Assembly: GCA_002898535.1 (NCBI GenBank)
Contig: BEHN01000005.1
Location: forward strand, 35,439-99,438
DNA length: 64,000 nucleotides
Direction of reading: 5' to 3'
DNA from: a bacterium HR11
GTDB lineage: Bacteria; Acidobacteriota; HRBIN11
Shown here: positions 1 to 64,000 of the stretch, piece by piece
How the letters are laid out: each line of letters begins with the position of its first letter
How positions within the stretch are numbered: the first letter of the stretch is position 1
The notes under the pieces: generated by a model
What the model was told of the DNA's origin: nothing
Seen by the model: only the letters and a program-made list of their open reading frames with translations
Database searches by the model: none
Program-made: the position numbers and the translations under genes

Positions 1-669
1 CTCCAACAGCTTCGTCATCTCGGCCGCCTCGGGCGAGGAGACCTCGACGACCCGCTCGACGAACTGGCGATAGAACAGGCTGGCCAGCCAACGGCACACG
101 GGCGTCAGGCCCCCGACGACCTTGGGCGTGTTCCGCAGGCCGAAGCGGGGATTCCCGGGGTCGATGCGCTCGGGCGAGAAGGCGACGGCGTAATCCTGGC
201 CGACCTGAAGTCCCCGGGCGGCGAGAGCCCCCTGAAGGACTTCTCGGGTCGTCCCCGGGTAGGTCGTGCTCTCCAGGACGATCAGTTGGTCCTCGTGGAG
301 GTGCTCGGCGACCGTCTGGGCGGCCTGGATGACGTAAGAAAGGTCGGGGTCCCGATGCTTGCTGAGGGGCGTCGGCACGCAGATGACGACGACGTCGGCC
401 CGGTCCAGGACCTCGGGTCGGTCCGACACCGTCAGGCGGCCCTCGGCCAGGGCGGCCCGGAACACTTCCGGGCGGACGTGATAGGTCGTCAGGTCCCCCG
501 CCTGGACGAGACGGACCTTTCGGGGATCGACGTCCAGGCCCAGGACGGGAAAACCCGTCTCGAGGAGGGCTTCGACGAGGGGCAGGCCCACGTAGCCCAG
601 GCCCATCACGCAAACCCGCGCTCGATGGTCTGCGATGCGAGCGGCCAGGGCGGTCAAACGCGTCGGCAT
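1..669 (-). CDS. nucleotide-sugar dehydrogenase (UDP-glucose/GDP-mannose dehydrogenase family), N-terminal portion; 3' end lies outside the window
   Basis: Own minus-strand translation from ATG (cat 667-669): MPTRLTALAARIADHRARVCVMGLGYVGLPLVEAL...VVICVPTPL...LESTTYPGTT. Shows Rossmann GxGxxG and family motifs. Not in the ORF track because it runs off the edge. Confidence 0.8.
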   Translation of the reverse strand, partial: MPTRLTALAARIADHRARVCVMGLGYVGLPLVEALLETGFPVLGLDVDPRKVRLVQAGDLTTYHVRPEVFRAALAEGRLTVSDRPEVLDRADVVVICVPTPLSKHRDPDLSYVIQAAQTVAEHLHEDQLIVLESTTYPGTTREVLQGALAARGLQVGQDYAVAFSPERIDPGNPRFGLRNTPKVVGGLTPVCRWLASLFYRQFVERVVEVSSPEAAEMTKLLE

Positions 670-770
670 CGGGGGAGACAGGTCCGGGTGGTCCGCCAAT
701 CCATCCCTCCCGGGGGCGTTAGGGACTATCATAGTCATCGGAGACTATCATACGGGGACGCCGGAAGAGG

Positions 771-1907
771 ATGCAAGGTGGGAATATGGAAAAGCGGCGT
801 CAGATGAGGACAGCCGTTCTGTCGGTCCAGGCCGGACGCGTGGCCCTGATCGGGATGACCCGGGCCGAACTGCGGGCCTGGGCGACCGCCCAGGGCTGGC
901 CGGCCTATCGGGGAGACCAGCTCTTTATGTGGCTGTATGCCCGGCAGGCCCGGTCCTTTGACGGGATGACGGACCTGCCGCGGGCCCTCCGGGAGGCCCT
1001 GACCGAGAGGGCCGTCATCGAGTGGCCCGAGCCCCTCCGTCGAGACGTCGCCGACGACGGGACCGTCAAATACGTCCTGCGCCTGACCGACGGGGCCGTC
1101 GTCGAGACCGTCTTCATGCCCCGTCCCGACGGCCGGGCGACCGTCTGCGTCAGCACGCAGGTCGGATGTCCGATGGGCTGTCGCTTCTGCGTGACGGGCG
1201 CGATGGGCTTCGGACGCAACCTGACGGCCGGCGAGATCGTCGGCCAGGTCCTCGTCGTCCGGGCCGACCACCCGGAAGTCGTCGGCTGGAACGTGGTCCT
1301 GATGGGCATGGGCGAGCCCCTCCTGAATCTGGACGCCGTCGAGAAGGCCCTCGACATCCTGTGGGACCCCCGGGGCCTGGGCATCGGACCCCGGCACACG
1401 ACGGTCTCGACCGTCGGCATCGTCCCCGGCATTCGCCGACTGATGACCCGCCCGGTCCGTCCCCGGCTGGCCGTCTCGCTCCATGCGCCCGAGCCGGCCC
1501 TGCGGGCCCGGCTCGTCCCCGTCGAGCGCAAGTACGGCCTCTTCGAGCTGATGCAGGCCCTTCGGGAGGTCCCCCTGGAGACCCGCCGGGAGTGGGTCAC
1601 CATCGAGTACACCCTGATCGGTGGCGTCAACGACCGGCCCGAGCACGCCCGGCGCCTGGCCCGTCTCGTGAGACCCCTCCGGTGCAAGGTGAACCTGATT
1701 CCCTACAATCCGGCCCCCATCTTCCCCTTGGAGGAGCCGACCCCGGAGGCCGTCGAGGCGTTCGCCCGTATCCTGCGGTCCCACGGTCTGACCGTGACGG
1801 TCCGTCAGAATCGGGGCCGCCGGGTGATGGCCGCCTGCGGTCAGTTGGGCTACGAGTTCGTCCGCCCGGAGGCCCGGGGGCCTGCCGAAGGCACGACGGG
1901 CCCTTAG
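771..1907 (+). CDS. rlmN: radical-SAM 23S rRNA/tRNA adenine-C2 methyltransferase RlmN
   Basis: 378-aa ORF with radical-SAM CxxxCxxC in VGCPMGCRFCVTG and C-terminal MAACGQL. RlmN-like N-terminus (YRGDQLFMWLY). Start could also be ATG 786 or 804. Confidence 0.9.
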   Translation: MQGGNMEKRRQMRTAVLSVQAGRVALIGMTRAELRAWATAQGWPAYRGDQLFMWLYARQARSFDGMTDLPRALREALTERAVIEWPEPLRRDVADDGTVKYVLRLTDGAVVETVFMPRPDGRATVCVSTQVGCPMGCRFCVTGAMGFGRNLTAGEIVGQVLVVRADHPEVVGWNVVLMGMGEPLLNLDAVEKALDILWDPRGLGIGPRHTTVSTVGIVPGIRRLMTRPVRPRLAVSLHAPEPALRARLVPVERKYGLFELMQALREVPLETRREWVTIEYTLIGGVNDRPEHARRLARLVRPLRCKVNLIPYNPAPIFPLEEPTPEAVEAFARILRSHGLTVTVRQNRGRRVMAACGQLGYEFVRPEARGPAEGTTGP

Positions 1908-1916
1908 ACGATAAAT

Positions 1917-2095
1917 CCGACCATAGACCATAGACCCCAGACCATGGACCATAGACCGGCTTGGGCCAGTCCATGGTCGATGATCCGTGGTCGATGGTCT
2001 GGGGTCTTTGGTCGGACATCGAGGGTCCGAACCCGGTCCCGTCGGATTTGCGAGACCGGTTCTACTCACCATCCGCCCTTCCCCATGCCCCATTC
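1917..2095. repeat. partial B-type element: GACCAYR heptamer hairpin around loop CTTGGGCC, plus a GAGGGTCCGA..CGGATTT module
   Basis: Collinear with the internal part of the elements at 7454-7796 and 47442-47768 and the partial copy at 13197-13367. Confidence 0.6.
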
Positions 2096-2182
2096 CTTAG
2101 CAGAGCCGTTCGGTCGGGAGAAATGCGGTTCCCATCCGGGAAAAACGGTGGCCCGGCGATCTCGATTGTTCAAGCTTGTTAA

Positions 2183-2355
2183 GGATGACACCGCCATGAC
2201 GGGCGGTGTTCAGAGGGGATGACACCGCCATCCCTGGCGGTGTTCGGAGCGGATGACACCGCCATGGCTGGCGGTGTTCAGATGGGATTGACACCGCCAT
2301 CTCTGGCGGTGTTCGGAGGGGATTGACATGGCCATGACGGGCGGTGCATGAGGAG
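2183..2355 (+). repeat. tandem array of five 34-35 bp hairpin units (GGATGACACCGCC-ATGACG-GGCGGTGTTCAGAGG)
   Basis: GAT phase markers at 2184, 2218, 2252, 2286 and 2321. Each unit is an 8-bp inverted repeat ACACCGCC/GGCGGTGT with a variable 6-nt loop. There are no spacers. Confidence 0.85.
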
Positions 2356-2435
2356 GACGCCCGCAGGACGGCGGGCTCTCTACGAAAGGCACCGGCATGA
2401 CGGCCGGTGGGCCGGGGATCGACGCCCGTCTCTCG

Positions 2436-2560
2436 ACCTGCCCATCTGCCGACCTGCCCATCTGCCCACCTGCCCACCTGCCAAATGCCCATCGCCCGAC
2501 CGGCCGACCTGCCCACCTGCCCATCTGCCCACCTGCCCACCTGCCCAACTGCCGAATGCC
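2436..2560 (+). repeat. tandem octamer array CTGCCCAY (about 15 units)
   Basis: Direct reading: ctgcccat ctgccgac ctgcccat ctgcccac ctgcccac ... The same octamer arrays recur at 5391-5449, 7105-7235, 10417-10475, 10860-10950, 22462-22500, 23205-23270, 56798-56830 and 63150-63180. Confidence 0.85.
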
Positions 2561-2837
2561 TGAGACATCGTGCCTTCGTGGAGGCGCCCTTTCCGCTTCC
2601 CATCGCACTTCTCACCTCCCGGACGGCTCTGTTAGGGATGTTCTCATGGGGTTTGCCTTTCGGGCAGGTGTGTGGTAGATTAGGCCTATCCACGCGTCGT
2701 CGGGCACGGGCCATGGTGCCCTGGGAGGGCCGGATGAGGGGAAGGAGGACTTCTCCGACGGGGAGGGGCGTGGTTTCTCCGCAAAGTCGTCGGATTCGGC
2801 CCTGCCTGGACTGATTCCTCAGACGCAGGGACTCCTT

Positions 2838-4025
2838 ATGGGTCGGGACCTGTTCGCGAAATGCTATGCTTATGAAGACGCCCGGCGGGCCCGGGCGGCG
2901 GGCTGGTACCCCTACTTCGTCGAGATCCAGGCGTCGACGGGGGCCGAGATCGTCATCGACGGCAAGCCCCGGGTCAACCTGGGGAGCAACAACTACCTGG
3001 GGCTGACGCATCATCCGGAGGTCATCGCGGCGGCCAAGCGGGCCCTGGACAAGTACGGCACGAGTTGCACGGGGAGCCGCTTCCTGAACGGGACGCTGGA
3101 CCTCCATGTGGAAGCCGAACGGCGCTTGGCCGAGTTTGTCGGCAAGCCGGCGGCGTTGGTCTTTTCGACGGGCTACCAGACGAACCTGGGGGTCATCGCC
3201 ACGCTGGTCGGCAAGGACGACGTCGTCATCATCGACAAGCTGAATCACGCCAGTATCGTCGACGGCTGTCGGATGGCCTTCGGGGAGACGCTCCGGTTTC
3301 GGCACAACGACCTGGAGGACCTCGAGCGGGCGCTTCAGCGGGCCGAGGACCGGGGCAAGCTGGTCGTCGTCGACGGCGTCTTCAGCATGGAGGGGGACAT
3401 CGTAGACCTGCCGGGCGTCGTCGAGGTATGTCAGCGGTATGGGGCCCGTCTGATGGTCGACGACGCCCACGCGATGGGCGTCCTGGGACCGACGGGGGCC
3501 GGGACGGCCGAGCACTTCGGCCTGACGGACCGGGTCGACCTCATCATGGCGACCTTCAGCAAGTCTTTTGCCAGCATCGGGGGCTTTGTCGCCGGGGAGT
3601 TTGAGGTCATCGACTATCTCAAGCACCATGCCCGGAGTCTGATCTTCAGCGCCAGCATCCCGCCGGCGGCCATCGCCACGGTCCTGGCCGCCCTGGAGGT
3701 CATGAAGCGGGAGCCCGAGCGCCGTCAGCGCCTGTGGGAGAACGCCCGGTTTCTCCTGAAGGGCTTGAAGGAGCTGGGATACAACACGGGGGACACGCAG
3801 ACGCCGATCATTCCGGTCATCATCGGGGACAACCTGACGACGTTTCGGTTCTGGCGGGAGCTCTTCGACGAGGGCGTTTACGGCAACCCGGTCATCGCCC
3901 CGGCCGTCCCGGAGGGCACGGCCCGCATCCGTCTGAGTTGCATGGCCATCCACACGGAGGCCCAGCTCAGCTTTGCCCTCGAGAAGCTCCAGAAGGTCGG
4001 CCGCCGGATGGGATTGATTCCGTAG
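2838..4025 (+). CDS. PLP-dependent alpha-oxoamine synthase, serine-palmitoyltransferase/Kbl/BioF family
   Basis: 395 aa with [22 protein letters not shown] and the PLP-lysine motif [17 protein letters not shown] and [10 protein letters not shown] resemble bacterial SPT. Confidence 0.8.
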
Positions 4026-4050
4026 AGAGGGGGCGGATGGGCCGTTTTCA

Positions 4051-4123
4051 TCCAAGCCCCACTCGTCGGAGAGCGGGGTCGCAGCCATTTGTCCAAGCCC
4101 CGCTCGGTAGAGCGGGGTCGCAA
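4051..4123 (+). repeat. two tandem REP-like hairpins (TCCAAGCCCCGCTC-nnnn-GAGCGGGGTCGCA)
   Basis: Copies at 4051-4083 and 4092-4123. The same CCCCGCTC/GAGCGGGG palindrome recurs at 9377-9398, 12290-12320, 37002-37025, 37735-37755 and 37865-37890. Confidence 0.75.
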
Positions 4124-4212
4124 GATGGACCCCGGACTCCAGACGATTCGTCGCTCGCTACTTCAACGTGGGGGACCTGATTCCCCGGCCCCGAACACCC
4201 AATCCCGAGGCA

Positions 4213-5343
4213 ATGGGTCTTATCGTTCGTCCGGTCGAGTCGTATCGGGACCTGGCGGCCTTCATCGACCTGCCGTGGCGGCTGTACGGCCCGTCGGACC
4301 CCTGGGTCCCGCCGCTCCGGGTCGAGATGAAGAAGCGGCTGGACCCCCGCAAGCATCCCTTCTTCGAACACGGCATGGCCGAGTACTTTGTCGCATGGCA
4401 GGACGGCCGTCCGGTCGGGCGGGTGGCCGCCATTCGCAACGAGCTCCACGAGTGGTATCACCACGAGCCCGTCGGCTTCTTCGGCTTCTTTGAATGCGTC
4501 CCCGACCCGGCCGTCGCCCGGGCGTTGATGGACAGCGTCTTTGAATGGCTCCGGGCTTGGGGCCTGCAGTCCGTCCGGGGACCGATGAACTTTTCGACCA
4601 ACGAGGAGTGCGGCCTCCTCGTCGAGGGCTTCGACCGACCGCCGGCCGTCCTGATGCCCTACAACCCGCCGTACTACGCCGAATTCCTCGAGGCCCTCGG
4701 CTTCCGGAAGGCCAAGGACCTCTGGGCCTGGGAGGTCGACAAGACGACCATCCGGATAGACGAGGTCGTCGCCCTGGGCGAGCGCGTCGCCCAGAAGTGG
4801 GGTCCCCGACTGACGGTCCGGACGCTTCAGCTCCGGCGGCTCGAGGAGGAGGCCGACGTCCTGCGAAGCATTTACAACGACGCCTGGTGTCGGAACTGGG
4901 GCTTTGTCCCCATGCTCCACCGGGAGTTCGTGGCCATCGCCCGGGACTTGAAGCCCATCGCCGACCCCGACCTGGCGCTGGTCGCCGAGTGGGACGGCCG
5001 GCCGGTCGCTTTCACGATCGGGATTCCCGACGTCTATGAGGTCCTGCGGCGGATTCCCGACGGTCGGCTCCTTCCCTTCGGTTGGTGGACGCTCCTGCGG
5101 GGCCTCCGACGGATTCAGGGCTTTCGGGTCATCACGTTGGGCGTCCGGCACGATTTCCGCCACCGGGGGATCGAGATTTTGCTGTACTCGGAGCTGTACC
5201 AGCGGGGTGCCCGCAAGGGTTACACCCACGCCGAGTTCTCCTGGATCCTAGAGGACAACGACTTGATGAACCGTCCCCTCGAGCGCATCGGCGCCCGGCG
5301 GACGAAGGTCTACCGCATCTACGAACGACCGCTCGGGGAATAG
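4213..5343 (+). CDS. GNAT-fold acyltransferase-like protein (uncharacterised ~380-aa family)
   Basis: ORF 4168..5343. ATG 4213 gives MGLIVRPVESYRDLAAFIDLPWRLY, typical of this family's N-terminus. C-terminal RHRGIEILLY is a GNAT-like acyl-CoA loop. Function not inferable. Confidence 0.6.
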   Translation: MGLIVRPVESYRDLAAFIDLPWRLYGPSDPWVPPLRVEMKKRLDPRKHPFFEHGMAEYFVAWQDGRPVGRVAAIRNELHEWYHHEPVGFFGFFECVPDPAVARALMDSVFEWLRAWGLQSVRGPMNFSTNEECGLLVEGFDRPPAVLMPYNPPYYAEFLEALGFRKAKDLWAWEVDKTTIRIDEVVALGERVAQKWGPRLTVRTLQLRRLEEEADVLRSIYNDAWCRNWGFVPMLHREFVAIARDLKPIADPDLALVAEWDGRPVAFTIGIPDVYEVLRRIPDGRLLPFGWWTLLRGLRRIQGFRVITLGVRHDFRHRGIEILLYSELYQRGARKGYTHAEFSWILEDNDLMNRPLERIGARRTKVYRIYERPLGE

Positions 5344-5390
5344 ACGTCTCAGATTAAGGGTTCCAGGTCCCGGGTGCCGGGTCCCAAGAT

Positions 5391-5449
5391 TGGGAATTCG
5401 GTAATTCGGCAGTTCGGCAGATGGGCAGATAGGCCGGTGGGCATTTGCA
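5391..5449 (-). repeat. octamer/heptamer array (GGCAGWT, GGGCAGAT), reverse orientation of the CTGCCCAY type
   Basis: Direct reading in the gap between the GNAT-like gene and glmU. Confidence 0.7.
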
Positions 5450-5559
5450 TCTCGACGCCGCCCACCCGCGCGGGGCCGCCGTTCCAACGTGACGTCGTGA
5501 CGACGGGACGGAGTCCAGGCACGACCCCAGGCTCTGGACCATTCGCCATTCACTACCCG

Positions 5560-6984
5560 CTATTCGCCCGGTGAGGTCGGATGACCCTGGGCGCGGCGTC
5601 GGCGGCGTTCGACCCAGCCCTCCTTGTTTTCCTGCCGGGCCCGGGCGATGGCCAGGCTATCGGGCGGCACGTCTCGCGTGATCGTCGAGCCGGCCGCCAC
5701 GTAAGCGCCCCGACCGACCCGGACCGGCGCCACGAGCTGGCTGTCGCTCCCGATGAAGACGTCGTCCTCGATGACCGTCGGGTGCTTCTGAAAGCCGTCG
5801 TAGTTGCAGGTGATCGTGCCGGCCCCGACGTTGACGTTCCGGCCGACGGTGGCGTCCCCCAGGTATGTCAGGTGCAGGGCCTTCGAGCCGGTCCCGATGC
5901 GGCTGTTCTTGACCTCGACGAAGTTGCCGATGCGGGCTTCCGCTTCCAGGACCGTCCCCGGCCGGAGGCGGGCCATCGGGCCGACCTGGCACCGGTCGCC
6001 GACGAGGCTCCCCTCGATGACGCTGTGGTCCCACACGACGGCGTCGGCCCCGACCCGGCTGTCCCGAATCCGGACGCCCGGGTAGAGGACCGTCCGGTCG
6101 CCGATGACCGTCGCGCCCTCCAGGACGACGTCCGGGTAGACGACGACGTCGGCACCCAGGACGACGTCGGCGCCCAGCCAGACCCGGTCGGGGGCCAGGA
6201 AGTGAACGCCCCGCCGGACCCACTCTCGAACGACCTGCCGGGCCAAGACGTCTTGAACAGTGTGAAGTTCCTCCCACGTGTTTACGCCGAGGGCCTCGGC
6301 CGGGTCTTGCAGACGGTAACCGACGACGGGCCGTCCGTCGGCGACCATCCGGGCGACCACGTCCGTCAGGTAGTATTCGCCCTTGTCCGGATGCGGCGTC
6401 AGCCGTTCCAGGTACTCGACCAGGAGGGGCCACTCGGCGATGTACACGCCCAGGTTGACCTCCGGGATGGCCCGCTCGGCCGGGTCGCATTCGGCCCATT
6501 CCCGGACGGCTCGGACCCGGCCGTGCTCGTCCCGGAGGACCCGTCCGTAGGCGGCGGGGTCGGCGAGCACGCCCGTCGCCAGGGTCAGGGCCGCCCCCGC
6601 CCGCCAGTGGGCTTCATGGAGAGACCGGATCGTCTCGGGCCGGACCGCCGGGGTGTCGCCGTTGATGATGAGGACAGGTCCCTGATAGTCCTCCAAGACA
6701 GGCCGGGCCTGCAGGACGGCGTCGCCCGTCCCCCGGGGCACGGCCTGGACGGCCCACCGGAGGGGGGCGTCGGGCACTTCCCGTCGGACCTGCTCGACCA
6801 CGGGTCCATCGGCGTCGGCGACGACGACCACGACGGGGTCCACGTCGGCCTGCCGACACCGGCGGACGACCCATCCGACGACGGACCGGCCCAAGAGCGG
6901 GAACAAGAGTTTCTGCCGGCCGGCCTTAAAGCGCGTGCTCTGGCCGGCGGCCAGGACGATACCGGCGATCCTCTCCGCACGCAT
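5560..6984 (-). CDS. glmU: bifunctional UDP-N-acetylglucosamine pyrophosphorylase / glucosamine-1-phosphate N-acetyltransferase
   Basis: LAAGQSTRFK nucleotidyltransferase motif and C-terminal left-handed beta-helix hexapeptide repeats. True start MRAERIAGIVLAAG at cat 6982-6984. The 94 upstream codons of ORF 5560..7266 read through octamer repeats and are rejected. Confidence 0.9.
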   Translation of the reverse strand: MRAERIAGIVLAAGQSTRFKAGRQKLLFPLLGRSVVGWVVRRCRQADVDPVVVVVADADGPVVEQVRREVPDAPLRWAVQAVPRGTGDAVLQARPVLEDYQGPVLIINGDTPAVRPETIRSLHEAHWRAGAALTLATGVLADPAAYGRVLRDEHGRVRAVREWAECDPAERAIPEVNLGVYIAEWPLLVEYLERLTPHPDKGEYYLTDVVARMVADGRPVVGYRLQDPAEALGVNTWEELHTVQDVLARQVVREWVRRGVHFLAPDRVWLGADVVLGADVVVYPDVVLEGATVIGDRTVLYPGVRIRDSRVGADAVVWDHSVIEGSLVGDRCQVGPMARLRPGTVLEAEARIGNFVEVKNSRIGTGSKALHLTYLGDATVGRNVNVGAGTITCNYDGFQKHPTVIEDDVFIGSDSQLVAPVRVGRGAYVAAGSTITRDVPPDSLAIARARQENKEGWVERRRRRAQGHPTSPGE

Positions 6985-7027
6985 AGCCTGCCTCCCTGAT
7001 GACGGTCCCAGGTGCCAGGAAAGATAA

Positions 7028-7449
7028 CACAGCCGTTCGGTTCGTGAGAATGGCGTCAGAACAATCTTTTCTATCCCCCGGAAAGCGCGATGTTTCAAGC
7101 ATTCGGCGGGTGGGCAGTCGGCCGACGGGCAGGTGGGCAGGTCGGCAGATGGGCAGGTGGCAAATGGGCAGGTGGGCAGATGGGCAGTCGGCAGGTCGGC
7201 AGATGGGCATTTGGCAGGTGGGCAGGTCGAGAGACGGGCGTCGATCCCCGGCACACCGGCCGTCATGCCGGTGGCTTCCGTAGAGAGCCCGCCGTCATGG
7301 GGGCGTCATCTTCGTGAACCGCCCGTCCTGGCCGGGTCGATCCCCTCCGAACACCGCCCGTCATGGCGGTGTCATCCTTAGCAAATCGAGATCGCCGGGC
7401 CACCGTTTTCCCGGATGGGAACCGCATTTCTCCCAACCGAACGGCTCTG
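7028..7449 (-). mobile_element. A-type composite element, copy A2 (inverted, 422 bp; one hairpin unit, long octamer array)
   Basis: Termini CACAGCCGTTCGG (7028-7040) and CCGAACGGCTCTG (7437-7449). The L-module at 7375-7449 is the reverse complement of 2101-2190. Confidence 0.65.
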
Positions 7450-7453
7450 ATAA

Positions 7454-7796
7454 CAGAGCCGTTCGGCCCGTGAGAATGGCGTCGGAACAACCTTTCCCAT
7501 CGCCCGGGGAGCCCGATGTTTCAAAGGAACGGAGGGATGGACCATAGACCCCAGACCATAGACCGGCTTGGGCCCAGGGGACCATGGTCTATGGTCCATG
7601 GTCCGTGGTCTGGGGTCCGATATCGAGGGTCCGATCCCGGTCTCGTCGGATTTATGAGACTGGTTCGATGGAAGGATAATCCCGACCGGCCCGTCGGCCC
7701 AAGACCGTGGCTCGTCCCTCCGTCCCTTCAAAAACCGCCGCCCCGAAGGGTCGGAAAAGCCGATCCGTTCGGGATTCTCACGGACCAAAGGCTCTG
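7454..7796 (+). mobile_element. B-type MITE-like element, copy B1 (343 bp)
   Basis: Left terminus CAGAGCCGTTCGG (7454-7466), right terminus ...CAAAGGCTCTG (to 7796). ~75-nt end modules flank a GACCAYR heptamer hairpin and a conserved GATATCGAGGGTCCGATCCCGGTCTCGTCGGATTTATGAGAC module. Collinear with the reverse complement of 47442-47768. Confidence 0.75.
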
Positions 7797-8348
7797 CCAA
7801 GCGCCTTCCCTTCCCGTACCCTCCCGGGGTCTGGGGTCCGGTACCCGGGAGCTGTCGGGATTCTTCGGCGGCCACTCGAAGGTCACCGGCTGGCCGACCG
7901 ACAGCTTCCACTTCCGGACGGACCCGGCCGGGACCTCGAGGACGTATCGGGCCCGCCGGAGTGGCGCATAGGTCGGGCATGGGTCCGCCTTGCAGGGCGG
8001 GACGTCTTCCAGGATGAAGGCGACCGTCTTGTCCGAACCGATCCATATCATGTCGAGGGGGATCCGGGTGTTCTTCATCCAGAAGGGCCAGAAGTCTTCG
8101 GTATCGAATACGAAGAGCATTCCCCGGTCGGCCGGCAGGCGGGTCCGGAACATGAGACCCCGCTGGCGGGCCGCGTCCGTCGCCGCCACCTCGACGGTGA
8201 TACACACGCCCTTCTTGACGCACAGCCGGATTTCGGGCAGTTTCTCGGCCTCGCGCTCGGCGGTCCGGCCGGCCGACCCGTTCAGGCCGAGGGCTACCGA
8301 TGCAACGATGACCCATGGCGGCAATCGGAAAATCCATCGAGACCGCAT
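7728..8348 (-). CDS. DUF192 domain protein with signal peptide
   Basis: MRSRWIFRLPPWVIVASVALG signal-like N-terminus, then GLMFR...MLFVF...FWMKNTRIPLDMIW DUF192 core. ATG 8348 is preceded by GAGGTG. The last 22 codons and the stop lie inside element B1. Confidence 0.75.
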   Translation of the reverse strand: MRSRWIFRLPPWVIVASVALGLNGSAGRTAEREAEKLPEIRLCVKKGVCITVEVAATDAARQRGLMFRTRLPADRGMLFVFDTEDFWPFWMKNTRIPLDMIWIGSDKTVAFILEDVPPCKADPCPTYAPLRRARYVLEVPAGSVRKWKLSVGQPVTFEWPPKNPDSSRVPDPRPREGTGREGAWQSLWSVRIPNGSAFPTLRGGGF

Positions 8349-8593
8349 AGACGACACCTCGGGCGGAGGTGCAGGATGGGAATGTGAAGTGAACTCCCAG
8401 CTCCGCTCGCAGGTAGCAAGTCGAGAGATTGTATCAGACGCTGGCGCCGCGATGAAGGGCCGGCCGTGCCTCGGTCCGATGGGCCGTGGGACGCTCGGTG
8501 TCGAACGGCCGGTCCCGACCCCGCATCGTTGAACTCCGGTCGGGAACCGCCTAACTATATACGGACACCGTCCGAGGCCTTTGAGGTCGTCCG

Positions 8594-9157
8594 ATGTCCG
8601 AAGTCGTGACTGACAACCGATACTACCGGGAGTGGTTCCTCGTCCAGACCCTGGAGGACCAGCCCCGGGTCGAACTCCGTCGGCGGGTCCGGCCTGAACG
8701 TTTTGAAATGATCGCCGACGACGTCCGTCTGGTCGCCCCGGTCCGGTTCCGGGTCCGATTCTCGGGGTCGCCCCAGCGGGTCCGGGTCGTCGGTCAGGTC
8801 CATACCCAGGTCCGACTGCAGTGCGACCGTTGCCTGACCGCCTTTGATCAGGTCGTCGACGTCCGGTTCGACTCCATCTATCTGCCTCTGTCGGAAGCGC
8901 CGAGCCACTCCCAGCGGCTGACTCAGCCGGAGGACGCCATCACGACCTTCTTCGAGCAGGAACGCATCGACGTCTGGAATATGATCCACGAACAGATTCT
9001 CCTGCAGGTCCCCTTCAAGCGCCTGTGCCGGGCCGACTGTCGGGGAATCTGTCCGACCTGCGGGGCGAACCGCAACGTCGAGCCGTGCGTTTGCACGGAG
9101 GAGTTCATCGACCCCCGGTGGAAACCCCTGGTCCGCCTTCGGAAGCTCCTGTCGTGA
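8594..9157 (+). CDS. yceD: YceD/DUF177 family protein
   Basis: 187 aa with QCDRCL ... CRADCRGICPTCGANRN Cys motifs typical of DUF177. Confidence 0.8.
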   Translation: MSEVVTDNRYYREWFLVQTLEDQPRVELRRRVRPERFEMIADDVRLVAPVRFRVRFSGSPQRVRVVGQVHTQVRLQCDRCLTAFDQVVDVRFDSIYLPLSEAPSHSQRLTQPEDAITTFFEQERIDVWNMIHEQILLQVPFKRLCRADCRGICPTCGANRNVEPCVCTEEFIDPRWKPLVRLRKLLS

Positions 9158-9376
9158 CCCGATAGGCGTACTGAAAGGCACCCGCATGACGGCGGGCTCT
9201 ATCGAATGGCGAACGGCGAGTAGCGAACAGCGAATCGTCTGGAAGTTGAATCGGTGGTCGTTACGGCGTGCCGCCATCCCGCCGTCCCGTCGAAATGGCG
9301 ACCCCGCTCTCAGGCGAGCGGGGCGGGGATGCTATCCGCCCGACTGCCGGATGCCCGACTTACCGAATGGCCCCGG

Positions 9377-9455
9377 ACCCCGCTCTTGCGAGCGGGGCTT
9401 GGAGTTCATTCCGCATTCCTGTCCTGCATCCTGCATCTTGTAGCCTGGCATCCTG
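9377..9455 (+). repeat. E-type composite repeat: REP-like hairpin plus CCTGCAT heptamer array
   Basis: ACCCCGCTCTTGCGAGCGGGGC, then ATTCCGCATTCCTGTCCTGCATCCTGCATCTTG. Same architecture at 37002-37128 and 37865-38046, and inverted at 20880-20960. Confidence 0.7.
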
Positions 9456-9480
9456 ACTCCCGAGGTAAGAGGTAAGGCCG

Positions 9481-10413
9481 ATGCCGCCCTCTCCCGTCGG
9501 CGTCCTCGTGATGGCTTACGGAAGTCCGCCCTCGATGGACGACGAGGCCATCTACGCTTACCTGCGTCACATCTTGCAGTTTTACCGCCGGACGGACCCC
9601 GACCCCGAGGCCGTGGCCCACTTGAAAGAACGCTATCGGGCCATCGGCGGCTCCCCCCTGTACGGCATCACGGAGCGCCTCGCCGCCGGTCTCCAGCAGG
9701 CCCTGGAACGGGCCTCGCCGGGGCGCTTTCGCGTATACTGGGCGATGAAGCATTCACCGCCTTTTATCGAGGACGTCGTCCCCCGGATGGCCCGGGACGG
9801 CCTCGACCGGGCCATTGGCGTGGCCCTGGCACCCTTCCGTTCCCGCTTGAGTACGGACGGCTACTACCGGGTCGTGCAGGAAGCCAATCAGGGCTTGACG
9901 AACCCGATGGCGTGGACCTTCGCCGACGACTGGCACCTACATCCCCTGTTCCTGGCCTTATGGCAGAGCCGCATCGAAGACGCCCGTCGGGGTCTCCCGG
10001 AGACGGCCCTCGTCGTCTTCACGAATCACAGCCTGCCCGAACGGGTCCGCCGGTGGGGCGACCCCTATCCGACCCAGTTCGAGGCGACGGCCCGGGTCCT
10101 GGCCGAGCGGTGCCGCCTGCCGCACTGGACGATAGCCTACCAGAGCGCCGGCGGCGGCTCTGAACCCTGGCTGGGCCCCGACCTGATCGAGGTCCTTCGG
10201 GCCTATCGAGAAGGCGGCGGGACCCACGTACTGGCGGCCCCCATCGGGTTCCTGATGGACCACCTGGAGGTCCTGTACGACATCGACGTCGAGGCCCAGG
10301 CCGAGGCCCGGTCGATGGGCCTCCACCTCGTCCGGACGCCCATGCCCAACGACGACCCCCGGCTGATCGACCTGCTGGCGGACGTCGTGACGAGGAAGGC
10401 GGTAAGGCAATAA
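9481..10413 (+). CDS. hemH: ferrochelatase
   Basis: 310 aa with VLVMAYGSP N-terminus and family-typical ...FTNHSLP... and ...PIGFLMDHLEVLYD... motifs. Confidence 0.85.
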   Translation: MPPSPVGVLVMAYGSPPSMDDEAIYAYLRHILQFYRRTDPDPEAVAHLKERYRAIGGSPLYGITERLAAGLQQALERASPGRFRVYWAMKHSPPFIEDVVPRMARDGLDRAIGVALAPFRSRLSTDGYYRVVQEANQGLTNPMAWTFADDWHLHPLFLALWQSRIEDARRGLPETALVVFTNHSLPERVRRWGDPYPTQFEATARVLAERCRLPHWTIAYQSAGGGSEPWLGPDLIEVLRAYREGGGTHVLAAPIGFLMDHLEVLYDIDVEAQAEARSMGLHLVRTPMPNDDPRLIDLLADVVTRKAVRQ

Positions 10414-10528
10414 GGCAGATGGGCAGGTCGGCAGATAGGCCGTCGGCAGATGGGCCGTCGGCAAGTGGGCAGGCAGGGGAGGGATACCCGTGCGGGTGGC
10501 TCCCTTGACCCGGGTAATAGTTCGTTAT

Positions 10529-10955
10529 CAGAGCTGTTCGGTTGGGAGAAATGCGGCTCCTATCCGGGAAAACGGTGGCCCGGCGACCTCGATTTTTCAA
10601 GCTTGTGAAGGATGACACCACCATGACTGGCGGTGTTCAAAGGGAATGACACCGCCATGGCTGGCGGTGTTCGGAGGGAATGACACCGCCATGACTGGCG
10701 GTGTTCAGAGGGGATGACACCGCCATGACTGGCGGTGTTCAGAGGGGATCGACCCGGCCAGGACGGGCGGTGCATGAGGAGGACGCCCGCAGGACGGCGG
10801 GCTCTCTACAGAAGCCACCGGCAGGACGGCCGGTGTCCCGAGGATCAACGCCCGTCACCCGACCTGCCCATCTGCCGACCTGCCGACTGCCCACCTGCCC
10901 ACCTCCCCATCTGCCAACTGCCTATCTGCCCACCTGCCGACCTACCCACCTGCCC
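10529..10955 (+). mobile_element. A-type composite element, copy A3 (right terminus missing, abuts rlmI start)
   Basis: CAGAGCTGTTCGG at 10529-10541, then L-module, 4+1 hairpin units, middle and octamer array, collinear with A1. No right inverted repeat before ATG 10968. Confidence 0.6.
10610..10780 (+). repeat. tandem array of four 34-bp hairpin units plus one degenerate unit
   Basis: Phase markers at 10611, 10645, 10679, 10713 and 10747. Same unit as 2183-2355. Confidence 0.85.
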
Positions 10956-10967
10956 TATGAGGTATCG

Positions 10968-12155
10968 ATGCATCCGGTCGTCCAGGTCCCCCGCTCGCTG
11001 GCCCGCCGTGTCCGGCGGGGTCAGCTCTGGGTCCGCCGCGGTGAATGGGAGGCCGCCGGCCTGCCGGTCCTGCCGGCCGGGTCGTGGGTCCGGCTCGTCG
11101 AACGGGAGTCCCATGAGTTCATCGCCCTGGCGTACTACAATCCCCACAGCCAGATCGTCGCCCGGGTCGTCAGCTACGGGCCGATTTCGGTCGATGCCGA
11201 ATTCTGGTACGAGCGATTCCGGCAGGCCTGGGACCTGCGGGCGCATTGGCTGGCGGAGTGGCCTGACACGAACGCCTGGCGGTGGGTCCACGCCGAGGCC
11301 GACGGCCTGCCGGGCCTCATCGTCGATTACTACGACGGCCATGCCGTCCTGCAAATCCTGACCCTGGGGATGGACACCCAACGGGACGCCATCGTCGAGG
11401 CCCTGCGGCGGTTCCCCCTGAAGGGGATCGCCGAAAAGAGCGTCGGCCGGGCCCGGCAGGCCGAGGGCCTGGACGACCGCGTCGGCGTCCTCTGGGGCGA
11501 CGTCCCGGCGGTCCTGACGATTCGGGAAGGCGGCGTCGAGTACCTCGTCGACTGGGTCGAGGGCCACAAGACGGGCTTCTACCTGGACCAGCGGGAGAAC
11601 CGCCTCTGGGTCGGCCGCCATGCCCGAGACCGGACCGCCCTGGACCTCTGCGCCTACACGGGGAGCTTCAGCCTGGCGGCCGTCCTCGGGGGCGCTCAGA
11701 AGGCCGTGGCCGTCGAGACGAGCCGGAAGGCCCTCGAGCTGGGCGAACGGCAGGCCGAGCGCCTCGGCGTGCAGGACCGCATCGAGTGGGTCCAGGCCGA
11801 CGTATTCGACTACGTGCGGCACTTAGTCCGCCAACGGGCCCGCTTTGACATCGTCATCCTCGACCCGCCGCCCCTGGCGCCGTCCCGACGGGACCTGCCC
11901 AATGCGATCCGGGCCTACCGGGAACTCAACCGGCAGGCGATGCGCCTGGTCCGGCCCGGCGGATGGCTCCTGACCTGCACGTGCTCGCATCATGTCCGGC
12001 CGGAGACTTTCGTACGGGTCGTCTACCAGGCGGCCGCCAGCATCCCCCGGCGGTTCCGCATCCTGGCGTGGCGGCATCAACCTCCCGACCATCCCTTCCT
12101 CCTGAGCGTGCCCGAGACGGCCTACTTCCAGGCCCTGCTCCTGCAAGCGGAATGA
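10968..12155 (+). CDS. rlmI: class I SAM-dependent rRNA (cytosine-C5) methyltransferase, RlmI-like (PUA + MTase)
   Basis: True start MHPVVQVPRSL at ATG 10968. Has LDLCAYTGSFSLAA SAM motif and ILDPPP catalytic motif. The upstream 89 codons of ORF 10701.. are repeat read-through. Confidence 0.8.
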   Translation: MHPVVQVPRSLARRVRRGQLWVRRGEWEAAGLPVLPAGSWVRLVERESHEFIALAYYNPHSQIVARVVSYGPISVDAEFWYERFRQAWDLRAHWLAEWPDTNAWRWVHAEADGLPGLIVDYYDGHAVLQILTLGMDTQRDAIVEALRRFPLKGIAEKSVGRARQAEGLDDRVGVLWGDVPAVLTIREGGVEYLVDWVEGHKTGFYLDQRENRLWVGRHARDRTALDLCAYTGSFSLAAVLGGAQKAVAVETSRKALELGERQAERLGVQDRIEWVQADVFDYVRHLVRQRARFDIVILDPPPLAPSRRDLPNAIRAYRELNRQAMRLVRPGGWLLTCTCSHHVRPETFVRVVYQAAASIPRRFRILAWRHQPPDHPFLLSVPETAYFQALLLQAE

Positions 12156-12386
12156 GTATCGGGGATTCGGGAATTCGGGAGCTCGGGAGTTCGGCAATAA
12201 GGCAGTTCGGGAATTCGGCCCTTCGGGAGGGCCGTTCGACGGCCGACGTAGAAAACAAGGGGGGCATCCATCGTTCCCGGATGGCCGCAGCCCCGCTCTA
12301 ACGAGCGGGGCTGGGATGAAGACGGTCGGCCGGCCCCCCAATGCCCGAGTTCCCGAACTCCCGGATTGCCGAATTCCTGAATGGCC

Positions 12387-13196
12387 CTATTTATGGCTTT
12401 GGGCGTGGAGGCGTTCGTAGAAGGCGACCGTAGCGGCGACGGCCACGTTGAGGCTGTCCATCGGGGCCCGCATGGGGACGTGGGCCCCGGGCAGGGACGA
12501 GAGGACCTCCGGGAGGGGGGCCGTCTCGCCCCCGAAGACGAGCACGCCCCGGGGCGGCCATCGGAGATTCCAGAGGGGACGGGGCCGGCTGGGATGGACG
12601 ACGATCAGGGGCATCCGGTCCTGCTGATACCATCGGATCAGATGGCTCGGCGCAACGTCCGTCCAGAAGGGGACCCGCAGGCAGGCGCTCATGCTGGCCC
12701 GGGTGGCCTTCGGGTTGTACGGGGAGACGGAGCCCGGCGACAGCAGGAGACCCCGAATCCCGGCGCCCAGGGCCGTCCGGAAGATCGTCCCCAGGTTACC
12801 GGGGTCCCGGATTTGATAGAAGTACGCATAGTAGCCCTCTGCCGGGGGCGGCCACGACCGCTCCGGTGGACGAGACCAGAGGGCTAAGAGGCCAGGCGGC
12901 GTCTCGACGGTCGAAAGACGCGCCATTTGCTCTCGGGTGCACACATAGACGGGCACCTTCCGATGCCGCTTCAGGGCGGCCTGGACGCCCTTCCATTCGG
13001 GACTCGCCAAGCGGGACCGCTCGACGACGACCCCGACGGGCGGGTCATCGACGTATTCCAGGGCCTCCCGGACGGACCGGAAGCCCTCCAGGACCATCGT
13101 GTGGGTCGCCTCGGTCCGCCGGAGGAGCCGCTCGTAGCGTCGGAGGACATCTTCCGTCAGAGACGGCCACTCCTTCGCCATCGCCGTCATCGACAT
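12387..13196 (-). CDS. TrmH/SpoU family RNA 2'-O-methyltransferase
   Basis: IRDPGNLGTIFRTA, LVFGGE and MDSLNVAVAATVAFYE SpoU motifs. The first 5 codons of ORF 12387..13211 are heptamer repeat, so start is placed at the next ATG (13196; alternatives 13190, 13181). Confidence 0.8.
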   Translation of the reverse strand: MSMTAMAKEWPSLTEDVLRRYERLLRRTEATHTMVLEGFRSVREALEYVDDPPVGVVVERSRLASPEWKGVQAALKRHRKVPVYVCTREQMARLSTVETPPGLLALWSRPPERSWPPPAEGYYAYFYQIRDPGNLGTIFRTALGAGIRGLLLSPGSVSPYNPKATRASMSACLRVPFWTDVAPSHLIRWYQQDRMPLIVVHPSRPRPLWNLRWPPRGVLVFGGETAPLPEVLSSLPGAHVPMRAPMDSLNVAVAATVAFYERLHAQSHK

Positions 13197-13367
13197 CCGA
13201 CCATAGACCATGGACCATAGACCCCTGGGCCCCAGCCGGTCTATGGTCTGGGGTCCATGGTCTATGGTCCATGGTCGGATTTATGAGCCCACCTCTTTGA
13301 AAAATCGTGCTTCCCGGGCGTTGGGAAGGGTTGTCCCGACGCCATTCTCACGAACCGAACGGTTCTG
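13197..13367 (-). repeat. partial B-type element (heptamer hairpin plus one end module)
   Basis: GACCATAGACCATGGACCATAGACC..CCGGTCTATGGTCTGGGGTCC hairpin and end module ...GACGCCATTCTCACGAACCGAACGGTTCTG (13355-13367). Confidence 0.65.
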
Positions 13368-13407
13368 TTCGCAATCAATCTACAATCCGCAATTCGCAAT
13401 TTACGAC

Positions 13408-14313
13408 TCACTCTCCCCATTTCAGTTTCATCCGGAGCGTCTCGAAGAAGGACCGCTCGGGGTGGGTCACGAATCGAAGCGGCTCGGGCGCCTTCCGGAC
13501 GACGACCCGCTCCCGAAATCCCAGGGGGTAGCCCTGCTGGCCGTCCAGGGTGACGACGACGTCCTCGTTCTCGACCTCCAGGACGACTTCGACCCGGGCC
13601 GTGTCCGGCAGGAGGATGGGCCGCTGGGTCAGGGCGTGCGGACAGATGGGCGTCAGCAGGATGACCGGGACCGTCGGGTACACGATGGACCCGCCGGCCG
13701 AGAGCGAGTAGGCCGTCGACCCCGTCGGCGTGGCGATGATCAGGCCGTCGGCCCGATAGTTCGTCAGGAATTCCCCGTCGACCGTCACCCGGAGGTCGAT
13801 GATCCGGGCGAGGGCCGACTTGTTGACGACGACGTCGTTGAGGACCGTGAAGGGGCCTAAAGGCCCGTCCGTCCGTTCGATGGTCGCCTGCAGGAGCGTC
13901 CGGGGCTGGACCTGCAGGCGGCCCTGGCGGAAGGCCTCGAAGACGGCCGGGACCTCTTCGACGGTCACCTCCGTCAGGAAACCCAACCGGCCCAGGTGGA
14001 TGCCCAGGACAGGGACGGGCCGACCGGCGATGCTCCGGACGGCTTGTAGGAACGTCCCGTCTCCGCCGATGACGACCATGCAGTCGACGGCGGCGGCCAA
14101 CTCGGGCAAGGGGAGCCACTGGACGTCCCGCTCGACGGCCTCGCCCAAGCGGCCCCGGCATTCCTCCGGGAGATACGCCTGGCCGCCGGAGGCCCGGACC
14201 TCCTGGACGACCCGGGCGGTCGTCTCGGGCGCCCGGGGATGACGGTACTTGACGAGCAGACCGAAACGACGGACGGCCTTCGGGTCTAAACTCTCGCCCC
14301 TGGGTCGGGTCAT
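13408..14313 (-). CDS. nadK: NAD+ kinase
   Basis: 301 aa with GGDGTFL motif and NadK-typical ...ATPTGSTAYSLSAGG. Confidence 0.9.
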   Translation of the reverse strand: MTRPRGESLDPKAVRRFGLLVKYRHPRAPETTARVVQEVRASGGQAYLPEECRGRLGEAVERDVQWLPLPELAAAVDCMVVIGGDGTFLQAVRSIAGRPVPVLGIHLGRLGFLTEVTVEEVPAVFEAFRQGRLQVQPRTLLQATIERTDGPLGPFTVLNDVVVNKSALARIIDLRVTVDGEFLTNYRADGLIIATPTGSTAYSLSAGGSIVYPTVPVILLTPICPHALTQRPILLPDTARVEVVLEVENEDVVVTLDGQQGYPLGFRERVVVRKAPEPLRFVTHPERSFFETLRMKLKWGE

Positions 14314-14316
14314 AAG

Positions 14317-15738
14317 TCACCTCGGACTGCGCCGCTCCCGTAAGACTTCCTCGGCTCGCCGCCGACGGGCTTCCTCGCGCGCCTGCCGGAGTTCCCAGAC
14401 CCTCCGCCGGGCGGCAAAGAACAGACGGCCCATTCGGAGCAAGACCCGCCAGGCCCAGAGGCCCCGGACCCGGGCATGGCTCAAGTCGGCTCCCCACCAC
14501 CACGCTCGCAAGACTCGGGCTGTCCGCAGGTCCGCATAAGACAACTGGGCATAGTCCATCCGGGCCCGGGTCAGGTCGGCGCCCGTGAGGGTAGCGAAGC
14601 GGAAGTCGGCATACGGGAAGTGGCCGCCTCGCAAGTCGGCCAGGGCCAAGCTCGCCCGTCCGAAGTCGGCCCTCGGGGCTTGCACCTCGACGAGGCGAGC
14701 CCGCTCCAGGTTGGCCCGGCGGAACACGGCGCCCTGGAGGTCGGCCCGGTCCAGGCGCGCGCTCCGCAGGTCGGCCTCCGTAAAGTCGGCGCCGACCAGC
14801 TGAGCCTGCTGGAAGTCGGCACTCCGCAGGTTCATGCCCGTAAAACGACAGCCGTTCAGCCAGGCCCCGGTCCACGTGACGGCCGTCAGGCGGGCCGTGT
14901 GAAAGTCGACGCCGTCCCAGAGGCTTCCGTCCAGGCTGACCTGCTCCATCGTGACCTCGTCGACCTGCGTATGGCGGGCCGTCACGCGGCGGAGGACGCA
15001 ATCAGACCACCGACTCCCCGTCAGGTCGGCCCCCTCGAGGGCGACGCCCTCCATCTGGACCCGGTGGGCCTGCAAGAAGCGCAGGTTGGCACCGTTCATT
15101 TGAGAACCCTGGAGTTGGACCTGGTCCCATCGGGCCTGGTAGAAGTTCGCCCGCGTCAGGTTCGCCCGTTGGGCCAAGACCTGCCTCCACTCGGCTTCTC
15201 GCCATCGGGTCTCGAGGGCGTCCGACTCGGAGAGGTCGACTTCCTCCAGGACGGCACCGGTAAAGTCGGCCCCCCGGATCCGAGCCCGGAGCATGGAGGC
15301 CTTAAAGACCCGAACGTTTTGGAGGGAGCACCCGGCCATGGAGACGCCGTCCAGGCGGGCGTAGGAGAGGTCGGCCCCGTCCAGGCGGCTCCCGTGAAGC
15401 TCGCTGTTGCGCAAATCCACATGCCGCAGGGAGGCCCCCGTGAAGTCGACCTCCAGGAGGTTCTGGAAGCTCAGGTCAGCCCCGTCCAGGACGGCGTCCT
15501 GGAAGCGGGCTCGGTTCAGGCGGGCCATCCGGAGCTGAGCGCCCCGGAGGTCACACCCGGAGAGGTCGGCCCCCTCGAGATTCGTCGACTGCAGGACGGC
15601 CCCCTGGAGGTTCAACCCGTGGAGGTCCCGGCCGGCCAGGTCCAGCCGACTGAGGTCGGGCGTGATGTGGGGGTGGGCTGTCCGCCATTCATTCCAATCG
15701 CCGGCGTCCAAGTGGGCCACGTGGGTCGGGTCGGCCAT
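14317..15738 (-). CDS. pentapeptide-repeat protein with basic/hydrophobic C-terminal tail
   Basis: Roughly 400 aa of A(D/N)LxG-type pentapeptide repeats. The tail is WWWGADLSHARVRGLWAWRVLL...RRRRAEE. Stop lies 3 nt before the nadK start. Confidence 0.85.
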   Translation of the reverse strand: MADPTHVAHLDAGDWNEWRTAHPHITPDLSRLDLAGRDLHGLNLQGAVLQSTNLEGADLSGCDLRGAQLRMARLNRARFQDAVLDGADLSFQNLLEVDFTGASLRHVDLRNSELHGSRLDGADLSYARLDGVSMAGCSLQNVRVFKASMLRARIRGADFTGAVLEEVDLSESDALETRWREAEWRQVLAQRANLTRANFYQARWDQVQLQGSQMNGANLRFLQAHRVQMEGVALEGADLTGSRWSDCVLRRVTARHTQVDEVTMEQVSLDGSLWDGVDFHTARLTAVTWTGAWLNGCRFTGMNLRSADFQQAQLVGADFTEADLRSARLDRADLQGAVFRRANLERARLVEVQAPRADFGRASLALADLRGGHFPYADFRFATLTGADLTRARMDYAQLSYADLRTARVLRAWWWGADLSHARVRGLWAWRVLLRMGRLFFAARRRVWELRQAREEARRRRAEEVLRERRSPR

Positions 15739-15824
15739 GGCAACGACTCCCTGGAAGCATTATAGCGGGGTGCAAGATGCGGGATACAGGATCGGTCGGA
15801 GGGTCGGGTCCGGTGGGGGCTCAT

Positions 15825-15883
15825 TTGACAATGGGGGTCTGGGGGCTTATCATAAAGTAGACAAAGTGAGTCCAGATTGTCCA
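15825..15883 (+). promoter_or_regulatory. sigma70-type promoter plus candidate Rrf2 operator of the suf operon
   Basis: TTGACA (15825-15830), 17-nt spacer, TATCAT (15848-15853). Inverted repeat TAGACAA (15858-15864) / TTGTCCA (15877-15883) follows just downstream. GGAGG RBS precedes GTG 15914. Confidence 0.55.
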
Positions 15884-15913
15884 GGTTCGGCGGTCCCGGA
15901 CCGGGGAGGTACC

Positions 15914-16369
15914 GTGCGCATCAGCCGTTCCCTCGACTACGCCATCCGGGCCCTCGTCTACCTCGGGATGTACCAGACCGGTGACCTTTCCCATATCGCC
16001 CAATCGACACGCGTCCCCCAGCCCTACCTGGCGAAGGTCATGAACCGCCTCGTCCGAAAGGGCCTCGTCCGTTCGACCGTCGGCCGGGAAGGCGGCTACG
16101 TCCTGCGCAAACGCCCCCAGGACATCACGGTCCGGGAGGTCTTCGAGGCCGTCGAAGGCGAGTTCCATCTCTTCGACTGCTACTTCGGGACTGAAGAATG
16201 CTACTTCATCTCCCAGAACTGTGCCCAGCTCCGGTTCTGGAACCAGCTCCAACAGGTCATCCTGAAGGCCCTGGAGTCGACGACCTTGGCCGACCTATTG
16301 CCCCAATCCTCGAAACCCATGGAGGTCCTCTATGCACGTTGTCCGACGCCCCCGACTCCAAATCCGTAA
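15914..16369 (+). CDS. Rrf2-family transcriptional regulator (IscR/SufR-like, probable Fe-S sensor)
   Basis: (V)RISRSLDYAIRALVYLG...PYLAKVMNRLVRKGLV winged helix. Has a Cx6Cx6C triad (DCYFGTEECYFISQNC). GTG start with GGAGGT RBS. Confidence 0.8.
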   Translation: MRISRSLDYAIRALVYLGMYQTGDLSHIAQSTRVPQPYLAKVMNRLVRKGLVRSTVGREGGYVLRKRPQDITVREVFEAVEGEFHLFDCYFGTEECYFISQNCAQLRFWNQLQQVILKALESTTLADLLPQSSKPMEVLYARCPTPPTPNP

Positions 16370-17144
16370 CCTGCACGTCGTCGTGGAAGACAAGGAGATC
16401 GTTCGGGGCCTGGACCTGACGATTTATCCCGGCGAGCTCCATGCCATCATGGGGCCCAACGGCTCGGGCAAGAGCACCCTGGCCCTGGCCCTGATGGGCC
16501 ATCCGAAGTACCAGGTCACGGAAGGCGAGGTCTGGCTCGACGGCCAGAACATCCTCGAGATGAAGCCCCATCAGCGGGCGATGGCCGGGATGTTCCTGGC
16601 CTTCCAGTACCCCCAGGAGATCCAGGGCGTCCCGATGGGCCGCTTCCTGTGGACGGCCCTGACGACCCGTCGGAAGGCCGGCGCCGACGGAAGCCCGGCG
16701 CCCCGGGACCTGCTCGGCTTCGGAAAGTTCCTGCGGGGCCTTCTCGAAGACGTCCGCCTGAACCCGGACTTCGCCCAGCGGCATCTGAACGTGGGCTTCT
16801 CGGGCGGTGAAAAGAAGCGGGCCGAGGTCGTCCAGATGATGGTCTTCCGGCCCAAGATGGCCCTGCTGGACGAGATCGACTCGGGCCTCGACATCGACAG
16901 CGTCCGCATCGTCGCCGAGGCCCTCCAGAAACAGCGGGACGGGGACATGAGCGTCCTGATCATCACGCACTACCCCCGGATTTTGCACTACCTGGAGCCG
17001 GACTACGTCCACGTGATGGTCGACGGCCGCATCGTCCACAGCGGCGACAAGTCCCTGGCCCTTCGCCTGGAAGAGTTGGGCTACGAGGGGTTCCTCCGGG
17101 AACTCCTCTCGGAAAGCTCGACCCTGACGGCCCCCCCTGCCTAA
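16332..17144 (+). CDS. sufC: Fe-S cluster assembly ATPase SufC
   Basis: GPNGSGKSTL Walker A, FSGGEKKR signature, LLDEIDSGLD Walker B. Sits beside sufB. Confidence 0.9.
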   Translation: MHVVRRPRLQIRNLHVVVEDKEIVRGLDLTIYPGELHAIMGPNGSGKSTLALALMGHPKYQVTEGEVWLDGQNILEMKPHQRAMAGMFLAFQYPQEIQGVPMGRFLWTALTTRRKAGADGSPAPRDLLGFGKFLRGLLEDVRLNPDFAQRHLNVGFSGGEKKRAEVVQMMVFRPKMALLDEIDSGLDIDSVRIVAEALQKQRDGDMSVLIITHYPRILHYLEPDYVHVMVDGRIVHSGDKSLALRLEELGYEGFLRELLSESSTLTAPPA

Positions 17145-17184
17145 GACAACGCCATCAGGTCGGCAAGACTTAGGAGGTATTCCA

Positions 17185-20100
17185 ATGGCGACCCGAAATC
17201 CCAGTTTTCTGGACTTGGATTACAGCCGCTACAACTTCCGGGATACCGTCGAATACGTCTACCGGACCCCAAAGGGCCTGACGCGGGAGATCGTGGCCGA
17301 GATCTCGGCCATCAAGGGCGAGCCCGAGTGGATGCGGGACTTCCGCCTGCGGGCCTACGAGATCTTCATCCGGAAGCCCATGCCGACGTGGGGCGCCGAC
17401 CTGAGTGGGGTCAACTTCGACGAGTACACGTACTACCTGCGGCCGACGGACCGGAAGGGCCGGACCTGGGACGAGGTCCCCGAGGAGATCCGGCGGACCT
17501 TCGAGCGGCTCGGCATCCCCGAGGCCGAGCGCAAGTTCCTGGCCGGCGTCGGCGCCCAGTATGAGTGCTTGGCCGGGGATACCCGTGTGTTCACCCACCG
17601 GGGGCCCGTGCCGATTCGGGACGTTCAGCCCGGCGATATCGTTTTTTCGTTTGACGAAGACCAGGGACGCCTCGTCCCGGCGCGTGTCAAGGCCCTGGCG
17701 TATAAGGGGGAACGCGAAGTCTTTGAGGTGAAGGTCGGGACCCGAAAACTTAAGGCGACGGCCAATCATCCCTTCCTGGTCCTGGAATACGAGCGGGCGC
17801 CGGGTCGGCGGCGGGGTCGATACCGGCGGACTTGGAAGTACCTTTATGAGTTAAAGCCTGGAGACCTCGTCGCCGTGGCGAAGCGTCTCCCAGATGTTGG
17901 CCGCCCCTATCGTCTGGAACGGCCGGAGGCGCCGGACGGTCGGGGGTGGCGGTATAACCCCATCGCCCTGCCGGAAGAGACGTCTCCTGACCTCATGTGG
18001 TGGCTGGGGCTTTACGTCGGGGACGGGACGATCCATCGGGATGGGCCTCGAAAGGCTCGGGTAGAATTGGCGATCCCGGCTTCAGACACGGCTCTGCGGG
18101 GCGAACTCCAGCGGGTCACCACCCGCCTGTTTGGGGTCCCGGCGAGAAATGGGGATGCCCATCGAATGACCGTTTATTCGACCCTGCTGGCCCGTTACTT
18201 GGAACAGAACGGGTTCGACGGGGATGCGCGTACGAAGCGAGTCCCGTCCTGGGTCTTCACCTTGCCCCGGGACCAGGTCTTAAGCTTCATCGGCGGATAT
18301 GTCGATGCCGATGGGTATGTCCGGTCGCACCCCAAGAGTCATGACGTCATCCTGACCAGTGTGAACAAGCCCTTGCTTCAGGATGTACAGGCCCTTTGCG
18401 TCCAGAGTGGCCTGGCTACGTCTCACATCCATCGTTTTGAGTCGAAGCATCCTTTGGAACCGACGCGGGCCATCGTCGGCTACCGACTTCAAATTTCGGG
18501 AGAGGTGGAGCAAATCGGAGTCCGGTCGCCCCAGCGAATGAATCGGTTGGGCCTAAAGAAGTACTATCATGATTACTCCAGTGCTCACGGGACGACCTTC
18601 CGGGACCACGTTAACGAGGACATCGGCTTCGTGCGGGTCGACTCTATCACGCCGGCCGGGACGGAAGCCGTATATGACATCGAGGTCGAGGGACCTCATA
18701 ACTTCGTGGCCGAGGGTCTGATCGTTCACAACTCGGAGGTCGTGTACCACCACATCCGGGAGGACCTGGCCAAGAAGGGCGTCATCTTTGTCGATACCGA
18801 CACGGCCGTCCGGGAGTATCCGGACCTGGTCCGCCCGTACTTTGGAACGGTCGTCCCGCCGGAGGACAACAAGTTTGCGGCCCTCAACAGCGCCGTCTGG
18901 AGCGGCGGGTCGTTCGTCTACGTCCCGGCGGGCGTGCGGGTCGACATCCCCCTTCAGGCGTACTTCCGGATCAACGCCGAGAACGTCGGCCAGTTCGAGC
19001 GGACGCTCATCATCGCCGAAGAGGGGGCCTACGTCCATTACATCGAGGGTTGTCTGCCGGCCGGCGAGCAGGTTAGCGTCGGCGACCGCTGGGTCAACGT
19101 CGAGAGCATCAAGCCGGGCGACTTGGTCGTCGCCCACACCGGTCGTAAGGCTCGGGTCCGGGCCGTCATGGTTCGACCCTACCGCGGTGACATGCTCACG
19201 ATCCGACCGGTCTCCCCGTACAACGCCTTCCGGCTGACGCCGGAGCACCCGGTATGGGTCGTCCGTCGGCGAGACGTCCTCGTCCGGCGCCGTCCCCGTA
19301 ACGGCTGGCTCCCGGAGGCCGACACGCAAAAGCTTCGGGCGGCTTTGCCGCAATATGTCCCGGCCGGTGAGCTGGAGGTCGGCGACTTCCTGGTCTTCCC
19401 GAAAGTGCGGTCGGAGGGCCATAACCCGAAGTACTCCCCTCAGCTCCTGAAGCTCCTGGGTTACTACCTGGCCGAGGGATCGGCGTTCGTCCATGGGAAA
19501 CCGACCGTCTCCTTTACATTTGGGGACCATGAAACAGACGTCATCGCAGAAGTCGTCTCGCTGATCCGGGAGCTGACGGGTCGTCATCCCTACGTCGTAC
19601 CCTTGAAGGGCCGTCATGCCGTGAATGTGATCGTGCAGTCGGAAGAGCTCATGAACTTGTGTGTCGAGGCTTGTGGTAAAGGAGCGGCGGACAAGCGGCT
19701 GAGCGAAGAACTCATGAAGCTTCCGCCCGAGCAAATTCGACCCCTCCTGGAGGCCTACTTCCGGGGGGACGGGAACGTCTGCGACAAAGGCAACAGCATC
19801 ATGTACCGGGCCGCTACGGCCTCGGAGAAGCTGGCCCAACAGATTCAGGAACTGTTGGCCCGGCAAGGAATCTTCGCCAGCATTCAGGTCCGGCCGGGCG
19901 GTGTCGACATGGTCCAGGGTCGGCGCATCCGACGCAAGGACCAGTACATCATTGTTTATACGCTCGACAAGCGGTGGAGCTTGGTCCGGGAGACGGATGA
20001 CTACTTCCTCGTCCCGATCCGGGCTATCGAGCGAACCCCTTACGAGGGCTTCGTGTTCAACCTGGACGTGGAGGGTCTTCAGTCCTATCTCGTCCGGGGC

Positions 20101-20823
20101 TTTGCCGTGCACAACTGCACGGCGCCCATCTATTCCAAGGACTCGCTCCACTCGGCCGTCGTCGAGATCATCGCCAAGCGGGGCGCCCACGTCCGGTACA
20201 CGACGATCCAGAACTGGTCGAAGAACGTCTACAACCTCGTGACGAAGCGGGCCGTCGCTTACGAAGACGCCACCGTCGAATGGATCGACGGGAATATGGG
20301 GTCCAAGGTCACGATGAAGTACCCGTGTGTGTACTTGCTGGGCAAGGGGGCGAAGGCCGAAATCCTGTCGGTCGCTTACGCCGGGGCCGGCCAGCATCAG
20401 GACTCGGGCGGCAAGGTCATCCACGGGGCACCCTACACGACCTCGACGATCACGTCCAAGTCCATCAGCAAGGACGGCGGTCGGACGACCTACCGGGGCC
20501 TCGTGAAGGTCCCGAAGGGGTCTGTCGGCGTGAAGGTCAACGTCCGGTGCGACGCCTTGATCCTGGACGAGAAGTCCCGCTCGGACACGTACCCCTACAT
20601 GGAGATCGAGGAAGAGCGGGTGACGATCGCCCATGAGGCGACCGTCGGCAAGATCAGCGACGACCAGATCTTCTACCTGATGTCGCGGGGCCTGACGGAG
20701 GCCGAGGCCCTGGCGTTGATCGTCCTGGGCTTCATCGAACCCTTTGCGAAAGTCTTACCGATGGAATATGCCATCGAGTTGAATCGGCTGATTCAGCTCG
20801 AAATGGAGGGGGCGGTCGGTTAA
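17185..20823 (+). CDS. sufB: Fe-S cluster assembly protein SufB precursor containing two inteins (extein sum 468 aa)
   Basis: Exteins read ...GVGAQYE|SEVVYHHIRED...YIEG|CTAPIYSKDSLHSAVVEI...EMEGAVG and are collinear with canonical SufB. Strong RBS TAGGAGG. Confidence 0.9.
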   Translation: MATRNPSFLDLDYSRYNFRDTVEYVYRTPKGLTREIVAEISAIKGEPEWMRDFRLRAYEIFIRKPMPTWGADLSGVNFDEYTYYLRPTDRKGRTWDEVPEEIRRTFERLGIPEAERKFLAGVGAQYECLAGDTRVFTHRGPVPIRDVQPGDIVFSFDEDQGRLVPARVKALAYKGEREVFEVKVGTRKLKATANHPFLVLEYERAPGRRRGRYRRTWKYLYELKPGDLVAVAKRLPDVGRPYRLERPEAPDGRGWRYNPIALPEETSPDLMWWLGLYVGDGTIHRDGPRKARVELAIPASDTALRGELQRVTTRLFGVPARNGDAHRMTVYSTLLARYLEQNGFDGDARTKRVPSWVFTLPRDQVLSFIGGYVDADGYVRSHPKSHDVILTSVNKPLLQDVQALCVQSGLATSHIHRFESKHPLEPTRAIVGYRLQISGEVEQIGVRSPQRMNRLGLKKYYHDYSSAHGTTFRDHVNEDIGFVRVDSITPAGTEAVYDIEVEGPHNFVAEGLIVHNSEVVYHHIREDLAKKGVIFVDTDTAVREYPDLVRPYFGTVVPPEDNKFAALNSAVWSGGSFVYVPAGVRVDIPLQAYFRINAENVGQFERTLIIAEEGAYVHYIEGCLPAGEQVSVGDRWVNVESIKPGDLVVAHTGRKARVRAVMVRPYRGDMLTIRPVSPYNAFRLTPEHPVWVVRRRDVLVRRRPRNGWLPEADTQKLRAALPQYVPAGELEVGDFLVFPKVRSEGHNPKYSPQLLKLLGYYLAEGSAFVHGKPTVSFTFGDHETDVIAEVVSLIRELTGRHPYVVPLKGRHAVNVIVQSEELMNLCVEACGKGAADKRLSEELMKLPPEQIRPLLEAYFRGDGNVCDKGNSIMYRAATASEKLAQQIQELLARQGIFASIQVRPGGVDMVQGRRIRRKDQYIIVYTLDKRWSLVRETDDYFLVPIRAIERTPYEGFVFNLDVEGLQSYLVRGFAVHNCTAPIYSKDSLHSAVVEIIAKRGAHVRYTTIQNWSKNVYNLVTKRAVAYEDATVEWIDGNMGSKVTMKYPCVYLLGKGAKAEILSVAYAGAGQHQDSGGKVIHGAPYTTSTITSKSISKDGGRTTYRGLVKVPKGSVGVKVNVRCDALILDEKSRSDTYPYMEIEEERVTIAHEATVGKISDDQIFYLMSRGLTEAEALALIVLGFIEPFAKVLPMEYAIELNRLIQLEMEGAVG
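17566..18732 (+). mobile_element. SufB intein 1 (389 aa) with LAGLIDADG homing-endonuclease domain
   Basis: Starts CLAGDTRVF, block B TANHPF, ends GLIVHN followed by +1 Ser. LAGLIDADG motifs LGLYVGDGTI and IGGYVDADGYV. Inserted in the conserved AQYE|SEVVY site. Confidence 0.85.
19051..20115 (+). mobile_element. SufB intein 2 (355 aa) with LAGLIDADG homing-endonuclease domain
   Basis: Starts CLPAGEQVSV, block B LTPEHPV, ends GFAVHN followed by +1 Cys. LAGLIDADG motifs LGYYLAEGSA and LEAYFRGDGNV. Inserted in the conserved EG|CTAP site. Confidence 0.85.
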
Positions 20824-20831
20824 CAACCGAC

Positions 20832-20879
20832 GGGGCCGCTCCCGATGAGGGAACGGCCCCTACCTATTTCTTTCTTTTT
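20832..20879 (+). terminator. intrinsic-terminator-like hairpin after sufB
   Basis: GGGGCCG (20832-20838) ... CGGCCCC (20854-20860), followed by the T-rich TACCTATTTCTTTCTTTTT. Confidence 0.45.
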
Positions 20880-21158
20880 AATGATGCAAGATGCAGACTA
20901 CAGGATGCAAGATGCAGGATCGACCGAGGCCTGGAGGGCCTGCCTCCATAGATTCCATCCTGCATATCGAGTCTTTGGTGTGAAGGACGGGGGGGGGGTC
21001 TGGGTTTGAGTCCTACCGAACGCCCGACCCCAAGACCGAGTCCCCACAGTTCGACCGAACCAAGCCGTAGCGCATCGTTCAGTCGGGACCTATGGACACA
21101 GGCCATGCGAGTTTCGGCCGATCCTGTATCCCGCACGTCCGATAAGGGAAGGCATGGA

Positions 21159-22457
21159 ATGATGAGGGCGGTCGTCTCGACGATCCCTGTCTTACGCTCT
21201 CGGGAAGATTTCGAGCGGTGGCTTCAGGCGCAGGCAGAGCCGGCCTGGCTTCAAGCGTGGCGCCGGCATTGCTGGCAGTCGGCCGAGGACCAACCGGGAT
21301 GGCCGGAGTCCCGCTACACCCGTCTGCGGGGCTTCCAGCCGGAGACTTATGAGGTGCCCGCCGAGTGGGGCCTCCGACCCCGACCCGATTGGGACCTGGA
21401 CCCCTCCTACGTGTGGGTCGTCGTTCGGGACGACGGCCTTTCCGTCGACCCCGTCCCGGACCGGTGGAAGCGGGCCCTGCGGGTCGCCCGCTTTCGGGAA
21501 ATGGTCGCCGCCGGGGACGACCGCCTGCGGCGCTTTTGGGAAGACGGGCAGTGCCTCGTCGACCCCGAGACGAGCCGGCCGGCCGCCTATCTCAACGGCC
21601 TCTGGACCGACGGCCTCTGGGTCGAGTTCCACCCAGCCGATGAGGCGTCCCCGGCGCTGGGGATTCGGATTCAACGGACCCGGCCTCAGGTAGGCCTCGT
21701 CTTTCCGATCGTCGTATGGGCCCGTCCCGACAGCCGGGGGACGCTCCTCGTAGAGACGGAAAGCGACGACCCTGCGTGGGACGGCTTCCTGATCACGGGC
21801 CTGCAGGTCTTCTCGGAAGCCCGGTCGGACCTGAACATCCAGTGCATCTGGAACGACGCCGAGGAGAGTTTTGACTTCGTCTTTCACCATGCCCGGATCG
21901 AGCGGGACGCCCGGCTGAGCTGGGCGACGGGTTGGTTTGGGAGTCGCATCACGCAGGGCCGCCATCATATGCGGGTGGCCGAGCCGGGAGCGGAACTGAG
22001 CGACATTCATGTCGTGTTCGGCCATCAGCGCCAGCATTTCGACTCCCAGATCTTTGTTCAACACACGGGGCCGTATACGAAGAGTCACGTCCTGATGCGG
22101 GGCGTCATGAAAGACCGGGCCCGGAACGTCTTTTACGGCTTGATCCGTCTGGAGCCGGTCGCCCAGAACGCCGACGCCTACCTGCAGGACCATATCATGC
22201 TGTTGAATCCGGGCGCTCACTCGGACTCGATTCCGGCCCTCGAGATCGAGGCGAACCAGGTCCGGTGCGGTCACAGTGCGTCGGTCGGTGAGATCGACGA
22301 AGAGCAGTTGTTCTACCTTCAATCCCGGGGTCTGGACGAGACGACGGCCCGGAAGCTGATCGTCGAGGGCTTCCTGGCGCCGGCCATCGAGGCCATCGCC
22401 CTGGAGGACGTCCGGGCGCGCATTCAGGCGGGGATCGACCGGAAGTGGGCGCAGTAG
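21159..22457 (+). CDS. sufD: Fe-S cluster assembly protein SufD
   Basis: Start MMRAVVST at 21159. C-terminal ...RCGHSASVGEIDEEQLFYLQSRGL..ARKLIVEGF is typical of SufB/D. The upstream 51 codons of ORF 21006.. are rejected. Confidence 0.85.
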   Translation: MMRAVVSTIPVLRSREDFERWLQAQAEPAWLQAWRRHCWQSAEDQPGWPESRYTRLRGFQPETYEVPAEWGLRPRPDWDLDPSYVWVVVRDDGLSVDPVPDRWKRALRVARFREMVAAGDDRLRRFWEDGQCLVDPETSRPAAYLNGLWTDGLWVEFHPADEASPALGIRIQRTRPQVGLVFPIVVWARPDSRGTLLVETESDDPAWDGFLITGLQVFSEARSDLNIQCIWNDAEESFDFVFHHARIERDARLSWATGWFGSRITQGRHHMRVAEPGAELSDIHVVFGHQRQHFDSQIFVQHTGPYTKSHVLMRGVMKDRARNVFYGLIRLEPVAQNADAYLQDHIMLLNPGAHSDSIPALEIEANQVRCGHSASVGEIDEEQLFYLQSRGLDETTARKLIVEGFLAPAIEAIALEDVRARIQAGIDRKWAQ

Positions 22458-22540
22458 TTGAGCAGTCAGGCAATAAGGCAGGTCGGCAGATAGGGCGCAT
22501 GGGCCTCCGGCCTGCCGACAGGCGAGGCGGTGCGGATGTA

Positions 22541-22644
22541 GTAGGGATGCGATGGGGATGCGATGGGGATGCGATCGCATCACTACGCATCACTACGCAT
22601 CACTACGCATCTCTATGCATCCCTATGCGTCTCTATGCATCATC
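22541..22644. repeat. long imperfect hairpin made of tandem 11-mers (GGGGATGCGAT x3) facing tandem 10-mers (GCATCACTAC x3 plus variants)
   Basis: Direct reading. The symmetry centre is GCGATCGC at 22571-22578. Confidence 0.8.
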
Positions 22645-22805
22645 AGATGGGCTGAAAAGCCGAGTTCATCGGGATGCTCACGGACCCAACGGTCCTGTTA
22701 CCTACGCCGGTCCATCGGCCGACCCGCCTCATGACCTTACTACCGTATCGTCTTCGTGCTACAATATCCGACCGATGGTGGAATCCCCCTCAGCCGGTGG
22801 CGGCT

Positions 22806-23201
22806 ATGAGCCTGTACGAAAGCGAGGCTTACGAATACCTCCTGGACCACTACGAGAATCCGCGAAACTACGGGACCCTGGAGGACGCCGACATCTCTTA
22901 CGAAGAGGGCAATCCATCATGCGGGGACGTGATCCGCATCGACGTCCGGACCCAAGAAGGCCGTATCGCCGACATCCGGTTTTCCGGCAAAGGTTGCGTC
23001 ATCAGTCAGGCGTCGGCTTCGATCCTGACCGAGCTCGTCAAGGGCAAGACCCTCGAAGAGGTCAAGCAGATGACGAAGGACGACGTCCTCCAGGCCCTGG
23101 GGATCCCTATCAGCGCCATGCGGCTGAAGTGTGCCCTCTTGGGCCTGAAGGTCTTGAAGGCCGGCCTGTACGGCATCCACCGTTGGCCGGACGAGGAGTA
23201 G
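22806..23201 (+). CDS. sufU: SufU/IscU-type Fe-S scaffold / sulfur acceptor
   Basis: MSLYESEAYEYLLDHYENPRNYG with three conserved Cys (NPSCGD, GKGCVIS, RLKCALL). ATG 22806. Confidence 0.85.
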   Translation: MSLYESEAYEYLLDHYENPRNYGTLEDADISYEEGNPSCGDVIRIDVRTQEGRIADIRFSGKGCVISQASASILTELVKGKTLEEVKQMTKDDVLQALGIPISAMRLKCALLGLKVLKAGLYGIHRWPDEE

Positions 23202-23392
23202 CAGAGCCGTTCGGCAGGTCAGCAGATGGGCAGGTCGGGAGATAGGCAGTCGGCAGATGGGCAGACGAGGAGATGGGAAACCATTCGCCATTCGCTATTC
23301 GCCGTTCGATGTTCACCTTTGATTCGGGCAGGGGGAAAGGTCGTCCTGAAGCTGTTCCTCACGAATCAAACGGCTCTGGTAGGAGAGGCCCT

Positions 23393-23713
23393 ATGAGCCG
23401 GTGGGTGAAGGTCACGACATTGGATGCGCTCCAGGAAGACGACGTGCCGTATCCCTTTGACGTGGACGGCGAGCCCGTCGTGGTCATCCGGAAGGGAAGG
23501 GAGGTCTATGCCCTGCGGGACGTCTGTACCCACATGGAGTATCCCCTGCACGACGGTAGGGTCGAGGACTACGTGATCGAATGCGCCTACCACGGCGCTC
23601 GTTTTGACATCCGGACCGGCGAGGTCCTGGCCCTCCCGGCCTTCGTCCCCGTGCAGGCGTATCCCGTCCGCCTGGAGGGCCGAGAGGTCTGGATCGACCT
23701 CGAACCGGAGTAG
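23393..23713 (+). CDS. Rieske [2Fe-2S] ferredoxin-like protein
   Basis: CTHMEYPL ... CAYHGARF (CxH...CxxH). 106 aa from ATG 23393. Confidence 0.8.
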   Translation: MSRWVKVTTLDALQEDDVPYPFDVDGEPVVVIRKGREVYALRDVCTHMEYPLHDGRVEDYVIECAYHGARFDIRTGEVLALPAFVPVQAYPVRLEGREVWIDLEPE

Positions 23714-23812
23714 GGCAGTAAGGCCGTAAGGGAACCCGGACGGTAGGCGCCCCCGAACTCACTCTCCCATACTGCCCGACTGCCTTATTGCCCGATTCAT
23801 GAGGGGGTACCT

Positions 23813-25066
23813 ATGCAGGAGACTCGACCGGCGGTGGGATTGGATCCCCGAGTCATCCGGGCCGACTTCCCCATCTTTCGTCGGGAAGTCCACGGCCGCC
23901 GCCTCGTATACCTGGACAATGCGGCGACCAGCCAGCGGCCCCAGGCGGTCATCGACGCCGTCCGCCAGTTTTACGAGTGCTTCAACGCCAACATCCATCG
24001 GGCCGTCCACACCCTGAGCCACGAGGCGACGGTTGCATACGAGGAGGCCCACAAGAAGGTCGCCCGCTTTATCGGCGCTCGGTCGTGGCGGGAAATCGTT
24101 TTCGTCCGCAACGCCACGGAGGCGATGAACCTGGTCGCCCACGCCTGGGGCCTGTGGAACCTGCGGGAGGGCGACGAGGTCGTCCTGACGATCATGGAGC
24201 ACCACTCGAACATCGTGCCGTGGCACTTTCTCCGGAAGTTCCGGGGCATTCGCCTCCACTTCGTGGACGTCGATGACCGGGGCCGGCTCCGGCTCGACCA
24301 GTACTATGAGTTACTCGAGCGGCCGCGCGTGCGCCTGGCCGCCTTCACGATGGCCTCCAACGTCCTGGGGACGGTCAACCCTGTCCAGGAGATGGTCCGG
24401 GCGGCCCGGGAACGGGGCATCGTGACGCTGATCGATGCGGCCCAGGGGGCGCCGCACCTTCCCATCGACGTGCAGGCCCTGGGATGTGATTTCTTGGCCG
24501 TATCGGGCCACAAGATGCTGGGTCCGACGGGGATCGGCTTCCTGTATGCCCGAGAGGAAGTGCTTCAGACGATGGAGCCCTTCCTGTACGGGGGCGACAT
24601 GATTTCGAGGGTCACGACGGAGGGCGCCGAGTGGAACGAGCTCCCGTGGAAGTACGAAGCCGGCACGCCCCACATCGCCGGGGGGATCGGCCTGGGCGCT
24701 GCCGTCGATTACCTGATGCATCTGGGGATGGACCGGGTCTATGAGCACGAGCGCCGTCTTCTGGCCTATGCCCTGGAGCGTCTCCAGACCGTCCCGGGCA
24801 TTCGCCTGTACGGTCCCGAGGAGGGCCCCCGTGTGGGCGTCATCTCGTTTACCTTCGAGAAAGCGCACCCTCACGACGTGGCCCACATCCTGGACGAGCA
24901 CGGCGTCGCCGTCCGGTCCGGCCATCACTGCGCCCAGCCCCTGATGCGCCGCCTCGGGATGGACAACACGGTCCGGGCCAGCTTTTACATTTACAATGAC
25001 GAGGAAGACGTGGACGTCCTCGTCGAGGCCCTCCAGAAGGTCGTCCGCATCTTCAAAATCCGGTGA
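23813..25066 (+). CDS. sufS: cysteine desulfurase SufS (group II)
   Basis: SGHKMLGPTGIGFLY PLP-lysine and RSGHHCAQPL active-site Cys. Confidence 0.9.
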   Translation: MQETRPAVGLDPRVIRADFPIFRREVHGRRLVYLDNAATSQRPQAVIDAVRQFYECFNANIHRAVHTLSHEATVAYEEAHKKVARFIGARSWREIVFVRNATEAMNLVAHAWGLWNLREGDEVVLTIMEHHSNIVPWHFLRKFRGIRLHFVDVDDRGRLRLDQYYELLERPRVRLAAFTMASNVLGTVNPVQEMVRAARERGIVTLIDAAQGAPHLPIDVQALGCDFLAVSGHKMLGPTGIGFLYAREEVLQTMEPFLYGGDMISRVTTEGAEWNELPWKYEAGTPHIAGGIGLGAAVDYLMHLGMDRVYEHERRLLAYALERLQTVPGIRLYGPEEGPRVGVISFTFEKAHPHDVAHILDEHGVAVRSGHHCAQPLMRRLGMDNTVRASFYIYNDEEDVDVLVEALQKVVRIFKIR

Positions 25067-25091
25067 AGGTCCGGTGAAGCCGGCCCGGGGG

Positions 25092-25862
25092 TTAAAACCT
25101 CAAGGCCGCCGCCAGAAAGGGGCCGGCCAGAGTAACCCGCACGAAGTCCGTCCCCGATTCGGCCCGCCCGTGCAGGTAGCGGTAGCCCCCCGAGAGGCGG
25201 AGGTACCGGACCGGCGTGACCTGCACGCCGACCTCCCAGTCCCAGAAGGCCCCGTAGGAGCCCACCGGAAGGCCCGAAATCTCCGCAAACATGCCGATCC
25301 AGTCGGAAGGCTGTACCTCGAGCGCCGCCCCCGGCGTCGGGGCACCCGCCCACCACGTCCGGGCGGCCGACACCGGGACGGGCAGGTCCGGCGTCGTCAG
25401 CGAGCCCTCGGCCCGGAGGCCCTTCAAGTCCAGCAAAGGCTCCAGCCGGACGACCCCATCGCCCAGGTCGATCAGTCGCCAGGTCCACCCGAACCGCAGG
25501 TACCGGAGCCGAAATGCAGAGGCGACCCGCGTGCCGAATTCGTACGTGCGGCCGCGGAATCGGACCGTGGTCTGGACGACGCGGTCGCCCTGATAGTCGA
25601 TCGCCGTGTAAGCCAGGCGGAGCCGGTGCTTGCGGCCGATGGACCAGGTCAGGCGGGCTTCTGGGAATCGGCGGTCGCTCACGCCCAGGTCTCGCTTGAG
25701 GTCGACGTCGGTCGCCAGCCTGTCGGCGACGGCGGTCCGGGCGTAGGCCGTCAGGGTGGGTCCCCAGAGGCGGCCCTCCAGCTCCAGGCGGGCCGAAACT
25801 TCCTGGGCCCAGGCCATTGATCCGACCCATCCCCATGCGAGAGTCCACAAGAGGATGCGCAT
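25092..25862 (-). CDS. outer-membrane beta-barrel protein (uncharacterised)
   Basis: Signal peptide MRILLWTLAWGWVGSMAWAQ, alternating beta-strand pattern and C-terminal ...AAALRF with terminal Phe. Confidence 0.6.
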   Translation of the reverse strand: MRILLWTLAWGWVGSMAWAQEVSARLELEGRLWGPTLTAYARTAVADRLATDVDLKRDLGVSDRRFPEARLTWSIGRKHRLRLAYTAIDYQGDRVVQTTVRFRGRTYEFGTRVASAFRLRYLRFGWTWRLIDLGDGVVRLEPLLDLKGLRAEGSLTTPDLPVPVSAARTWWAGAPTPGAALEVQPSDWIGMFAEISGLPVGSYGAFWDWEVGVQVTPVRYLRLSGGYRYLHGRAESGTDFVRVTLAGPFLAAALRF

Positions 25863-26476
25863 GGCATCCGTCTCTCCTCAGGGGGGTTAGGTTTGATGAA
25901 GCTGGATCTTACACCACGGGCCGCGGGCGGATCTCGGTGGGTTTTGCGGATTCCCGGCCCGCTCGCCTGTCTCGTGGGTAGCGTGAACGGGTGCCGTTCA
26001 CGCTTACACTTGTCTCCCCAAGTGTCGAACCGATTCGACACTGATGTTTACTGGACTCAACACCCGGAGGATTTGCATAGATGGGGTCGCCGCCCGTGGC
26101 GGCGCCGCGTGGTGTCGATGAGATTAGACATCCGGGCCGAGGAAACGGGTGAGGGATGACGGGAAAAGGCTCTGCCGTCGGGCCATCCGGGGCCGCCTCC
26201 GGTCATTGGCATGGAGTTTGCACAGGGGGCTTGGACGTTCCGCTGGTCGAGACGGCGGGCGCGCGACGACGTCCCCGACGGCGGGTGGCCGTACGCTGTG
26301 ACTCGGACGTGGGCGGGCGGGTGGCGTCTATCTCGTGGTGGTGGTCGTCGAGTTGCGGCGGTGGCGGCGGGGGAGGGCCCGCGAGCGAAGGGGAGGAGCC
26401 TCCCATGGAGGCTCCTGGGCCGCTGACCGTTGACTTGATCCGCCGTCGGGAAGCGGCTAACTTAGATAGGCATCGT

Positions 26477-26554
26477 GGCCCTATCGTCTAGCCAGGTCCA
26501 GGACGGGGGATTCTCAGTCCTCAAACCCGGGTTCAAATCCCGGTAGGGCCACCA
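26477..26554 (+). tRNA. tRNA-Glu (anticodon CUC), CCA encoded
   Basis: Manual fold: acceptor GGCCCTA/TAGGGCC, D-stem GTCT/GGAC, anticodon stem GGGGA/TCCTC with loop TTCTCAG, T-arm CCGGG-TTCAAAT-CCCGG, discriminator A, then CCA. Confidence 0.9.
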
Positions 26555-26567
26555 AGGCGGTTTCTTC

Positions 26568-27737
26568 ATGCGCGGCAGTCGCCTCCTCGCCGCCGGACTG
26601 GTGTTAGGCACGTTGAGCGTAGCCCCCCTGCGGTCAGCCCCCCGTTATGAATGGTACTTCGAGATCGAAGAAGGCCTCGCCAGCTTCTTTCTTCAGCCCT
26701 TCGCCGTCGACCGACCGGCCCGCATCGAGGTCTACATCGAGTGGAGCCCGGTGGCCGAACTGGAGGCCGTCCTGTACAGTCCCGGCCAGACCCGACCCAT
26801 TCGGGGCGACGTGAGCCGGGGCTGGATCCGCTGGAAGCTGACGACCGACGAGGCCTATCCCTGGAAGGGCCTCTGGCGGATTTACTTGCGCAGTGCCAGC
26901 CCCGGCACTTACTATCAAGGTCGTATCACCGTCTTCTTGGATTATACGTATAAGTCCCGCACGCAGGAAATCCCGCCGGAAGAACTGCCCCGCCCCGCCC
27001 GTCCGAAGGAGCAAGTAGAGCCCGAGAAATGGGGCCTTCGCGCCATCGAGGCGGCCCTGGACGAGTCGGCCGAGCATCTCCGGTTTCGTGTTCGCTTGCG
27101 GCTTCCCGCCGATCTGGACCGGTCCGGCCTGACCGTCCAATTGAAGAGTCCTTCAGGGGCCTTGAAAGTTCAGGAGACCCTGACGCTCCCCTCAGACCGG
27201 GCGGATACCGTCGAGCCGGCGAGTCGCCCGTATCCCGTCTTTCTGGGAACCCACTGCGTGCAGGCCACGCTGGAGGGCCTGGCCTCGGACGTCGACCGGA
27301 AGGCTTGGCAGGAGCGCTTCGAGCAGTGTTTTCGGGTCCGATGCGAGCCTTCCGTGCGCATTCGCACCTTGCCGGGACCGGCGCCCTCGGCCCAGCCCGG
27401 CATCGAGGCCCTCGACCTGGTCGTCGACCCCGAGCGGCTTCAGGTCCGACCGGCCGTCCAGCTCCGGCTCCCCGAATCCGGCGTGCCGGATTGGCATCTG
27501 AGCATCCGGGGCGAGGACGAGGCCTTCCCCTTGGAGGAGTCCTGGGACCTGCAGACTCGCCAGAATCGATGGATCGGCCGGCCGTATCCCATCCCCTTGG
27601 GACGGCACTGCGCCAAGGCCGAACTGAGGGGTACGCCGCCGCCCGAGGGCGTCACGGTGTTTCCGGCCTGCTTTCAAATTCAGTGTAGCCCCACGACCCG
27701 CCTCGAGGCGGTCGCCCCCGAAAAGTCTCCGCCGTGA
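26568..27737 (+). CDS. secreted hypothetical protein with an internal duplicated Cys-containing domain
   Basis: Signal-like MRGSRLLAAGLVLGTLSVAPL. Two ~110-aa repeats each end PYP(V/I)xLGxHCxxAxL...CF(R/Q)(V/I)xCxP. Confidence 0.55.
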   Translation: MRGSRLLAAGLVLGTLSVAPLRSAPRYEWYFEIEEGLASFFLQPFAVDRPARIEVYIEWSPVAELEAVLYSPGQTRPIRGDVSRGWIRWKLTTDEAYPWKGLWRIYLRSASPGTYYQGRITVFLDYTYKSRTQEIPPEELPRPARPKEQVEPEKWGLRAIEAALDESAEHLRFRVRLRLPADLDRSGLTVQLKSPSGALKVQETLTLPSDRADTVEPASRPYPVFLGTHCVQATLEGLASDVDRKAWQERFEQCFRVRCEPSVRIRTLPGPAPSAQPGIEALDLVVDPERLQVRPAVQLRLPESGVPDWHLSIRGEDEAFPLEESWDLQTRQNRWIGRPYPIPLGRHCAKAELRGTPPPEGVTVFPACFQIQCSPTTRLEAVAPEKSPP

Positions 27738-30177
27738 CCCGTCCCTCGGGCGATATGGCCAGACGGACCTGCCCCGCCTCGCCGGTGCATAAGACCCGGA
27801 TGCCGGCTTCTTGAAGGCGTCGAACGACCTCCGGGTGCGGGAAGCCGAAGCGATTCCGGGCGCCGGCCGAGCACAGGGCCCATCGGGGCCGCACGGCCTC
27901 GAGGAAGGTCGGCGTCGTCGACGTCCGGCTCCCGTGATGGGCGACCTTCAGGACGTCCGCCTGAAGACTGGGACCGTAAGCCTGCGCGAGCCGGTCTTCT
28001 GTTCCCCGTTCGATGTCCCCCGTCATCAGGATACGCATGTCGTGATACGTGACGGCGAGCACGAGGGAGGCCTCGTTGACGTTGGCCGGCCGATAATCCT
28101 GGGGCGGGTGAAGGACCCGCCACGCCAGCGCCCCGACAGAAAACGCCATGCCCTCGGTCAAGGGCACGGCCTGGACCCGAGACCAGACTGGACTGGAACG
28201 AATCCAGGCCGGGACCTCCGTCCCGGCGGGGTAGTAAAACCGCGTCGGCCCGAAGTGCTCCAGGACGGCCCGCAGGCCGACGTAGTGGTCCGGATGGGGG
28301 TGACTCAAGACGAGGGCGTCCACGTGCCGGACGCCCAGCGCCTGCAGGGCCGGGACGACCACGGAGGTCCCAATATCCCAGCGGCTCCCAGGCAGGCCTC
28401 CACCGTCCACCAGGACGGCGTGCGCTTCGTCCCGGACGAGAATGGCCTCGCCCTGCCCGACGTCGAAGAGAACGACCTCGACCGTACCGGTCGGCACGGG
28501 CCTCGCGAAGACCTCCGGCAGACGGCCGACGCCGTAGGCCAGGGGGAGAGCGACGACCCACGGGGTCCACCGCAGGAACGGCCCCCGACCGGATGACCGG
28601 AGCGCCGACCCCCCGACCGCCGCGGCCAGCGTCAGGAGGGCGATCCCGATGAAGCTGGCAGGACCCGGCAGGACCGCATGTCCGTTCCACGGGTGGAACG
28701 CCGCCCGGACGAAGGCGTCCAGGACCGGCTCGAGGGCCCTTAAGAGTCCGGTCAAGATGAGATGGCTTCCCGGCAGACCGGCCCAGAGGCTCATCCCGAG
28801 CCCTAAGGCGACCAGGACCCCGACGACGGGGCCGGCGATGAGGTTCCAGACGACGGCCGGCCAGGTCCACCAGCCGAACACACCGACGGTCCAGGGCGCG
28901 CTCCACAGGGGCGCGACCCAGGCCGTCAGAAGGGTTCCGACGGGGACCCGCCACCGGCCCGTCACTCCGGCCAGCAGGGGGCCGACGCTCATCAGCAGAC
29001 CGGCCGTGATCCCGAACGTCATCTGGAACCCCCAGTCCCACAGCCACAGGGGCCGCCACAGGAGCAGGACGCACCACAGGCCCGCCAGCAGATTCATCGG
29101 ATGGACCGGCAGGAACCAGCCCCGTCCGACCAGGTACAGACCGACGAGGGCCACGGACCGCAAGACCGGGGCGTCGAGGCCGACCAGAGTCCCGTATCCG
29201 ACGAGCACGACGGTCATCAGGCCATAGGCCCACCGTCGCGGGAGGGGGAGGACCCGCAGGAAGAGGAAGGCCAGGGCCCCGGCCAGCAAGCCGACGTGGA
29301 GGCCTGAAATCGAAAGGACGTGATATAGGCCGGTCCGCCGCAGGGCCCGGTCCAATGTCGGGTCCATCTCGCCCCGGTCGCCCAGCCAGAGGCTTTGAAG
29401 CAGGGGTCGGGCTCGACCAGCGGGTCGGGCCTCGACCGACATCAGGGCCGTCCGGAGCCGTTCCCGTCGGGTGTGGAGCCATCGGAAGACGGCCGGTCCG
29501 GGTCGTTCGACCCAGAGGAGCGTCGGCTGTTTGAGCTGGAGACGACCGTGGAGGCCCCGGGCCATCACGGCCATCGGCCGGTAGGTGCCCTTGTTTCGGT
29601 AGGTCAGGAGCGGGGACCAGTAGCCCAGGGCTTCCACGCGGGTACCGTGGAACCACGGGGATGGGGGCCGCTCCGGTCCATGGGACGTCTCAGGCCCGGC
29701 GGGGATCCACACGGTGATGCGGCCCGGACAGGCGAGGACCTTCCGCCGGTGCTCGACCCGCTCGACCCAAAGGGTCATCTGCCAGCCCTCGGGAAAGCGC
29801 CGGGGGAAGCCGAGGACCGTCCCGTAGACGCGGACGGGGTCTGGATTCGGACGTTCGGGGTCGCCATAGAAAGAACGGACGATACAGTCGTCGGCATACT
29901 GCCGGACGGCCGTGGGCACGCGGACCAGGCCGCCGATCAGGGCGGCGGCCCCCAGCCAGAGGCCCCATCGGTCCGAACGGGCCAGGCTCTGAAGGGGTAG
30001 GAGGGCCAAGCCCCCCATGAGGAGGCCCAGGGCGACGCCGACCACCGGCGGCGCGCCGAGTCCCGCCAGGAGACAGCCCAGCGTCAGAGCCCCGGCCGTC
30101 CAGACCGCCGGGGCCCGATGCCAGGGCAGACGGGGTAGCGTACGACGTCGGACGTTCGGTGTCGGGCTTTGGGTCAT
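27652..30177 (-). CDS. comEC: ComEC/Rec2 DNA-internalisation protein with metallo-beta-lactamase domain
   Basis: Polytopic competence domain (...LYHVLSISGLHVG...) and LVLSHPHPDHYVGL MBL motif. Start MTQSPTPN at 30177. The upstream 83 codons overlap hsp20 and are rejected. The 3' end overlaps the convergent gene by 86 nt. Confidence 0.85.
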   Translation of the reverse strand: MTQSPTPNVRRRTLPRLPWHRAPAVWTAGALTLGCLLAGLGAPPVVGVALGLLMGGLALLPLQSLARSDRWGLWLGAAALIGGLVRVPTAVRQYADDCIVRSFYGDPERPNPDPVRVYGTVLGFPRRFPEGWQMTLWVERVEHRRKVLACPGRITVWIPAGPETSHGPERPPSPWFHGTRVEALGYWSPLLTYRNKGTYRPMAVMARGLHGRLQLKQPTLLWVERPGPAVFRWLHTRRERLRTALMSVEARPAGRARPLLQSLWLGDRGEMDPTLDRALRRTGLYHVLSISGLHVGLLAGALAFLFLRVLPLPRRWAYGLMTVVLVGYGTLVGLDAPVLRSVALVGLYLVGRGWFLPVHPMNLLAGLWCVLLLWRPLWLWDWGFQMTFGITAGLLMSVGPLLAGVTGRWRVPVGTLLTAWVAPLWSAPWTVGVFGWWTWPAVVWNLIAGPVVGVLVALGLGMSLWAGLPGSHLILTGLLRALEPVLDAFVRAAFHPWNGHAVLPGPASFIGIALLTLAAAVGGSALRSSGRGPFLRWTPWVVALPLAYGVGRLPEVFARPVPTGTVEVVLFDVGQGEAILVRDEAHAVLVDGGGLPGSRWDIGTSVVVPALQALGVRHVDALVLSHPHPDHYVGLRAVLEHFGPTRFYYPAGTEVPAWIRSSPVWSRVQAVPLTEGMAFSVGALAWRVLHPPQDYRPANVNEASLVLAVTYHDMRILMTGDIERGTEDRLAQAYGPSLQADVLKVAHHGSRTSTTPTFLEAVRPRWALCSAGARNRFGFPHPEVVRRLQEAGIRVLCTGEAGQVRLAISPEGRVTAETFRGRPPRGGSWGYTEFESRPETP

Positions 30178-30232
30178 GGATGAAGGGACGGATCGGGAAA
30201 GTCGAGAAAGGGCCGCCGGATGCCGAAGGGCC

Positions 30233-30667
30233 TTATGGCCCGACGGGGATATCGATGCGGCGGACCCGACGGTCCTGGATGCGGGGGAGGCGGATGACGA
30301 GCCATCCGTTCTGCAGGGCGGCCGAGGCCTCGTGGGGGTTGACGGCCCACGGGATCGGGATCGTTCGGTAGAAGGGGCCGAAGGGCCGCTCCAGGCGGAG
30401 GACTCGGACACCTTCCTCGTCCCCATGGGTCGGATGCTTCACGCCCTCGATGATGAGGGCCTGGCCTTCCCAGTAGACCTGAAGCTCCGTGGGCTGGACG
30501 CCGGGCAGGTCGGCGACGACCTCGACGTGCGTCGGGTCGACTCGCACGTTGACGTCCGGATAAAACAGGGAGACCTGCCCCTGGGGACCCAGGATCTGTT
30601 CAAAGATCCGATGGATGGCCGATTGGATCCGTCTCAACTCCGTCAGCCAATCCAGGGAGGGATGCAC
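30233..30667 (-). CDS. Hsp20/alpha-crystallin small heat-shock protein
   Basis: 144 aa with an alpha-crystallin core: VDPTHVEVVADLPGV...LIIEGVK...GPFYRTIPIP...A.LQNGWLVIRLP. Confidence 0.85.
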   Translation of the reverse strand: MHPSLDWLTELRRIQSAIHRIFEQILGPQGQVSLFYPDVNVRVDPTHVEVVADLPGVQPTELQVYWEGQALIIEGVKHPTHGDEEGVRVLRLERPFGPFYRTIPIPWAVNPHEASAALQNGWLVIRLPRIQDRRVRRIDIPVGP

Positions 30668-30670
30668 GGG

Positions 30671-32029
30671 TCACCCCCGTAGCTTGAGGACGTCCAGGGT
30701 CAGGACCAGCAGGGTCAAGCCCAGGAGGAGGACCATCCCGACGATGGCGACCCATTCCCGGACGCGAGGGCTCAAGGGCCGACCCGTCAGGGCCCGGACC
30801 AGGGCCGACAGGAGGATCATCGCCGCATGGCCGCCGTCTAAGGCCGGAATCGGGAGCAGGTTGAAGATCCCCAAGTTGACGGTGAAGAGGCCCATCAATT
30901 GAAAGAACCGGGCCCATCCGATCAGGAGCGCCTGGCCGGCGGCCTGGGCGATGAGGATCGGACCCGACAGGGTCTTGATGGACAGCTCCCCGGTGACGAG
31001 ATTGCGCAGGGCCCGGAAGATCAGGCCCATCGTCCAGAACGTGTCCTGCCAGCCCCGTCGCCAGGCCTCGCCCCAGGAGAGACGGGTCCGCTGGTACTCG
31101 GTCGCCGGCGGTCGGAGGGCGACGCCGACCCGAAGCCGGCGGAGTTGAGCGTCCCACGCGGGCCGCAAGGTCACGGACCGGAGGGTCCCCTGTCGATACA
31201 CGTGGAAGACCATCGGACGGCCCTGGGACCGCTGGACCCGATCCTGGACCTGACCCAGGCTCTCGATGGGTTCGTCGTCGATGCGGTAGATGACGTCCCC
31301 GGGCCGCAGGTCGGCTTGGGCCGCCGGGGAACCCGGCTCGACCCGGTCGACGACGACCGGCGGGAGCGGCGCGATGCCGTAAAAGAACGAGCTCCCCCGG
31401 GCGTCCAGGATGCCCCGCAGTCGGACCCGAGAGACCGAGCCGCCCCGCTCGACCTCCAGTTCGACTTCCGGCCGCAGGTTCTCGATAAAGATGGCCCGAT
31501 GCGCTTCCCGCCACGTGGCGACCGGCCGGCCGTTGACCCGTCGGATGCGGTCCCCGATGCGGAGGCCGGCCTGGGAAGCCGGCGAGTCCGGGTACACCCA
31601 GCCCAGGACCGGCGGCCGGGTCAGAAAGGCCGGCTCCTGAAATCCGATCCGGTAGGCCGTCATGAAACAGAGCGGCCCCAGGGCCAGGTTGACGAGCCCT
31701 CCGGCGACGACGACCGCCATCTGTTGCCAGAGGGGGCGGCTGTAAAAGGCCCGGGGGTCGTCCCGACCGCCGGCCTCCAGGGTGTCCATCCCGGCGACCC
31801 GGACGTAGCCCCCCAAGGGCACGGCGCTGATGCGGTAGTCCGTCCCCTTCCGACGCCATCCCCACACGCGGGGGCCGAACCCCAGGGAGAAGATTTCGAC
31901 CCGGAAGCGCAGGGCCTTGGCCGCCAGGAAGTGCCCCAGCTCGTGCAGAAACACGAGGATCCCGAACATGACGGCGAAGCCGAAGACGTACACGAGGACG
32001 ACCCGGAGCTTGTCCAGCCATTCGGCCAT
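30671..32029 (-). CDS. rseP: RIP site-2 zinc metalloprotease RseP (M50) with PDZ domains
   Basis: HELGHFLAAK zinc motif, PDZ-like GLRIGDRI / DLRPGDVI, and C-terminal NLLPIPALDGGH. Confidence 0.9.
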   Translation of the reverse strand: MAEWLDKLRVVLVYVFGFAVMFGILVFLHELGHFLAAKALRFRVEIFSLGFGPRVWGWRRKGTDYRISAVPLGGYVRVAGMDTLEAGGRDDPRAFYSRPLWQQMAVVVAGGLVNLALGPLCFMTAYRIGFQEPAFLTRPPVLGWVYPDSPASQAGLRIGDRIRRVNGRPVATWREAHRAIFIENLRPEVELEVERGGSVSRVRLRGILDARGSSFFYGIAPLPPVVVDRVEPGSPAAQADLRPGDVIYRIDDEPIESLGQVQDRVQRSQGRPMVFHVYRQGTLRSVTLRPAWDAQLRRLRVGVALRPPATEYQRTRLSWGEAWRRGWQDTFWTMGLIFRALRNLVTGELSIKTLSGPILIAQAAGQALLIGWARFFQLMGLFTVNLGIFNLLPIPALDGGHAAMILLSALVRALTGRPLSPRVREWVAIVGMVLLLGLTLLVLTLDVLKLRG

Positions 32030-33220
32030 CTATGCGCCCTCCTTTCCGTAGCGGCCGACCCACGCCTCGGCCGCCGCCCGAGCCCATCGGTCGACTTCCC
32101 ATACGTCTTCCAGGGACGTCACGGGCCGGGCGACGTGCGCCTCCAAGACGGCCTCGATGAGCATGGCGATCTGGGGAAATCGAATCCGACGGTTCAGGAA
32201 CGCCTGCACGGCGACCTCGTTGGCCGCATTCAGGACGACCGGATAGGAGGGCCCGGCCGATAAGGCCGCCCGGGCCAGGCGCAGGCAGGGGAATCTCCGT
32301 TCTTCCGGGGGGTAAAACTCGAGACGGCCGCTCTCGACGGGCCGCCACGCCGGAATCGCCATCGGCAGACGCTCGGGGTAGGCCAGGGCATAGCCGATGG
32401 GGAGCCGCATGTCCGGAAGCGACATCTGCGCCTTGAAGGTCCCGTCGACGAACTCGACCATGGAATGCACGATGCTTTGGGGATGGATGATGACCTCGAT
32501 GCGGTCCGCCGGCCAGTCAAAGAGGTAGTGGGCTTCCACGATCTCCAGGCCCTTGTTCATCAGCGTCGCCGAGTCGATGGTGACCTTCGGACCCATCTTC
32601 CAGCGGGGATGGTGAAGCGCCTCTTCGACCGTGATGTCCTCGAAGGTCTCCAGGGGCCGCCGTAAAAAAGGTCCGCCTGAGGCCGTCAGCCACAGTCGGG
32701 CGACATACGCGCGGGACTCACCGACCATCGCCTGGAAGAGGGCCGAATGTTCGCTGTCGATGGGGATCAGACAGCCGCCGCCCTCCTGCAGGGCCTGCCG
32801 CATCAGGGGACCGGCGATGACCAGGCTCTCCTTGTTGGCCAAGCAAACCCGCTTGCCGGCCCGAAGGGCGACGTAGGTCGGCTTTAATCCGGCCGCTCCG
32901 ACGATGGCCGACACGACCGTGTCCGCCTCGGGCAAGGCGGCGACGACCTCCAGGCCCTCGGGTCCCTCTAAGACCTCCACGTCCATGCCCCGGTCTCGAA
33001 ACCATGCCCGGAGCGCTTGCGCCGCCGCCGGGTCGACCATGGCGACCCACCGAGGGCGGGCAAACTCGAACCACGAGCGAATGCCGTCCACGTCCCGGTG
33101 CGCCGCCAGGGCGACGACCTGAAACCGGTCCGAGAACGTCCGGACCAGGTCTTGCACGCTCCGACCGATGGAACCCGTGGCACCCAATACAGCGATGCGA
33201 CGAACGCCGTCCCCGCCCAT
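32030..33220 (-). CDS. dxr: 1-deoxy-D-xylulose-5-phosphate reductoisomerase
   Basis: Start MGGDGVRRIAVLGATGSIGRS (cat 33218-33220), with LANKESLV, IDSEHSA and NAANEVAV motifs. 396 aa. The longer ORF 32030..33949 overlaps cdsA out of frame. Confidence 0.9.
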   Translation of the reverse strand: MGGDGVRRIAVLGATGSIGRSVQDLVRTFSDRFQVVALAAHRDVDGIRSWFEFARPRWVAMVDPAAAQALRAWFRDRGMDVEVLEGPEGLEVVAALPEADTVVSAIVGAAGLKPTYVALRAGKRVCLANKESLVIAGPLMRQALQEGGGCLIPIDSEHSALFQAMVGESRAYVARLWLTASGGPFLRRPLETFEDITVEEALHHPRWKMGPKVTIDSATLMNKGLEIVEAHYLFDWPADRIEVIIHPQSIVHSMVEFVDGTFKAQMSLPDMRLPIGYALAYPERLPMAIPAWRPVESGRLEFYPPEERRFPCLRLARAALSAGPSYPVVLNAANEVAVQAFLNRRIRFPQIAMLIEAVLEAHVARPVTSLEDVWEVDRWARAAAEAWVGRYGKEGA

Positions 33221-33246
33221 GCGCGAGCCCGTCTGCGACCAGTCCG

Positions 33247-34110
33247 TCAGGGGGAAAGACTCCATCGTCCCGCCAGGCTCCCGGATTGCCAGTAAAGATA
33301 GTAGAAGGGCGCCGCAAAAATCAAACTGTCGATCCGGTCCCACATACCGCCGTGACCGGGCAGGAGACGGCCCGTGTCCTTCACCCCGGCCCACCGCTTG
33401 AAGGCCGACTCGACGAGGTCGCCGACCTGACCGACGACGCCGACCCCCAGGCCGACCAGGACCCATTCGTACCACGGAACGGACCCGACGGCCGCCGACC
33501 CGAATCGGCCCCACAGCCAGGCCGCCAGGGCGGCCCCCCCAAGGCCCGCCAGGGCGCCCTCGACCGTCTTGTGGGGGCTGACGACCGGTGCCAGTCGGTG
33601 GCGTCCCTGCCATCGCCCCACGTAGTAGGCCGCCGTGTCGCAGGTCCACACCGTCAGCAGGAGGCCCACCAGGGGACTGGACCAAAACGACCGGTCGGCG
33701 AAGACGCTCGAGCCGGTCTGCCAGAGGTACCACAGGCTCAGGCCCCCGAACAGGAAGTAGCCCCAGCCGACGGCCAGCCAGGTCGCCGTCCGGACGAAGG
33801 CCGCCGCCGCGGTCGGGGCCGGGCGCACGAGGAGCCCGGCATGGACGAGCCAGGCCGTCAGGAGCGTCGTCACCCCCCAGAGGCCCACGTGGGGACCCGG
33901 CTCCCGAGCCAGGACCCAGCCCAAGGCCATCAGCCCGTGGACCGGCCACCGGTGGACTTCGAGGCCCCGCCGCTGACCCAGTCGGAGGAACTCATCCCAG
34001 GCCAGGCCGACGACCAGGGCCACGGCGGCCCATCCGGCCCATGCCGGCCCCCAGGCCAGTAGGACGGCCAGCAGGGCGATCCCGACCGTCGCCGTGAGGA
34101 TGCGCTTCAC
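33247..34110 (-). CDS. cdsA: phosphatidate cytidylyltransferase
   Basis: SPHKTVEGA...GDLVESAFKRWAGVKDTGRLLPGHGGMWDRIDS signature. GTG start 34110 overlaps the uppS stop (GTGA). Confidence 0.85.
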   Translation of the reverse strand: MKRILTATVGIALLAVLLAWGPAWAGWAAVALVVGLAWDEFLRLGQRRGLEVHRWPVHGLMALGWVLAREPGPHVGLWGVTTLLTAWLVHAGLLVRPAPTAAAAFVRTATWLAVGWGYFLFGGLSLWYLWQTGSSVFADRSFWSSPLVGLLLTVWTCDTAAYYVGRWQGRHRLAPVVSPHKTVEGALAGLGGAALAAWLWGRFGSAAVGSVPWYEWVLVGLGVGVVGQVGDLVESAFKRWAGVKDTGRLLPGHGGMWDRIDSLIFAAPFYYLYWQSGSLAGRWSLSP

Positions 34111-34922
34111 GAGAACGTACCCGAGGAGACGGGTTCCGGCGTGGAGGGGACCGTGCCGTAGCGGCGCTCCCGCCGCTGGAAGTCCAGGATCGCCATGTAT
34201 AGGTGCCGCTTCCGAAAGTCCGGCCAGTAAATGGGCGTGAACCAAAGCTCCGTATACGCCAGTTGCCACAGCATGAAGTTGCTGATCCGAAGCTCCCCGC
34301 TCGTCCGGATCAGCAGGTCCGGGTCCGGAACCTCCCGGGTGTAAAGATGGGCGGCGATGACTTGCTCGTCGATGCCGTCGGGCGAAAGACGGCCGGCCTG
34401 GACCTGCCGGGCGATCGACCGGACGGCATCGACGACGTCGACCCGACCGCTGTAGCTCAAGGCGATCAGAAACAGCAGGCCCCGGGCCCGGGCCGTCTGC
34501 TCCTGGGCCCAAGCCAGCTTGGCCTGCACGTGGGGCGGAAGCTGGAACAGACGTCCGATGGGGACAAACCGGATGTCGTTCTTGAGGAGGGTCCCGATCT
34601 CCCGGTCGACATACTCGACCAGTAAGTCCATGAGGGCATCGACCTGGTCCTTGGGCCGCCGCCAGTTTTCGGTGGAGAAGGCAAAGAGCGTGAGGACCGG
34701 GACACCTAACTCGGCGGCCCCCTCGACCGTCTCCCGGACGGACTGGATGCCGGCCCGGTGCCCGCTGACGCGGGGAAGACCCCGGGCCTGCGCCCACCGA
34801 CCGTTGCCGTCCATGATCACGGCGATGTGACGCGGCAGACGGCGGGGGTCGATGCGGGCCCTCAGCTCCGCATCCGAGTAGTCCCGCCACTCCGGGGGTT
34901 CCAAGTCGTACACCGGGTTCAT
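34107..34922 (-). CDS. uppS: undecaprenyl-diphosphate synthase (isoprenyl transferase)
   Basis: HIAVIMDGNGRWA and ...RTSGELRISNFMLWQLAYTEL motifs. Confidence 0.9.
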   Translation of the reverse strand: MNPVYDLEPPEWRDYSDAELRARIDPRRLPRHIAVIMDGNGRWAQARGLPRVSGHRAGIQSVRETVEGAAELGVPVLTLFAFSTENWRRPKDQVDALMDLLVEYVDREIGTLLKNDIRFVPIGRLFQLPPHVQAKLAWAQEQTARARGLLFLIALSYSGRVDVVDAVRSIARQVQAGRLSPDGIDEQVIAAHLYTREVPDPDLLIRTSGELRISNFMLWQLAYTELWFTPIYWPDFRKRHLYMAILDFQRRERRYGTVPSTPEPVSSGTFS

Positions 34923-34934
34923 CGTCGCCGACCC

Positions 34935-35534
34935 TCATCCCATGGCATGGGTCGTCTTCTTCAGTTCTTGCAAGACCAAGCGGGCGATGGTCTTGAGGGT
35001 CTCGAAGACCCCGATGCCCCGGGTCGCCACGGCCTCGAAGACGGGCTCCCCCTTCACGTGCAGGACCCGGAGCATCTCCTCGACCGGCACGGCCGAGGGC
35101 AGGTCCCGCTTGTTGAGCTGAAGGACGTACGGGATCGTCAGGATGTCCAAGCCGTTCTCCCGAAGGTTGACCTTCAGGTTGTTGAGACTCTCGATGTTGG
35201 CGTCCATCCGCTCCCGCTGGGAGTCGGCCACGAACACGACGCCGTCGGCCCCTTTAAGGATCAATTTGCGAGAAGCATCATAAAAAACCTGACCCGGGAC
35301 GGTGTACAGGTGAAACCGAATCCGAAAGCCCTTGACCGTCCCGAGGTCCAGCGGGAGGAAGTCAAAGAAAAGCGTCCGCTCCGTCTCGGTCGCCAGCGAG
35401 ATGAGCTTGCCCTTCTGGTCGGGACTCGTCCGCTCGTAAATGTACTGCAGGTTCGTCGTCTTCCCCCCCAGACCCGGACCGTAGTATACGATCTTGACGT
35501 TGATCTCTCGGGCGGCGTAGTTGATGAATACCAT
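34935..35534 (-). CDS. mglA: Ras-like gliding/polarity GTPase MglA
   Basis: [29 protein letters not shown] and TVPGQVFY, very close to Myxococcus MglA as I recall it. Confidence 0.9.
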
Positions 35535-35553
35535 CTTCCTTCACCCGCCGTCG

Positions 35554-36084
35554 CTATCGAGGCCGGCCGCGGTCCCGCTCGCTTTCCGGCCCCCCAAACA
35601 GGGCGTCGATGTCTTCGTCGGTGATCTCGGCGAACTGATTCAGCGAGGCACTGATCAGCTCCCGGTCGTGCTCGAGCTTCTCCATCAGATTGTTGAAGAT
35701 CCGCTCCAGTTCCGTCGTCGCCTGCTTGACCCGCAGGCGAACCAGGCCGAGGGCCGACTTGTTGGAAAAGATGACGACCAGGATGACACGCTGGCCGATG
35801 AGGGACATGTGGATGTTCTGACCCACGCCCTCATGGTAGAGGACGTTGAACTCCCGCTCGCCCAACAGACGGGCCAGGCTTTCGGTGGCGGCGACGTTGC
35901 CGGCCGCCAGGGAGGCGAAGGACGTCGTGTCGATATTTTCCGTGTCCCCCTGGAAGGCGACCATCGAGCCGTTCCGGTCGATCAGGAAGACCATCTGAGC
36001 GTTGGCGCCCTCCTTCAAGCGATGCAGGACCTGCTGGATTTGGTCGTAGTCCTGCTCGTAAAGCACGAAATCAAAACCCATCAT
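35554..36084 (-). CDS. mglB: MglB, Roadblock/LC7-fold GAP of MglA
   Basis: VFLIDRNGSMVAFQGDTENIDTTSFASLAAGNVAA...VVIFSNKSALGLVRLRVK...FAEITDEDIDALF matches the MglB pattern. Start ATG 36084 or GTG 36090. Confidence 0.85.
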   Translation of the reverse strand: MMGFDFVLYEQDYDQIQQVLHRLKEGANAQMVFLIDRNGSMVAFQGDTENIDTTSFASLAAGNVAATESLARLLGEREFNVLYHEGVGQNIHMSLIGQRVILVVIFSNKSALGLVRLRVKQATTELERIFNNLMEKLEHDRELISASLNQFAEITDEDIDALFGGPESERDRGRPR

Positions 36085-36113
36085 AGACACCGCCCTGCGC
36101 GCTTCACATGCCC

Positions 36114-36142
36114 AATTTACCGAAAGCTATGCGGGGACGCAA
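36114..36142 (-). promoter_or_regulatory. candidate sigma70 promoter of the mglB operon
   Basis: Minus strand: TTGCGT (36137-36142), 17-nt spacer, TAAATT (36114-36119), about 25 nt upstream of the mglB start. Confidence 0.4.
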
Positions 36143-36375
36143 GAGGAGTAACGAGTCACGGGGTGACGGGGACGAGTCGAGCTTGTCGGACCTCGACGAC
36201 GGCTCTTTTTCTGAGACGATGGCTCACCACGTCGTCACGCCGTCCATAGCGAACGGCGAATAGTGAGGGGACAGTCCACAATCCGCTCCTCCCTATCCGC
36301 CATCCGTTCCACCGTGTCTTCGGAGGGGTCCCGAATGGAGTCACCCTGCCGTTCGTAGAAAGTCGAAGGGCTCTA

Positions 36376-36756
36376 TCATGGTTCAGCGGTCGGCTCGCCG
36401 AGAGCTCTCTCGCCCCCGGCGGGGGTGCCGACGGCGACAGGGGGTCGCTCATTCCACTCAGGATGCCAGACCGAGCGGAGGGTCAGTTGGGGTGCCCGGG
36501 CATAAGCCTCGTCATAGGGGAGCATGTAGATGGTCTCCCAGGGGCAGTACTTGGCGCACAGCGTGCACCCGATACATCGGTCCAGGTCGACCTCGACGAG
36601 CTGATAGTGCCCCGGGATGCCGCCCTCACCGGGAACGACGAGGATACAGTCGACGGGACAGAACTGAATGCAGGCCTCGCAACCCGTACATCCGTTCTGG
36701 TCCACGACCGCCAGTTGGATGGGCTTCTTCTTCCGCTGGATGACTCGATCCGCCAT
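36376..36756 (-). CDS. 4Fe-4S dicluster ferredoxin-domain protein
   Basis: CTGCEACIQFCP and CIGCTLCAKYCP motifs. ATG lies 10 nt after the tRNA-Thr CCA. Confidence 0.8.
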   Translation of the reverse strand: MADRVIQRKKKPIQLAVVDQNGCTGCEACIQFCPVDCILVVPGEGGIPGHYQLVEVDLDRCIGCTLCAKYCPWETIYMLPYDEAYARAPQLTLRSVWHPEWNERPPVAVGTPAGGERALGEPTAEP

Positions 36757-36766
36757 CGATGACTCC

Positions 36767-36842
36767 TGGAGCCGGCGGCCGGACTCGAACCGGCGACCTG
36801 CTGATTACGAATCAGCCGCTCTACCGGCTGAGCTACGCCGGC
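36767..36842 (-). tRNA. tRNA-Thr (anticodon CGU), CCA encoded
   Basis: Reverse complement: GCCGGCG TA GCTC AGCCGGTA GAGC G GCTGA TTCGTAA TCAGC AGGTC GCCGG TTCGAGT CCGGC CGCCGGC T CCA. Perfect cloverleaf. Confidence 0.9.
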
Positions 36843-36860
36843 TCGGCGATACCGCGTAGT

Positions 36861-36889
36861 ATTTTAGGCGCTCGCTTCGGTCCCCGCAA
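36861..36889 (-). promoter_or_regulatory. candidate promoter of tRNA-Thr/ferredoxin
   Basis: Minus strand: TTGCGG (36884-36889), 17-nt spacer, TAAAAT (36861-36866), 18 nt before the tRNA 5' end. Confidence 0.45.
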
Positions 36890-37001
36890 GCCACGCCATC
36901 GGGTCCCGGAAGGGAAACCACGGCCCCCGGCCCTGAGTCCAGAGGACCGCCGGGTCCCGTCGAGCGGTGGGGCCATCCCCCATGACCGTAGAGGGATGAG
37001 A

Positions 37002-37128
37002 CGCGACCCCGCTCTTGCGAGCAGGCCTGGGATAAAGGGCCTCGGGCGAGCGGGACCTGAGACCGGATTCCGCATTCCCGCCTTGCATCCTGCATCCTGC
37101 ATCCTGCATTCTGTATCCTACATCCTCC
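37002..37128 (+). repeat. E-type composite repeat (REP-like hairpin, spacer, CCTGCAT x ~6)
   Basis: CGCGACCCCGCTCTTGCGAGC... then CCTTGCATCCTGCATCCTGCATCCTGCATTCTGTATCC (37081-37128). Confidence 0.7.
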
Positions 37129-37141
37129 CTCGGGGGTCCTC

Positions 37142-37660
37142 ATGACCATCCGATGGCTGGTGCTGGACGTGGACGGCGTCCTGACGGACGGGCGTCTGTA
37201 CTACGGCGACGACGGGCAGGTCCTGCGCGCCTTCCACATCCGGGACGGGTCGGCCATCGTCCTGGCCCCTCAGGCGGGCCTCTCCATCGCCGTCGTCTCC
37301 GGCCGGGCCGACCCGGCCGTCCGTCGGCGCATGCAGGAGCTCGGCGTCCGGGAGGTCCATCTGGGCGTGACCCACAAAGAAGCCGTCCTGCGGGACATCG
37401 CGGCCCGCCACGGGGTCTCGCTCGCCGAGATGGCCTTCATGGGCGACGACGTGCAGGACTTGCCGGCCTTTGCGGTCGTCGGCTACCGGATGACCGTCCC
37501 GGACGCCCCGGCCGAAATTCGAGACCTCGCCGATTGGGTGGCGCCCGTCCCCGGCGGGCAGGGCGCCGTCCGAGCCGCCATCGAGCACCTGTTGGAACGC
37601 CGGGGCATCCGGCTGGCCGACGTAGCCCGACAGGCGCTTCAGATGGGGAGCGGCGAGTAG
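37142..37660 (+). CDS. kdsC: KDO-8-phosphate phosphatase (HAD family)
   Basis: LVLDVDGVLTDGRLYY, SGR and FMGDDVQDL HAD motifs. 172 aa. Confidence 0.85.
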   Translation: MTIRWLVLDVDGVLTDGRLYYGDDGQVLRAFHIRDGSAIVLAPQAGLSIAVVSGRADPAVRRRMQELGVREVHLGVTHKEAVLRDIAARHGVSLAEMAFMGDDVQDLPAFAVVGYRMTVPDAPAEIRDLADWVAPVPGGQGAVRAAIEHLLERRGIRLADVARQALQMGSGE

Positions 37661-37864
37661 CGAACGGCGAATGGCGAGTGGCGGGTGGCGAACGGCCAAG
37701 GGTCCATGGCCCGCATCTCACGGCTTCGCTTCGGCGAGCGGGGCGGGGATAAAGGGCATAGACCCCGGAACCCCTTAACCTGCATCTTGACCCCTGGGAC
37801 CTCGGACCCCAGGCCTGTCCTGCATCGACCTGTCCGATGGCCGAATCCCGGATTGCCGTACGGC

Positions 37865-38046
37865 CGCGACCCCGCTCTCACGAGCGGGGCTGGGATGAAA
37901 AGGCTCATCGGCCGACCGGCCTCCCTGCCGAACTCCCAAAGGCCGAAGGACGCCGGACCTCTCGCCCGGGCCCCGAGACTTAGTGCCCCATTCCCGGCTT
38001 GCATCCTGCATCTTGCATCGTGCATTCTTCTTGTATCCTGCTCCAC
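37865..38046 (+). repeat. E-type composite repeat (REP-like hairpin, spacer, CTTGCAT/CCTGCAT array)
   Basis: CGCGACCCCGCTCTCACGAGCGGGGCTGGGATGAA ... CATTCCCGGCTTGCATCCTGCATCTTGCATCGTGCATTC. Same orientation as 37002-37128. Confidence 0.7.
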
Positions 38047-38060
38047 CGGAGAATCCGCCG

Positions 38061-38567
38061 ATGATCGGTCCGACGGAGACGGGCGCTGAGACTTCGCCGT
38101 GGCCCGAAGCCTTCCGGCGGGGTCTGGAGCACTACTGGCGGGGTCGGTACTGGGATTCCCACGAGGCCTGGGAAGAGGTCTGGCGGGCCGCCGCGGAGCC
38201 CGTCCGGTCCTTCATGAAGGCCCTGATCCAGATCGACGCCGCCCTGATCCATGCGGGCCGCCAGGAATGGAACGGCGTCCGCCATCTGCTGGAGCGGGTC
38301 CTGCGGTATTTGGACCGTTGCCCCGACGTCGTGTGGGGCGTCCGGGTCCCGGAACTGAAAGACCAGGTCCGACGGTTTCTTCAGGAAGTGGCGGACGTGC
38401 AGAGCGGGCGGCGGTCCCGCTTTCGGTGGTCCGTCAAGCCCCGTATCCGGCCCTTGGGTCTGACGCCGCCTCGGAGAGAAGGCCTGCGGCGGGCGCCGAC
38501 GGACGGGCCCCCGTTACTCCGCCCTGGGGGAGCGCAGGGGACACAGGGCACAGGGCAGAAGGCATAG
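38061..38567 (+). CDS. DUF309 domain protein
   Basis: FRRGLEHYWRGRYWDSHEAWEEVWR...KALIQIDAALIHA is the DUF309 signature. ATG 38061. Confidence 0.7.
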   Translation: MIGPTETGAETSPWPEAFRRGLEHYWRGRYWDSHEAWEEVWRAAAEPVRSFMKALIQIDAALIHAGRQEWNGVRHLLERVLRYLDRCPDVVWGVRVPELKDQVRRFLQEVADVQSGRRSRFRWSVKPRIRPLGLTPPRREGLRRAPTDGPPLLRPGGAQGTQGTGQKA

Positions 38568-38611
38568 AGCAAAGCGGCGCCGCCTGCTGAATGGCCGGAC
38601 CGCCGGATCGA

Positions 38612-39340
38612 TCAGATCGGTGACCGCCAGGCGTTCGGGAGGGACGGGACCGGTCGTACATCGGGGACCGGCCCCGGACAGGGTGCCTCGGCCGCCTCGA
38701 CCCATTCGACGGACGGAAAGCCAAAGACGGCCTGAAAGCATTCTGCATACACTCGGGCCACGACCGGAAGCGGCGGGCACGCCGGTCCGACCAGACGGGC
38801 CAGGCTCGTCACGGGGTCCGGCAGGCCGCACGGGACGATCCAGTCAAAGGCCGCCAGGTCCGGATTCACGTTGAAGGCAAACCCATGATAGGTGACCCAG
38901 CGGGCGACCCGGATGCCGATGGCCGCAATCTTTGTCCCGCCGACCCAGACGCCCGTCTTTCCGGGCCACCGGCCGGCCGAGAGGCCGTACCGACCGCAGA
39001 GCTCGATCAGGCTATCTTCCAGGCGACGCAGGTAGCGATGCACGTCCCGACCGAATTCGTTCAGGTCCAGGACGGGATACCCGACCAACTGACCCGGTCC
39101 GTGGTACGTCACCTTTCCACCCCGGCCGACCTGCCATATCTCGACGCCCGCCTGAGCCAACCTCTCAGGGGACTGCCGGAAGAGGTCCCAGCCCCCGCCG
39201 GTCCCGACGGTCACGACGGGGTCGTGTTCTAACAGTAGGAGCGTCGCATGACGATGGACCCGCCCGGCGGCCCAGGCCTGCCAGGCGAGGCCTTCCCGGT
39301 AGCTCCGACGCCCGAGCCAAAACGCTTGGAGGACTTGCAT
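38612..39340 (-). CDS. lipB: lipoyl(octanoyl) transferase
   Basis: RGGKVTYHGPGQLVGYP and KIAAIGIRV motifs. Start MQVLQAFWLG at 39340. The upstream 54 codons are repeat read-through. Confidence 0.85.
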   Translation of the reverse strand: MQVLQAFWLGRRSYREGLAWQAWAAGRVHRHATLLLLEHDPVVTVGTGGGWDLFRQSPERLAQAGVEIWQVGRGGKVTYHGPGQLVGYPVLDLNEFGRDVHRYLRRLEDSLIELCGRYGLSAGRWPGKTGVWVGGTKIAAIGIRVARWVTYHGFAFNVNPDLAAFDWIVPCGLPDPVTSLARLVGPACPPLPVVARVYAECFQAVFGFPSVEWVEAAEAPCPGPVPDVRPVPSLPNAWRSPI

Positions 39341-39720
39341 GCGCCGTTCGGCCTTCGAGGTCGGGTAGGCGGACGGTCTGCACCGGGTCCCTGGCCGCCG
39401 GCCACTCGACCGACTCCCGGTACGCCTTAACAGAGCCGTTGCGTTCGTGAGAATCCAGATAGATTCGGCTTTTCCGACGACCCGGGAAGCACGGTTTTTC
39501 AAACAAAGCGACGGAGTGATGGAGTGACGAAGTAAAATTTGGACCGCTCGACCCAGCAGCCAGCTATTTTCTGAACTCCGTCACTTGCTTGAAAAACCGT
39601 CATTCTCGATGGGTCCAAAAAGCCGATCCAATCAGCGTCTTCACGGGTGCCACCGCCCTGTTAAGACTCGGCAGGCCATCCGCGACGCCGGGGACGACTT
39701 CCCGGCGCCCCAGGGAGACG

Positions 39721-40662
39721 CTACTGAGCCAGCCGAAGGCGCCACCGGACCTGCATGACTCGCCACCCGTCCGGCATCCGCACCAGCGCCTGCCCATCCC
39801 GGAGTCTCAGGACGGTGCCCGGAGTCGGCCACTCCCCGACCCGACGGCCCTGATCATCGTACAGGAGTAACCGCGACGGGGGCACGGGGAACACGCCCGG
39901 GACGCCTGCAAATTCTCTTTCGACGACAAGCCACCCTATCCCGGGCATGAAGTCGACGGCCCCGGCACCGTGGTCGGGAGAACTCAACAGGAAGCGACCC
40001 CGAGCCAAGACTTCACCCTCCGAACTGAAGACGGCCCACCGGTCCTTCGCGACCGCATAGATGCGGTCGCCCCGGACCCAGACGTGATACCAGTCCCGAG
40101 GGCCCAGGTGCATCCCACGCCCTGACGAAAGCCCGAATTCCTCGGCGGCCCCGGCACTCCACAGGCGGGTCGAGCCTCGAAAGGCATGGACCAGCTTGTC
40201 GGCCGTGTCGTCCTGCCGGAGACCCGGACCGATGACGTATATATGTCCCGCCTCGTCCACGTCAAAATCCAACACCGCTACGCCTACCTCCACGTCCGCC
40301 AGGCGCTCCCCTCGGGCGTCGCCCTGGAGGATGCGAAATCGACTCCCATCCCGGTAGCCCAAGTACCGACGGCCGTCCCGGCCCCACCGGAGGACCGGGG
40401 CTCCCCTCTCCAGAATCGGAGCCGGTCGGATGAAATCCGACACGGCCCCCGTCGTGAGGTCGAAGACCTGAGCGATCGGTCCCGAAGGCAGATACCGGAC
40501 GAGGGCCACTGCTTGGGGCGTGAAATCCATACCGGTAAAGGGTTCCCTCATCCAGGCCACGGCCGGCCCGCCAGCGACAGGGACCAGCTCGACCTCCTGA
40601 GCCGCCAGGGGGAACCCCGATAGGAATAGAGGTAGAAGAAGGGACCATAAGCGAGTCTGCAT
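39721..40662 (-). CDS. secreted hypothetical protein (beta-rich)
   Basis: MQTRLWSLLLPLFLSGFPLAAQ signal peptide and GGAGGTG RBS. No recognisable motif. Confidence 0.55.
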   Translation of the reverse strand: MQTRLWSLLLPLFLSGFPLAAQEVELVPVAGGPAVAWMREPFTGMDFTPQAVALVRYLPSGPIAQVFDLTTGAVSDFIRPAPILERGAPVLRWGRDGRRYLGYRDGSRFRILQGDARGERLADVEVGVAVLDFDVDEAGHIYVIGPGLRQDDTADKLVHAFRGSTRLWSAGAAEEFGLSSGRGMHLGPRDWYHVWVRGDRIYAVAKDRWAVFSSEGEVLARGRFLLSSPDHGAGAVDFMPGIGWLVVEREFAGVPGVFPVPPSRLLLYDDQGRRVGEWPTPGTVLRLRDGQALVRMPDGWRVMQVRWRLRLAQ

Positions 40663-40907
40663 CGTCACACCTCCTTCCCCTCCCTTGACCCCGTCTCCAC
40701 CCCGAGTCTCAACGCTTTTCAAGGCCATGGCGGGCAGGGCCCCCCATATGCTATCGCTTCGGGGATGCGGCAGACATATATCCGTCCATCAGGACCTATA
40801 CACTCATAGGGGTTAGGGAATGAAAGACAGCTGTCCAACCCCTCCCGCGTCAGCAGACAATAGCTCCCCCACACATAGAAGTTGCACGGAGGCGGACAGT
40901 AAAATAA

Positions 40908-41021
40908 CTACGGAGCTTCCTGATAGCATGAAAATAGGGGTGGCCCCACCAAGAAGAGGAAGCCCACCAAGACGCCTGCCAGCCATGGACCTCGAACACG
41001 TATCTCCTTTTCCCGTGCCAT
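40908..41021 (-). CDS. 37-aa small membrane peptide (hypothetical)
   Basis: Own translation: MAREKEIRVRGPWLAGVLVGFLFLVGPPLFSCYQEAP. GGAGGA RBS lies 4 nt upstream, and a near-consensus promoter sits 32 nt upstream of the ATG. Confidence 0.4.
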   Translation of the reverse strand: MAREKEIRVRGPWLAGVLVGFLFLVGPPLFSCYQEAP

Positions 41022-41052
41022 GTGTTCCTCCGGCATAAGCAGGTATGGTACT

Positions 41053-41080
41053 ATATTAGGCTTTGCAAAAAAAAAGTCAA
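41053..41080 (-). promoter_or_regulatory. near-consensus sigma70 promoter
   Basis: Minus strand: TTGACT (41075-41080), 16-nt spacer (T8 GCAAAGCC), TAATAT (41053-41058). Confidence 0.55.
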
Positions 41081-41364
41081 GTCCATAGAACTCATGTGAC
41101 TGTTTTAAAGTCGGCGGGTGAACGGGCCGGAAAAGCCCATCCCAGGTTCCTGGACTCCGACCGAGGGTTGGAGTCCAGGAAAAACTGCGCCAGTCCCGCC
41201 TACTCGACCGATTACCCACCAAAAGTGAAACAGTCACGAACCCATCTCAAAAACTTCTCCCTGGGGAAAAAGACCCAGATGGAAAAGGTCGACCCGACAC
41301 CCTTCTCCCGGGCGCAACCGCTCTGCTGTTCGTCGTCGCGGTGCAGACGGGGACGTCTGGGCTC

Positions 41365-42300
41365 CTATTTTCCGAATCGTTCGATCAGGGCCGCCGCCGC
41401 CGAGTACGGGTCCAGGGTCCCGGCGGCGACGGCCTGAATCCATTCTTGAACCCGGGGGTCCTGCAGACGGGCTTCGATGCCCTGCAGGACCAGGGTCCGC
41501 ACGGCCTCGGTCAATCGCAGGAAAGCGTACTGCCGGCGGCGCCGGTCCCACTCGCCCGACCGTTCCAGGAAGGCCCGGTGCTCCCGCAAAGCCTGGACCA
41601 ACTCGTCGAGACCCGCCCCCCGGGTCGCATCCGTCAGGACGATGGGCGGCCGCCAGGGCCGAGCCTCCGGGGCCAGGCTGAGGACACCCCGGAGCTCTTG
41701 CCGCATGCGCTCCGCATCGCCCCGGTCCTTCTTATTGATCACGAAGACGTGGGCGATCTCCATCAGGCCCGCCTTGAGGGCCTGGACCTCGTCGCCCAAG
41801 CCGGGCATCAGGACAAGCAGGACCGTATGGGCCACGCGGGCCACGTCCGTCTCGTCCTGCCCGACGCCGACCGTCTCGACCAGGATGACGTCCATCCCGT
41901 AAGCGTCCATCAGGTCGATGATGTCAAAGGTCGAACGGGAGAGGCCTCCCATCTGGCCGCGCGTGGCCACGCTCCGGATGAAGACCCCCGGGTCGCCCTC
42001 GTGGTCCTGCATGCGGATCCGGTCCCCCAGGATGGCCCCGCCCGTGAAAGGGCTCGTCGGGTCGACGGCGACGACCCCGACCGTCCGGCCCTCGGTCCGA
42101 AAGGCCCGAATCAAGTGATTGATGAGACTACTCTTGCCCACGCCGGCCGGTCCTGTCACGCCGATGACCCAGGCCCGACCGGTTCGGTGGTACACCCGCT
42201 TCAGGACTTCACGCCCAACCTCAGGGGCATCGTCCAGCCACCGAATGACCCGGGCCAGGGACCGCACGTCACCGAGTTCGACGACTTCTGAGGGCCGCAT
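41365..42300 (-). CDS. meaB: methylmalonyl-CoA mutase-associated G3E GTPase MeaB/ArgK
   Basis: GVTGPAGVGKSSLI P-loop, ...VETVGVGQ..., ...INKKD. Confidence 0.85.
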   Translation of the reverse strand: MRPSEVVELGDVRSLARVIRWLDDAPEVGREVLKRVYHRTGRAWVIGVTGPAGVGKSSLINHLIRAFRTEGRTVGVVAVDPTSPFTGGAILGDRIRMQDHEGDPGVFIRSVATRGQMGGLSRSTFDIIDLMDAYGMDVILVETVGVGQDETDVARVAHTVLLVLMPGLGDEVQALKAGLMEIAHVFVINKKDRGDAERMRQELRGVLSLAPEARPWRPPIVLTDATRGAGLDELVQALREHRAFLERSGEWDRRRRQYAFLRLTEAVRTLVLQGIEARLQDPRVQEWIQAVAAGTLDPYSAAAALIERFGK

Positions 42301-42585
42301 CCCATTGCCTCATGTCTGAATGTCTGGCGGTCGCCGCTATAAGACCACAGACCATGGACTGTAGGCCTACCCGGGCGAACGGGGTCACCTTGTCTTGAAA
42401 CAGGACCGGCCTCTTCCTCCTGCCGAGTAAGCCGGAAAGACGGGGACCTATCCTTCACCCCGCATAGGAGAGAGAAGAGGCAACGCGATATGTGGGCAGG
42501 TCCCTGGTCTGTGGTCTCAAGACGAGGCGACCCGGTTCGCTCAGGCAGGTCTATAGTCCGTGGTCTATGGTCTGTGGTCCCTGGT

Positions 42586-43344
42586 CTATGGTCCATGGTC
42601 TACAGTCTCCCTGGCCTCTGCCGTAAGCCGCAGAAAGACCTCTTCCAGGTCCCGGTCTTCGGCACCGGCCGCCCGACGCAGGTCGTCCATCGTGCCGACG
42701 GCGACGAGGCGGCCCTGGTGGAGGACGGCGACCGTGTCGCAGACTTCCTCGGCGATGCTCAACAAGTGGGTCGACAGGAAGACGGCATGGCCCCGGGCGG
42801 CCTTCTGACGGACCCAGGTCTTGACCATTCGGACGGCCAGGGGGTCGAGGCCGATGATGGGCTCGTCGATGATCCAGACGGGCGTGTCCCGCAGGTGGGC
42901 CATGGCAAACATCAGGCGCTGGCGCATGCCGTAGGAGTACTGTTCGATCAGCTCATCGGCCCACTCCCGGAGGCCGACGAGGTCGAGGGCCGCCTCGACG
43001 GCCTTCGGGTCCGGCGAGTTCCGGTCCTGGACGGCGCTGACAAAGCTGAGGAGTTCCCGGGCCGTCATCTTGGGATACAGGTACCCCTGGTCGGGGATGT
43101 ATGAGAAGAGCCGTCGGGCCTCCCGGGGATGACGGTGGACGTCCAGGCCGCCGATGAAGACCGAGCCCGTCGTCGGCCGCAGGAGGCCGGTCATGATGCG
43201 GATCGTCGTCGTCTTGCCGGCCCCGTTGGGGCCGAGGTATCCAAAGACGGTCCCGTAAGGCACGGTCAAGTCTAAGGGGTAGAGGGCCTGGAAGGGGCCG
43301 TAGCGCTTGGAGACCCCGTGGAGCTCAATGGCGTTCCCACTCAT
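42586..43344 (-). CDS. orphan ABC transporter ATP-binding protein (ABC-2/DrrA-like) with atypical signature motif
   Basis: GPNGAGKTT Walker A, IPDQ Q-loop, YSYGMRQR in place of LSGGxxQR, WIIDEP Walker B, LSTH H-loop. ATG 43344 overlaps the EI 3' end. The last 6 codons and the stop lie in a heptamer repeat. Confidence 0.8.
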   Translation of the reverse strand: MSGNAIELHGVSKRYGPFQALYPLDLTVPYGTVFGYLGPNGAGKTTTIRIMTGLLRPTTGSVFIGGLDVHRHPREARRLFSYIPDQGYLYPKMTARELLSFVSAVQDRNSPDPKAVEAALDLVGLREWADELIEQYSYGMRQRLMFAMAHLRDTPVWIIDEPIIGLDPLAVRMVKTWVRQKAARGHAVFLSTHLLSIAEEVCDTVAVLHQGRLVAVGTMDDLRRAAGAEDRDLEEVFLRLTAEARETVDHGP

Positions 43345-45169
43345 AGGTCTCACCGTCCGAGGCCGGGGCAGAGGCGGTCTCGGAGACTTCGGCCGCCGTG
43401 GCCCGGAGGAGGGGGTGGTAGATACCCTCGGGGAAGTGACGCTGAATCCACTCGAGGAGCATCTCCTCGACTTCCATGCCCATGCGCATCTCCAGGGCCC
43501 GCTCCAGGAGTTTCCGGACGTCGGCGTACCGGAGTTCTTGAATAAAGAAGCGAATGGCCGGGATCCACTGAGGCCCCATGCTGAGGGTCGGGCACCCCAT
43601 CCCGACCAGGAGAGGCACGGAGGGAATGTCCCAGGCCATCTCCCCGCAGATGGTGACGTCTAAGCCGACGGTGCGGGCCTGTTCGATGGCCTCGACCAGG
43701 GTCTTCAGAAAGGCCGGGTTGTACGGCTTGTAAAGATACCGCAGGCCCTCGTGGTCCCGGTCGACGGCCAGCATGAACTGGATGAGGTCGTTCGTCCCGA
43801 TGCTGATGAACTGCACGAGGTCCCCCAGATGGCGGACCAGACGGGCCATGGACGGAATCTCGACCATAATGCCCACGGGCGGGTCCGGCCGGAAGGTCGC
43901 CCCGGACCGCCGGAGCCGCTGGCGCACGTCCTCCAGCATGTCCAGAAACTCGACGACTTCCTCGACGGTCGCCACAAAGGGGACCAGGATGCGCAGGTCC
44001 CCGTGGGCCGCCGCCCGAAGCATGGCGGCCAGCTGGGCTTCCCAGATTTCCTGCTTTTTCAGGGCCAGGCGGACGGCCCGCAGGCCCAGCGCCGGGTTGG
44101 GTTCCCGGGGGTGGAAGTCCCGCCAGACGCCGGGGACTTTATCGGCGCCCAAGTCCGCCGTCCGGACGACGACGGGGCGGGGCTTCATCAGCTCGACGAG
44201 CCGGCGGTAGACTTCGTAGTGTTCTTCTTCCGTCGGCAGGCGGTTCGGCGTCTTCAGGTACAGGTACTCGGACCGAAACAGGCCGATGCCCTCGGCGCCA
44301 TACGTGATCGCTCGATGGCACTCTTCGACGAACTCGATGTTGGCCATCAGGGACACGGGATAGCCGTCCAGCGTGCGGGCCGGCCCCCGGCTGGCCTCGA
44401 CGAGGAGGCGGAGATGCTGTTTGAAGTAGCGGCGCTTGCCCTCGTACTCCCGGACCTGCAGGGGTGTCGGGGCCACGATGACGATCCCGTCGTAGCCGTC
44501 GACCAGGACCTCCTGGCCCGAGGTCACCTGGTCCAGGACGTTCTCGATAGACGCCACGGCGGGGATCCCCATCGACCGGGACAGGATGGCCACGTGGGAA
44601 GTCGGGCTGGCCTGCGTCAGGACGATGCCTCGGACCTGAAGCTGGCGGGTCAGCTCGATGACGTCCGAGGGGGCCAATTCGTCGGCGACCAAGACGGCGG
44701 CCTCGCCGGGCTCCAGGACCGGCTGATGGCGGGTTCCCATCAGATTGCTCTGGACGCGGCGGATGACGTCCCGGACGTCGCTCCAACGCTCTTGGAGGTA
44801 GGTGTCCGAGATGGCTTGAAACTTTTGATGGAGTTCCCGCAGGACGAGTTCGAGGGCCCACTCGGCGTTGATGTACTGGCTGGCGATGCGGTCCCGGACC
44901 GTACGGACGATGGCCGGGTCCTCCAAGAGGTGAAGCTGGGCGTCCAAGATGAGCGCATGGCCCTTGCCCAACATACGGGCCAAGTGGTCCCGAATCTCTT
45001 TCAACTGCTTCTTGGATTGAGCCAGGGCCTGCTGGAAACGGCGGATCTCTTCTTGAACGTCTTCCTGACTCAGTTTCAAGGGGACGGCCACGACTTGAGC
45101 GGCCAGCAGGACGGCCTTGCCCCGTCCCACGCCGGGTGAAATCGCCACGCCTCGAAGGATGCGGGTCAT
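43325..45169 (-). CDS. ptsI: phosphoenolpyruvate-protein phosphotransferase (PTS Enzyme I)
   Basis: ASPTSHVAILSRSMGIP phospho-His region and ...IGTNDLIQF... PEP-utiliser motif. Confidence 0.9.
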   Translation of the reverse strand: MTRILRGVAISPGVGRGKAVLLAAQVVAVPLKLSQEDVQEEIRRFQQALAQSKKQLKEIRDHLARMLGKGHALILDAQLHLLEDPAIVRTVRDRIASQYINAEWALELVLRELHQKFQAISDTYLQERWSDVRDVIRRVQSNLMGTRHQPVLEPGEAAVLVADELAPSDVIELTRQLQVRGIVLTQASPTSHVAILSRSMGIPAVASIENVLDQVTSGQEVLVDGYDGIVIVAPTPLQVREYEGKRRYFKQHLRLLVEASRGPARTLDGYPVSLMANIEFVEECHRAITYGAEGIGLFRSEYLYLKTPNRLPTEEEHYEVYRRLVELMKPRPVVVRTADLGADKVPGVWRDFHPREPNPALGLRAVRLALKKQEIWEAQLAAMLRAAAHGDLRILVPFVATVEEVVEFLDMLEDVRQRLRRSGATFRPDPPVGIMVEIPSMARLVRHLGDLVQFISIGTNDLIQFMLAVDRDHEGLRYLYKPYNPAFLKTLVEAIEQARTVGLDVTICGEMAWDIPSVPLLVGMGCPTLSMGPQWIPAIRFFIQELRYADVRKLLERALEMRMGMEVEEMLLEWIQRHFPEGIYHPLLRATAAEVSETASAPASDGETYEWERH

Positions 45170-45450
45170 CGTACCTGGCCCTCGTCGGTCTCCTCAAAGC
45201 CGGATTCAAACAGGCGTCGAATCGCTTCCACGGCCTGGTCCTCATCGGGGCCGGAGACCCGGACCCGGAGGCGGGTCCCCTGCGGGGCCGCCAGTAAGAG
45301 GACGCCCAAGATGCTCTTGGCGTCGCTCTGCATGTTGTCCCTCACCAAGATGATCTGAGACTGGAAGTGATTGGCCGTCTGGACCAGTCGGGCCGCCGCC
45401 CGTGCATGAAGCCCCCGTAGGTTGACGACTCGGACCTCGATTTCCTTCAT
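45166..45450 (-). CDS. ptsH: HPr-family phosphocarrier protein
   Basis: VVNLRGLHARAAARLV (His15-type) and SDAKSILGVL (Ser46-type). ATGA overlaps on both sides. Confidence 0.85.
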   Translation of the reverse strand: MKEIEVRVVNLRGLHARAAARLVQTANHFQSQIILVRDNMQSDAKSILGVLLLAAPQGTRLRVRVSGPDEDQAVEAIRRLFESGFEETDEGQVR

Positions 45451-45878
45451 AGCCGACGTTCTTTCTCCAGGGCGTGGACCTCGGGCATCACGTCCAGGGA
45501 GCAGACGATGGAAGCGATGGCCCGATTTTTCATGTGCCGAGCCAGGGTCTGATAGTCCATCGTTTCACAATAGTTCCAGTAAACCATCAGCATCGGCAGG
45601 TTGACGCCCGTCAGGACGGCGATGGGGCCCTCCCCGAGAAAGCTGAGGCTGATATTCGACGGCGTCCCCCCGAACATGTCCGTCACGATGATGACCCCCG
45701 CCGGCGTCATGACCCGACGGATCGCATCCCGCACGGCTCGCTGAATCTCGCTGACCGGCGCTTGCCAGTGGACCGATACCAGCGCCACCTGGGGAATCTT
45801 GCGGCCCATGATCGTCTCGGCGGTCTCGACCAAGGCCTCGCCGAGGGCCCCATGGGTCACGACGACCAAACCGACCAT
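45447..45878 (-). CDS. PTS EIIA component, mannose family
   Basis: MVGLVVVTHGALGEAL N-terminus (phospho-His loop) and ...TDMFGGTPSN. Confidence 0.8.
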   Translation of the reverse strand: MVGLVVVTHGALGEALVETAETIMGRKIPQVALVSVHWQAPVSEIQRAVRDAIRRVMTPAGVIIVTDMFGGTPSNISLSFLGEGPIAVLTGVNLPMLMVYWNYCETMDYQTLARHMKNRAIASIVCSLDVMPEVHALEKERRL

Positions 45879-45965
45879 AGGGCGTCCTCCATCCTGCGCC
45901 GGGACGGGTTCCGACGCGCCCGAAGGGCCATACGACGGCCGTCGGAACCCCGCCCGGGCGTCTCG

Positions 45966-45974
45966 ATTATATCA
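45966..45974 (-). promoter_or_regulatory. extended -10 promoter (TGATATAAT) of the EIIA-HPr-EI-ABC operon
   Basis: Minus strand reads TG-A-TATAAT. The ~80-nt leader contains a perfect 10-bp stem GGTTCCGACG/CGTCGGAACC before the GGAGGA RBS. Confidence 0.5.
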
Positions 45975-46065
45975 TACCGCCAGCCGACGAGGAGCGAACG
46001 GTCCGGCGGTCCGGGGTCTATCTGCGTGACTCCGCTGGGACAGGAATGGGGCTCCGGGTCCCCCC

Positions 46066-47265
46066 TCAGGCCCACCCGACAGGCCAGGTCACCTCCTTCC
46101 AACTCAGCTGGCTCGGCGACTCGGCGACCCAGATGCCGCCCCGGGTCGTCTGCTTGGCCTTCAGGAGGGCCAGGTCCACGAGCTGGACCAACTCCTGGGG
46201 CTGTTGCGTAAGGCTCAGGAAGTGATCGCCCAGGACGCTTATCGTGCACTGCACGCTTTCCCGAAGGGGGCCCATACCGGATACGGTGATAGCCTGGATG
46301 GCATTCTGGAGTCGCTGGGCGACCTTCTGGGCGTCCGCCGTGGCCGCCCCGGGGAGCAAGACCAGGAATTCGTCACCCCCGTACCGAGCCGGTACGTCGC
46401 CTTCCCGCAGGACTTTCCGAATCGCCTGGGCGACCATCTGGAGGACCCGGTCCCCCACGAGGTGACCCATCGTATCGTTGATCTCCTTGAAGTGGTCCAG
46501 GTCCAACATGATGAGGCTGAAGGGCCGCTGATACCGGCGGTAGTGGGACATCTCTTCATGGAGGCGGCGGGCCAGGTAGGCCCGGGTATACAGGCCCGTC
46601 AGGCTGTCTCGCACGGCCTGCTCGTAAAGGAGGCGGTTCTTAAGCTCCAGCGTAAAGGCGTGGGCCAAGACCCGCAGGGCCTTCTCCGAGGCCCGCAGGG
46701 CGTCGGCATCCGGAAAGACGACCCACAGGATGCCCAGCAGGTCCGTACCGTATTGGAGGGGTAGTGTCAGCCGATGCGGGCCCGGCGGGATCGATTCCCA
46801 GAGGTCGCCAGGCATTTTTTCATTTCGGAGCGCTTCCAAGAGGGCCATCGCCGTCTCCCGGCCCGTGTACTGGACCTCGACGAGTCGGGCCTCGGCGTCG
46901 ATCCGGAGGCCTTCCACCCGCTCCTGATAGGCATCGTAGAAGAGCAGACCCAGGCCCTGCACCCGCATGGACTCACCCAGCAGGCGGCACAGGGAGGCCA
47001 ACCGCTCCTTCAAGGGCCGGTGACTGTACTCCGGCGTAGAAGCTTCCAAAAGGCCGTCGAGGGTCCGGGCGTACCATTCCAAAGATTGCCGAACCCGCCG
47101 GCCACGGGCCCGCATCCAGAGAAGCACCCCCAGGAGACCCAGGACCAGACTCCCCAGGAGGCCCACCAGGACCGGTCCGACCCAGCCGGGCCAGCCGAGC
47201 CCTGCCGGAGTCGGCCCGACGTCCATCCCAAGCCTTGTCAGCCCAAGACCTTCCGAGACACCCAT
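46066..47265 (-). CDS. membrane-anchored diguanylate cyclase (GGDEF) with GAF-like sensor region
   Basis: One TM helix (GWVGPVLVGLLGSLVLGLLGVLLW), then GGDEF core ...RYGGDEFLVLLPG. Start ATG 47265 (alternatives TTG 47301, ATG 47226). Confidence 0.8.
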   Translation of the reverse strand: MGVSEGLGLTRLGMDVGPTPAGLGWPGWVGPVLVGLLGSLVLGLLGVLLWMRARGRRVRQSLEWYARTLDGLLEASTPEYSHRPLKERLASLCRLLGESMRVQGLGLLFYDAYQERVEGLRIDAEARLVEVQYTGRETAMALLEALRNEKMPGDLWESIPPGPHRLTLPLQYGTDLLGILWVVFPDADALRASEKALRVLAHAFTLELKNRLLYEQAVRDSLTGLYTRAYLARRLHEEMSHYRRYQRPFSLIMLDLDHFKEINDTMGHLVGDRVLQMVAQAIRKVLREGDVPARYGGDEFLVLLPGAATADAQKVAQRLQNAIQAITVSGMGPLRESVQCTISVLGDHFLSLTQQPQELVQLVDLALLKAKQTTRGGIWVAESPSQLSWKEVTWPVGWA

Positions 47266-47441
47266 GACCCGACTCCGCTGACGAGCGTGAGCAGAGCGCA
47301 AAGAGCCTTTGCCCTCTGCCCTTTTTATAGGTCCGCTTCGGTCCGATTGATAGGGTGGCCCTTGAGATTTAGACTATATCTTGGCTTGGTCCGTTTTTCA
47401 AATCTCCTTGGATCCTGAAGTGGGTCGTATGCCTTCGTCGA

Positions 47442-47768
47442 GGGAGCCGTTCGGTCCGTGAGAATCCCGGTGGGATCGGCTTTTCCGACCCTTCGGGGAG
47501 ACGATTTTTTGAAGGAACGGAGTAACGAAGTGACCAGCAACGGTCTTGGGCCGATGGGCCGGTCGGGATCATCCTTCCATCGAACCAGTCTCATAAATCC
47601 GACGAGACCGGGATCGGACCCTCGATATCGGCCCCCAGACCACGGACCATGGACCCCTGGGCCCAAGCCGGTCTATGGTCCATCCCTCCGTCCCTTTGAA
47701 ACATCGTGCTTCCCGGGGGTGCTGGAAAGGGCCGTTGGGACGCCCTTCTCACGAACCGGACGGCTCTG
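47442..47768 (-). mobile_element. B-type MITE-like element, copy B2 (327 bp, inverted relative to B1)
   Basis: Termini GGGAGCCGTTCGG (47442-47454) and CCGGACGGCTCTG (47756-47768). The reverse complement aligns end to end with 7454-7796. Confidence 0.75.
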
Positions 47769-47802
47769 TCAAGGGCTAAACACGCAGTGAGGAGTTGACG
47801 GC

Positions 47803-49029
47803 ATGGGTCGGGGAAGGCACCGGGTCCTCAGGTGGACGGTCGTCGGTATCGTCCTTCTCGTCTTAATCGGCCTCTGGCAGGGGGCCCGCTCTCGGGGTCG
47901 GGCCCTCACGGTCGAGGTCGCCCCCTCGACGGTCCAGGACCTGCGGCAGGTCGTAGCGGCGTCGGGCAAGATCCGACCCTGGACGGAAGTCTCCGTCAGT
48001 AGCCAGATCAACGGTCGGGTCTGGCGGGTCGCCGTCCGGGAGGGCGACCGGGTCCAGAGAGGTCAGGTCCTCGTCGAGATCGACCCCGTCCCCCTACGCA
48101 CGCAGTTGGACAGCCTGCAGGCTTCTCTGCAGGCGGCCCGCCAGCAGGTCGAATCGGCCCGTCTGACCCTGGACCAGGTCCGGCGGAACTGGGACCGGGC
48201 CCGGGAGCTCTTCGGCCAGGGGCTGTTGACGAAGGAGGCCCTGGAGAAGGCCCAGACGGAGTGGGAAATCCGACAGCGGGAGTATGCCGTCGCTCAGCAA
48301 CGCTTGCGAGAGCTGGAGGCTCAGTTGGAGCGGCTCCGCCACGACTACGAGCAGGTCCGCATCACGTCCCCCATCGACGGTTGGGTCATCGGGACATACG
48401 TCGAGGAGGGCGAGACGGTCGTCGTGAGCATCGCCGGCATCGGGGGCGAGCGGCCCCTCGTGAAGGTCGCCGACCTGACCCGTTGGAAGGTCCGTCTGGA
48501 GGTCGATGAGAACGACATCGTCCAGGTGCGCGTCGGCCAGCCCGTCCGGGTCACCATCGACGCCCTGCCGGACCGGGAGTTCTGGGGCCACGTGACCCTC
48601 GTCGGGTACCAGCCCCTGAGCGAGACGACCACCCAGCAACTGGGTCAGACGGCTCGGGAGAACCTCTTTCCCGTCGAGGTCGAGCTTCGGGAGACCCTCC
48701 CCGAGGTCCGGCCCGGGTTCACGGTCCATGCCGAGATCGTGACGGCCGAGAAAAAGCAGGTCCTGAGCATCCCCATTCAGGCCCTCGTCCACCGACCGGC
48801 CCCCGGGGACAATCCCCATGGCCGCCGGGAGGCCGACGTCGCCGGCGTGTTCGTCCTGGAGGGCGACCGGGTCCGTTTCCGCCCCGTCGAGGTCGGCATC
48901 ATGGGGGAGTTTGACCTGGAAGTCCGGTCGGGCCTGCGGCCGGGGGAGCGGGTCGTCGTCGGGCCCTATCAAGTCTTACGGACGCTCAAGGACGGAGACC
49001 GTGTCCGAGTTCCATCCGAACGCCGATAG
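47803..49029 (+). CDS. HlyD/MacA-family periplasmic adaptor (membrane fusion protein)
   Basis: N-terminal TM helix, lipoyl-like ...GRVWRVAVREGDRVQRGQVLVEIDP, coiled-coil hairpin, beta-barrel domain. Confidence 0.85.
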   Translation: MGRGRHRVLRWTVVGIVLLVLIGLWQGARSRGRALTVEVAPSTVQDLRQVVAASGKIRPWTEVSVSSQINGRVWRVAVREGDRVQRGQVLVEIDPVPLRTQLDSLQASLQAARQQVESARLTLDQVRRNWDRARELFGQGLLTKEALEKAQTEWEIRQREYAVAQQRLRELEAQLERLRHDYEQVRITSPIDGWVIGTYVEEGETVVVSIAGIGGERPLVKVADLTRWKVRLEVDENDIVQVRVGQPVRVTIDALPDREFWGHVTLVGYQPLSETTTQQLGQTARENLFPVEVELRETLPEVRPGFTVHAEIVTAEKKQVLSIPIQALVHRPAPGDNPHGRREADVAGVFVLEGDRVRFRPVEVGIMGEFDLEVRSGLRPGERVVVGPYQVLRTLKDGDRVRVPSERR

Positions 49030-49753
49030 CCCCGGGTCGGCCGTCTCGCCGTCCGACGCCGAGCCCCTCATTCGTTTAGACGGCGTGGTCCGCATCTACG
49101 GGTCCGGCTCGGCCGACCAGGTCGTCGCCTTAGACGGGGTCGACTTGGTCATCCGGACCGGCGAGATGGTCGCCGTCATGGGGCCCTCGGGGTCGGGCAA
49201 GAGTACCCTGCTCCATATCATCGGGTGTCTGGACCGCCCGACGCGGGGGCGATACTTCCTGCGGGGCCGGCCCGTCGAGGACCTCGACGAAGACGAGCTG
49301 GCCCGCATCCGGAACCGGGAGGTCGGCTTCGTGTTCCAGGCGTTCCATCTTCTGCCCCGGGCGACGGCCCTGGAGAACGTCGAACTCCCCTTAGTGTATG
49401 CCCGGGTCCCGCCGGAGGAGCGTCGGCGGCGGGCGATGGAGGCCCTGGCGATGGTGAACCTGACCCATCGGGCCCGGCATCGGCCGTCGGAGCTGTCGGG
49501 CGGCGAGCGCCAGCGGGTCGCCATCGCCCGGGCCCTGGTCAACCGCCCCTCGGTCATCCTGGCCGACGAGCCGACGGGGAACCTGGATTCCCGTTCAAGT
49601 GACGAGGTCATGCGGATCTTGCAAGATCTCTGGCGGCAGGGGCAGACGATCGTCGTCGTGACCCACGAGCGGGACGTCGCCAAGTACTGCCAGCGGGTCG
49701 TCCTCATGCGGGACGGTCGGATCGTCGGGGACATCCCGGCGGGGGACCTGTGA
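49001..49753 (+). CDS. MacB/LolD/DevA-type ABC ATP-binding protein
   Basis: GPSGSGKSTLL, FVFQAFHLLP, LSGGERQRVAIARAL, LADEPTGNLD. GTG 49001 follows GGAGAC. The longer ORF from 48818 overlaps the adaptor gene and is rejected. Confidence 0.85.
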   Translation: MSEFHPNADSPGSAVSPSDAEPLIRLDGVVRIYGSGSADQVVALDGVDLVIRTGEMVAVMGPSGSGKSTLLHIIGCLDRPTRGRYFLRGRPVEDLDEDELARIRNREVGFVFQAFHLLPRATALENVELPLVYARVPPEERRRRAMEALAMVNLTHRARHRPSELSGGERQRVAIARALVNRPSVILADEPTGNLDSRSSDEVMRILQDLWRQGQTIVVVTHERDVAKYCQRVVLMRDGRIVGDIPAGDL

Positions 49754-49783
49754 GGGACCCAGGATATAGGGAGGCACGGAGGG

Positions 49784-50992
49784 ATGGGACGGGAAACGCT
49801 TCGCATCGCCCTGCGCGTCATCCGGCAGTATCCCTTGCGGACGGCCTTCATCGTCATCACGAATATGACGGCCGTCTTGGCCCTGATCGTCCTCGTCGTC
49901 GTCATGCAGAGCCTCCAGGCCAAGGTCCGGGAGCTCTTTTCCAGTCAGGGGGCCGACATCCTGTACCTGACCCGCCGGCCGCCCATCGTACGGGCGACGG
50001 ACCTCCGCAAGTACGAGAACTATCCGCCCATCTCGGCGGCCGAGGTCGAATTCCTGCGGCGGCAACTCCGGTGGGCCGAGGCCGTCGTCCCGGCGACCTA
50101 TGACCCGGTGGACGTCACGTTCCAGGGCCGCTCGGTCCGGGCGGCCGTCCAGGGTCGGTCGGCCGACTATCTGGCCGTCGAGAATCTCCCCCTCTACTTA
50201 GGCCGTCATTTCACGCCGGATGAGGACGCCCACCGACGCCGGGTCGTCGTCCTGGGGTGGGGCGTCTACCGGGAGCTCTTTCAGGGTCGGGATCCCCTTC
50301 GCCAGTGGGTCTGGATCGGCGGGCAGGCCTACCGGGTCGTCGGGGTCATCCGGGAGCGGGGGACCCTGTTGGGGAGCGACCTGGACACCGTCGTGTGGGT
50401 CCCCCTCCAGGCCTGGCGGGGGGTCCGACCGGACGTCGATTATGTCATCTTGCGACCCAAGCCGGGTCGGGAAAACGACCTCATGGAGGAAGTCCGCTTC
50501 TGGCTTCGGCTGAAGCGGCGGCTCCGGCCCTCGCAGGAGGACAATTTCGGCTTGATGACGACGGAGGGCTTTCTGGAAGTCCTGCGGAATGCCACGCAGG
50601 CGCTGTCCCTGGCCCTGATCGGGGTCGTGGGCCTGGGGGTCCTCGTCGGGGGGATCGTCCTGATGAACATCTTGTTGATGGCCGTCGCCGAGCGGACGCA
50701 GGAGATCGGCATCCGGAAGGCCGTCGGGGCGCATCCATCGGCCATCGCCGCCCAGTTCCTCTGGGAATCCGTCCTCTTGGCCTCGTTGGGCGGCCTCGCC
50801 GGCGTCGGGGTGGGTCTCGGGATATCGTATCTGGTCTCGAGCCTCCTGAGCCTGCCCTGGACGTTCCCCTTCTGGGTGGCGGGCCTGGGCCTGGCGCTGA
50901 CGGGCATCGCCGGCGTCCTGTTCGGTTACTACCCGGCCCGGCGGGCGGCCCGCCTGGACCCCGTTCAGGCGCTCCATTACGAGCACGGGTGA
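49784..50992 (+). CDS. ABC transporter permease, MacB-PCD/FtsX family (1 of 2)
   Basis: N-terminal TM helix, periplasmic domain, then C-terminal FtsX 3-TM module ...ERTQEIGIRKAVGA... Confidence 0.85.
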   Translation: MGRETLRIALRVIRQYPLRTAFIVITNMTAVLALIVLVVVMQSLQAKVRELFSSQGADILYLTRRPPIVRATDLRKYENYPPISAAEVEFLRRQLRWAEAVVPATYDPVDVTFQGRSVRAAVQGRSADYLAVENLPLYLGRHFTPDEDAHRRRVVVLGWGVYRELFQGRDPLRQWVWIGGQAYRVVGVIRERGTLLGSDLDTVVWVPLQAWRGVRPDVDYVILRPKPGRENDLMEEVRFWLRLKRRLRPSQEDNFGLMTTEGFLEVLRNATQALSLALIGVVGLGVLVGGIVLMNILLMAVAERTQEIGIRKAVGAHPSAIAAQFLWESVLLASLGGLAGVGVGLGISYLVSSLLSLPWTFPFWVAGLGLALTGIAGVLFGYYPARRAARLDPVQALHYEHG

Positions 50993-51050
50993 GGAGACTC
51001 GGCGTCGGGTCCTCCAGAAACCCGGCCCCTGAGACCTATCGGGAGACGGC

Positions 51051-52292
51051 GTGATGAACTGGCGAGATGCCCTGCGGATGGCGGTCGACCGGCTGTCGGC
51101 CCATCCCCTCCAGACGGCCCTGAGCCTGCTGGCCGTGGCCGTCGGCATCCTGGCCCTGGTCGGCGTCTCGGCCTTCGTCGAGGGCGTCGCCCGGGTCATC
51201 AACTCGGGGGCCAGCCTCTTTAGCCCTCGTTCGGTCCTGGTCCACCGCCTCAGCCCGGCGAAGGCCTTCAACGAAAAGTACTGGCTGGAAGTTCAACGGC
51301 GGCCTTACCTGACGCTTCGGGACGCGGCGGCCATCCAGCGGCACGCCAGCGCTGTGGAATCGACGGGCATTTATCTGGGCATCCAGCCCATACCCGTCAC
51401 GGTCATCGTCAGCTACGGGACTCAAAAGACGGCGCCCATGCTCCTCCGGGGCGTCGACGAGCGGATCTTGGAGCTCCTCCAGTTGAATCTGGCCGAGGGC
51501 CGGGCCTTTACGGCCGAGGAGGTCCGGGCGGGCCGCCGGGTCGTCCTCATCGGTCAGGTGACCAAGGCGGCCCTGTTTCCCGATACGTCGCCCCTGGGTC
51601 GGACGGTCCGACTGGACGGGATTCCCTTTCAGGTCGTGGGCGTCCTGGGTCGGCTCCCTCAGGTCTTGGATTTTAATCCCAACCAGTTTGTATTCATTCC
51701 ATACACCGTCTACCGGCGGTACTCGCCCCGGTGGGAAGAGTTCGCCGCCGTGGCGACCCTGGCCCGGTCCGAGCGGGTCGTCTGGACGGCCATCGACCAG
51801 ATCACGGCCATCATGCGGTGGCGGCACCGGCTCCGGCCGGACCAGCCGGACGACTTCGAGATCATCACCCAGCGGGCGTACCTGGAGTTCTGGCAGAACA
51901 TCGAGGCGGTCATCCGGTTGACGTCGTTTTTGATCTCGTCGGTTGCCCTGCTGGTCGGGGGGATCGGGATCACGGCCGTGATGGTCGTGGCCGTCACGGA
52001 GCGGACGCGGGAGATCGGCCTCCGGAAGGCCCTGGGGGCCCGGCCCCGGGACATCGCCGTCCAGTTTCTCCTGGAGACGCTGAGCCTGACGCTCCTGGGC
52101 GGCCTCCTGGGGATCGGCCTGAGCGTGGGGGTCATGCTCCTGATGCGGCAGGCCGGTTTACCGGTGGCCTTCACGCTCCAGCCCTTCGGGACCGGCGTCG
52201 TCATGGCCGTCCTGACGGGCGTGGCCGCCGGGATGTATCCGGCCGTCCGGGCCAGCCGGCTGGACCCCGTCGAGGCCCTCCGGTATGAATAG
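51051..52292 (+). CDS. ABC transporter permease, MacB-PCD/FtsX family (2 of 2)
   Basis: Same architecture, with ...ERTREIGLRKALGA... Start GTG 51051 or ATG 51054. Confidence 0.85.
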   Translation: MMNWRDALRMAVDRLSAHPLQTALSLLAVAVGILALVGVSAFVEGVARVINSGASLFSPRSVLVHRLSPAKAFNEKYWLEVQRRPYLTLRDAAAIQRHASAVESTGIYLGIQPIPVTVIVSYGTQKTAPMLLRGVDERILELLQLNLAEGRAFTAEEVRAGRRVVLIGQVTKAALFPDTSPLGRTVRLDGIPFQVVGVLGRLPQVLDFNPNQFVFIPYTVYRRYSPRWEEFAAVATLARSERVVWTAIDQITAIMRWRHRLRPDQPDDFEIITQRAYLEFWQNIEAVIRLTSFLISSVALLVGGIGITAVMVVAVTERTREIGLRKALGARPRDIAVQFLLETLSLTLLGGLLGIGLSVGVMLLMRQAGLPVAFTLQPFGTGVVMAVLTGVAAGMYPAVRASRLDPVEALRYE

Positions 52293-52497
52293 GCCCTTGA
52301 GTGCTGGGGCTCTGGGGTCGTCGAGCTGAACGCCGTCTGGCCGGGTCGGGTCTCTATGGTGAGGGGGTATCGACTTTGCTGGCGGCTTCCGATAAGCTAC
52401 GTCACGGGTCTGAGGTGCTGGGTGTTGGGTACAAGCCCGACACCGAATATCCAGCACCTCAGACCCAACACCGTACTTAGGCCCACTGGCAGATGAT

Positions 52498-53088
52498 ATG
52501 CCGAATGCTTCAGTCCGCCACCGTTTCGGTTGGCTGGCCGTCGTGGGCCTCGCCATGGGCGGGATGGCCGCTTATGGCTGGGTCCGGGTGATCGGACCGG
52601 TCGTCCGGCTTCCGACTCATCCATCGCCGGCGAGGTATACCCTGCCGTCGGACATCCGGCAGGCGGCTTGGTGGGACCTGGCCCTTCCGGAAGATCGGTC
52701 TGGACTCCAAGACGGGCCGGTCCGTCGGAATCTCTTCCTGTATTCGGCGGCCGGGGTCGGTAGTCCTCCCTTGCTGGCGGCTTCCAAGCCGTCCGACACG
52801 ATGCCGCCGGTCGTGACGGTCCGGGTCAATGAGACGCCCAAGCCGTCCAACCCACCGCCGCCGCCCTCCCCGCTGGAATCCATTCGCCTGATCGGTATGA
52901 TCCATGCGCAAAGTGGCGAACCGGTGTACGCCATTCTCACGAACGGGCGGGAGGTGTGGATCGTCCTGCCGGGTCAGACCTTCGGGCCCGGGGCCCGGGT
53001 CGTCCGCATTCAGCCGGACTTGGTCCTCTTAGAGACGATCGACGGGTCTCATCAGAAGACCCTTGCCTTCCCTCCGAAGTCCTCGTGA
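52498..53088 (+). CDS. PilP/GspC-like small inner-membrane-anchored protein (hypothetical)
   Basis: One TM helix (FGWLAVVGLAMGGMAAYGWV), a Pro-rich linker, then a C-terminal beta domain IRLIGMI...AILTNGREVWIVLPGQTFGPGARVVRIQPDLVLLE that resembles PilP/GspC HR domains. Lies directly upstream of the secretin. Confidence 0.5.
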   Translation: MPNASVRHRFGWLAVVGLAMGGMAAYGWVRVIGPVVRLPTHPSPARYTLPSDIRQAAWWDLALPEDRSGLQDGPVRRNLFLYSAAGVGSPPLLAASKPSDTMPPVVTVRVNETPKPSNPPPPPSPLESIRLIGMIHAQSGEPVYAILTNGREVWIVLPGQTFGPGARVVRIQPDLVLLETIDGSHQKTLAFPPKSS

Positions 53089-53125
53089 CCGGGCATACGG
53101 ATTCCCCCAAGGGGAGCGAAACGGC

Positions 53126-55474
53126 ATGATGTTCCCCAGGCGGTTCTGGCTGATCACCATGGGACTGACCGGTGTCGTCCTGGCCTACGGGTGCGCCGCC
53201 GCTCGTTACATGGGGCGGGCCGAGAAGGCCGCCCGGGCGGGCGACTGGGACCGGGCGCTCCAGCACTGCTTCGAAGCCCTCCGGCGGGACCCCGATAACA
53301 TCAAGTATCAGGCGACCTGCCGTCGGATGCGTCTGGCGGCCGCCGAATTCCACTTTCAGCGGGCCGAGGCCCTCGTCGAGAAGAATCCCGACGACATCCC
53401 GACCCTGGAACAGGCCATCCTGGAGTACCAACTGGCCGTCCAGTCGGACCCGACCCATCAGTTGGCCGCCGCCCGTCTGGAGGCGGCGATCCTGAAGCTT
53501 CAACGCCTGAAGGAACAGCGGGCCGAGGCGGCTATGGAGATCGAGCGGGCCAAGGAGAAGATCGCCCGGGCCGCCGTCTTACCCAAGATCTTGCACAGCG
53601 AGGAACTGATCGACATCAAGTACGTCGACACGAGCCTCCGGCAGATCCTGGACTCGATGGGCAAGAGCTTTGGCCTCAATGTCCTCTACGACAAAGACTT
53701 TCAGGATACTCGATACAGCGTCGAACTCCACGGCGTCACCTTCCAGGAGGCCCTCCAACAGATCCTGGCCGCCAACGGCCTGTTCTACAAGATCGTCAGC
53801 GAAAACACCATCATGGTCATCCCCGACAATCCCCAGAAGCGCCGCCAGCACGAAGAGTTGGTCGTCCGGACGTTCTATCTATCGAACGCCGACCTGAACG
53901 AGACGGTCAACCTTCTGCGGGTCATCGCCGGCATCCAACAGATCGTCCCCAATACCCAGCTTTACGCCATCACCGTCAAGGACACGCCCGAGAAGGTCGC
54001 CCTGGCCGAACGGATCATCCGTCTCAACGACAAGGCCCGGGCGGAAGTCATCCTGGACGTCGAGATCCTGGAGGTCAGTCGTCAAACGGCGGCCCGCTAT
54101 GGGATCGACATCGTCCCCGAGATCGCCGTCACGCAGACGCTGGACATCGGCCAGGGACCGGGTGTCATCTTCGGCCATCAGTTCCGGGCCATCGACGCGG
54201 CCGCCTGGGCCTTTACTTTCCCGTCGATCGTCTATCGGGCCCTCGTCACGGACGCCAGCACCCGCGTCTTGGCCCGGCCGCAGGTCCGGGCCGCCGACGG
54301 CCAGGCCATGACCGTCCGCTTAGGCAACCGAGTCCCCATCCCGACGACGACCTTCACGGGCATCACGCCTCAGCCGGGCCAGCCCCCGCCGACCGGGGGC
54401 GTCATCGTCCCCATCACGAGCTTTCAGCTCGTGGACGTCGGGATCAATATCGACGTCAAGCCCCGGATTCACCACAACCGGGAAGTCACGCTGGACTTAA
54501 AGTTTGAGCTGACATCCATCGCCGCCCCGGGCCGTCAGATCAATGAACCGCCGACCTTAGGGAGTCGGGTCGTCAACACGACCATCCGATTAAAGGACGG
54601 GGAGACGAATCTCCTGGCGGGTCTTCTTCGGCAGGACGAGCGCCGGGCCTTGCGGGGTCTGCCCGGGATTCAGAATCTTCCCTTCCTACGAGACCTGTTC
54701 GCCGCCAACGAACGGAGCATCGAGCAGACGGACGTCGTCTTCACGATCACGCCCCACATCATCCGCATGCCGGCTATCACCGAGGAAGACCTGAAGCCTC
54801 TCTGGGTCGGGACGGCCGACCAGCCCCGTCTCCGGGAGCCCCCGCCGTACACGGTCTTCCAACCGCCGCCGGAGACGAAACCGCCTGGGGAAAAGCCGCC
54901 CGAGAAGCCACCTTCGCCGCCTTCTGAAAAGCCCCCCGGGACATCTCCGGCCCAGCCGTCTCCACCGACGTCTTCCGAGAAGCCCCCAGAGGTGTCGCCG
55001 ACGAAGCCGTCTGAAACGCCTTCACCGGGGCCTGCAGGTCCGACGACCCCGGTCCAGCCCGTCCAAGCCGTCGGCTTCCTGTGGAGCAGTCAGGTCCCCG
55101 AACCCGGTCGGGTGCAACTTCGCATGTGGGTGACCGGTGTGCCGAAGGACCGGCCCGTGGAGGTCATCGTCGAATCGACCCCACCGGCGACGGGCTCGGT
55201 CACGGTCGAGCCCCCGCCGGGCGGCGGCGCCCCGGACCTTATGGACTGGCGGTGGAACACGCAAGACCGACAGGTATCGGTCCAATTTCGGGTCCGCCCC
55301 GGTGTCCCCCCGAATCAGTCGATCCCCATCGGGCAGGTCGAGTGGCGCATGCCGCCGGACCTGACGTCTATCCACATCCGGGTGCGGATCGTCGAAGTCG
55401 GTCGGCCCGTTGAGCCCCTACTGGAGAAGGAGTACACTGTCTCGATCCCAAAACCCCCGGAGACCCGGCCCTGA
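53126..55474 (+). CDS. lipoprotein secretin (PilQ/GspD family) with TPR-like N-terminus and Pro-rich C-terminal extension
   Basis: Lipobox LAYGC. Secretin core ...VLARPQVRAADGQAMTVRLG...RLKDGETNLLAGLL...LRGLPGIQNLPFLRDLF...TDVVFTITPHIIR. A ~70-aa P/S/E/K linker and a ~150-aa extra domain follow. Confidence 0.85.
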   Translation: MMFPRRFWLITMGLTGVVLAYGCAAARYMGRAEKAARAGDWDRALQHCFEALRRDPDNIKYQATCRRMRLAAAEFHFQRAEALVEKNPDDIPTLEQAILEYQLAVQSDPTHQLAAARLEAAILKLQRLKEQRAEAAMEIERAKEKIARAAVLPKILHSEELIDIKYVDTSLRQILDSMGKSFGLNVLYDKDFQDTRYSVELHGVTFQEALQQILAANGLFYKIVSENTIMVIPDNPQKRRQHEELVVRTFYLSNADLNETVNLLRVIAGIQQIVPNTQLYAITVKDTPEKVALAERIIRLNDKARAEVILDVEILEVSRQTAARYGIDIVPEIAVTQTLDIGQGPGVIFGHQFRAIDAAAWAFTFPSIVYRALVTDASTRVLARPQVRAADGQAMTVRLGNRVPIPTTTFTGITPQPGQPPPTGGVIVPITSFQLVDVGINIDVKPRIHHNREVTLDLKFELTSIAAPGRQINEPPTLGSRVVNTTIRLKDGETNLLAGLLRQDERRALRGLPGIQNLPFLRDLFAANERSIEQTDVVFTITPHIIRMPAITEEDLKPLWVGTADQPRLREPPPYTVFQPPPETKPPGEKPPEKPPSPPSEKPPGTSPAQPSPPTSSEKPPEVSPTKPSETPSPGPAGPTTPVQPVQAVGFLWSSQVPEPGRVQLRMWVTGVPKDRPVEVIVESTPPATGSVTVEPPPGGGAPDLMDWRWNTQDRQVSVQFRVRPGVPPNQSIPIGQVEWRMPPDLTSIHIRVRIVEVGRPVEPLLEKEYTVSIPKPPETRP

Positions 55475-55523
55475 GGCGAGCCGCCGGACCGGTTCAGGCA
55501 CGGGCCGAGGTCATTCGGATTAC

Positions 55524-55775
55524 GTGTTGACGCCTCACGCTAAATTTCAGATGCGGCGCCGGGGCCTTCGTCCGGCCCTCGTCCGACGGGTCCTGACGGT
55601 ACCGGAGCAGGTCATCGAACTCCGGCCGGGTCGCGCGGTGTTTCAGTCTCGGGTGCGGTCGGGGGGCCGGGTCTACCTCGTGCGGGTGGTCGTGGACGTC
55701 GACCGCCGTCCGGCGGAGGTCGTCACGGTCTACCGCACGAGCAAGGTGGCCAAATACTGGAAGGAGTCGTCATGA
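55524..55775 (+). CDS. DUF4258-like putative toxin
   Basis: (V)LTPHAKFQMRRRGLRPALVRRVL...VVVDVDRRPAEVVTVYRT fits the DUF4258 pattern (xHAxxRMxxRGI...VITVY). GTG 55524. ATGA overlap with the next gene. Confidence 0.6.
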   Translation: MLTPHAKFQMRRRGLRPALVRRVLTVPEQVIELRPGRAVFQSRVRSGGRVYLVRVVVDVDRRPAEVVTVYRTSKVAKYWKESS

Positions 55776-56002
55776 AGGTCATCTACGACCCCAGGACCGA
55801 CACGCTCAGCGTGATTTTCCGGGAGGACCGGCCGGTCGCCGAGAGCGATGAGGACAAGCCGGGCGTGATCCTCGACTACGACGAGCAGGGGAACCTGGTC
55901 TCGCTGGAGATCCTGGACGCATCGAAGCGGGTGACTGACGTGTCCCACGTTCAGTTCCAGACGGTCGGGGAGTCGGCGGTGCCCAGCTCTTCGGCCCGTT
56001 GA
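55772..56002 (+). CDS. DUF2283-like putative antitoxin
   Basis: MKVIYDPRTDTLSVIFRE...GVILDYDEQGNLVSLEILDASKR is the classic DUF2283 pattern (YDxEADxLYI...DxDxxGxxVGIEIL). Confidence 0.65.
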   Translation: MKVIYDPRTDTLSVIFREDRPVAESDEDKPGVILDYDEQGNLVSLEILDASKRVTDVSHVQFQTVGESAVPSSSAR

Positions 56003-56063
56003 ACCCCTGCTGGAAAAGGCATACACTGTCTCGATCCCGAAGCCCCCGGAGACCCGGCCATGA
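55991..56063 (+). pseudogene. relic duplicate of the secretin 3' end (last 23 codons plus stop)
   Basis: 73-nt direct repeat of 55402-55474 with 65/73 identical. In the secretin frame it reads RPVEPLLEKAYTVSIPKPPETRP*, versus ...EKEYTV... in the live copy. Confidence 0.75.
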
Positions 56064-56080
56064 ATCGGTGTCGTCCTTAG

Positions 56081-56305
56081 CAGAGCCGTTCGGTTCGTGA
56101 AAACCCGCATGGATTCGGCCTGATTGGCTCATGGCTCATAGCTGATGGCTCACGGGACTATGAGCCATGAGCTATGAGCTATGAGACCATGCGGCTATGA
56201 ACCATACATCGCCCTGGCTTGTCACTCCGCCCCTTTGAAACATCGGGCTTCCCGGGCGTTGGGAAAGTTTGTTCCGACGCCATTCTCACGAACCGAACGG
56301 CTTTG
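56081..56305 (+). mobile_element. C-type MITE-like element: shared termini around a GGCTCAT/ATGAGCY heptamer hairpin
   Basis: CAGAGCCGTTCGG (56081-56093) ... CCGAACGGCTTTG (56293-56305). Arms at 56126-56153 and 56158-56205. The right end module equals the B-type end module. Confidence 0.7.
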
Positions 56306-56628
56306 AACTCGTCTCAAAAGTCCCTGATCTCAGTGAGAGAGAAGCTCTGGATCAAGGCCCTCACCCTACCCTCTCCCCCAGGGAGAGGGTTTTGAGATGA
56401 GTTGGCTCTGTTGCCATCCTGGAGCCATCGTCTCAAAAGTGGCCTCGGCGGGCCTGCCCCCCTACCGGAGCCGGTTCACCCGGTCCCAGCGCCCGGCCCT
56501 CCGGCTGGGGCGGGCCTACGACAGCGACCGCCTGAAATTTTTGGGCTCTCTTCGGCGGGCCCAGGGCCTCCGGGCCTCTCCAGAAGCCTGAAGAGGATAT
56601 CAACAGAGCCAGATGAGTTCTTTGTTAA

Positions 56629-56904
56629 CAGAGCCGTCCGGTTGGGAGAAATGCAGTTCCCATCCGGGAAAGCGGTAGCCCGGCGATCTCGATTTTTTAA
56701 GCTTATTAAGGATGACACCGCCATGACGGGCGGCGCCAAGACCGGGGGCCACCGGCATGACGGCCGGTGTTCCGGGGATAGACGCCAGTCTCCCGACCTG
56801 CCCATCTGCCCACCTGCCCAACTGCCGAATGCTTGAAGCATCGTGCTTTCGTGGAGGTGCCCTTTCCGCTTGCCATCGCACTTCTCACCTCCCGAACGGC
56901 TCTG
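56629..56904 (+). mobile_element. A-type composite element, copy A4 (short form: 1 hairpin unit, 3 octamers)
   Basis: CAGAGCCGTCCGG (56629-56641) ... CCGAACGGCTCTG (56892-56904). L-module, middle and tail are collinear with A1. Confidence 0.7.
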
Positions 56905-56933
56905 TTAAACTTCTATAGATTTGGAGGTCGGGG

Positions 56934-58241
56934 ATGCGACGAACGGGTACTGGACTTCGATGTGGAACTGGATTCATGGTGGCCCTGTTGGTGGGCATGG
57001 CCGCTGGGTCGTACGCTCAAGTCCGGACGGGCAATAGCTCGGAAGGCGACAGCGGCATCTTTCACGTGATATCCAGCCAGACGGTCTCGAAGGGTCGCCT
57101 CTGGTTTGGGGTCGCCCACGACAACCTGGACCGAGACCCCTTAGATGCGGATGAGAGCCATTATCGAGTGGGCCTCGGCTTCGGCATCACCGATTGGCTT
57201 CAGGTCCAGGCCGCCTGGGACGTCCTGACCCAGTACGACGTCGACCCCAAGGGTGGGGCGACAGGCTTCTTCAATACGCAGTTCATCTCCCGGAATACCT
57301 GGTTCAGCGGCCTCGGCGACCTGTGGGCGGGCCTGAAGCTTCGGGTCCTGGACGTTCGTCAACAGCCCGTCGGCCTCGGCGTCCTGGCCCGGGTCAAGAT
57401 CCCGGCGGCCTCGGCCTCAGACGGCGTCGGGACCGGAAAGGTCGACCTGGACGTGCGGGGCCTGCTGGAGTTCAACGTCCAGGACACGGTCGGCCTGTTT
57501 GGGAATGCCGGCTTTCTGCTGGCCGGGAAGCCGGAGGCCCATCGGGTCGGCAATCAGTTCGTGTACGGGGCCGGCTTGGCCGTGCCGTATAAGACCCGGC
57601 TTCAGCTCGTGGCCGAGGTCTCGGGCGGCGTCGTCCAGTCCGGCGGCCAGATTGACGACTATACGGACCTGGGCGTCGGCCTCCGGTGGTTCATCACTGA
57701 CAATTGGAACGTCACGGCGGCCTATCGTCGGAATGTTCAAGCGGGGAGTGACCTGAGTCAGCATCCCGACGGCGGGACCGTCGTCTTGGGCTATTGGCCT
57801 CAGCCGAAGGTAGCGGCTCCACCTCCACCGCCACCCCCGCCGCCCCCGCCGCCTGCGCCGCCACCCCCGCCCCCGCCCGTCGTGGTACCCCCGGCGCCGG
57901 CCCTGGCGGAGGTTTACTTTGATTTCGACCGTTACGAAATCCGGCCCACGGAGGTCGAGAAGCTGGACAAGTTGGCTCAGTACCTGAAGGACCACCCGGA
58001 CGTGAACATCGTCGTCGAGGGCCACACGTGTTATATCGGGACGGATGAATACAACATGGCCCTGGGGTTCCATCGGGCCGAGGCCGTCAAGGAGTACTTG
58101 GTCTCGAAGGGCATCGACGCCGCCCGCATCGAGACCGTCAGCTACGGGGAGACCCAGCCCAAGTACGACAACGCCCAGGAGATCACCCGTCGCTTCAATC
58201 GGCGGGCCTGGTTCGTGATCCGGGAAAAGCCCAAGCCCTGA
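56934..58241 (+). CDS. OmpA-family outer-membrane protein (beta-barrel, poly-Pro linker, OmpA_C domain)
   Basis: Signal peptide ...GMAAGSYAQ. Linker APPPPPPPPPPPPAPPPPPPPVVVPPAP. OmpA_C ...FDFDRYEIRP...VVEGHTCYIGTDEYNMALGFHRAEAV...NRRAWF. Confidence 0.85.
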   Translation: MRRTGTGLRCGTGFMVALLVGMAAGSYAQVRTGNSSEGDSGIFHVISSQTVSKGRLWFGVAHDNLDRDPLDADESHYRVGLGFGITDWLQVQAAWDVLTQYDVDPKGGATGFFNTQFISRNTWFSGLGDLWAGLKLRVLDVRQQPVGLGVLARVKIPAASASDGVGTGKVDLDVRGLLEFNVQDTVGLFGNAGFLLAGKPEAHRVGNQFVYGAGLAVPYKTRLQLVAEVSGGVVQSGGQIDDYTDLGVGLRWFITDNWNVTAAYRRNVQAGSDLSQHPDGGTVVLGYWPQPKVAAPPPPPPPPPPPPAPPPPPPPVVVPPAPALAEVYFDFDRYEIRPTEVEKLDKLAQYLKDHPDVNIVVEGHTCYIGTDEYNMALGFHRAEAVKEYLVSKGIDAARIETVSYGETQPKYDNAQEITRRFNRRAWFVIREKPKP

Positions 58242-58559
58242 CCCCTCCGCAGGTTCGGAAACTCGCCGCCGTTGGACGGACGGCGTTTCTAAGGGCCTCA
58301 ACAGGACTTTCTCCCTCGGGGAGGAGAGGGCAGGGTGAGGACCCCTACCCCCGACCTCTCTCCGGGAGGGGCTATTTTGTGCCGCATTCTGAGGGGCCGG
58401 TGACTCATGAGGCGGGGCTCCCGTCGGTAAGGTCGGACGGCCTGAGGAGGTGGAGAGGCCTATATTCCCTTGAAGAGGGACTTGCAGGGCAAAGGCCTCC
58501 GAACGGCCCTGTGAGCTCGCAGTTCCCGATCCTCCTGGGCTCCAGCCCCGTGAACGGAG

Positions 58560-61553
58560 ATGACTGAAACAAGGTTATCAACCCAAGACTGGCGAAAAGC
58601 CCTCCACGGCTGGCTTCAGACCCTGCGGGAAGATTTGGCTACGGCCGTCCGCCAGCTCCCCGAGCTCCTGGCGGCCTTCCCGCACGTCCGGACCGAGCTC
58701 CTGGAGCGTTTGGGAGACCAGGTCCGGACCGACGTCCTTCGGAAGCTCTTCGAAGCCGTGCCGGACCTCCTGCCGGGCGATGAGGCGACCTTTGAATGGT
58801 TGGTCGAGCACAGTCCCCGCCTCCTGGAGGTCTGGCTCGAGCGATACGACCTGACGCCGGCCCAGGCCTGGCGTCTCATCGAGGCGGCCCCCCGGCGGGT
58901 CGTCTCCCGAAAGCTCCTGGAGCGGGCCTTCCAAGCCCTGCCAGAGGCCTTCCGGGAGCTCTACGGGAAGCTGTCGGCCCCGGCCCGGAAGCGACTCGCC
59001 CTCTGGCGGGACGTGCTCTTCGAAGAGCCCGTCTCGGCGGCCCTGCGGTCGGCCCTGGCCGAATGGCTCGAGGGCCGGCCCGTGTGGAATCCGGCCGCCC
59101 TGGAAGACCTGAAGCGTCTCCTGGACCTTCGGGAAGACGTCCGGGACGTCCTGCTGGGGACCTTGCCGGACCTGATTCGCCGGACGTTTCAACCCGAGGT
59201 CCCCATCAAGATCCGCCAGGACGAGGTCCTGTGGTTCCTCCACCGGCCGGACCAGCCGATCCCGCCCGAGTGGCAGGCCTGGCTCGTCGAGAGCCTCAGC
59301 CGCTTGGGGAACCCCATCCTGTGGGCCTGGGCCCGGGAGCACCCCCAGCTCCAGACGGCCGTCGCCGCCGTCTCGTCCCATTCCCGGGGCTGGCTCTCGC
59401 TGGAATGGGTCCTGCGGTGTCTGAACGAACCGACGGGCCGGGTCCATCAACGGAAGCTCGAAGCGCTCCTCGGCGAGCTGGGGGTTAGCCTGCGGTCGGG
59501 CCGACGGCAACGCATGGTTTCGGCCGAGGAGCTGGCTCGGGTCCTGGACGTCGTCTCGCTCCCCCGTTTCATCCACCGCCTGCGCCACTTCAAGCACGTC
59601 GAGGAAATCAGCCGGGACCCGGCCGTCTTGCGCCGGCTCGTCGAGGCGAAACTCCTGCGGCGGACGGTCGTCCCGCATATTTACGAGAGCCTCGTCGAGG
59701 ATCGGGACTTACGGGCGACCCTTCAGCGGTGGACCCAGGAGTACCGGACGGCTCGGCAGGAGCGGCGTCGGCGACTTCGGGAACTGATCCAGCGGAATCT
59801 GGTCCCGGTCCCGCCCGAGCCTTTCCGGCCGGACCCCTTCCAAGTCGAGGCCGTCAAGGCCTTCCGGCAGGGCCTGGACGTTCTGGTCACGGCCCCGACG
59901 GGTTCCGGGAAGACCTGGATCGCCGAGCAGGCCATGGAAGAAGTCCTTCGGCAGGGCGGCCGGGCCTTTTATGCGACGCCCCTGCGGGCCCTGTCGTACC
60001 AGAAGCTTCGGGCCTTCCGGGAGAAGTTCGGCTGGGAGCAGGTCGGCGTCCTGACGGGCGAGTACCGAGAAAACGCCACGGCACCCCTCATCGTCGGGAC
60101 GACCGAGATCGTGCGGAACCTCCTCCTGGACGGGGCCCGATTCCAGCTCCTGGTCCTGGACGAGGCCCACTACATCGGGGACGTCGAACGGGGGAGCGCC
60201 TGGGAGGAGAGCATCCTGCTGGCGCCCCTGGAGACCCGCCTGATCCTCCTTTCGGCGACGATCCCCAACGCCGAGGAGATCGCCGCCTGGCTCCGGAGCC
60301 TGGGCCGCCGGGTGCTCATCGCGACCCGGCCCGAACGGCCCGTTCCCCTGGAGTTTCTCACGTGGATGGAGGAGGGTCCGGAGTTGGGTCTCTATCCGCG
60401 GGGCCGTCATCCGGGCCTCCGGGAACTCCTCCAGACCCTCAAACAGTGGTCGATGACGCCGGCCCTGATCTTCGTCGGGCGTCGGGACGACGCCATGGTC
60501 ATGGCGCATGAGGCGGCCCATTTTCTGCCGCCGAAGGACGAGCGCGCCGAGGGGCTTCCCCAGCATCCCCTGGCCCACCTCCTGCGGCGGGGCATCGGCG
60601 TCCATCACGCCGGCCTGGGGTACGCCTTCCGGGAGACCGTCGAGTCCCTGATGGAGCGGGGCGAGCTGGACTTCATTTTCTGCACGTCCAGCCTGGCCCA
60701 CGGCATCGACGCCCCCGTGCGGACGACGGTCCTGTATGACGTCTCGCCCTTCTGGAATCGGTCCGAGCTTCAGCACGCCCTGGGCCGGGCCGGCCGTCGG
60801 GGCTACGACCAGGTCGGCTTCGCCGTCGTGGCCCTGCCGGCCGCCAACATCCGAAGCGTGATCCAGGCCCTGCGGCTGGGGCCCCAGCCCCTGGAGTCGG
60901 CCTTTGCGCCCCACGATGCGGCCGTCGCCGCCCTGGTCGCCCAGTACGGGATCGACGGGACCCTCGAGTTGGCCCGCAAGAGTCTCCGGGTCTTCCAAGG
61001 CGACGGCGACGTCCAGGGCCAAATCGTACAGTCGATCCGCCGTTTGGTCCGCCTCGGTTTCATGGACCGGGACGGGACCCTCACCGACATGGGCCGGTCC
61101 ATCGTGAAGCTCATGCATCCCCACGCCACGGCCGTCGTCCTAACGCTGAATACGGTTCATGCCATCGGACCCGAAGAGGCGGCCATCATCGCCGCCTTCT
61201 TCAGCAACGAGCGGCCGCCTCGACGGATTCGGCGCTACCTTGAGCATCCCCTCATCCACGTCATGACGGAGGCCGCCCGAATGGCAGAGCTGACCGAGAT
61301 CGACCCCCGGGACGGGGCGAAACGGGCGTGGATCATCCGGCAGTGGCTCCGGGGTCGGGAAGAACGGCTCCGGGAGATGGTCGGCGTCGACGCCGAGGGC
61401 GACATCGAGCGGCTCCGCATCCAGGTCGTCGAGCTCCTCCGTAAGATGGAAAGCCTGGAGCTGTCGGCGGCGACCCAGGCCCTCTACGTCTTGGACCCCC
61501 ACTTCCTGGCCGAGCATCCCGACTGGCCGACGACGGCCGCCCGGGAAGCATAG
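58560..61553 (+). CDS. Ski2/Hel308-like DEAD/DEAH-box helicase with ~420-aa N-terminal helical extension
   Basis: Core motifs TAPTGSGKT (I), LDEAHY (II), LSAT (III), HHAGL, GRAGRRG (VI). The N-terminal 420 aa are Leu/Arg/Glu-rich with no recognisable motif. Confidence 0.8.
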   Translation: MTETRLSTQDWRKALHGWLQTLREDLATAVRQLPELLAAFPHVRTELLERLGDQVRTDVLRKLFEAVPDLLPGDEATFEWLVEHSPRLLEVWLERYDLTPAQAWRLIEAAPRRVVSRKLLERAFQALPEAFRELYGKLSAPARKRLALWRDVLFEEPVSAALRSALAEWLEGRPVWNPAALEDLKRLLDLREDVRDVLLGTLPDLIRRTFQPEVPIKIRQDEVLWFLHRPDQPIPPEWQAWLVESLSRLGNPILWAWAREHPQLQTAVAAVSSHSRGWLSLEWVLRCLNEPTGRVHQRKLEALLGELGVSLRSGRRQRMVSAEELARVLDVVSLPRFIHRLRHFKHVEEISRDPAVLRRLVEAKLLRRTVVPHIYESLVEDRDLRATLQRWTQEYRTARQERRRRLRELIQRNLVPVPPEPFRPDPFQVEAVKAFRQGLDVLVTAPTGSGKTWIAEQAMEEVLRQGGRAFYATPLRALSYQKLRAFREKFGWEQVGVLTGEYRENATAPLIVGTTEIVRNLLLDGARFQLLVLDEAHYIGDVERGSAWEESILLAPLETRLILLSATIPNAEEIAAWLRSLGRRVLIATRPERPVPLEFLTWMEEGPELGLYPRGRHPGLRELLQTLKQWSMTPALIFVGRRDDAMVMAHEAAHFLPPKDERAEGLPQHPLAHLLRRGIGVHHAGLGYAFRETVESLMERGELDFIFCTSSLAHGIDAPVRTTVLYDVSPFWNRSELQHALGRAGRRGYDQVGFAVVALPAANIRSVIQALRLGPQPLESAFAPHDAAVAALVAQYGIDGTLELARKSLRVFQGDGDVQGQIVQSIRRLVRLGFMDRDGTLTDMGRSIVKLMHPHATAVVLTLNTVHAIGPEEAAIIAAFFSNERPPRRIRRYLEHPLIHVMTEAARMAELTEIDPRDGAKRAWIIRQWLRGREERLREMVGVDAEGDIERLRIQVVELLRKMESLELSAATQALYVLDPHFLAEHPDWPTTAAREA

Positions 61554-61565
61554 CGAGTCGCGAAA

Positions 61566-61623
61566 GGCGAACGGCGAGTGGCCGACGGGGAATTGTACTT
61601 CCCCTGTTCGCCATTCGTTTTTC
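61566..61623 (+). terminator. terminator-like hairpin made of GCGAAYGG heptamer arms, followed by T5
   Basis: GGCGAACGGCGAGTGGCCGACGGGG ... CCCCTGTTCGCCATTCG TTTTT, directly after the helicase stop. Confidence 0.4.
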
Positions 61624-61665
61624 TCGAAGGACCGGGAAGGCCGAATTCGTCCAGATTCTTACGGG

Positions 61666-61800
61666 CCTGTTTTAAAACTCACCGCCGAGGCGCAGAGGAC
61701 GCAGAGGGAGGAATGAGGAATGAAGAATGAGGAATGAGGAGGGTTTTCTTCGATTTTTCCTCTGCCTTCTCGGCGTCTCAGCGGTGGAATGAAGATTTTG
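61666..61800 (+). repeat. D-type repeat, copy D1, carrying a GGAATGA heptamer array (61708-61743)
   Basis: Aligns with the reverse complement of 63296-63403, except that the heptamer array is absent there. The complementary array TCATTCC lies at 62013-62047. Confidence 0.7.
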
Positions 61801-62070
61801 AAATACGCTCTTATGAGCCGAACGGCTCTGGTAGGAGACCGCTTTTAGTACCGGTAGTGATCAATGCGAGACTGACGCCGCCATCCCGGCCGGCTCCTGA
61901 GGATGACGCCGCATGACTGCTGGCGTTGGGATGGAATGGACGCCGCCATGACGGGCGGCGCCGGGGCAGGGGAACGCCGGGATGACGCCCGGCGTTCCGA
62001 GACCATTAACCTTCCCCATTCCCCATTCCTCATTCCTCATTCCTCAATCTCGCATCCCGTACCCACGGAG

Positions 62071-62517
62071 TCACGCTTCGACCCGGCAGGGGAAAGGCAC
62101 GAACTGGCCCGTCTCGTCCAGCCGCCAGGCGGTCCACTCCTCGACGCCCCGGGCCGTGACCCGCAGGACGATGTAGACAAAGTCCGGCCACGCCCGCTGG
62201 CGGTCCGTCTCCGACGGCCGGGCCGGATGGTCGGGATGCGAGTGATAGACGGCTAAGATGCGAAGGCCCCGCTCGTCGGCCGACCGCTCGACCCGTCGGT
62301 ACGTCAAGGGGTCGATCACGTAGCGGTCGTGCCGTCGGGTCGGCTCGACGTTCGGGGTCCGGTAGATCTCGACGACTCGCCCGTCAGGGTAACCGACGAG
62401 GAGACCGCAAGCCTCGTAAGGGTAGTCCTCGGCCGCATGGGCCTCCATCGTCTCGACCAGGGAGCGGGGAATCTGCAGAGTGTCGAAACTCAGGGAACGC
62501 ACCTCCAGGACCGCCAT
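62071..62517 (-). CDS. JAMM/MPN+ metalloprotease (Mov34/Mec+ family)
   Basis: E..ACGLLVG and YHSHPDHPARPSETD (HxHx7Sx2D JAMM motif). 148 aa. Confidence 0.8.
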   Translation of the reverse strand: MAVLEVRSLSFDTLQIPRSLVETMEAHAAEDYPYEACGLLVGYPDGRVVEIYRTPNVEPTRRHDRYVIDPLTYRRVERSADERGLRILAVYHSHPDHPARPSETDRQRAWPDFVYIVLRVTARGVEEWTAWRLDETGQFVPFPCRVEA

Positions 62518-62578
62518 CGGAAACTCCTATGATCCGGTCGTCCGGTATTCGGTGTCCGGCGTTGAGAGGACCGAACGC

Positions 62579-63136
62579 CTACATCGAATGCCCGGCCTTC
62601 CGAAATCGGAAAAAGTCGATGGCCCCCCGGGCCAGCAAGCGGATCGCCTCGTCGGCCGACTGGCGGGCCGTCTCGTAGAGGCGTTCCAGCAGTCGCTCGC
62701 CCAGGTGGGCGTCCAGGACGTGGGTCGCCACGATACAACGGTACCAGGCGGGCGTCGCCGGACCGCCCCAGACGACCCACGGCATGAGGTCGACCAAGAG
62801 CCGGACCCAGGCCTCCGACCGGGCCGTCCAGACTTCCGAAGCCGCCCCGGCCCGCTCGGCCATCCGTTCGAGGACGTGAACGGCCATCTGCAGGGCTTCG
62901 GCCAGGGGGACCTCGTCGGGCTGGAGCCAGACCGGCGTGCCGTCCCACTCGACGAGATAATACGAATCCCACCGGCGCACGCGGCCCATGAAGTCGGCCA
63001 GCCAGTCCATCAGGCCGACCCACACGTCTTCCGGCCGCGCCGCGCCCGTCTCGAGGGCCGTCCGCCAGGCCTCGAGGGCCTGGACGGCGGCTTGAAAGTA
63101 CGGATGATACGCCTGGAAGTCAAGCCGGGGCCGCAT
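62579..63136 (-). CDS. hypothetical alpha-helical protein
   Basis: Start MRPRLDFQAYHPYF at 63136. The upstream 54 codons are repeat read-through. No motif recognised. Confidence 0.45.
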   Translation of the reverse strand: MRPRLDFQAYHPYFQAAVQALEAWRTALETGAARPEDVWVGLMDWLADFMGRVRRWDSYYLVEWDGTPVWLQPDEVPLAEALQMAVHVLERMAERAGAASEVWTARSEAWVRLLVDLMPWVVWGGPATPAWYRCIVATHVLDAHLGERLLERLYETARQSADEAIRLLARGAIDFFRFRKAGHSM

Positions 63137-63295
63137 GCTCGTCCCTGGCCAGCAGGTGGGCAGTTCGGCAAATGGGCAGACGGTGAGTTCGCGGAGCCGT
63201 TCGGTTCGTGAAAACGGTGTCAGGATGGCCTTGCCCATTGCCCGGGAAGCACGATTTTTCAAGCATCCGGCCGATGGGGAAATGAGAGCGTATTT

Positions 63296-63403
63296 CAAAA
63301 ACTCTATTCCACCGCTGAGCCGCCGAGAACGCAGAGGAAAAATCGAAGAAAAAACCCTCGTCCTCTGCGGCCTCTGCGCCTCGGCGGTGAGTTTTGAAAC
63401 AGG
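63296..63403 (-). repeat. D-type repeat, copy D2 (no heptamer array)
   Basis: The reverse complement CCTGTTTCAAAACTCACCGCCGAGGCGCAGAGG...CTCAGCGGTGGAATAGAG matches D1. Confidence 0.7.
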
Positions 63404-63487
63404 CTCGGAGCCCTGGATGGGCCAGGGGCGCCCCCGGGCCTTTTGGGCCCTCGGCCGAATTGCCGAACTCCTGAATTACCTTATGGG

Positions 63488-64000
63488 CTATCGTGGCGGG
63501 GCCTCGGCTTCCAGCACACCCAGAGCCCGGACTTCCGTCCCCCGCATATTTTCGAGGCGGATCCGGATTTCCTGAGACTCGTCACAGCGGACGGCCTGGC
63601 TGTATGTTTTCGTTTCGCCCTCTCCGTCCATCTGAAAGGCCAAGACGTGGTCCCCCCTCGGCAGGGGGAACGTCCCCGAGGCGACCGACCGCTCGACGAC
63701 CTTCAGGACCGTGAATTTTCGAATCCGCCCGTAGAAGCGCTTTTCAAAGACCGCCGTGCCGTCGACCTGAGCCCGGACGTCCATGAATTGGTACTTGTGA
63801 ACGATTGAGAATCGGACTGTACAGGCTTCAGGGGAGACTGCCGGCGTCTCAGGCCGGACGCTCCGTGGGGTCGGCAGGACCGGCGAAGCGGTCGGCCGAC
63901 TCTCCGGATGGACGGCCCCGGGTAGGGTCCGGCTTCCGGGGGGCGCCGGCGCCCGGCGGCTCATCGACCACCACCCGAAGGGGACGGTCAAGAGGATGAG
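63488..64000 (-). CDS. hypothetical protein, C-terminal part (ORF open to the window edge)
   Basis: ...LILLTVPFGWW TM-like segment, a Pro-rich linker and a beta-rich C-terminal domain. No motif recognised. Confidence 0.4.
   Translation of the reverse strand, partial: LILLTVPFGWWSMSRRAPAPPGSRTLPGAVHPESRPTASPVLPTPRSVRPETPAVSPEACTVRFSIVHKYQFMDVRAQVDGTAVFEKRFYGRIRKFTVLKVVERSVASGTFPLPRGDHVLAFQMDGEGETKTYSQAVRCDESQEIRIRLENMRGTEVRALGVLEAEAPPR

Follow-up and report, generated by a model that had tools for sequence, protein, structure and literature searches.

Correia/NEMIS elements of Neisseria are small, non-coding, multicopy MITEs with terminal inverted repeats (TIRs) and a TA-containing target duplication; they are intergenic and often lie near gene starts, where co-transcription and new junction promoters can arise. 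In Streptococcus pneumoniae, BOX elements follow a boxA–boxB(n)–boxC plan, in which fixed ends enclose a variable number of a ∼45 bp hairpin-prone unit; to our knowledge, they have no clear TIRs or target-site duplications (TSDs) and no mode of spread has been established for them. HUH/RAYT-type (IS200/IS605) elements are not known to have terminal inverted repeats or to make a target duplication, REPs are RAYT-dependent and likewise lack TIRs and TSDs, and the heptamer arrays of cyanobacterial STRRs are not known to be TIR-bounded. A 4 bp TA-centred TSD, as described below, would fit the IS5 subgroup of ISfinder. One account defines a REP as a 20–40 nt palindrome with a 5′ GTAG or CGTC tag as the defining feature (PMC3733652). 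In nearly all members of the IS701 family the target duplication is exactly 4 bp long, and the published end consensus, ---YACT-Y--YR, is stated by its authors not to represent the whole family (PMC2266710). Tourist elements have the TIR GGCCTTGTTCGGTT and the TSD TAA/TTA (PMC11560428; PMC2631504), and the transposases of PIF/Harbinger have relatives in the bacterial IS5 family (PMC4482050).

The four repeats described here (A1–A4), found in the window (the whole 64 kb stretch of DNA that was analysed), are copies of a gene-less MITE that belongs to an undescribed family of a well known kind of element. A literature search returned no paper containing the terminus or the accessions of the sequencing runs and nothing specific on MITEs of Acidobacteria, and there was no Rfam match, in agreement with the original prediction, which had recognized no described family. 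Like Correia/NEMIS, the elements are small, non-coding, bounded by TIRs, flanked by a TA-containing target duplication and intergenic near gene starts. Unlike Correia/NEMIS, with which they have no sequence similarity, they make a TSD of 4 bp (NTAN) rather than TA and combine ∼80 nt multi-variant subterminal modules with variable-number internal arrays, which Correia elements are not known to have. They share with BOX a modular build with fixed end modules and variable internal hairpin units, an intergenic location and the capacity for stable secondary structure, but have explicit TIRs and TSDs, an unrelated sequence and a host from a different phylum. As a bacterial counterpart of BOX whose TIRs and TSDs are explicit, the family could reveal how modular repeats of this type spread. 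The dispersed palindromes rich in GC and the short intergenic arrays of heptamers or octamers also recall REP/BIME and STRR sequences; here, in contrast, the arrays are cargo within elements bounded by TIRs and TSDs.

The terminus CAGAGCCGTTCGGTT and the TSD TTAN resemble those of Tourist: in both families, GCC...GTTCGGTT lies almost equally far from the tip and the target contains TTA. The likeness of the TIRs was judged by eye: GCC..GTTCGGTT is common to both with a 2 nt gap, the tip bases differ (CAGA versus G) and the common 8-mer could be due to chance. The TSD is also 4 bp rather than the 3 bp TAA/TTA of Tourist/PIF-Harbinger. From the TIR and target features the transposase is possibly IS5/PIF-Harbinger-like, and if the resemblance to Tourist/PIF holds, a bacterial MITE family would be linked to the IS5/PIF-Harbinger superfamily; since no transposase was found, kinship with Tourist, PIF and IS5 is no more than a lead. 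IS701 likewise makes a TSD of exactly 4 bp, but CAGAGCCGTTCGG does not fit the IS701 consensus, positions 4–7 of the terminus being AGCC and not YACT.

Organization of the four copies

Four collinear copies had been predicted at 2101–2631, 7028–7449 (inverted), 10529–10955 and 56629–56904, between the inverted termini CAGAGCCGTYCGG and CCGRACGGCTCTG. The coordinates and the collinear alignment were confirmed, the termini are present on both ends of A1, A2 and A4, and A3 does lack its right end, having neither tail nor right terminus. Common to all four are the CAGAGCCGTYCGG termini, a leader (L-module) of ∼85 nt, 34 bp hairpin units, GC hairpins and CTGCCCAY octamers; a tail closes A1, A2 and A4. 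Between copies, the L-modules are 85–91% identical and the hairpin-to-octamer junctions 85–93% identical, and the tails of A1 and A4 share 91% identity.

Copy A1 (2101–2631, + strand) is complete, with 531 nt. Its L-module (2101–2182) is followed by four canonical and one degenerate 34 bp hairpin units (2183–2352), two GC hairpins (2359–2376 and 2390–2409), an octamer array (2436–2553) and the tail (2554–2631), and the TSD TTAG occupies 2097–2100 and 2632–2635. Copy A2 (7028–7449, − strand) is complete and inverted, with 422 nt, and contains the L-module (7371–7449), one canonical unit (hairpin 7351–7372) and one degenerate unit, a hairpin at 7254–7273, octamers at 7105–7227 and a B-type tail (7028–7104); its TSD reads ATAA on the + strand (TTAT in the orientation of the element) at 7024–7027 and 7450–7453. 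The right-truncated copy A3 (10529–10955, + strand) consists of the L-module (10529–10611), units (10612–10772), hairpins (10785–10802 and 10816–10835) and octamers (10862–10955), and stops 12 nt short of the start codon (10968) of a PUA/SAM methyltransferase gene. Copy A4 (56629–56904, + strand) is a minimal complete copy of 276 nt, with the L-module, one unit, a single hairpin (56750–56769), 3.6 octamers (56798–56826) and the tail; it has the TSD TTAA at 56625–56628 and 56905–56908, and an OmpA-family gene starts 29 nt downstream of its end.

GC3-based gene calling placed no gene inside the four copies. Searches of a database of 5.8 billion proteins gave no relative for a leader profile built from five sequences, and none, even at E ≤ 1, for 52 concatenated six-frame peptides from nine modules.

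Internal arrays

TRF reports 4.8 copies of the 34 bp unit in A1 (2183–2346) and 4.7 in A3 (10612–10772), with one unit apiece in A2 and A4; the octamers number 14.9, 15.9, 12.0 and 3.6 in A1–A4, respectively. The unit numbers first proposed (5, 1, 4–5 and 1) needed correction for A1 and A3, where the fifth unit is a degenerate unit that is also present in A2, so that the canonical numbers are 4, 1, 4 and 1. As had been noticed, the loops vary in A1 and A3 (ATGACG, ATCCCT, ATGGCT, ATCTCT and ATGACT) on constant stems, ACACCGCC/GGCGGTGT. The ATGACT variant is restricted to A3, and A1 displays a two-unit alternating pattern and a 63 nt higher-order octamer repeat; this confinement and these patterns support change of the arrays in situ. 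The suggestion that the internal arrays behave as VNTRs stands as far as the comparison made reaches, which is between paralogous copies: array number differs among them.

A CRISPR array was considered and rejected, as the 34 bp units are directly adjacent, vary only in the 6 nt loop and have no unique spacers. G-quadruplex motifs on the G-rich strand of the arrays are limited to A1 and A4 and are therefore not a consistent feature.

Termini, target-site duplications and further members

The terminus CAGAGCCGTTCGG, allowing up to two mismatches, occurs 31 times in the window compared with 3.9 ± 2.1 times in shuffled sequences, and none of 100 shuffles reached 31. The TIRs are 13 nt long (CAGAGCCGTTCGG) and are embedded in subterminal modules of ∼80 nt, which were mapped in pairs with an nhmmer profile, and the termini pair with each other in folds of whole elements. 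Paired TIRs bound five other elements in addition to A1, A2 and A4. The four-copy element of the original prediction is thus real in its four A copies but incomplete as a census: about ten further elements or fragments carry the same termini and ∼80 nt subterminal modules. The A copies form a single subfamily within a mosaic superfamily, which is represented by about 14 members or fragments in the 64 kb. Its elements measure 177 to 531 nt, and the family covers about 6% of the window.

The proposed check for target-site duplications recorded perfect 4 bp repeats at six of the nine complete elements (TTAG, ATAA, TTAA, GTAG, TTAA and ATAG, the last at locus L001 of a MAG), where the probability of identity by chance is 0.007 per random tetramer pair. 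All six have the form NTAN, to which 1.65% of the tetramers in this sequence of 66% GC belong. In three elements that look complete, the flanks match imperfectly or not at all. In the A subfamily, perfect 4 bp TSDs flank A1 (TTAG), A2 (TTAT), A4 (TTAA) and the fifth copy, which is that at L001 in a different MAG of the Acidobacteriota (ATAG), and the flanking DNA of the copies is unrelated outside these repeats.

'Leader' and 'tail' are diverged versions of one module. The tail of A2 is a different variant, with 65–67% identity to the tails of A1 and A4 and 87% identity to the tail at 56235–56305; judged by such module comparisons, the subfamilies are mosaic. Element B1 (7454–7796) has tail-type modules at both ends and an internal palindromic (GACCATA)n array. 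It adjoins A2, the two having ATAA at 7450–7453 in common, and contains the stop codon of the DUF192 ORF. B2 (47442–47768), flanked by TCGA and TCAA, has an interior that is 95% complementary to B1. The member at 23202–23378 (+ strand) begins with the 13 nt terminus, followed by an inverted octamer array, heptamers and a tail, and has the perfect TSD GTAG; within the suf operon it separates the NifU-like gene from the Rieske gene, the call for which overlaps it. Also in this operon, between sufD and the NifU-like gene, a partial terminal module with the flank TTAC (22654–22697, − strand) lies beside arrays at 22544–22642. The member at 39431–39660 has ∼80 nt inverted subterminal modules and the perfect TSD TTAA (39427–39430 and 39661–39664), while that at 56081–56305 encloses a (TGGCTCA)n/(ATGAGCC)n palindromic array between the non-matching flanks TTAG and AACT. 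The tail module at 13289–13367 (− strand) terminates an element with one end only and comes after a (GACCATA)n palindrome (13199–13276). A terminal module with the flank GTAG (61759–61830, − strand) is followed by ATGACG-loop hairpin units (61878–61999) between inverted (GAGGAAT)n arrays, and at 63193–63352 (+ strand) a tail-type terminal module precedes another module, which lacks its terminus.

A 2 kb insert within an inverted segment contains an element and a terminal-module fragment; an inversion affects the LplB–MeaB segment. The gene at 39721–40728, in the 2 kb insert between terminal modules, was considered as a transposase and set aside: it encodes a signal peptide, looks secreted and has no Pfam hit.

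Distribution and mobility

No terminal modules were found in about 117 kb from relatives at 86–90% nucleotide identity. The intergenic spaces measure 517–863 nt here versus 12–93 nt at the matching sites of the relatives: the segment 7000–7862, which contains A2 and B1, corresponds to 93 nt in L003, and the HelY–JAB spacer holds 517 nt of repeats here and 12 nt in L007. No clean empty site with a single tetranucleotide could be aligned, including B2 against L012, because the intergenic DNA of the relatives is too diverged.

A 40 nt leader pattern matched a single locus in genome contigs, L001. Leader and generic tail patterns gave no match in JGI metagenome contigs, nor did three patterns in IMG/VR, so that the evidence from outside the window comes from the one MAG copy. 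BLAST searches of plasmids and phages returned only an unrelated (CTGCCGAC)n array from Burkholderia.

All mapped copies are within intergenic regions or at their edges, several of them just upstream of start codons, and the flanking genes have no common function (RlmN, aminotransferase, GlmU-like, DUF192, ferrochelatase, RNA methyltransferase and OmpA-like). The TSDs, the absence from orthologous spacers of the relatives and the unrelated flanking genes bear out the proposal of a non-autonomous mobile element. The family has recently spread through the intergenic spaces of one uncultured Acidobacteriota lineage.

We consider it likely (probability of roughly 0.8) that the elements are non-autonomous transposons moved in trans by a putative DDE transposase, with arrays varied by slippage and modules swapped by recombination. 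No cognate autonomous element or transposase with matching termini occurs within the 64 kb window; an enzyme of the DDE type, encoded at another place in the genome, would excise or copy the element, which would insert at TA-centred tetranucleotides (NTAN, mostly TTAN) and duplicate 4 bp. After insertion, slipped-strand mispairing or unequal recombination would lengthen and shorten the hairpin-unit and octamer arrays, recombination may trade entire modules (the tail, for example) between subfamilies, and neighbouring genes may be affected through read-through transcription or weak junction promoters, candidates for which (TTCTCA-N18-TGnTAxxxT) lie upstream of 6984 (− strand) and 56934.

Constraint on the hairpin units and alternative origins

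Among 18 paralogous hairpin units, two-sided changes that preserve pairing occur in five of eight stem pairs. The covariation score is 0.28 versus 0.105 in shuffles, none of 500 of which reaches 0.28, and slid controls score lower; meanwhile, conservation extends over the A(T/G)GACG loop and the GAC that flanks it. The window contains 12 perfect hairpins with such a loop, the L001 copy one more and the loci of the relatives (∼117 kb) none, and ATGAC motifs are phased 11 and 23 nt apart in every 34 nt period. The covariation and the conserved loop hint at constraint beyond a purely selfish model of the MITE. They would suit a reading that we regard as rather unlikely, in which the units form a multivalent recognition array, on DNA or RNA, for a specific protein that is predicted to read either the phased ATGAC motifs or the A(T/G)GACG loop; the array would be carried by the MITE and spread by it, as a co-opted regulatory module, before housekeeping genes. 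Such a platform is compatible with the MITE reading, and all four copies are co-oriented with flanking co-directional genes. However, the covariation is open to ascertainment bias because the units were selected for being hairpins, all unit changes are Watson–Crick and therefore do not single out RNA, and palindromes can be kept at the DNA level. Moreover, the number of units (one to four) is unrelated to the neighbouring gene, and agreement of orientation in four of four copies has a p of about 0.125. If the platform is real, the array would act as a regulatory module that is mobile and can be tuned by copy number, in a thermophile-associated lineage of Acidobacteriota, and the protein might be a transposase or a nucleoid protein on DNA, or an RNA-binding regulator on read-through RNA.

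It is improbable that the leader and the hairpin array constitute a structured cis-regulatory RNA (a riboswitch-like 5′ leader) or a small RNA gene, with four copies because four genes need the element. Three of the four copies end 12–43 nt upstream of a start codon, all four are in sense orientation, and their folds are more stable than those of shuffles (z of −2.7 to −5.7). Against an RNA origin, the downstream genes are functionally unrelated, the element is absent beside the orthologous genes of relatives, the TSDs and TIRs show insertion, and in A4 the better fold is that of the antisense strand. Scans for consensus promoters and terminators gave nothing above shuffles. The Rfam scan of the window found two tRNAs only, with no family at gathering score, and relaxed scans added only miRNA-hairpin noise far below threshold. 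Nor do the stem changes between copies preserve pairing in the leader, as had been claimed: A3 shows two one-sided GC↔GU changes and no two-sided pair, the leader covariation score is equalled by 500 of 500 shuffles and the leader shows no covariation; in the tail modules, only two of 14 pairs covary.

REP/BIME-like palindromes spread by RAYT (IS200/IS605-type, HUH) acting on single-stranded hairpins are a very doubtful source. The palindromes here are indeed short, GC-rich, clustered and intergenic, and a second hairpin family, CCCCGCT-N6-AGCGGGG, is likewise dispersed in the window, but TIRs and TSDs are both present. The units start with GGATGAC and have no GTAG/CGTC tag at the stem foot (CGTC occurs only in the loop of the opposite strand), and as to the RAYT/IS200-IS605-type or other transposase that the original prediction proposed to look for elsewhere in the genome, the window contains neither a RAYT gene nor a transposase. 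That the copies are immobile, having arisen by segmental duplication or as low-complexity drift in GC-rich intergenic sequence, is hardly credible: relatives also have intergenic heptamer or octamer arrays, without TIR modules, and Burkholderia has its unrelated array, but identities of 85–93% extend across complex non-repetitive modules with boundaries sharp at the termini, flanks are unrelated beyond the 4 bp repeats and the fifth copy has its own TSD at another locus in another MAG.

Effects on the genome and its assemblies

As a MITE family, the elements document a recent burst in an uncultured Acidobacteriota lineage whose relatives at 86–90% identity have none of the family in about 117 kb. 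They enlarge intergenic regions, enter operons (suf), adjoin start codons and lengthen one ORF (DUF192). Their interchangeable end modules and variable hairpin-unit and octamer arrays are ready-made loci for strain typing. The repeats account for the breaks in short-read assemblies of the organism: Logan contigs of the same strain end inside the elements.

Architecture of the elements

The four copies put forward in the original prediction, A1 (2101-2631, + strand), A2 (7028-7449, - strand), A3 (10529-10955, + strand) and A4 (56629-56904, + strand), are borne out, all being collinear on direct reading of the four stretches and on alignment. They most likely represent (with a probability of roughly 0.8) a previously undescribed, lineage-specific, mosaic family of MITEs (gene-less non-autonomous transposons). 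The element consists of a terminus (CAGAGCCGTYCGG), a leader or L-module of ~85 nt, at least one 34-bp unit (GGATGAC-ACCGCC-ATnnnn-GGCGGT-GTTCRGAGG), further GC hairpins (GCCCGC-AGGACG-GCGGGC and CACCGGC-ATGACG-GCCGGTG), a run of CTGCCCAY octamers and a tail of ~78 nt ending in CCGRACGGCTCTG; A3 lacks the tail and the right terminus. Identity between copies is 85-91% in the leader and 85-93% at the hairpin/octamer junction. Using A1 and A2 as blastn queries, the leader is matched at only four places in the window, which thus holds exactly four copies of this subtype.

Tandem Repeats Finder gave 4.8, one, 4.7 and one 34-bp units and 14.9, 15.9, 12.0 and 3.6 octamers for A1, A2, A3 and A4, respectively. 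The single units first counted in A2 and A4 stand, but the terminal 'unit' of A1 and A3 is degenerate and is also found in A2, leaving 4, 1, 4 and 1 canonical units. Nor do the copies share a single tail, as had been proposed: that of A2 is a separate sequence variant, with 65-67% identity to the A1 and A4 tails and 87% to the tail of an element at 56235-56305. The compensatory change claimed for the leader resolves into two one-sided GC<->GU changes in A3; in no leader pair are both partners altered, and the leader covariation shuffle control (500/500) is uninformative.

Wider superfamily and target-site duplications

A1-A4 belong to something larger, as further elements carry the same terminal modules. 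The 13-nt terminus, with up to two mismatches, occurs 31 times in the window against 3.9 ± 2.1 expected. Run with a terminal-module profile (~85 nt), nhmmer located these modules, paired or single, at 2101/2631, 7028/7449, 7454/7796, 10529, 13367, 22697, 23202/23378, 39431/39646, 41325 (weak), 47444/47768, 56081/56305, 56629/56904, 61667, 61830 and 63193. Leaders and tails are mutually alignable with the common pattern CAGAGCCGTTCGGT..GAGAA...CCCGG...CGAT.TTTCAAGC, so that every element has long, imperfect subterminal inverted repeats, of which there are several variants. The interiors vary, some containing palindromic heptamer arrays, (GACCATA)n or (TGGCTCA)n, and others inverted octamer arrays or hairpins with an ATGACG loop. 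Together, these elements make up ~6% of the window.

Target-site duplications (TSDs) were assessed by reading the four bases outside each terminus directly. These bases are the same on the left and right of A1 (TTAG), A2 (ATAA, + strand), A4 (TTAA) and the elements at 23202-23378 (GTAG) and 39431-39660 (TTAA). Beyond the window, one copy alone was recovered, on an Acidobacteriota MAG contig (JAUQPV010000210), and it has ATAG on either side. The superfamily member B2 (47442-47768) has TCGA on the left and TCAA on the right, the member B1 (7454-7796) matches at two of four bases and 56081-56305 at none. Given that two random window tetramers are identical with a probability of 0.007 and that NTAN accounts for 1.65% of all window tetramers, six perfect TA-centred 4-bp duplications lie far above chance and constitute the hallmark of DDE-type insertion. 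A2 directly abuts B1 with one ATAA common to both, in agreement with insertion at the TA-rich border of a pre-existing element.

Comparison with relatives

Proteins that cluster with those of the window bear the names Acidobacteria or Acidobacteriota. Relatives' loci were obtained via cluster members of the window proteins (L003, L006, L007, L008, L012 and L013; about 117 kb, partly redundant). L003 has 87-90% nucleotide identity to the window, and L012 and L013 have 84-90%. Neither the terminal module nor the ATGACG-loop hairpin occurs in these 117 kb of partly redundant sequence. The stretch with A2 and B1 (7000-7862) measures 863 nt in the window and 93 nt in L003, the convergent HelY and JAB genes are separated by 517 nt of repeats in the window compared with 12 nt in L007, and the majority of the remaining intergenic regions are also inflated relative to L012. 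No clean alignment to an empty site with a single tetranucleotide was obtained against the relatives, owing to the divergence of intergenic DNA at this distance. In the Logan data for the strain of the window (DRR101361/2), contigs terminate inside elements, as dispersed repeats would be expected to cause. The family has proliferated recently in one Acidobacteriota lineage, and the reading of the copies as a non-autonomous mobile element is both supported and sharpened by the terminal inverted repeats (TIRs), the TSDs and the absence from relatives.

Folding and covariation of the hairpin units

Whole-element folds pair the termini, with z scores against shuffles of -5.0 for the A1 + strand and of -2.7 and -5.7 for the A4 + and - strands. 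The terminal modules show little covariation. In the internal hairpin units, five of the eight stem pairs are changed on both sides with pairing retained, while the loop A(T/G)GACG and a 5' GAC are conserved. When 18 distinct units (from A1-A4, a cluster at 61878-61999 and the Acidobacteriota MAG locus), which had been selected as hairpins, were aligned without gaps, the covariation score was 0.28 compared with 0.105 ± 0.024 in shuffles (0/500 reach 0.28), and every slid control was lower. All of the stem changes are Watson-Crick and thus do not tell DNA from RNA. This covariation is the sole feature left unexplained by a purely selfish model, and it would suit arrays that serve as a functional binding platform; however, DNA-level processes can also keep palindromes complementary, and we consider such a platform improbable. 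Were it to prove real, the family would gain interest.

Relation to known families and possible mobilizing enzyme

The element has the TIRs, TSDs, small size, non-coding character, multiple copies and insertion polymorphism of a MITE; it is of a known kind, while the family itself is previously undescribed. No Rfam family matches it, and the terminus was not found in the literature searched. It works like Correia-type MITEs and resembles BOX elements in its modular build, but is a member of neither family. Plasmid and phage collections contained nothing related, the only match being an unannotated octamer array, (CTGCCGAC)n, of more than 20 units in Burkholderia multivorans (NZ_CP143551.1; L015 1500-1740), which resembles the element octamers by unit composition only and is probably convergent. 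A REP/BIME identity was rejected on account of the TIRs and TSDs and of the missing GTAG/CGTC tag.

No transposase was found in the window by GC3 gene calls and Pfam. The IS5 subgroup in ISfinder makes a 4-bp duplication at YTAR. Tentatively, the family may be mobilized by a DDE transposase making 4-bp duplications, IS5/PIF-Harbinger-like or otherwise. Bacterial IS5 is a relative of the PIF/Harbinger transposases (PMC4482050), and Tourist elements, with TIR GGCCTTGTTCGGTT and TSD TAA/TTA (PMC11560428, PMC2631504), resemble the CAGAGCCGTTCGGTT and TTAN of the element, a likeness that serves as a lead only. Almost all IS701-family members make a TSD of exactly 4 bp, as in the element, but the end consensus published for them does not match the termini here (PMC2266710).

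Neighbouring genes

Genes were called by GC3 and named from Pfam. A1 lies between an rlmN-like and a class I/II aminotransferase gene (206 nt to the downstream start), A2 with B1 between DUF192 and GlmU-like genes (43 nt), A3 between ferrochelatase and PUA/SAM methyltransferase genes (12 nt) and A4 between a small DUF2283 gene and an OmpA-family gene (29 nt). These neighbours have no function in common. All four copies are situated between co-directional genes in the gene orientation (4/4; p about 0.125), which with four cases is weak evidence. The DUF192 ORF (7728-7860, - strand) has lost the stop-codon position of L003 and reads into B1, stopping inside the element with about 45 residues added.

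Promoter and terminator scans detected no consensus promoter or terminator within the elements. Direct reading of the right end plus TSD gave TTCTCA-N18-TGnTATCTT in A2 (7024-7060, - strand) and TTCTCA-N18-TGnTAAACT in A4 (56880-56920, + strand), both outward-facing, 29-43 nt before start codons, with 8/12 matches to the sigma-70 consensus and an extended -10 TG, and below the scan threshold; hypothetically, these could be weak promoter-like sites. A promoter-like site, TTGCCT-N17-TAGATT / TAGGTT, is conserved between the window (2655-2690) and L003 (150-185). It is downstream of A1 and upstream of the aminotransferase gene, so that A1 probably sits upstream of the gene's own promoter.

Array variation and other features

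The ATGACT loop variant is confined to A3, the A1 units alternate in a two-unit pattern (TTCAGA/TTCGGA tails and ATC(C/T)CT loops) and the A1 octamer array has a 63-nt higher-order repeat; such patterns would be expected from local duplication and slippage once an element has inserted. The G-rich strand of the octamers fits a G3N1-7 x4 quadruplex motif in A1 (2512-2546, - strand) and A4 (56792-56819, - strand), while the A2 and A3 octamer arrays fail the strict fit.

Inverted CTGCCCAY-type arrays also occur outside TIR-bounded elements (5391-5443, 10406-10473 and 63152-63179), one preceding A3 by 55 nt and another the 63193 terminus by 13 nt. Relatives without the family carry other intergenic heptamer and octamer arrays, L006 and L007 having their own without TIR modules. 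Short-unit arrays are thus a wider trait of the clade, with the MITEs as their carriers. Further tandem arrays of 7-11-nt units are located at 1919-2006, 7537-7610, 12159-12382, 13199-13276, 22544-22642, 37084-37126, 37998-38025, 42548-42608, 47630-47680, 56125-56200 and 61708-61740 with 62012-62046. They are mostly inverted pairs, e.g. (GACCATA)n...(TATGGTC)n, of constant layout with units that differ by site, some within TIR-bounded elements and some alone directly after stop codons.

A second dispersed hairpin family, CCCCGCT-N6-AGCGGGG, has five copies in the window (4098-4117, 9302-9323, 9378-9397, 12288-12313 and 37870-37889) compared with none in the about 117 kb of relatives' loci, and a variant near 36990; CTGGGATGA comes after the hairpin at 12274-12327 and 37853-37906.

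The LplB-MeaB pair (38612-42300) is inverted relative to L012 (12804-14521) and is split by a 2-kb insert (39320-41370) containing a MITE, a secreted-protein gene (39721-40728) with no Pfam match, an AT-rich stretch and a terminal-module fragment. The SufB ORF (17185-20823, + strand; 1212 aa) carries two domains between SufBD regions, one for intein splicing and one a LAGLIDADG homing endonuclease, and so holds at least one intein, possibly a second. Two 73-nt direct repeats with 89% identity (55402-55474, the 3' end of a secretin gene, and 55991-56063) bracket a ~590-bp cassette with a DUF2283 gene (55772-56002), an arrangement suggestive of a small insertion in which the secretin gene end became duplicated.

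What the first reader, a model, noticed from the sequence alone, without database searches (positions are those of the whole stretch)
56081..56305. Same element termini, different tandem k-mers: hairpin arms built from unrelated 7-11-mer words
Seen: conserved end modules (CAGAGCCGTTCGGTYCGTGAGAAT...CGATGTTTCAAAGG and its inverse) enclose arms built from different words. The words include GGCTCAT/ATGAGCY (56126-56205), GACCAYR (B-type), GGGGATGCGAT versus GCATCACTAC (22541-22644) and GGAATGA/TCATTCC (61708-61743 versus 62013-62047). Others are CCTGCAT (9418-9455, 20880-20960, 37081-37128, 37998-38046), GCGAAYGG (9200-9235, 23280-23310, 37660-37700, 61566-61617) and GGGAATTCGG (12160-12215 versus 12340-12380). 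In most cases a forward array faces its approximate reverse complement. Established: heptamer STRR arrays are known from heterocystous cyanobacteria and REP/BIME from proteobacteria. Inference: here the two properties are combined, with word-variable but symmetry-preserving tandem arrays inside a shared MITE frame. I have not seen this described.
Basis: partly seen in the sequence, partly recalled or inferred. Interest (0 to 1): 0.65.

Follow-up and report, generated by a model that had tools for sequence, protein, structure and literature searches.

The report
Hairpin transposon relics with variable repeat cores
The 225-base feature is one copy of an abundant miniature transposon of an uncultured hot-spring bacterium; its hairpin core is built from short tandem words that differ between copies, but such word arrays fill this lineage's gene spacers in general, so it is a new variant of known repeat types, not a new class.

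Summary
Window 56081-56305 is a 225-bp element with 23-nt terminal inverted repeats (TIRs, CAGAGCCGTTCGGTTCGTGARAA). It has an intact 'A' end module, a truncated 'B' end module and a central hairpin with arms GGCTCAT x4 / ATGAGCY x4.4.

- The window holds 22 end modules.
- Six of 15 complete copies carry perfect 4-bp target duplications at NTAR sites.
- Copy number is roughly 100-200 per genome.
- The element is absent from the orthologous spacer of a relative that is about 88-90% identical.

A related genome assembled from a metagenome (a MAG, labelled Acidobacteriota) has the same frame with other words (GGGTGYT, CGTGACGW, GGGATRC). It also has a 110-bp copy with no core.

- The window has 40 short-period arrays, against 3 expected by chance.
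- Only about half of the intergenic arrays have an inverted partner.
- Only 17 of 37 lie in a TIR frame.
- The longest arrays are one-sided.

The arrays are a general feature of this lineage's spacers. They abut stop and start codons, G-rich version first and C-rich version second. That rule, and inverted pairs, are already published for Xanthomonas and Nostoc heptamers.

Verdict: a new variant of known kinds, of moderate interest.

The parts
56081..56305 (.). Focal MITE copy (225 bp): truncated B-type end, heptamer hairpin core, A-type end
   Evidence: MFE -120.8, z about -10.6. Unitigs of the source sample cover the core at single-copy depth.
56081..56103 (+). Left terminal inverted repeat CAGAGCCGTTCGGTTCGTGAAAA
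   Evidence: 0 mismatches to the pattern, I13.
56283..56305 (-). Right terminal inverted repeat (CAAAGCCGTTCGGTTCGTGAGAA on the minus strand)
   Evidence: 1 mismatch, I13.
56081..56120 (+). B-type end module, truncated after GGATTCGGCC. Most other copies continue TTTTCCGACCCTTCGGGG...
   Evidence: nhmmer matches model positions 1-41 only. Loose-end consensus at 56119/56121 in four runs.
56124..56152 (+). Left hairpin arm, GGCTCAT-type units x4
56160..56191 (+). Right hairpin arm, ATGAGCY units x4.4
56192..56221 (+). Degenerate outer units (ATGAACC, ...) and the inner module GGCGGAGTGACAAGCC (minus strand), which is shared with other copies
   Evidence: compare 47442 and L009.
56222..56305 (-). 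A-type end module with its internal TTTCCC..GGGAAG stem-loop
   Evidence: nhmmer E=3.7e-21. Pair counts with C-G to U-A double changes in 5 of 16 copies.
56306..56403 (.). Second, unrelated small MITE (TIR about GAACTCRTCTCAAAAG) abutting the focal element. Also found nested in a MAG copy (L004).
   Evidence: Depth 100-400 against 5-9 for single-copy sequence.
2101..2631 (.). C/D-type family member: C end, 34-nt hairpin units x4.8, one-sided ACCTGCCC x15, D end. Target duplication TTAG.
7028..7449 (.). C/D-type member in the opposite orientation, GGCAGGTG x16. Target duplication ATAA.
7454..7796 (.). A/B-type member with a GACCATR / GGTCYAT hairpin core
   Evidence: z -8.0.
10529..10955 (.). 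One-ended C-type copy: 34-mers x4.7 and ACCTGCCC x12, running up to a gene start. A complementary GGCAGATG array lies outside it at 10414-10463.
   Evidence: (I3).
13190..13367 (.). One-ended A-type copy with a GACCATR hairpin
   Evidence: E=6.7e-22.
22544..22697 (.). GGGGATGCGAT x2.9 and GCATCACTAC x6.7 arrays, followed by one degenerate B-type end (22650-22697)
   Evidence: E=1e-4.
23202..23378 (.). 177-bp member in the nifU-Rieske spacer: TIR fused to a GGCAGNTS array, then a CCATTCG array, then an A-like end. Target duplication GTAG. The same layout occurs in MAG locus L005.
39431..39661 (.). Diverged A/B-type member with GACGGAGT-type 8-mers. Target duplication TTAA.
   Evidence: I1; z -4.9.
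41251..41325 (-). Degenerate solo end module
   Evidence: E=5e-8.
47442..47768 (.). A/B-type member with a GACCAYG hairpin. Flanks TCGA/TCAA.
   Evidence: z -7.1.
56629..56904 (.). C/D-type member: one 34-mer unit and CTGCCCAA x3.6. Target duplication TTAA.
61640..61830 (-). Member with the bare 13-nt TIR. It carries a GAGGAAT x4.7 array that its paralogue (63192-63410) lacks.
63192..63410 (+). Paralogue of the previous element, with a full A-like end and no heptamer array
62012..62046 (+). TTCCTCA x5 array, inverted partner of 61708-61740, lying outside that element's TIR
   Evidence: (I2).
12159..12382 (.). Frame-less hairpin between convergent genes: TTCGGGAA-type 8-mers, a central REP-like hairpin, then the CCCGAATT array

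Best explanation
The feature is one copy of a high-copy family of non-autonomous DNA transposons (MITEs). The host is an uncultured hot-spring bacterium whose nearest public relatives are MAGs labelled Acidobacteriota.

The family is defined by three things: a 13-23-nt terminal inverted repeat (TIR) CAGAGCCGTTCGG(TTCGTGAGAA); a 4-bp target duplication at NTAR-like sites; and 55-80-nt sub-terminal modules in at least four variants (A to D). A transposase supplied in trans (not found here) presumably binds the ends (inferred).

Between the ends sits a replaceable core.
- In A/B-type copies the whole element is a long imperfect palindrome. Its central hairpin arms are degenerate 7-8-nt tandem words.
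- In C/D-type copies the core is a one-sided 8-mer array plus 1-5 tandem 34-nt hairpin units.
- One copy has no core.

The tandem words are not made by or for the frame. The same kind of array fills this lineage's spacers in general, directly after stop codons and directly before start codons, G-rich version 5' and C-rich version 3'.

I infer that arrays arise and turn over by replication slippage. I also infer that arms are kept or made complementary at the DNA level, by fold-back or template-switch copying between inverted repeats, as in quasipalindrome correction. A point change in a unit can then spread through an array and be mirrored in the other arm, giving a 'new word' in the same frame. 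Sub-families with a given word then amplify by transposition.

Shown: TIR, target duplication, copy number, modularity, insertion polymorphism, and word differences with retained complementarity.
Inferred: slippage, arm mirroring, and the trans-acting transposase.
For: MITE status:
- 11 matches to the TIR pattern against 0 expected. nhmmer finds 22 end modules at E<1e-3.
- 6 of 15 complete copies have perfect 4-bp duplications (TTAG x2, ATAA, GTAG, TTAA x2). Most other flanks are also NTAR-like.
- No ORF or transposase lies in or near the elements.
- In the source sample, TIR-proximal words have depth about 1000-1130 against 5.5-9.5 for single-copy sequence.
- The orthologous secretin-OmpA spacer is 111 bp in L021 against 1446 bp here.

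Same frame, other words:
- MAG loci L001-L010 show this.
- The focal word occurs only here in the window. A 2-unit copy sits in an A/B frame in L006.
- The 110-bp core-less copy is in L008.
- A/B copies fold with z -5 to -14, while C/D copies and the 177-bp copy do not.

Arrays independent of the frame:
- 20 of 37 lie outside frames.
- About 70 kb from relatives (L021-L028) holds only a few degenerate ends, yet is full of arrays built from other words.

Placement rule: G-rich arrays sit in the left half of a spacer 16:1, and C-rich arrays sit left:right 6:10 (Fisher p=8e-4, Spearman rho -0.65).

Array gain inside a conserved frame: E9 against E10. A 'goes back' joint and an indel in the focal arms in the source run point to array-length variation.

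DNA-level rather than RNA-level symmetry: G.U-type and A.C-type arm mismatches number 45 and 44 on the sense strand.
Against: - No autonomous element with these TIRs was found, so mobilisation is inferred only from target duplications and polymorphism.
- 7 of 15 copies show no recognisable duplication.
- Slippage and template switching are inferred from pattern, not observed.
- The G-first/C-second placement rule and the way arrays abut coding sequences suggest some selection, which a purely neutral model does not explain.
- Only 64 kb of the source genome could be examined, so the proportions may differ genome-wide.
- The GACCATR hairpins break the G-first rule.
Confidence: 0.7

Rival explanations
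1. One reading: a distinct repeat class in which word-variable but symmetry-preserving tandem arrays are an intrinsic part of one MITE frame, the two properties being mechanistically linked.
For: The same A/B frame holds different paired words in the window and in the MAG. A/B copies have strong hairpin z-scores.
Against: 54% of arrays lie outside frames and about half are unpaired. C/D copies carry one-sided arrays. There is a core-less 110-bp copy. The pair at 61708/62012 straddles a TIR. Relatives with almost no end modules still have arrays and hairpins.
Confidence: 0.12
2. All arrays originate in MITE cores, and the 'orphan' arrays in spacers are relics of decayed or truncated elements whose ends have eroded.
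For: - A TIR-less partial copy keeps its core and inner module (1911-2062).
- One-ended copies exist at 10529, 13367 and 63192.
- The profile search uncovered degenerate ends beside arrays that had looked orphan (22650-22697, 61613-61667).
- The same words (GGCAGNTG, GGCGAAY) occur inside and outside frames.
Against: - L021 and L025-L027 have very few end modules but many arrays of lineage-specific words.
- Orphan arrays sit within a few bases of stop and start codons. Random decay of insertions would not produce that.
- Orthologous sufB-sufD spacers show related GATGCAR-like words evolving in place.
Confidence: 0.2
3. The hairpins are selected transcript elements that act like REP/BIME elements in enterobacteria. 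They would stabilise upstream mRNA, insulate or terminate transcripts, or loop out long spacers so that a stop codon and the next start codon stay close. The MITE would simply be a vehicle that spreads them.
For: - Arrays abut stop and start codons, and the placement rule holds whatever the gene orientation.
- Hairpins are kept in orthologous suf-operon spacers while their arm sequences differ.
- Convergent gene pairs share one large hairpin (12159-12382).
- End modules appear in contigs of a metatranscriptome at about 10 times the depth of the neighbouring OmpA gene, though DNA carry-over is not excluded.
- The same placement is reported for transcribed G-rich heptamers in Xanthomonas (PMC4692102).
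Against: - Arm mismatches show no sense-strand wobble bias (45 against 44).
- There is no T-run terminator signature or promoter above chance.
- There is no Rfam match.
- Spacers between close relatives turn over completely.
- A more distant relative (L028) runs the same operon with spacers of 3-32 nt (measured) and no hairpins between sufD and sufS.
Confidence: 0.2
4. Assembly artefact: repeat-rich spacers were mis-joined in a metagenome assembly.
For: The window comes from a metagenome-derived contig. Logan contigs of the same sample break at the repeat modules (L029 = 56882-61703).
Against: - Exact unitigs at single-copy depth link the B end to the GGCTCAT arm and span the hairpin (56090-56132, 56107-56172, 56143-56203).
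- The same architecture appears in an independent MAG from another country's hot spring.
Confidence: 0.03

Closest known systems
Bacterial MITEs (for example Correia/NEMIS of Neisseria and Nezha of cyanobacteria), especially 'BrickBuilt' of Porphyromonas gingivalis (PMC4596501)
   Same: Small and non-coding, with terminal inverted repeats, target duplication, intergenic position and many copies. BrickBuilt also has leader and tail modules around an internal tandem-repeat core of variable length.
   Different: - There is no sequence similarity.
- The core units here are 7-8 nt (or 34 nt), not 23 nt.
- In A/B copies the units form two complementary arms, and the word differs between copies.
- At least four end-module variants share one TIR.
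- No parent IS has been identified.
G-rich heptamer repeats GGGNATC / GGGGA(C/T)T of Xanthomonas and Nostoc (Rehm et al. 2015, PMC4692102)
   Same: - Heptamer arrays concentrated in non-coding DNA, typically about four units long.
- G-rich strand on the coding strand just after stop codons and on the non-coding strand just before start codons.
- 70-75 convergent inverted pairs per Xanthomonas genome.
- Extensive length and sequence variation between close relatives.
   Different: - One dominant word per genome there, against at least ten words (periods 7-11) here.
- The authors found no association with mobile elements, whereas here nearly half of the arrays lie in MITE frames.
- Only some words here have the G3 tracts needed for quadruplexes.
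STRR heptamer arrays of heterocystous cyanobacteria (Mazel et al. 1990; from my own knowledge)
   Same: Several different heptamer words, tandemly repeated in the intergenic DNA of one genome.
   Different: Different phylum. STRR arrays are not described as hairpin arms inside a TIR-bounded element.
REP/BIME of enterobacteria and REPINs of Pseudomonas (from my own knowledge)
   Same: Intergenic mosaics of short palindromic modules, often between convergent genes or inside operons. Probable mRNA-level side effects.
   Different: REP elements lack target duplications and are tied to RAYT (IS200-like) transposases and a conserved GTAG head. Here there are TIRs and 4-bp duplications, and no RAYT was seen in the window.
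BOX elements of Streptococcus pneumoniae (from my own knowledge)
   Same: Modular: conserved end modules (boxA, boxC) around a variable number of a central unit (boxB). This is like the C/D-type copies with 1-5 tandem 34-nt units.
   Different: The central unit is one fixed sequence, not a family of different words. There is no sequence similarity.

Membership tests
MITE (non-autonomous DNA transposon) | Terminal inverted repeats | tested here: met
   23-nt arms at 91% in the focal copy. The TIR is shared by 22 or more ends in the window.
MITE (non-autonomous DNA transposon) | Target-site duplication | tested here: met
   6 of 15 complete copies have perfect 4-bp duplications and 2 more match at 3 of 4 positions. 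Flanks are biased to NTAR. The focal copy itself has TTAG on the left, while its right flank is occupied by a second MITE.
MITE (non-autonomous DNA transposon) | Small, non-coding, multi-copy | tested here: met
   Copies are 110-531 bp with no ORF. Depth is about 1000 against 5-9 for single-copy sequence. The elements make up 3.67 kb of the 11.85 kb of intergenic DNA.
MITE (non-autonomous DNA transposon) | Presence/absence polymorphism at orthologous sites | tested here: met
   L021, L023 and L025-L027 lack the elements in the orthologous spacers. No exact empty site was recovered, because the whole spacers differ.
MITE (non-autonomous DNA transposon) | Autonomous partner IS with matching TIRs | not testable with these tools
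   There is no transposase in the window. Loci L001-L010 were checked only for TIR pairs spaced 1-3 kb apart, and their ORFs were not scanned against Pfam. The source genome beyond the window was not retrievable. An IS5-like YTAR 4-bp target is only a lead from memory.
G-rich heptamer SSR class of Rehm et al. 2015 | Over-representation in non-coding DNA, with the G-rich strand after stops and opposite strand before starts | tested here: met
   35 of 40 arrays are intergenic. G-rich arrays split left:right 16:1 and C-rich arrays 6:10 (p=8e-4).
G-rich heptamer SSR class of Rehm et al. 2015 | One consensus word (GGGNATC) with G3 tracts that allow a quadruplex | tested here: not met
   At least ten different words are present. 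Several, including the focal GGCTCAT, have only GG or no G-run.
REP/BIME - REPIN | Short palindromic unit without target duplication, linked to a RAYT transposase | tested here: not met
   Target duplications are present and there is no RAYT-like ORF in the window. A separate REP-like hairpin (GACCCCGCTC..GAGCGGGGC) does occur six times but is not the element in question.
STRR (cyanobacterial) | Tandem heptanucleotide arrays in the intergenic DNA of heterocystous cyanobacteria | tested here: not met
   Heptamer arrays are present, but the host's closest named relatives are labelled Acidobacteriota.
Known RNA families (Rfam 15) | Match at the gathering threshold | tested here: not met
   Only two tRNAs were found in the window.

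The most novel reading that the evidence does not exclude
The inverted word arrays might be produced by a dedicated, directional process and then kept under selection as structural modules of transcripts or of single-stranded DNA. The process could be, for example, fold-back synthesis coupled to transposition or to repair at stalled forks in a thermophile. This lineage would then have a system that continually rewrites its gene spacers into stop-to-start hairpins, with the MITE family as its vehicle.
Probability: 0.1. Interest if true: 0.7.

Novelty: new variant of a known kind. Interest (0 to 1): 0.4.

Why it matters
If the picture holds genome-wide, this uncultured thermophile devotes about a third of its intergenic DNA to one modular MITE family. 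It also rewrites its spacers completely between relatives whose genes are about 90% identical, while keeping them hairpin-shaped.

That makes it a natural system for three questions: how tandem-word arrays are born, how the two arms of a palindrome are kept in step, and how transposons pick up or shed internal cargo.

It also extends the placement rule for G-rich heptamers, previously seen in Xanthomonas and Nostoc, to a third, unrelated phylum and to many words at once. This suggests the rule reflects a general constraint around stop and start codons rather than a property of one motif.

On the practical side, such elements break short-read assemblies and could serve as strain markers in hot-spring metagenomes.

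Tried and rejected
- **TIR scan of metagenome contigs**: 9 hits, all chance matches in unrelated low-GC or coding DNA.
- **TIR scan of viral contigs**: no hits.
- **Rfam**: only tRNAs.
- **Promoter and terminator scan of 55400-57000**: nothing above chance.
- **Search for a parent transposase:** Pfam scans of 44 window ORFs found none. In loci L001-L010 I looked only for TIR pairs 1-3 kb apart, without success; their ORFs were not scanned.
- **Extending the source genome beyond the window**: only a 4.8-kb Logan contig came back, or no record.
- **Test for RNA-level selection through wobble bias in the arms**: 45 against 44, so no signal.
- **Small hairpins with a conserved ATGAC loop, as a separate structured motif**: 12 found against 6 expected (maximum 11), not clearly above chance outside the 34-mer units.
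- **Metatranscriptome run X7**: end modules are present, but the contigs are unstranded and DNA carry-over is possible, so transcription is not established.
- **First Python folding script**: timed out and was repeated with mononucleotide shuffles. The z-scores are therefore somewhat generous.
- **Host identity:** the GAL08 / Ca. Frugalibacteriales group (PMC8787282; GC 62.8%) is a candidate, but nothing here tests it.
Full report
**Setting.**
The window is 64 kb at about 66% G+C. It holds ordinary chromosomal genes: a suf operon whose SufB carries inteins, ComEC, RseP, Dxr, MacAB, a secretin, an OmpA-family protein and a helicase. No transposase was found. Near-identical sequence occurs in hot-spring metagenome runs. 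Logan contigs of one run match the window 100%. The closest named relatives are MAGs labelled Acidobacteria or Acidobacteriota. The source contig beyond the window could not be retrieved. All proportions below therefore refer to 64 kb plus about 190 kb of related loci.

**The observation.**
- At 56081-56305 there is a 225-bp element whose 23-nt ends are inverted copies of each other, 91% complementary.
- The end 23-mer occurs 11 times in the window at up to 3 mismatches, against none expected. The inner motif CGATGTTTCAAAGG occurs 4 times against 0.25 expected.
- Between the ends lie GGCTCAT x4.0 and, after a 7-nt loop, ATGAGCC x4.4. Each is the best reverse-complement match of the other.
- The element folds at -120.8 kcal/mol against -70.1+-4.8 for shuffles.
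- Exact unitigs of the source sample cover the junction of end module and arm, and the hairpin itself, at single-copy depth of 5.5-8.5. The core is therefore not an assembly artefact.

**What the element is.**
A profile built from 37 end modules of the window and a related MAG finds 22 ends in the window at E<1e-3. Three of these are degenerate copies that exact matching had missed. The ends share the first 13-23 nt and then fall into at least four sub-terminal variants:
- A: ...GTGAGAATGGCGTCGGAACAACCTTTCCCAACGCCCGGGAAGCACGATGTTTCAAAGG
- B: ...GTGAGAATCCCG..GGATCGGCTTTTCCGACCCTTCGGGG..GATTTTTTGAAGG
- C and D.

Of 15 copies with both ends, six are flanked by a perfect 4-bp direct duplication (TTAG twice, ATAA, GTAG, TTAA twice). 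Two more match at three of four positions, and nearly all flanks look like NTAR.

In the source sample, words next to the TIR have depth about 1000-1130 against 5.5-9.5 for single-copy sequence. That implies on the order of 100-200 near-identical copies per genome. In the window the family occupies 3.67 kb of the 11.85 kb of intergenic DNA.

A syntenic metagenome contig (L021) has genes 87-91% identical, with one at 80%. It has a 111-bp secretin-OmpA spacer where the window has 1446 bp. The extra DNA holds a DUF4258/DUF2283 gene pair, the focal element, a second small MITE and a C/D-type member.

Terminal inverted repeats, target duplication, small size, no coding capacity, high copy number and insertion polymorphism together meet the definition of a MITE. 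The one feature that could not be tested is the autonomous partner. A 4-bp duplication at YTAR-like sites recalls IS5-group transposases, but that comes from memory and is only a lead.

**Same frame, different words: confirmed and replicated.**
The focal copy is a B-end/core/A-end element whose B end is cut short after 40 nt. Most other copies in four metagenomes continue with TTTTCCGACCCTTCGGGG at that point (loose ends). Other A/B copies in the window carry GACCATR / GGTCYAT arms (7454-7796, 13190-13367, 47442-47768).

The only genome in the reference collection with the TIR is a Chinese hot-spring MAG. It has the same A and B ends around arms of GGGTGYT/AACACCC, CGTGACGW and GGGATRC. It also has a 110-bp copy that is just B end plus A end with no core. 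Loose-end consensus in other runs shows yet another common core word, CCCATCGG.

A/B copies fold as long hairpins (z -5 to -14). The A end contains a small stem-loop (TTTCCC...GGGAAG) in which five of 16 copies have changed C-G to U-A on both sides.

The window has 40 arrays of period 6-11 with at least 2.8 units, against 3.0+-1.2 in simulations. Thirty-five are intergenic (p=6e-21). I then worked with a curated set of 37 intergenic arrays. This set drops the three arrays I judged to lie in genes and adds two that the filter had missed.
- Only about 19 of the 37 (10 pairs) have a reverse-complement partner within 500 nt.
- Only 17 lie in an element with at least one end module.
- The longest arrays are the 8-mers GGCAGNTG x15-16 in C/D-type copies. 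They are one-sided and lie next to 1-5 tandem 34-nt hairpin units. C/D copies and the 177-bp copy at 23202 do not fold better than shuffles by much.
- The CCTGCAT arrays go with a different repeat, a REP-like hairpin GACCCCGCTC..GAGCGGGGC.
- The TTCGGGAA/CCCGAATT pair has no end modules.
- The GAGGAAT/TTCCTCA pair straddles a TIR. One arm is inside an element and the other 270 nt away outside it.
- The 11-mer and 10-mer arrays at 22544-22642 share only a 14-nt palindrome at their junction.

**The arrays are a property of the lineage's spacers.**
Contigs from four relatives (SufS 93-95% identical, genes 84-97% at the DNA level) align to the window across genes and stop aligning at almost every spacer. 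Their spacers contain other words: GGGGTYT, AACACCS, CAGACCR, GGAGATACGGGA and others. They hold very few end modules in about 70 kb. Yet most of these spacers in the three closest relatives still fold into hairpins whose arms sit next to the upstream stop and the downstream start, and the arms differ between genomes while staying complementary. A more distant relative (83% SufS) runs the same operon with spacers of 3-32 nt between sufD and sufS (coordinates; sequences, which include a few flanking coding bases).

Within the window, arrays that are G-rich on the plus strand sit in the left half of their spacer 16 times out of 17. C-rich ones sit in the right half 10 times out of 16 (Fisher p=8e-4; Spearman rho -0.65, p=1e-5). 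This amounts to 'G-rich on the sense strand just after a stop, C-rich on the sense strand just before a start', whatever the gene orientation.

Exactly this rule is published for GGGNATC-type heptamers in Xanthomonas and Nostoc. That paper also reports 70-75 convergent inverted pairs per genome and strong length and sequence variation between close relatives (PMC4692102). The GACCATR hairpins are the main exception to the rule here.

**How word change most likely works (inference).**
Three observations bear on this.
- Two paralogous elements, about 92% identical over 150 nt, differ by a clean insertion of a CTCATTC x4 array in one of them. The source run also shows a 'goes back' joint and an indel inside the focal arms. 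Arrays are therefore gained and resized in place, as expected from replication slippage.
- The focal word differs from the common GGTCYAT/GACCATR word by two substitutions per unit. Units that look intermediate (ATGAACC, GAGACCATG) sit at the outer end of the focal right arm. A two-unit GCTCATGGCTCAT occurs in an A/B frame in the MAG. Words therefore drift and are inherited within sub-families rather than invented per copy. The GGCGAAY+GGCAGNTS layout of the 177-bp element is likewise shared between the window and the MAG.
- Arm mismatches show no bias towards G.U on the sense strand (45 against 44 A.C). This is what DNA-level mirroring predicts (fold-back or template switching between inverted repeats, as in quasipalindrome correction). 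Selection on an RNA stem would predict a bias.

None of these steps was observed directly.

**Function.**
The simplest reading is selfish DNA plus a mutational process, filtered by selection around stop and start codons. One such filter could be against G-rich, Shine-Dalgarno-like runs upstream of starts, but that is my inference. A REP/BIME-like effect on transcripts is not excluded. Arrays abut coding sequences, hairpins persist in operon spacers, and end modules appear in a metatranscriptome assembly at about ten times the depth of the neighbouring gene (unstranded, and DNA is not excluded). Against it, no terminator or promoter signal exceeds chance, there is no Rfam match, and the sequences turn over completely between close relatives.

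**Comparison with known systems and novelty.**
- The element passes the membership tests for a MITE.
- It works like BrickBuilt of Porphyromonas (a MITE with a minisatellite core; PMC4596501) and like pneumococcal BOX elements (modular ends and a repeated centre; my own knowledge).
- Its arrays behave like the Xanthomonas/Nostoc heptamers and like cyanobacterial STRR. They fail the sequence and host features of those families.
- It fails the REP/REPIN features, because target duplications are present and no RAYT was seen.
- Three literature searches found no description of this family, nor of MITE frames whose hairpin arms are built of different tandem words. A hot-spring Acidobacteria genome paper (PMC8787282) has no mention of DNA repeats or transposable elements among the terms I searched.

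I therefore rate it a new variant of known kinds. It is a new MITE family, with a notable but explicable interaction between transposon hairpins and a lineage-wide array-forming process.

Noticed in passing
window 56306-56403; L004 about 600-700: A second, unrelated small MITE of about 98 bp (TIR GAACTCRTCTCAAAAG, with an internal CCCTCTCCCC..GGGAGAGGG hairpin). It abuts the focal element, with GGCTYTG repeated on both sides. The same element is nested in the loop of a MAG copy. Depth is 100-400 against 5-9 for single-copy sequence.
   Followed up: partly
window 9298-9331, 9375-9410, 12290-12320, 36995-37030, 37730-37760, 37870-37913: A REP-like hairpin GACCCCGCTCTnnCGAGCGGGGC(T)GGGAT recurs six times. 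Three copies are followed by ATTCCGCATTCC and a CCTGCAT array just upstream of a gene start. This looks like a separate composite repeat family.
   Followed up: partly
window 2183-2346, 10612-10772, 56730-56770, 61900-62000: Tandem 34-nt units (GGATGACACCGCCATGACGGGCGGTGTTCAGAGG). Each is a hairpin with a conserved ATGAC(G) loop and a variable, covarying stem (CACCGCC, CACCGGC, CGCCGCC, AACGCCGGG). A count of the loop motif alone was not clearly above chance (12 against 6).
   Followed up: partly
window 17185-20823 against L025, L026, L028: The intein content of SufB varies. The window's SufB is 1212 aa with two intein/LAGLIDADG regions, L025's is 1198 aa, L026's is 805 aa with one, and the 83%-identical relative L028 has 468 aa with none.
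   Followed up: no
window 20824-20865 and orthologues: A stem-loop directly after the sufB stop (GGGGCCGCTCCC..GGGAACGGCCCC) is kept in all five genomes with compensatory changes (GGGGCTACTCCC..GGGAGTGGCCCC in L027; GGGGGCACCCGG..CCGGGTGTCCCCC in L028). It is likely a conserved attenuator or terminator-type structure, distinct from the variable arrays.
   Followed up: partly
window 55552-56002: A DUF4258 + DUF2283 gene pair with overlapping stop and start (ATGA) sits between the secretin gene and the focal element. It resembles a toxin-antitoxin pair and is absent from the orthologous spacer of L021.
   Followed up: partly
window 62078-62526 against L021 13029-13471: The JAB-domain gene is inverted relative to L021. 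L023 has it in the window's orientation. In the window it lies next to the TTCCTCA array and the 61830 TIR.
   Followed up: no
window 57817-57878: A coding CCGCCGCCC (proline-rich) repeat in the OmpA-family gene shows in-frame length differences (+3 and -6 nt) in a related population in run X7.
   Followed up: no
window 22458-22805: The longest ORF call for NifU (22674) over-extends. Orthologues start at about 22806, so the sufD-nifU spacer is about 348 nt here against 117-137 nt in close relatives. The extra DNA consists of arrays plus a degenerate end module.
   Followed up: partly
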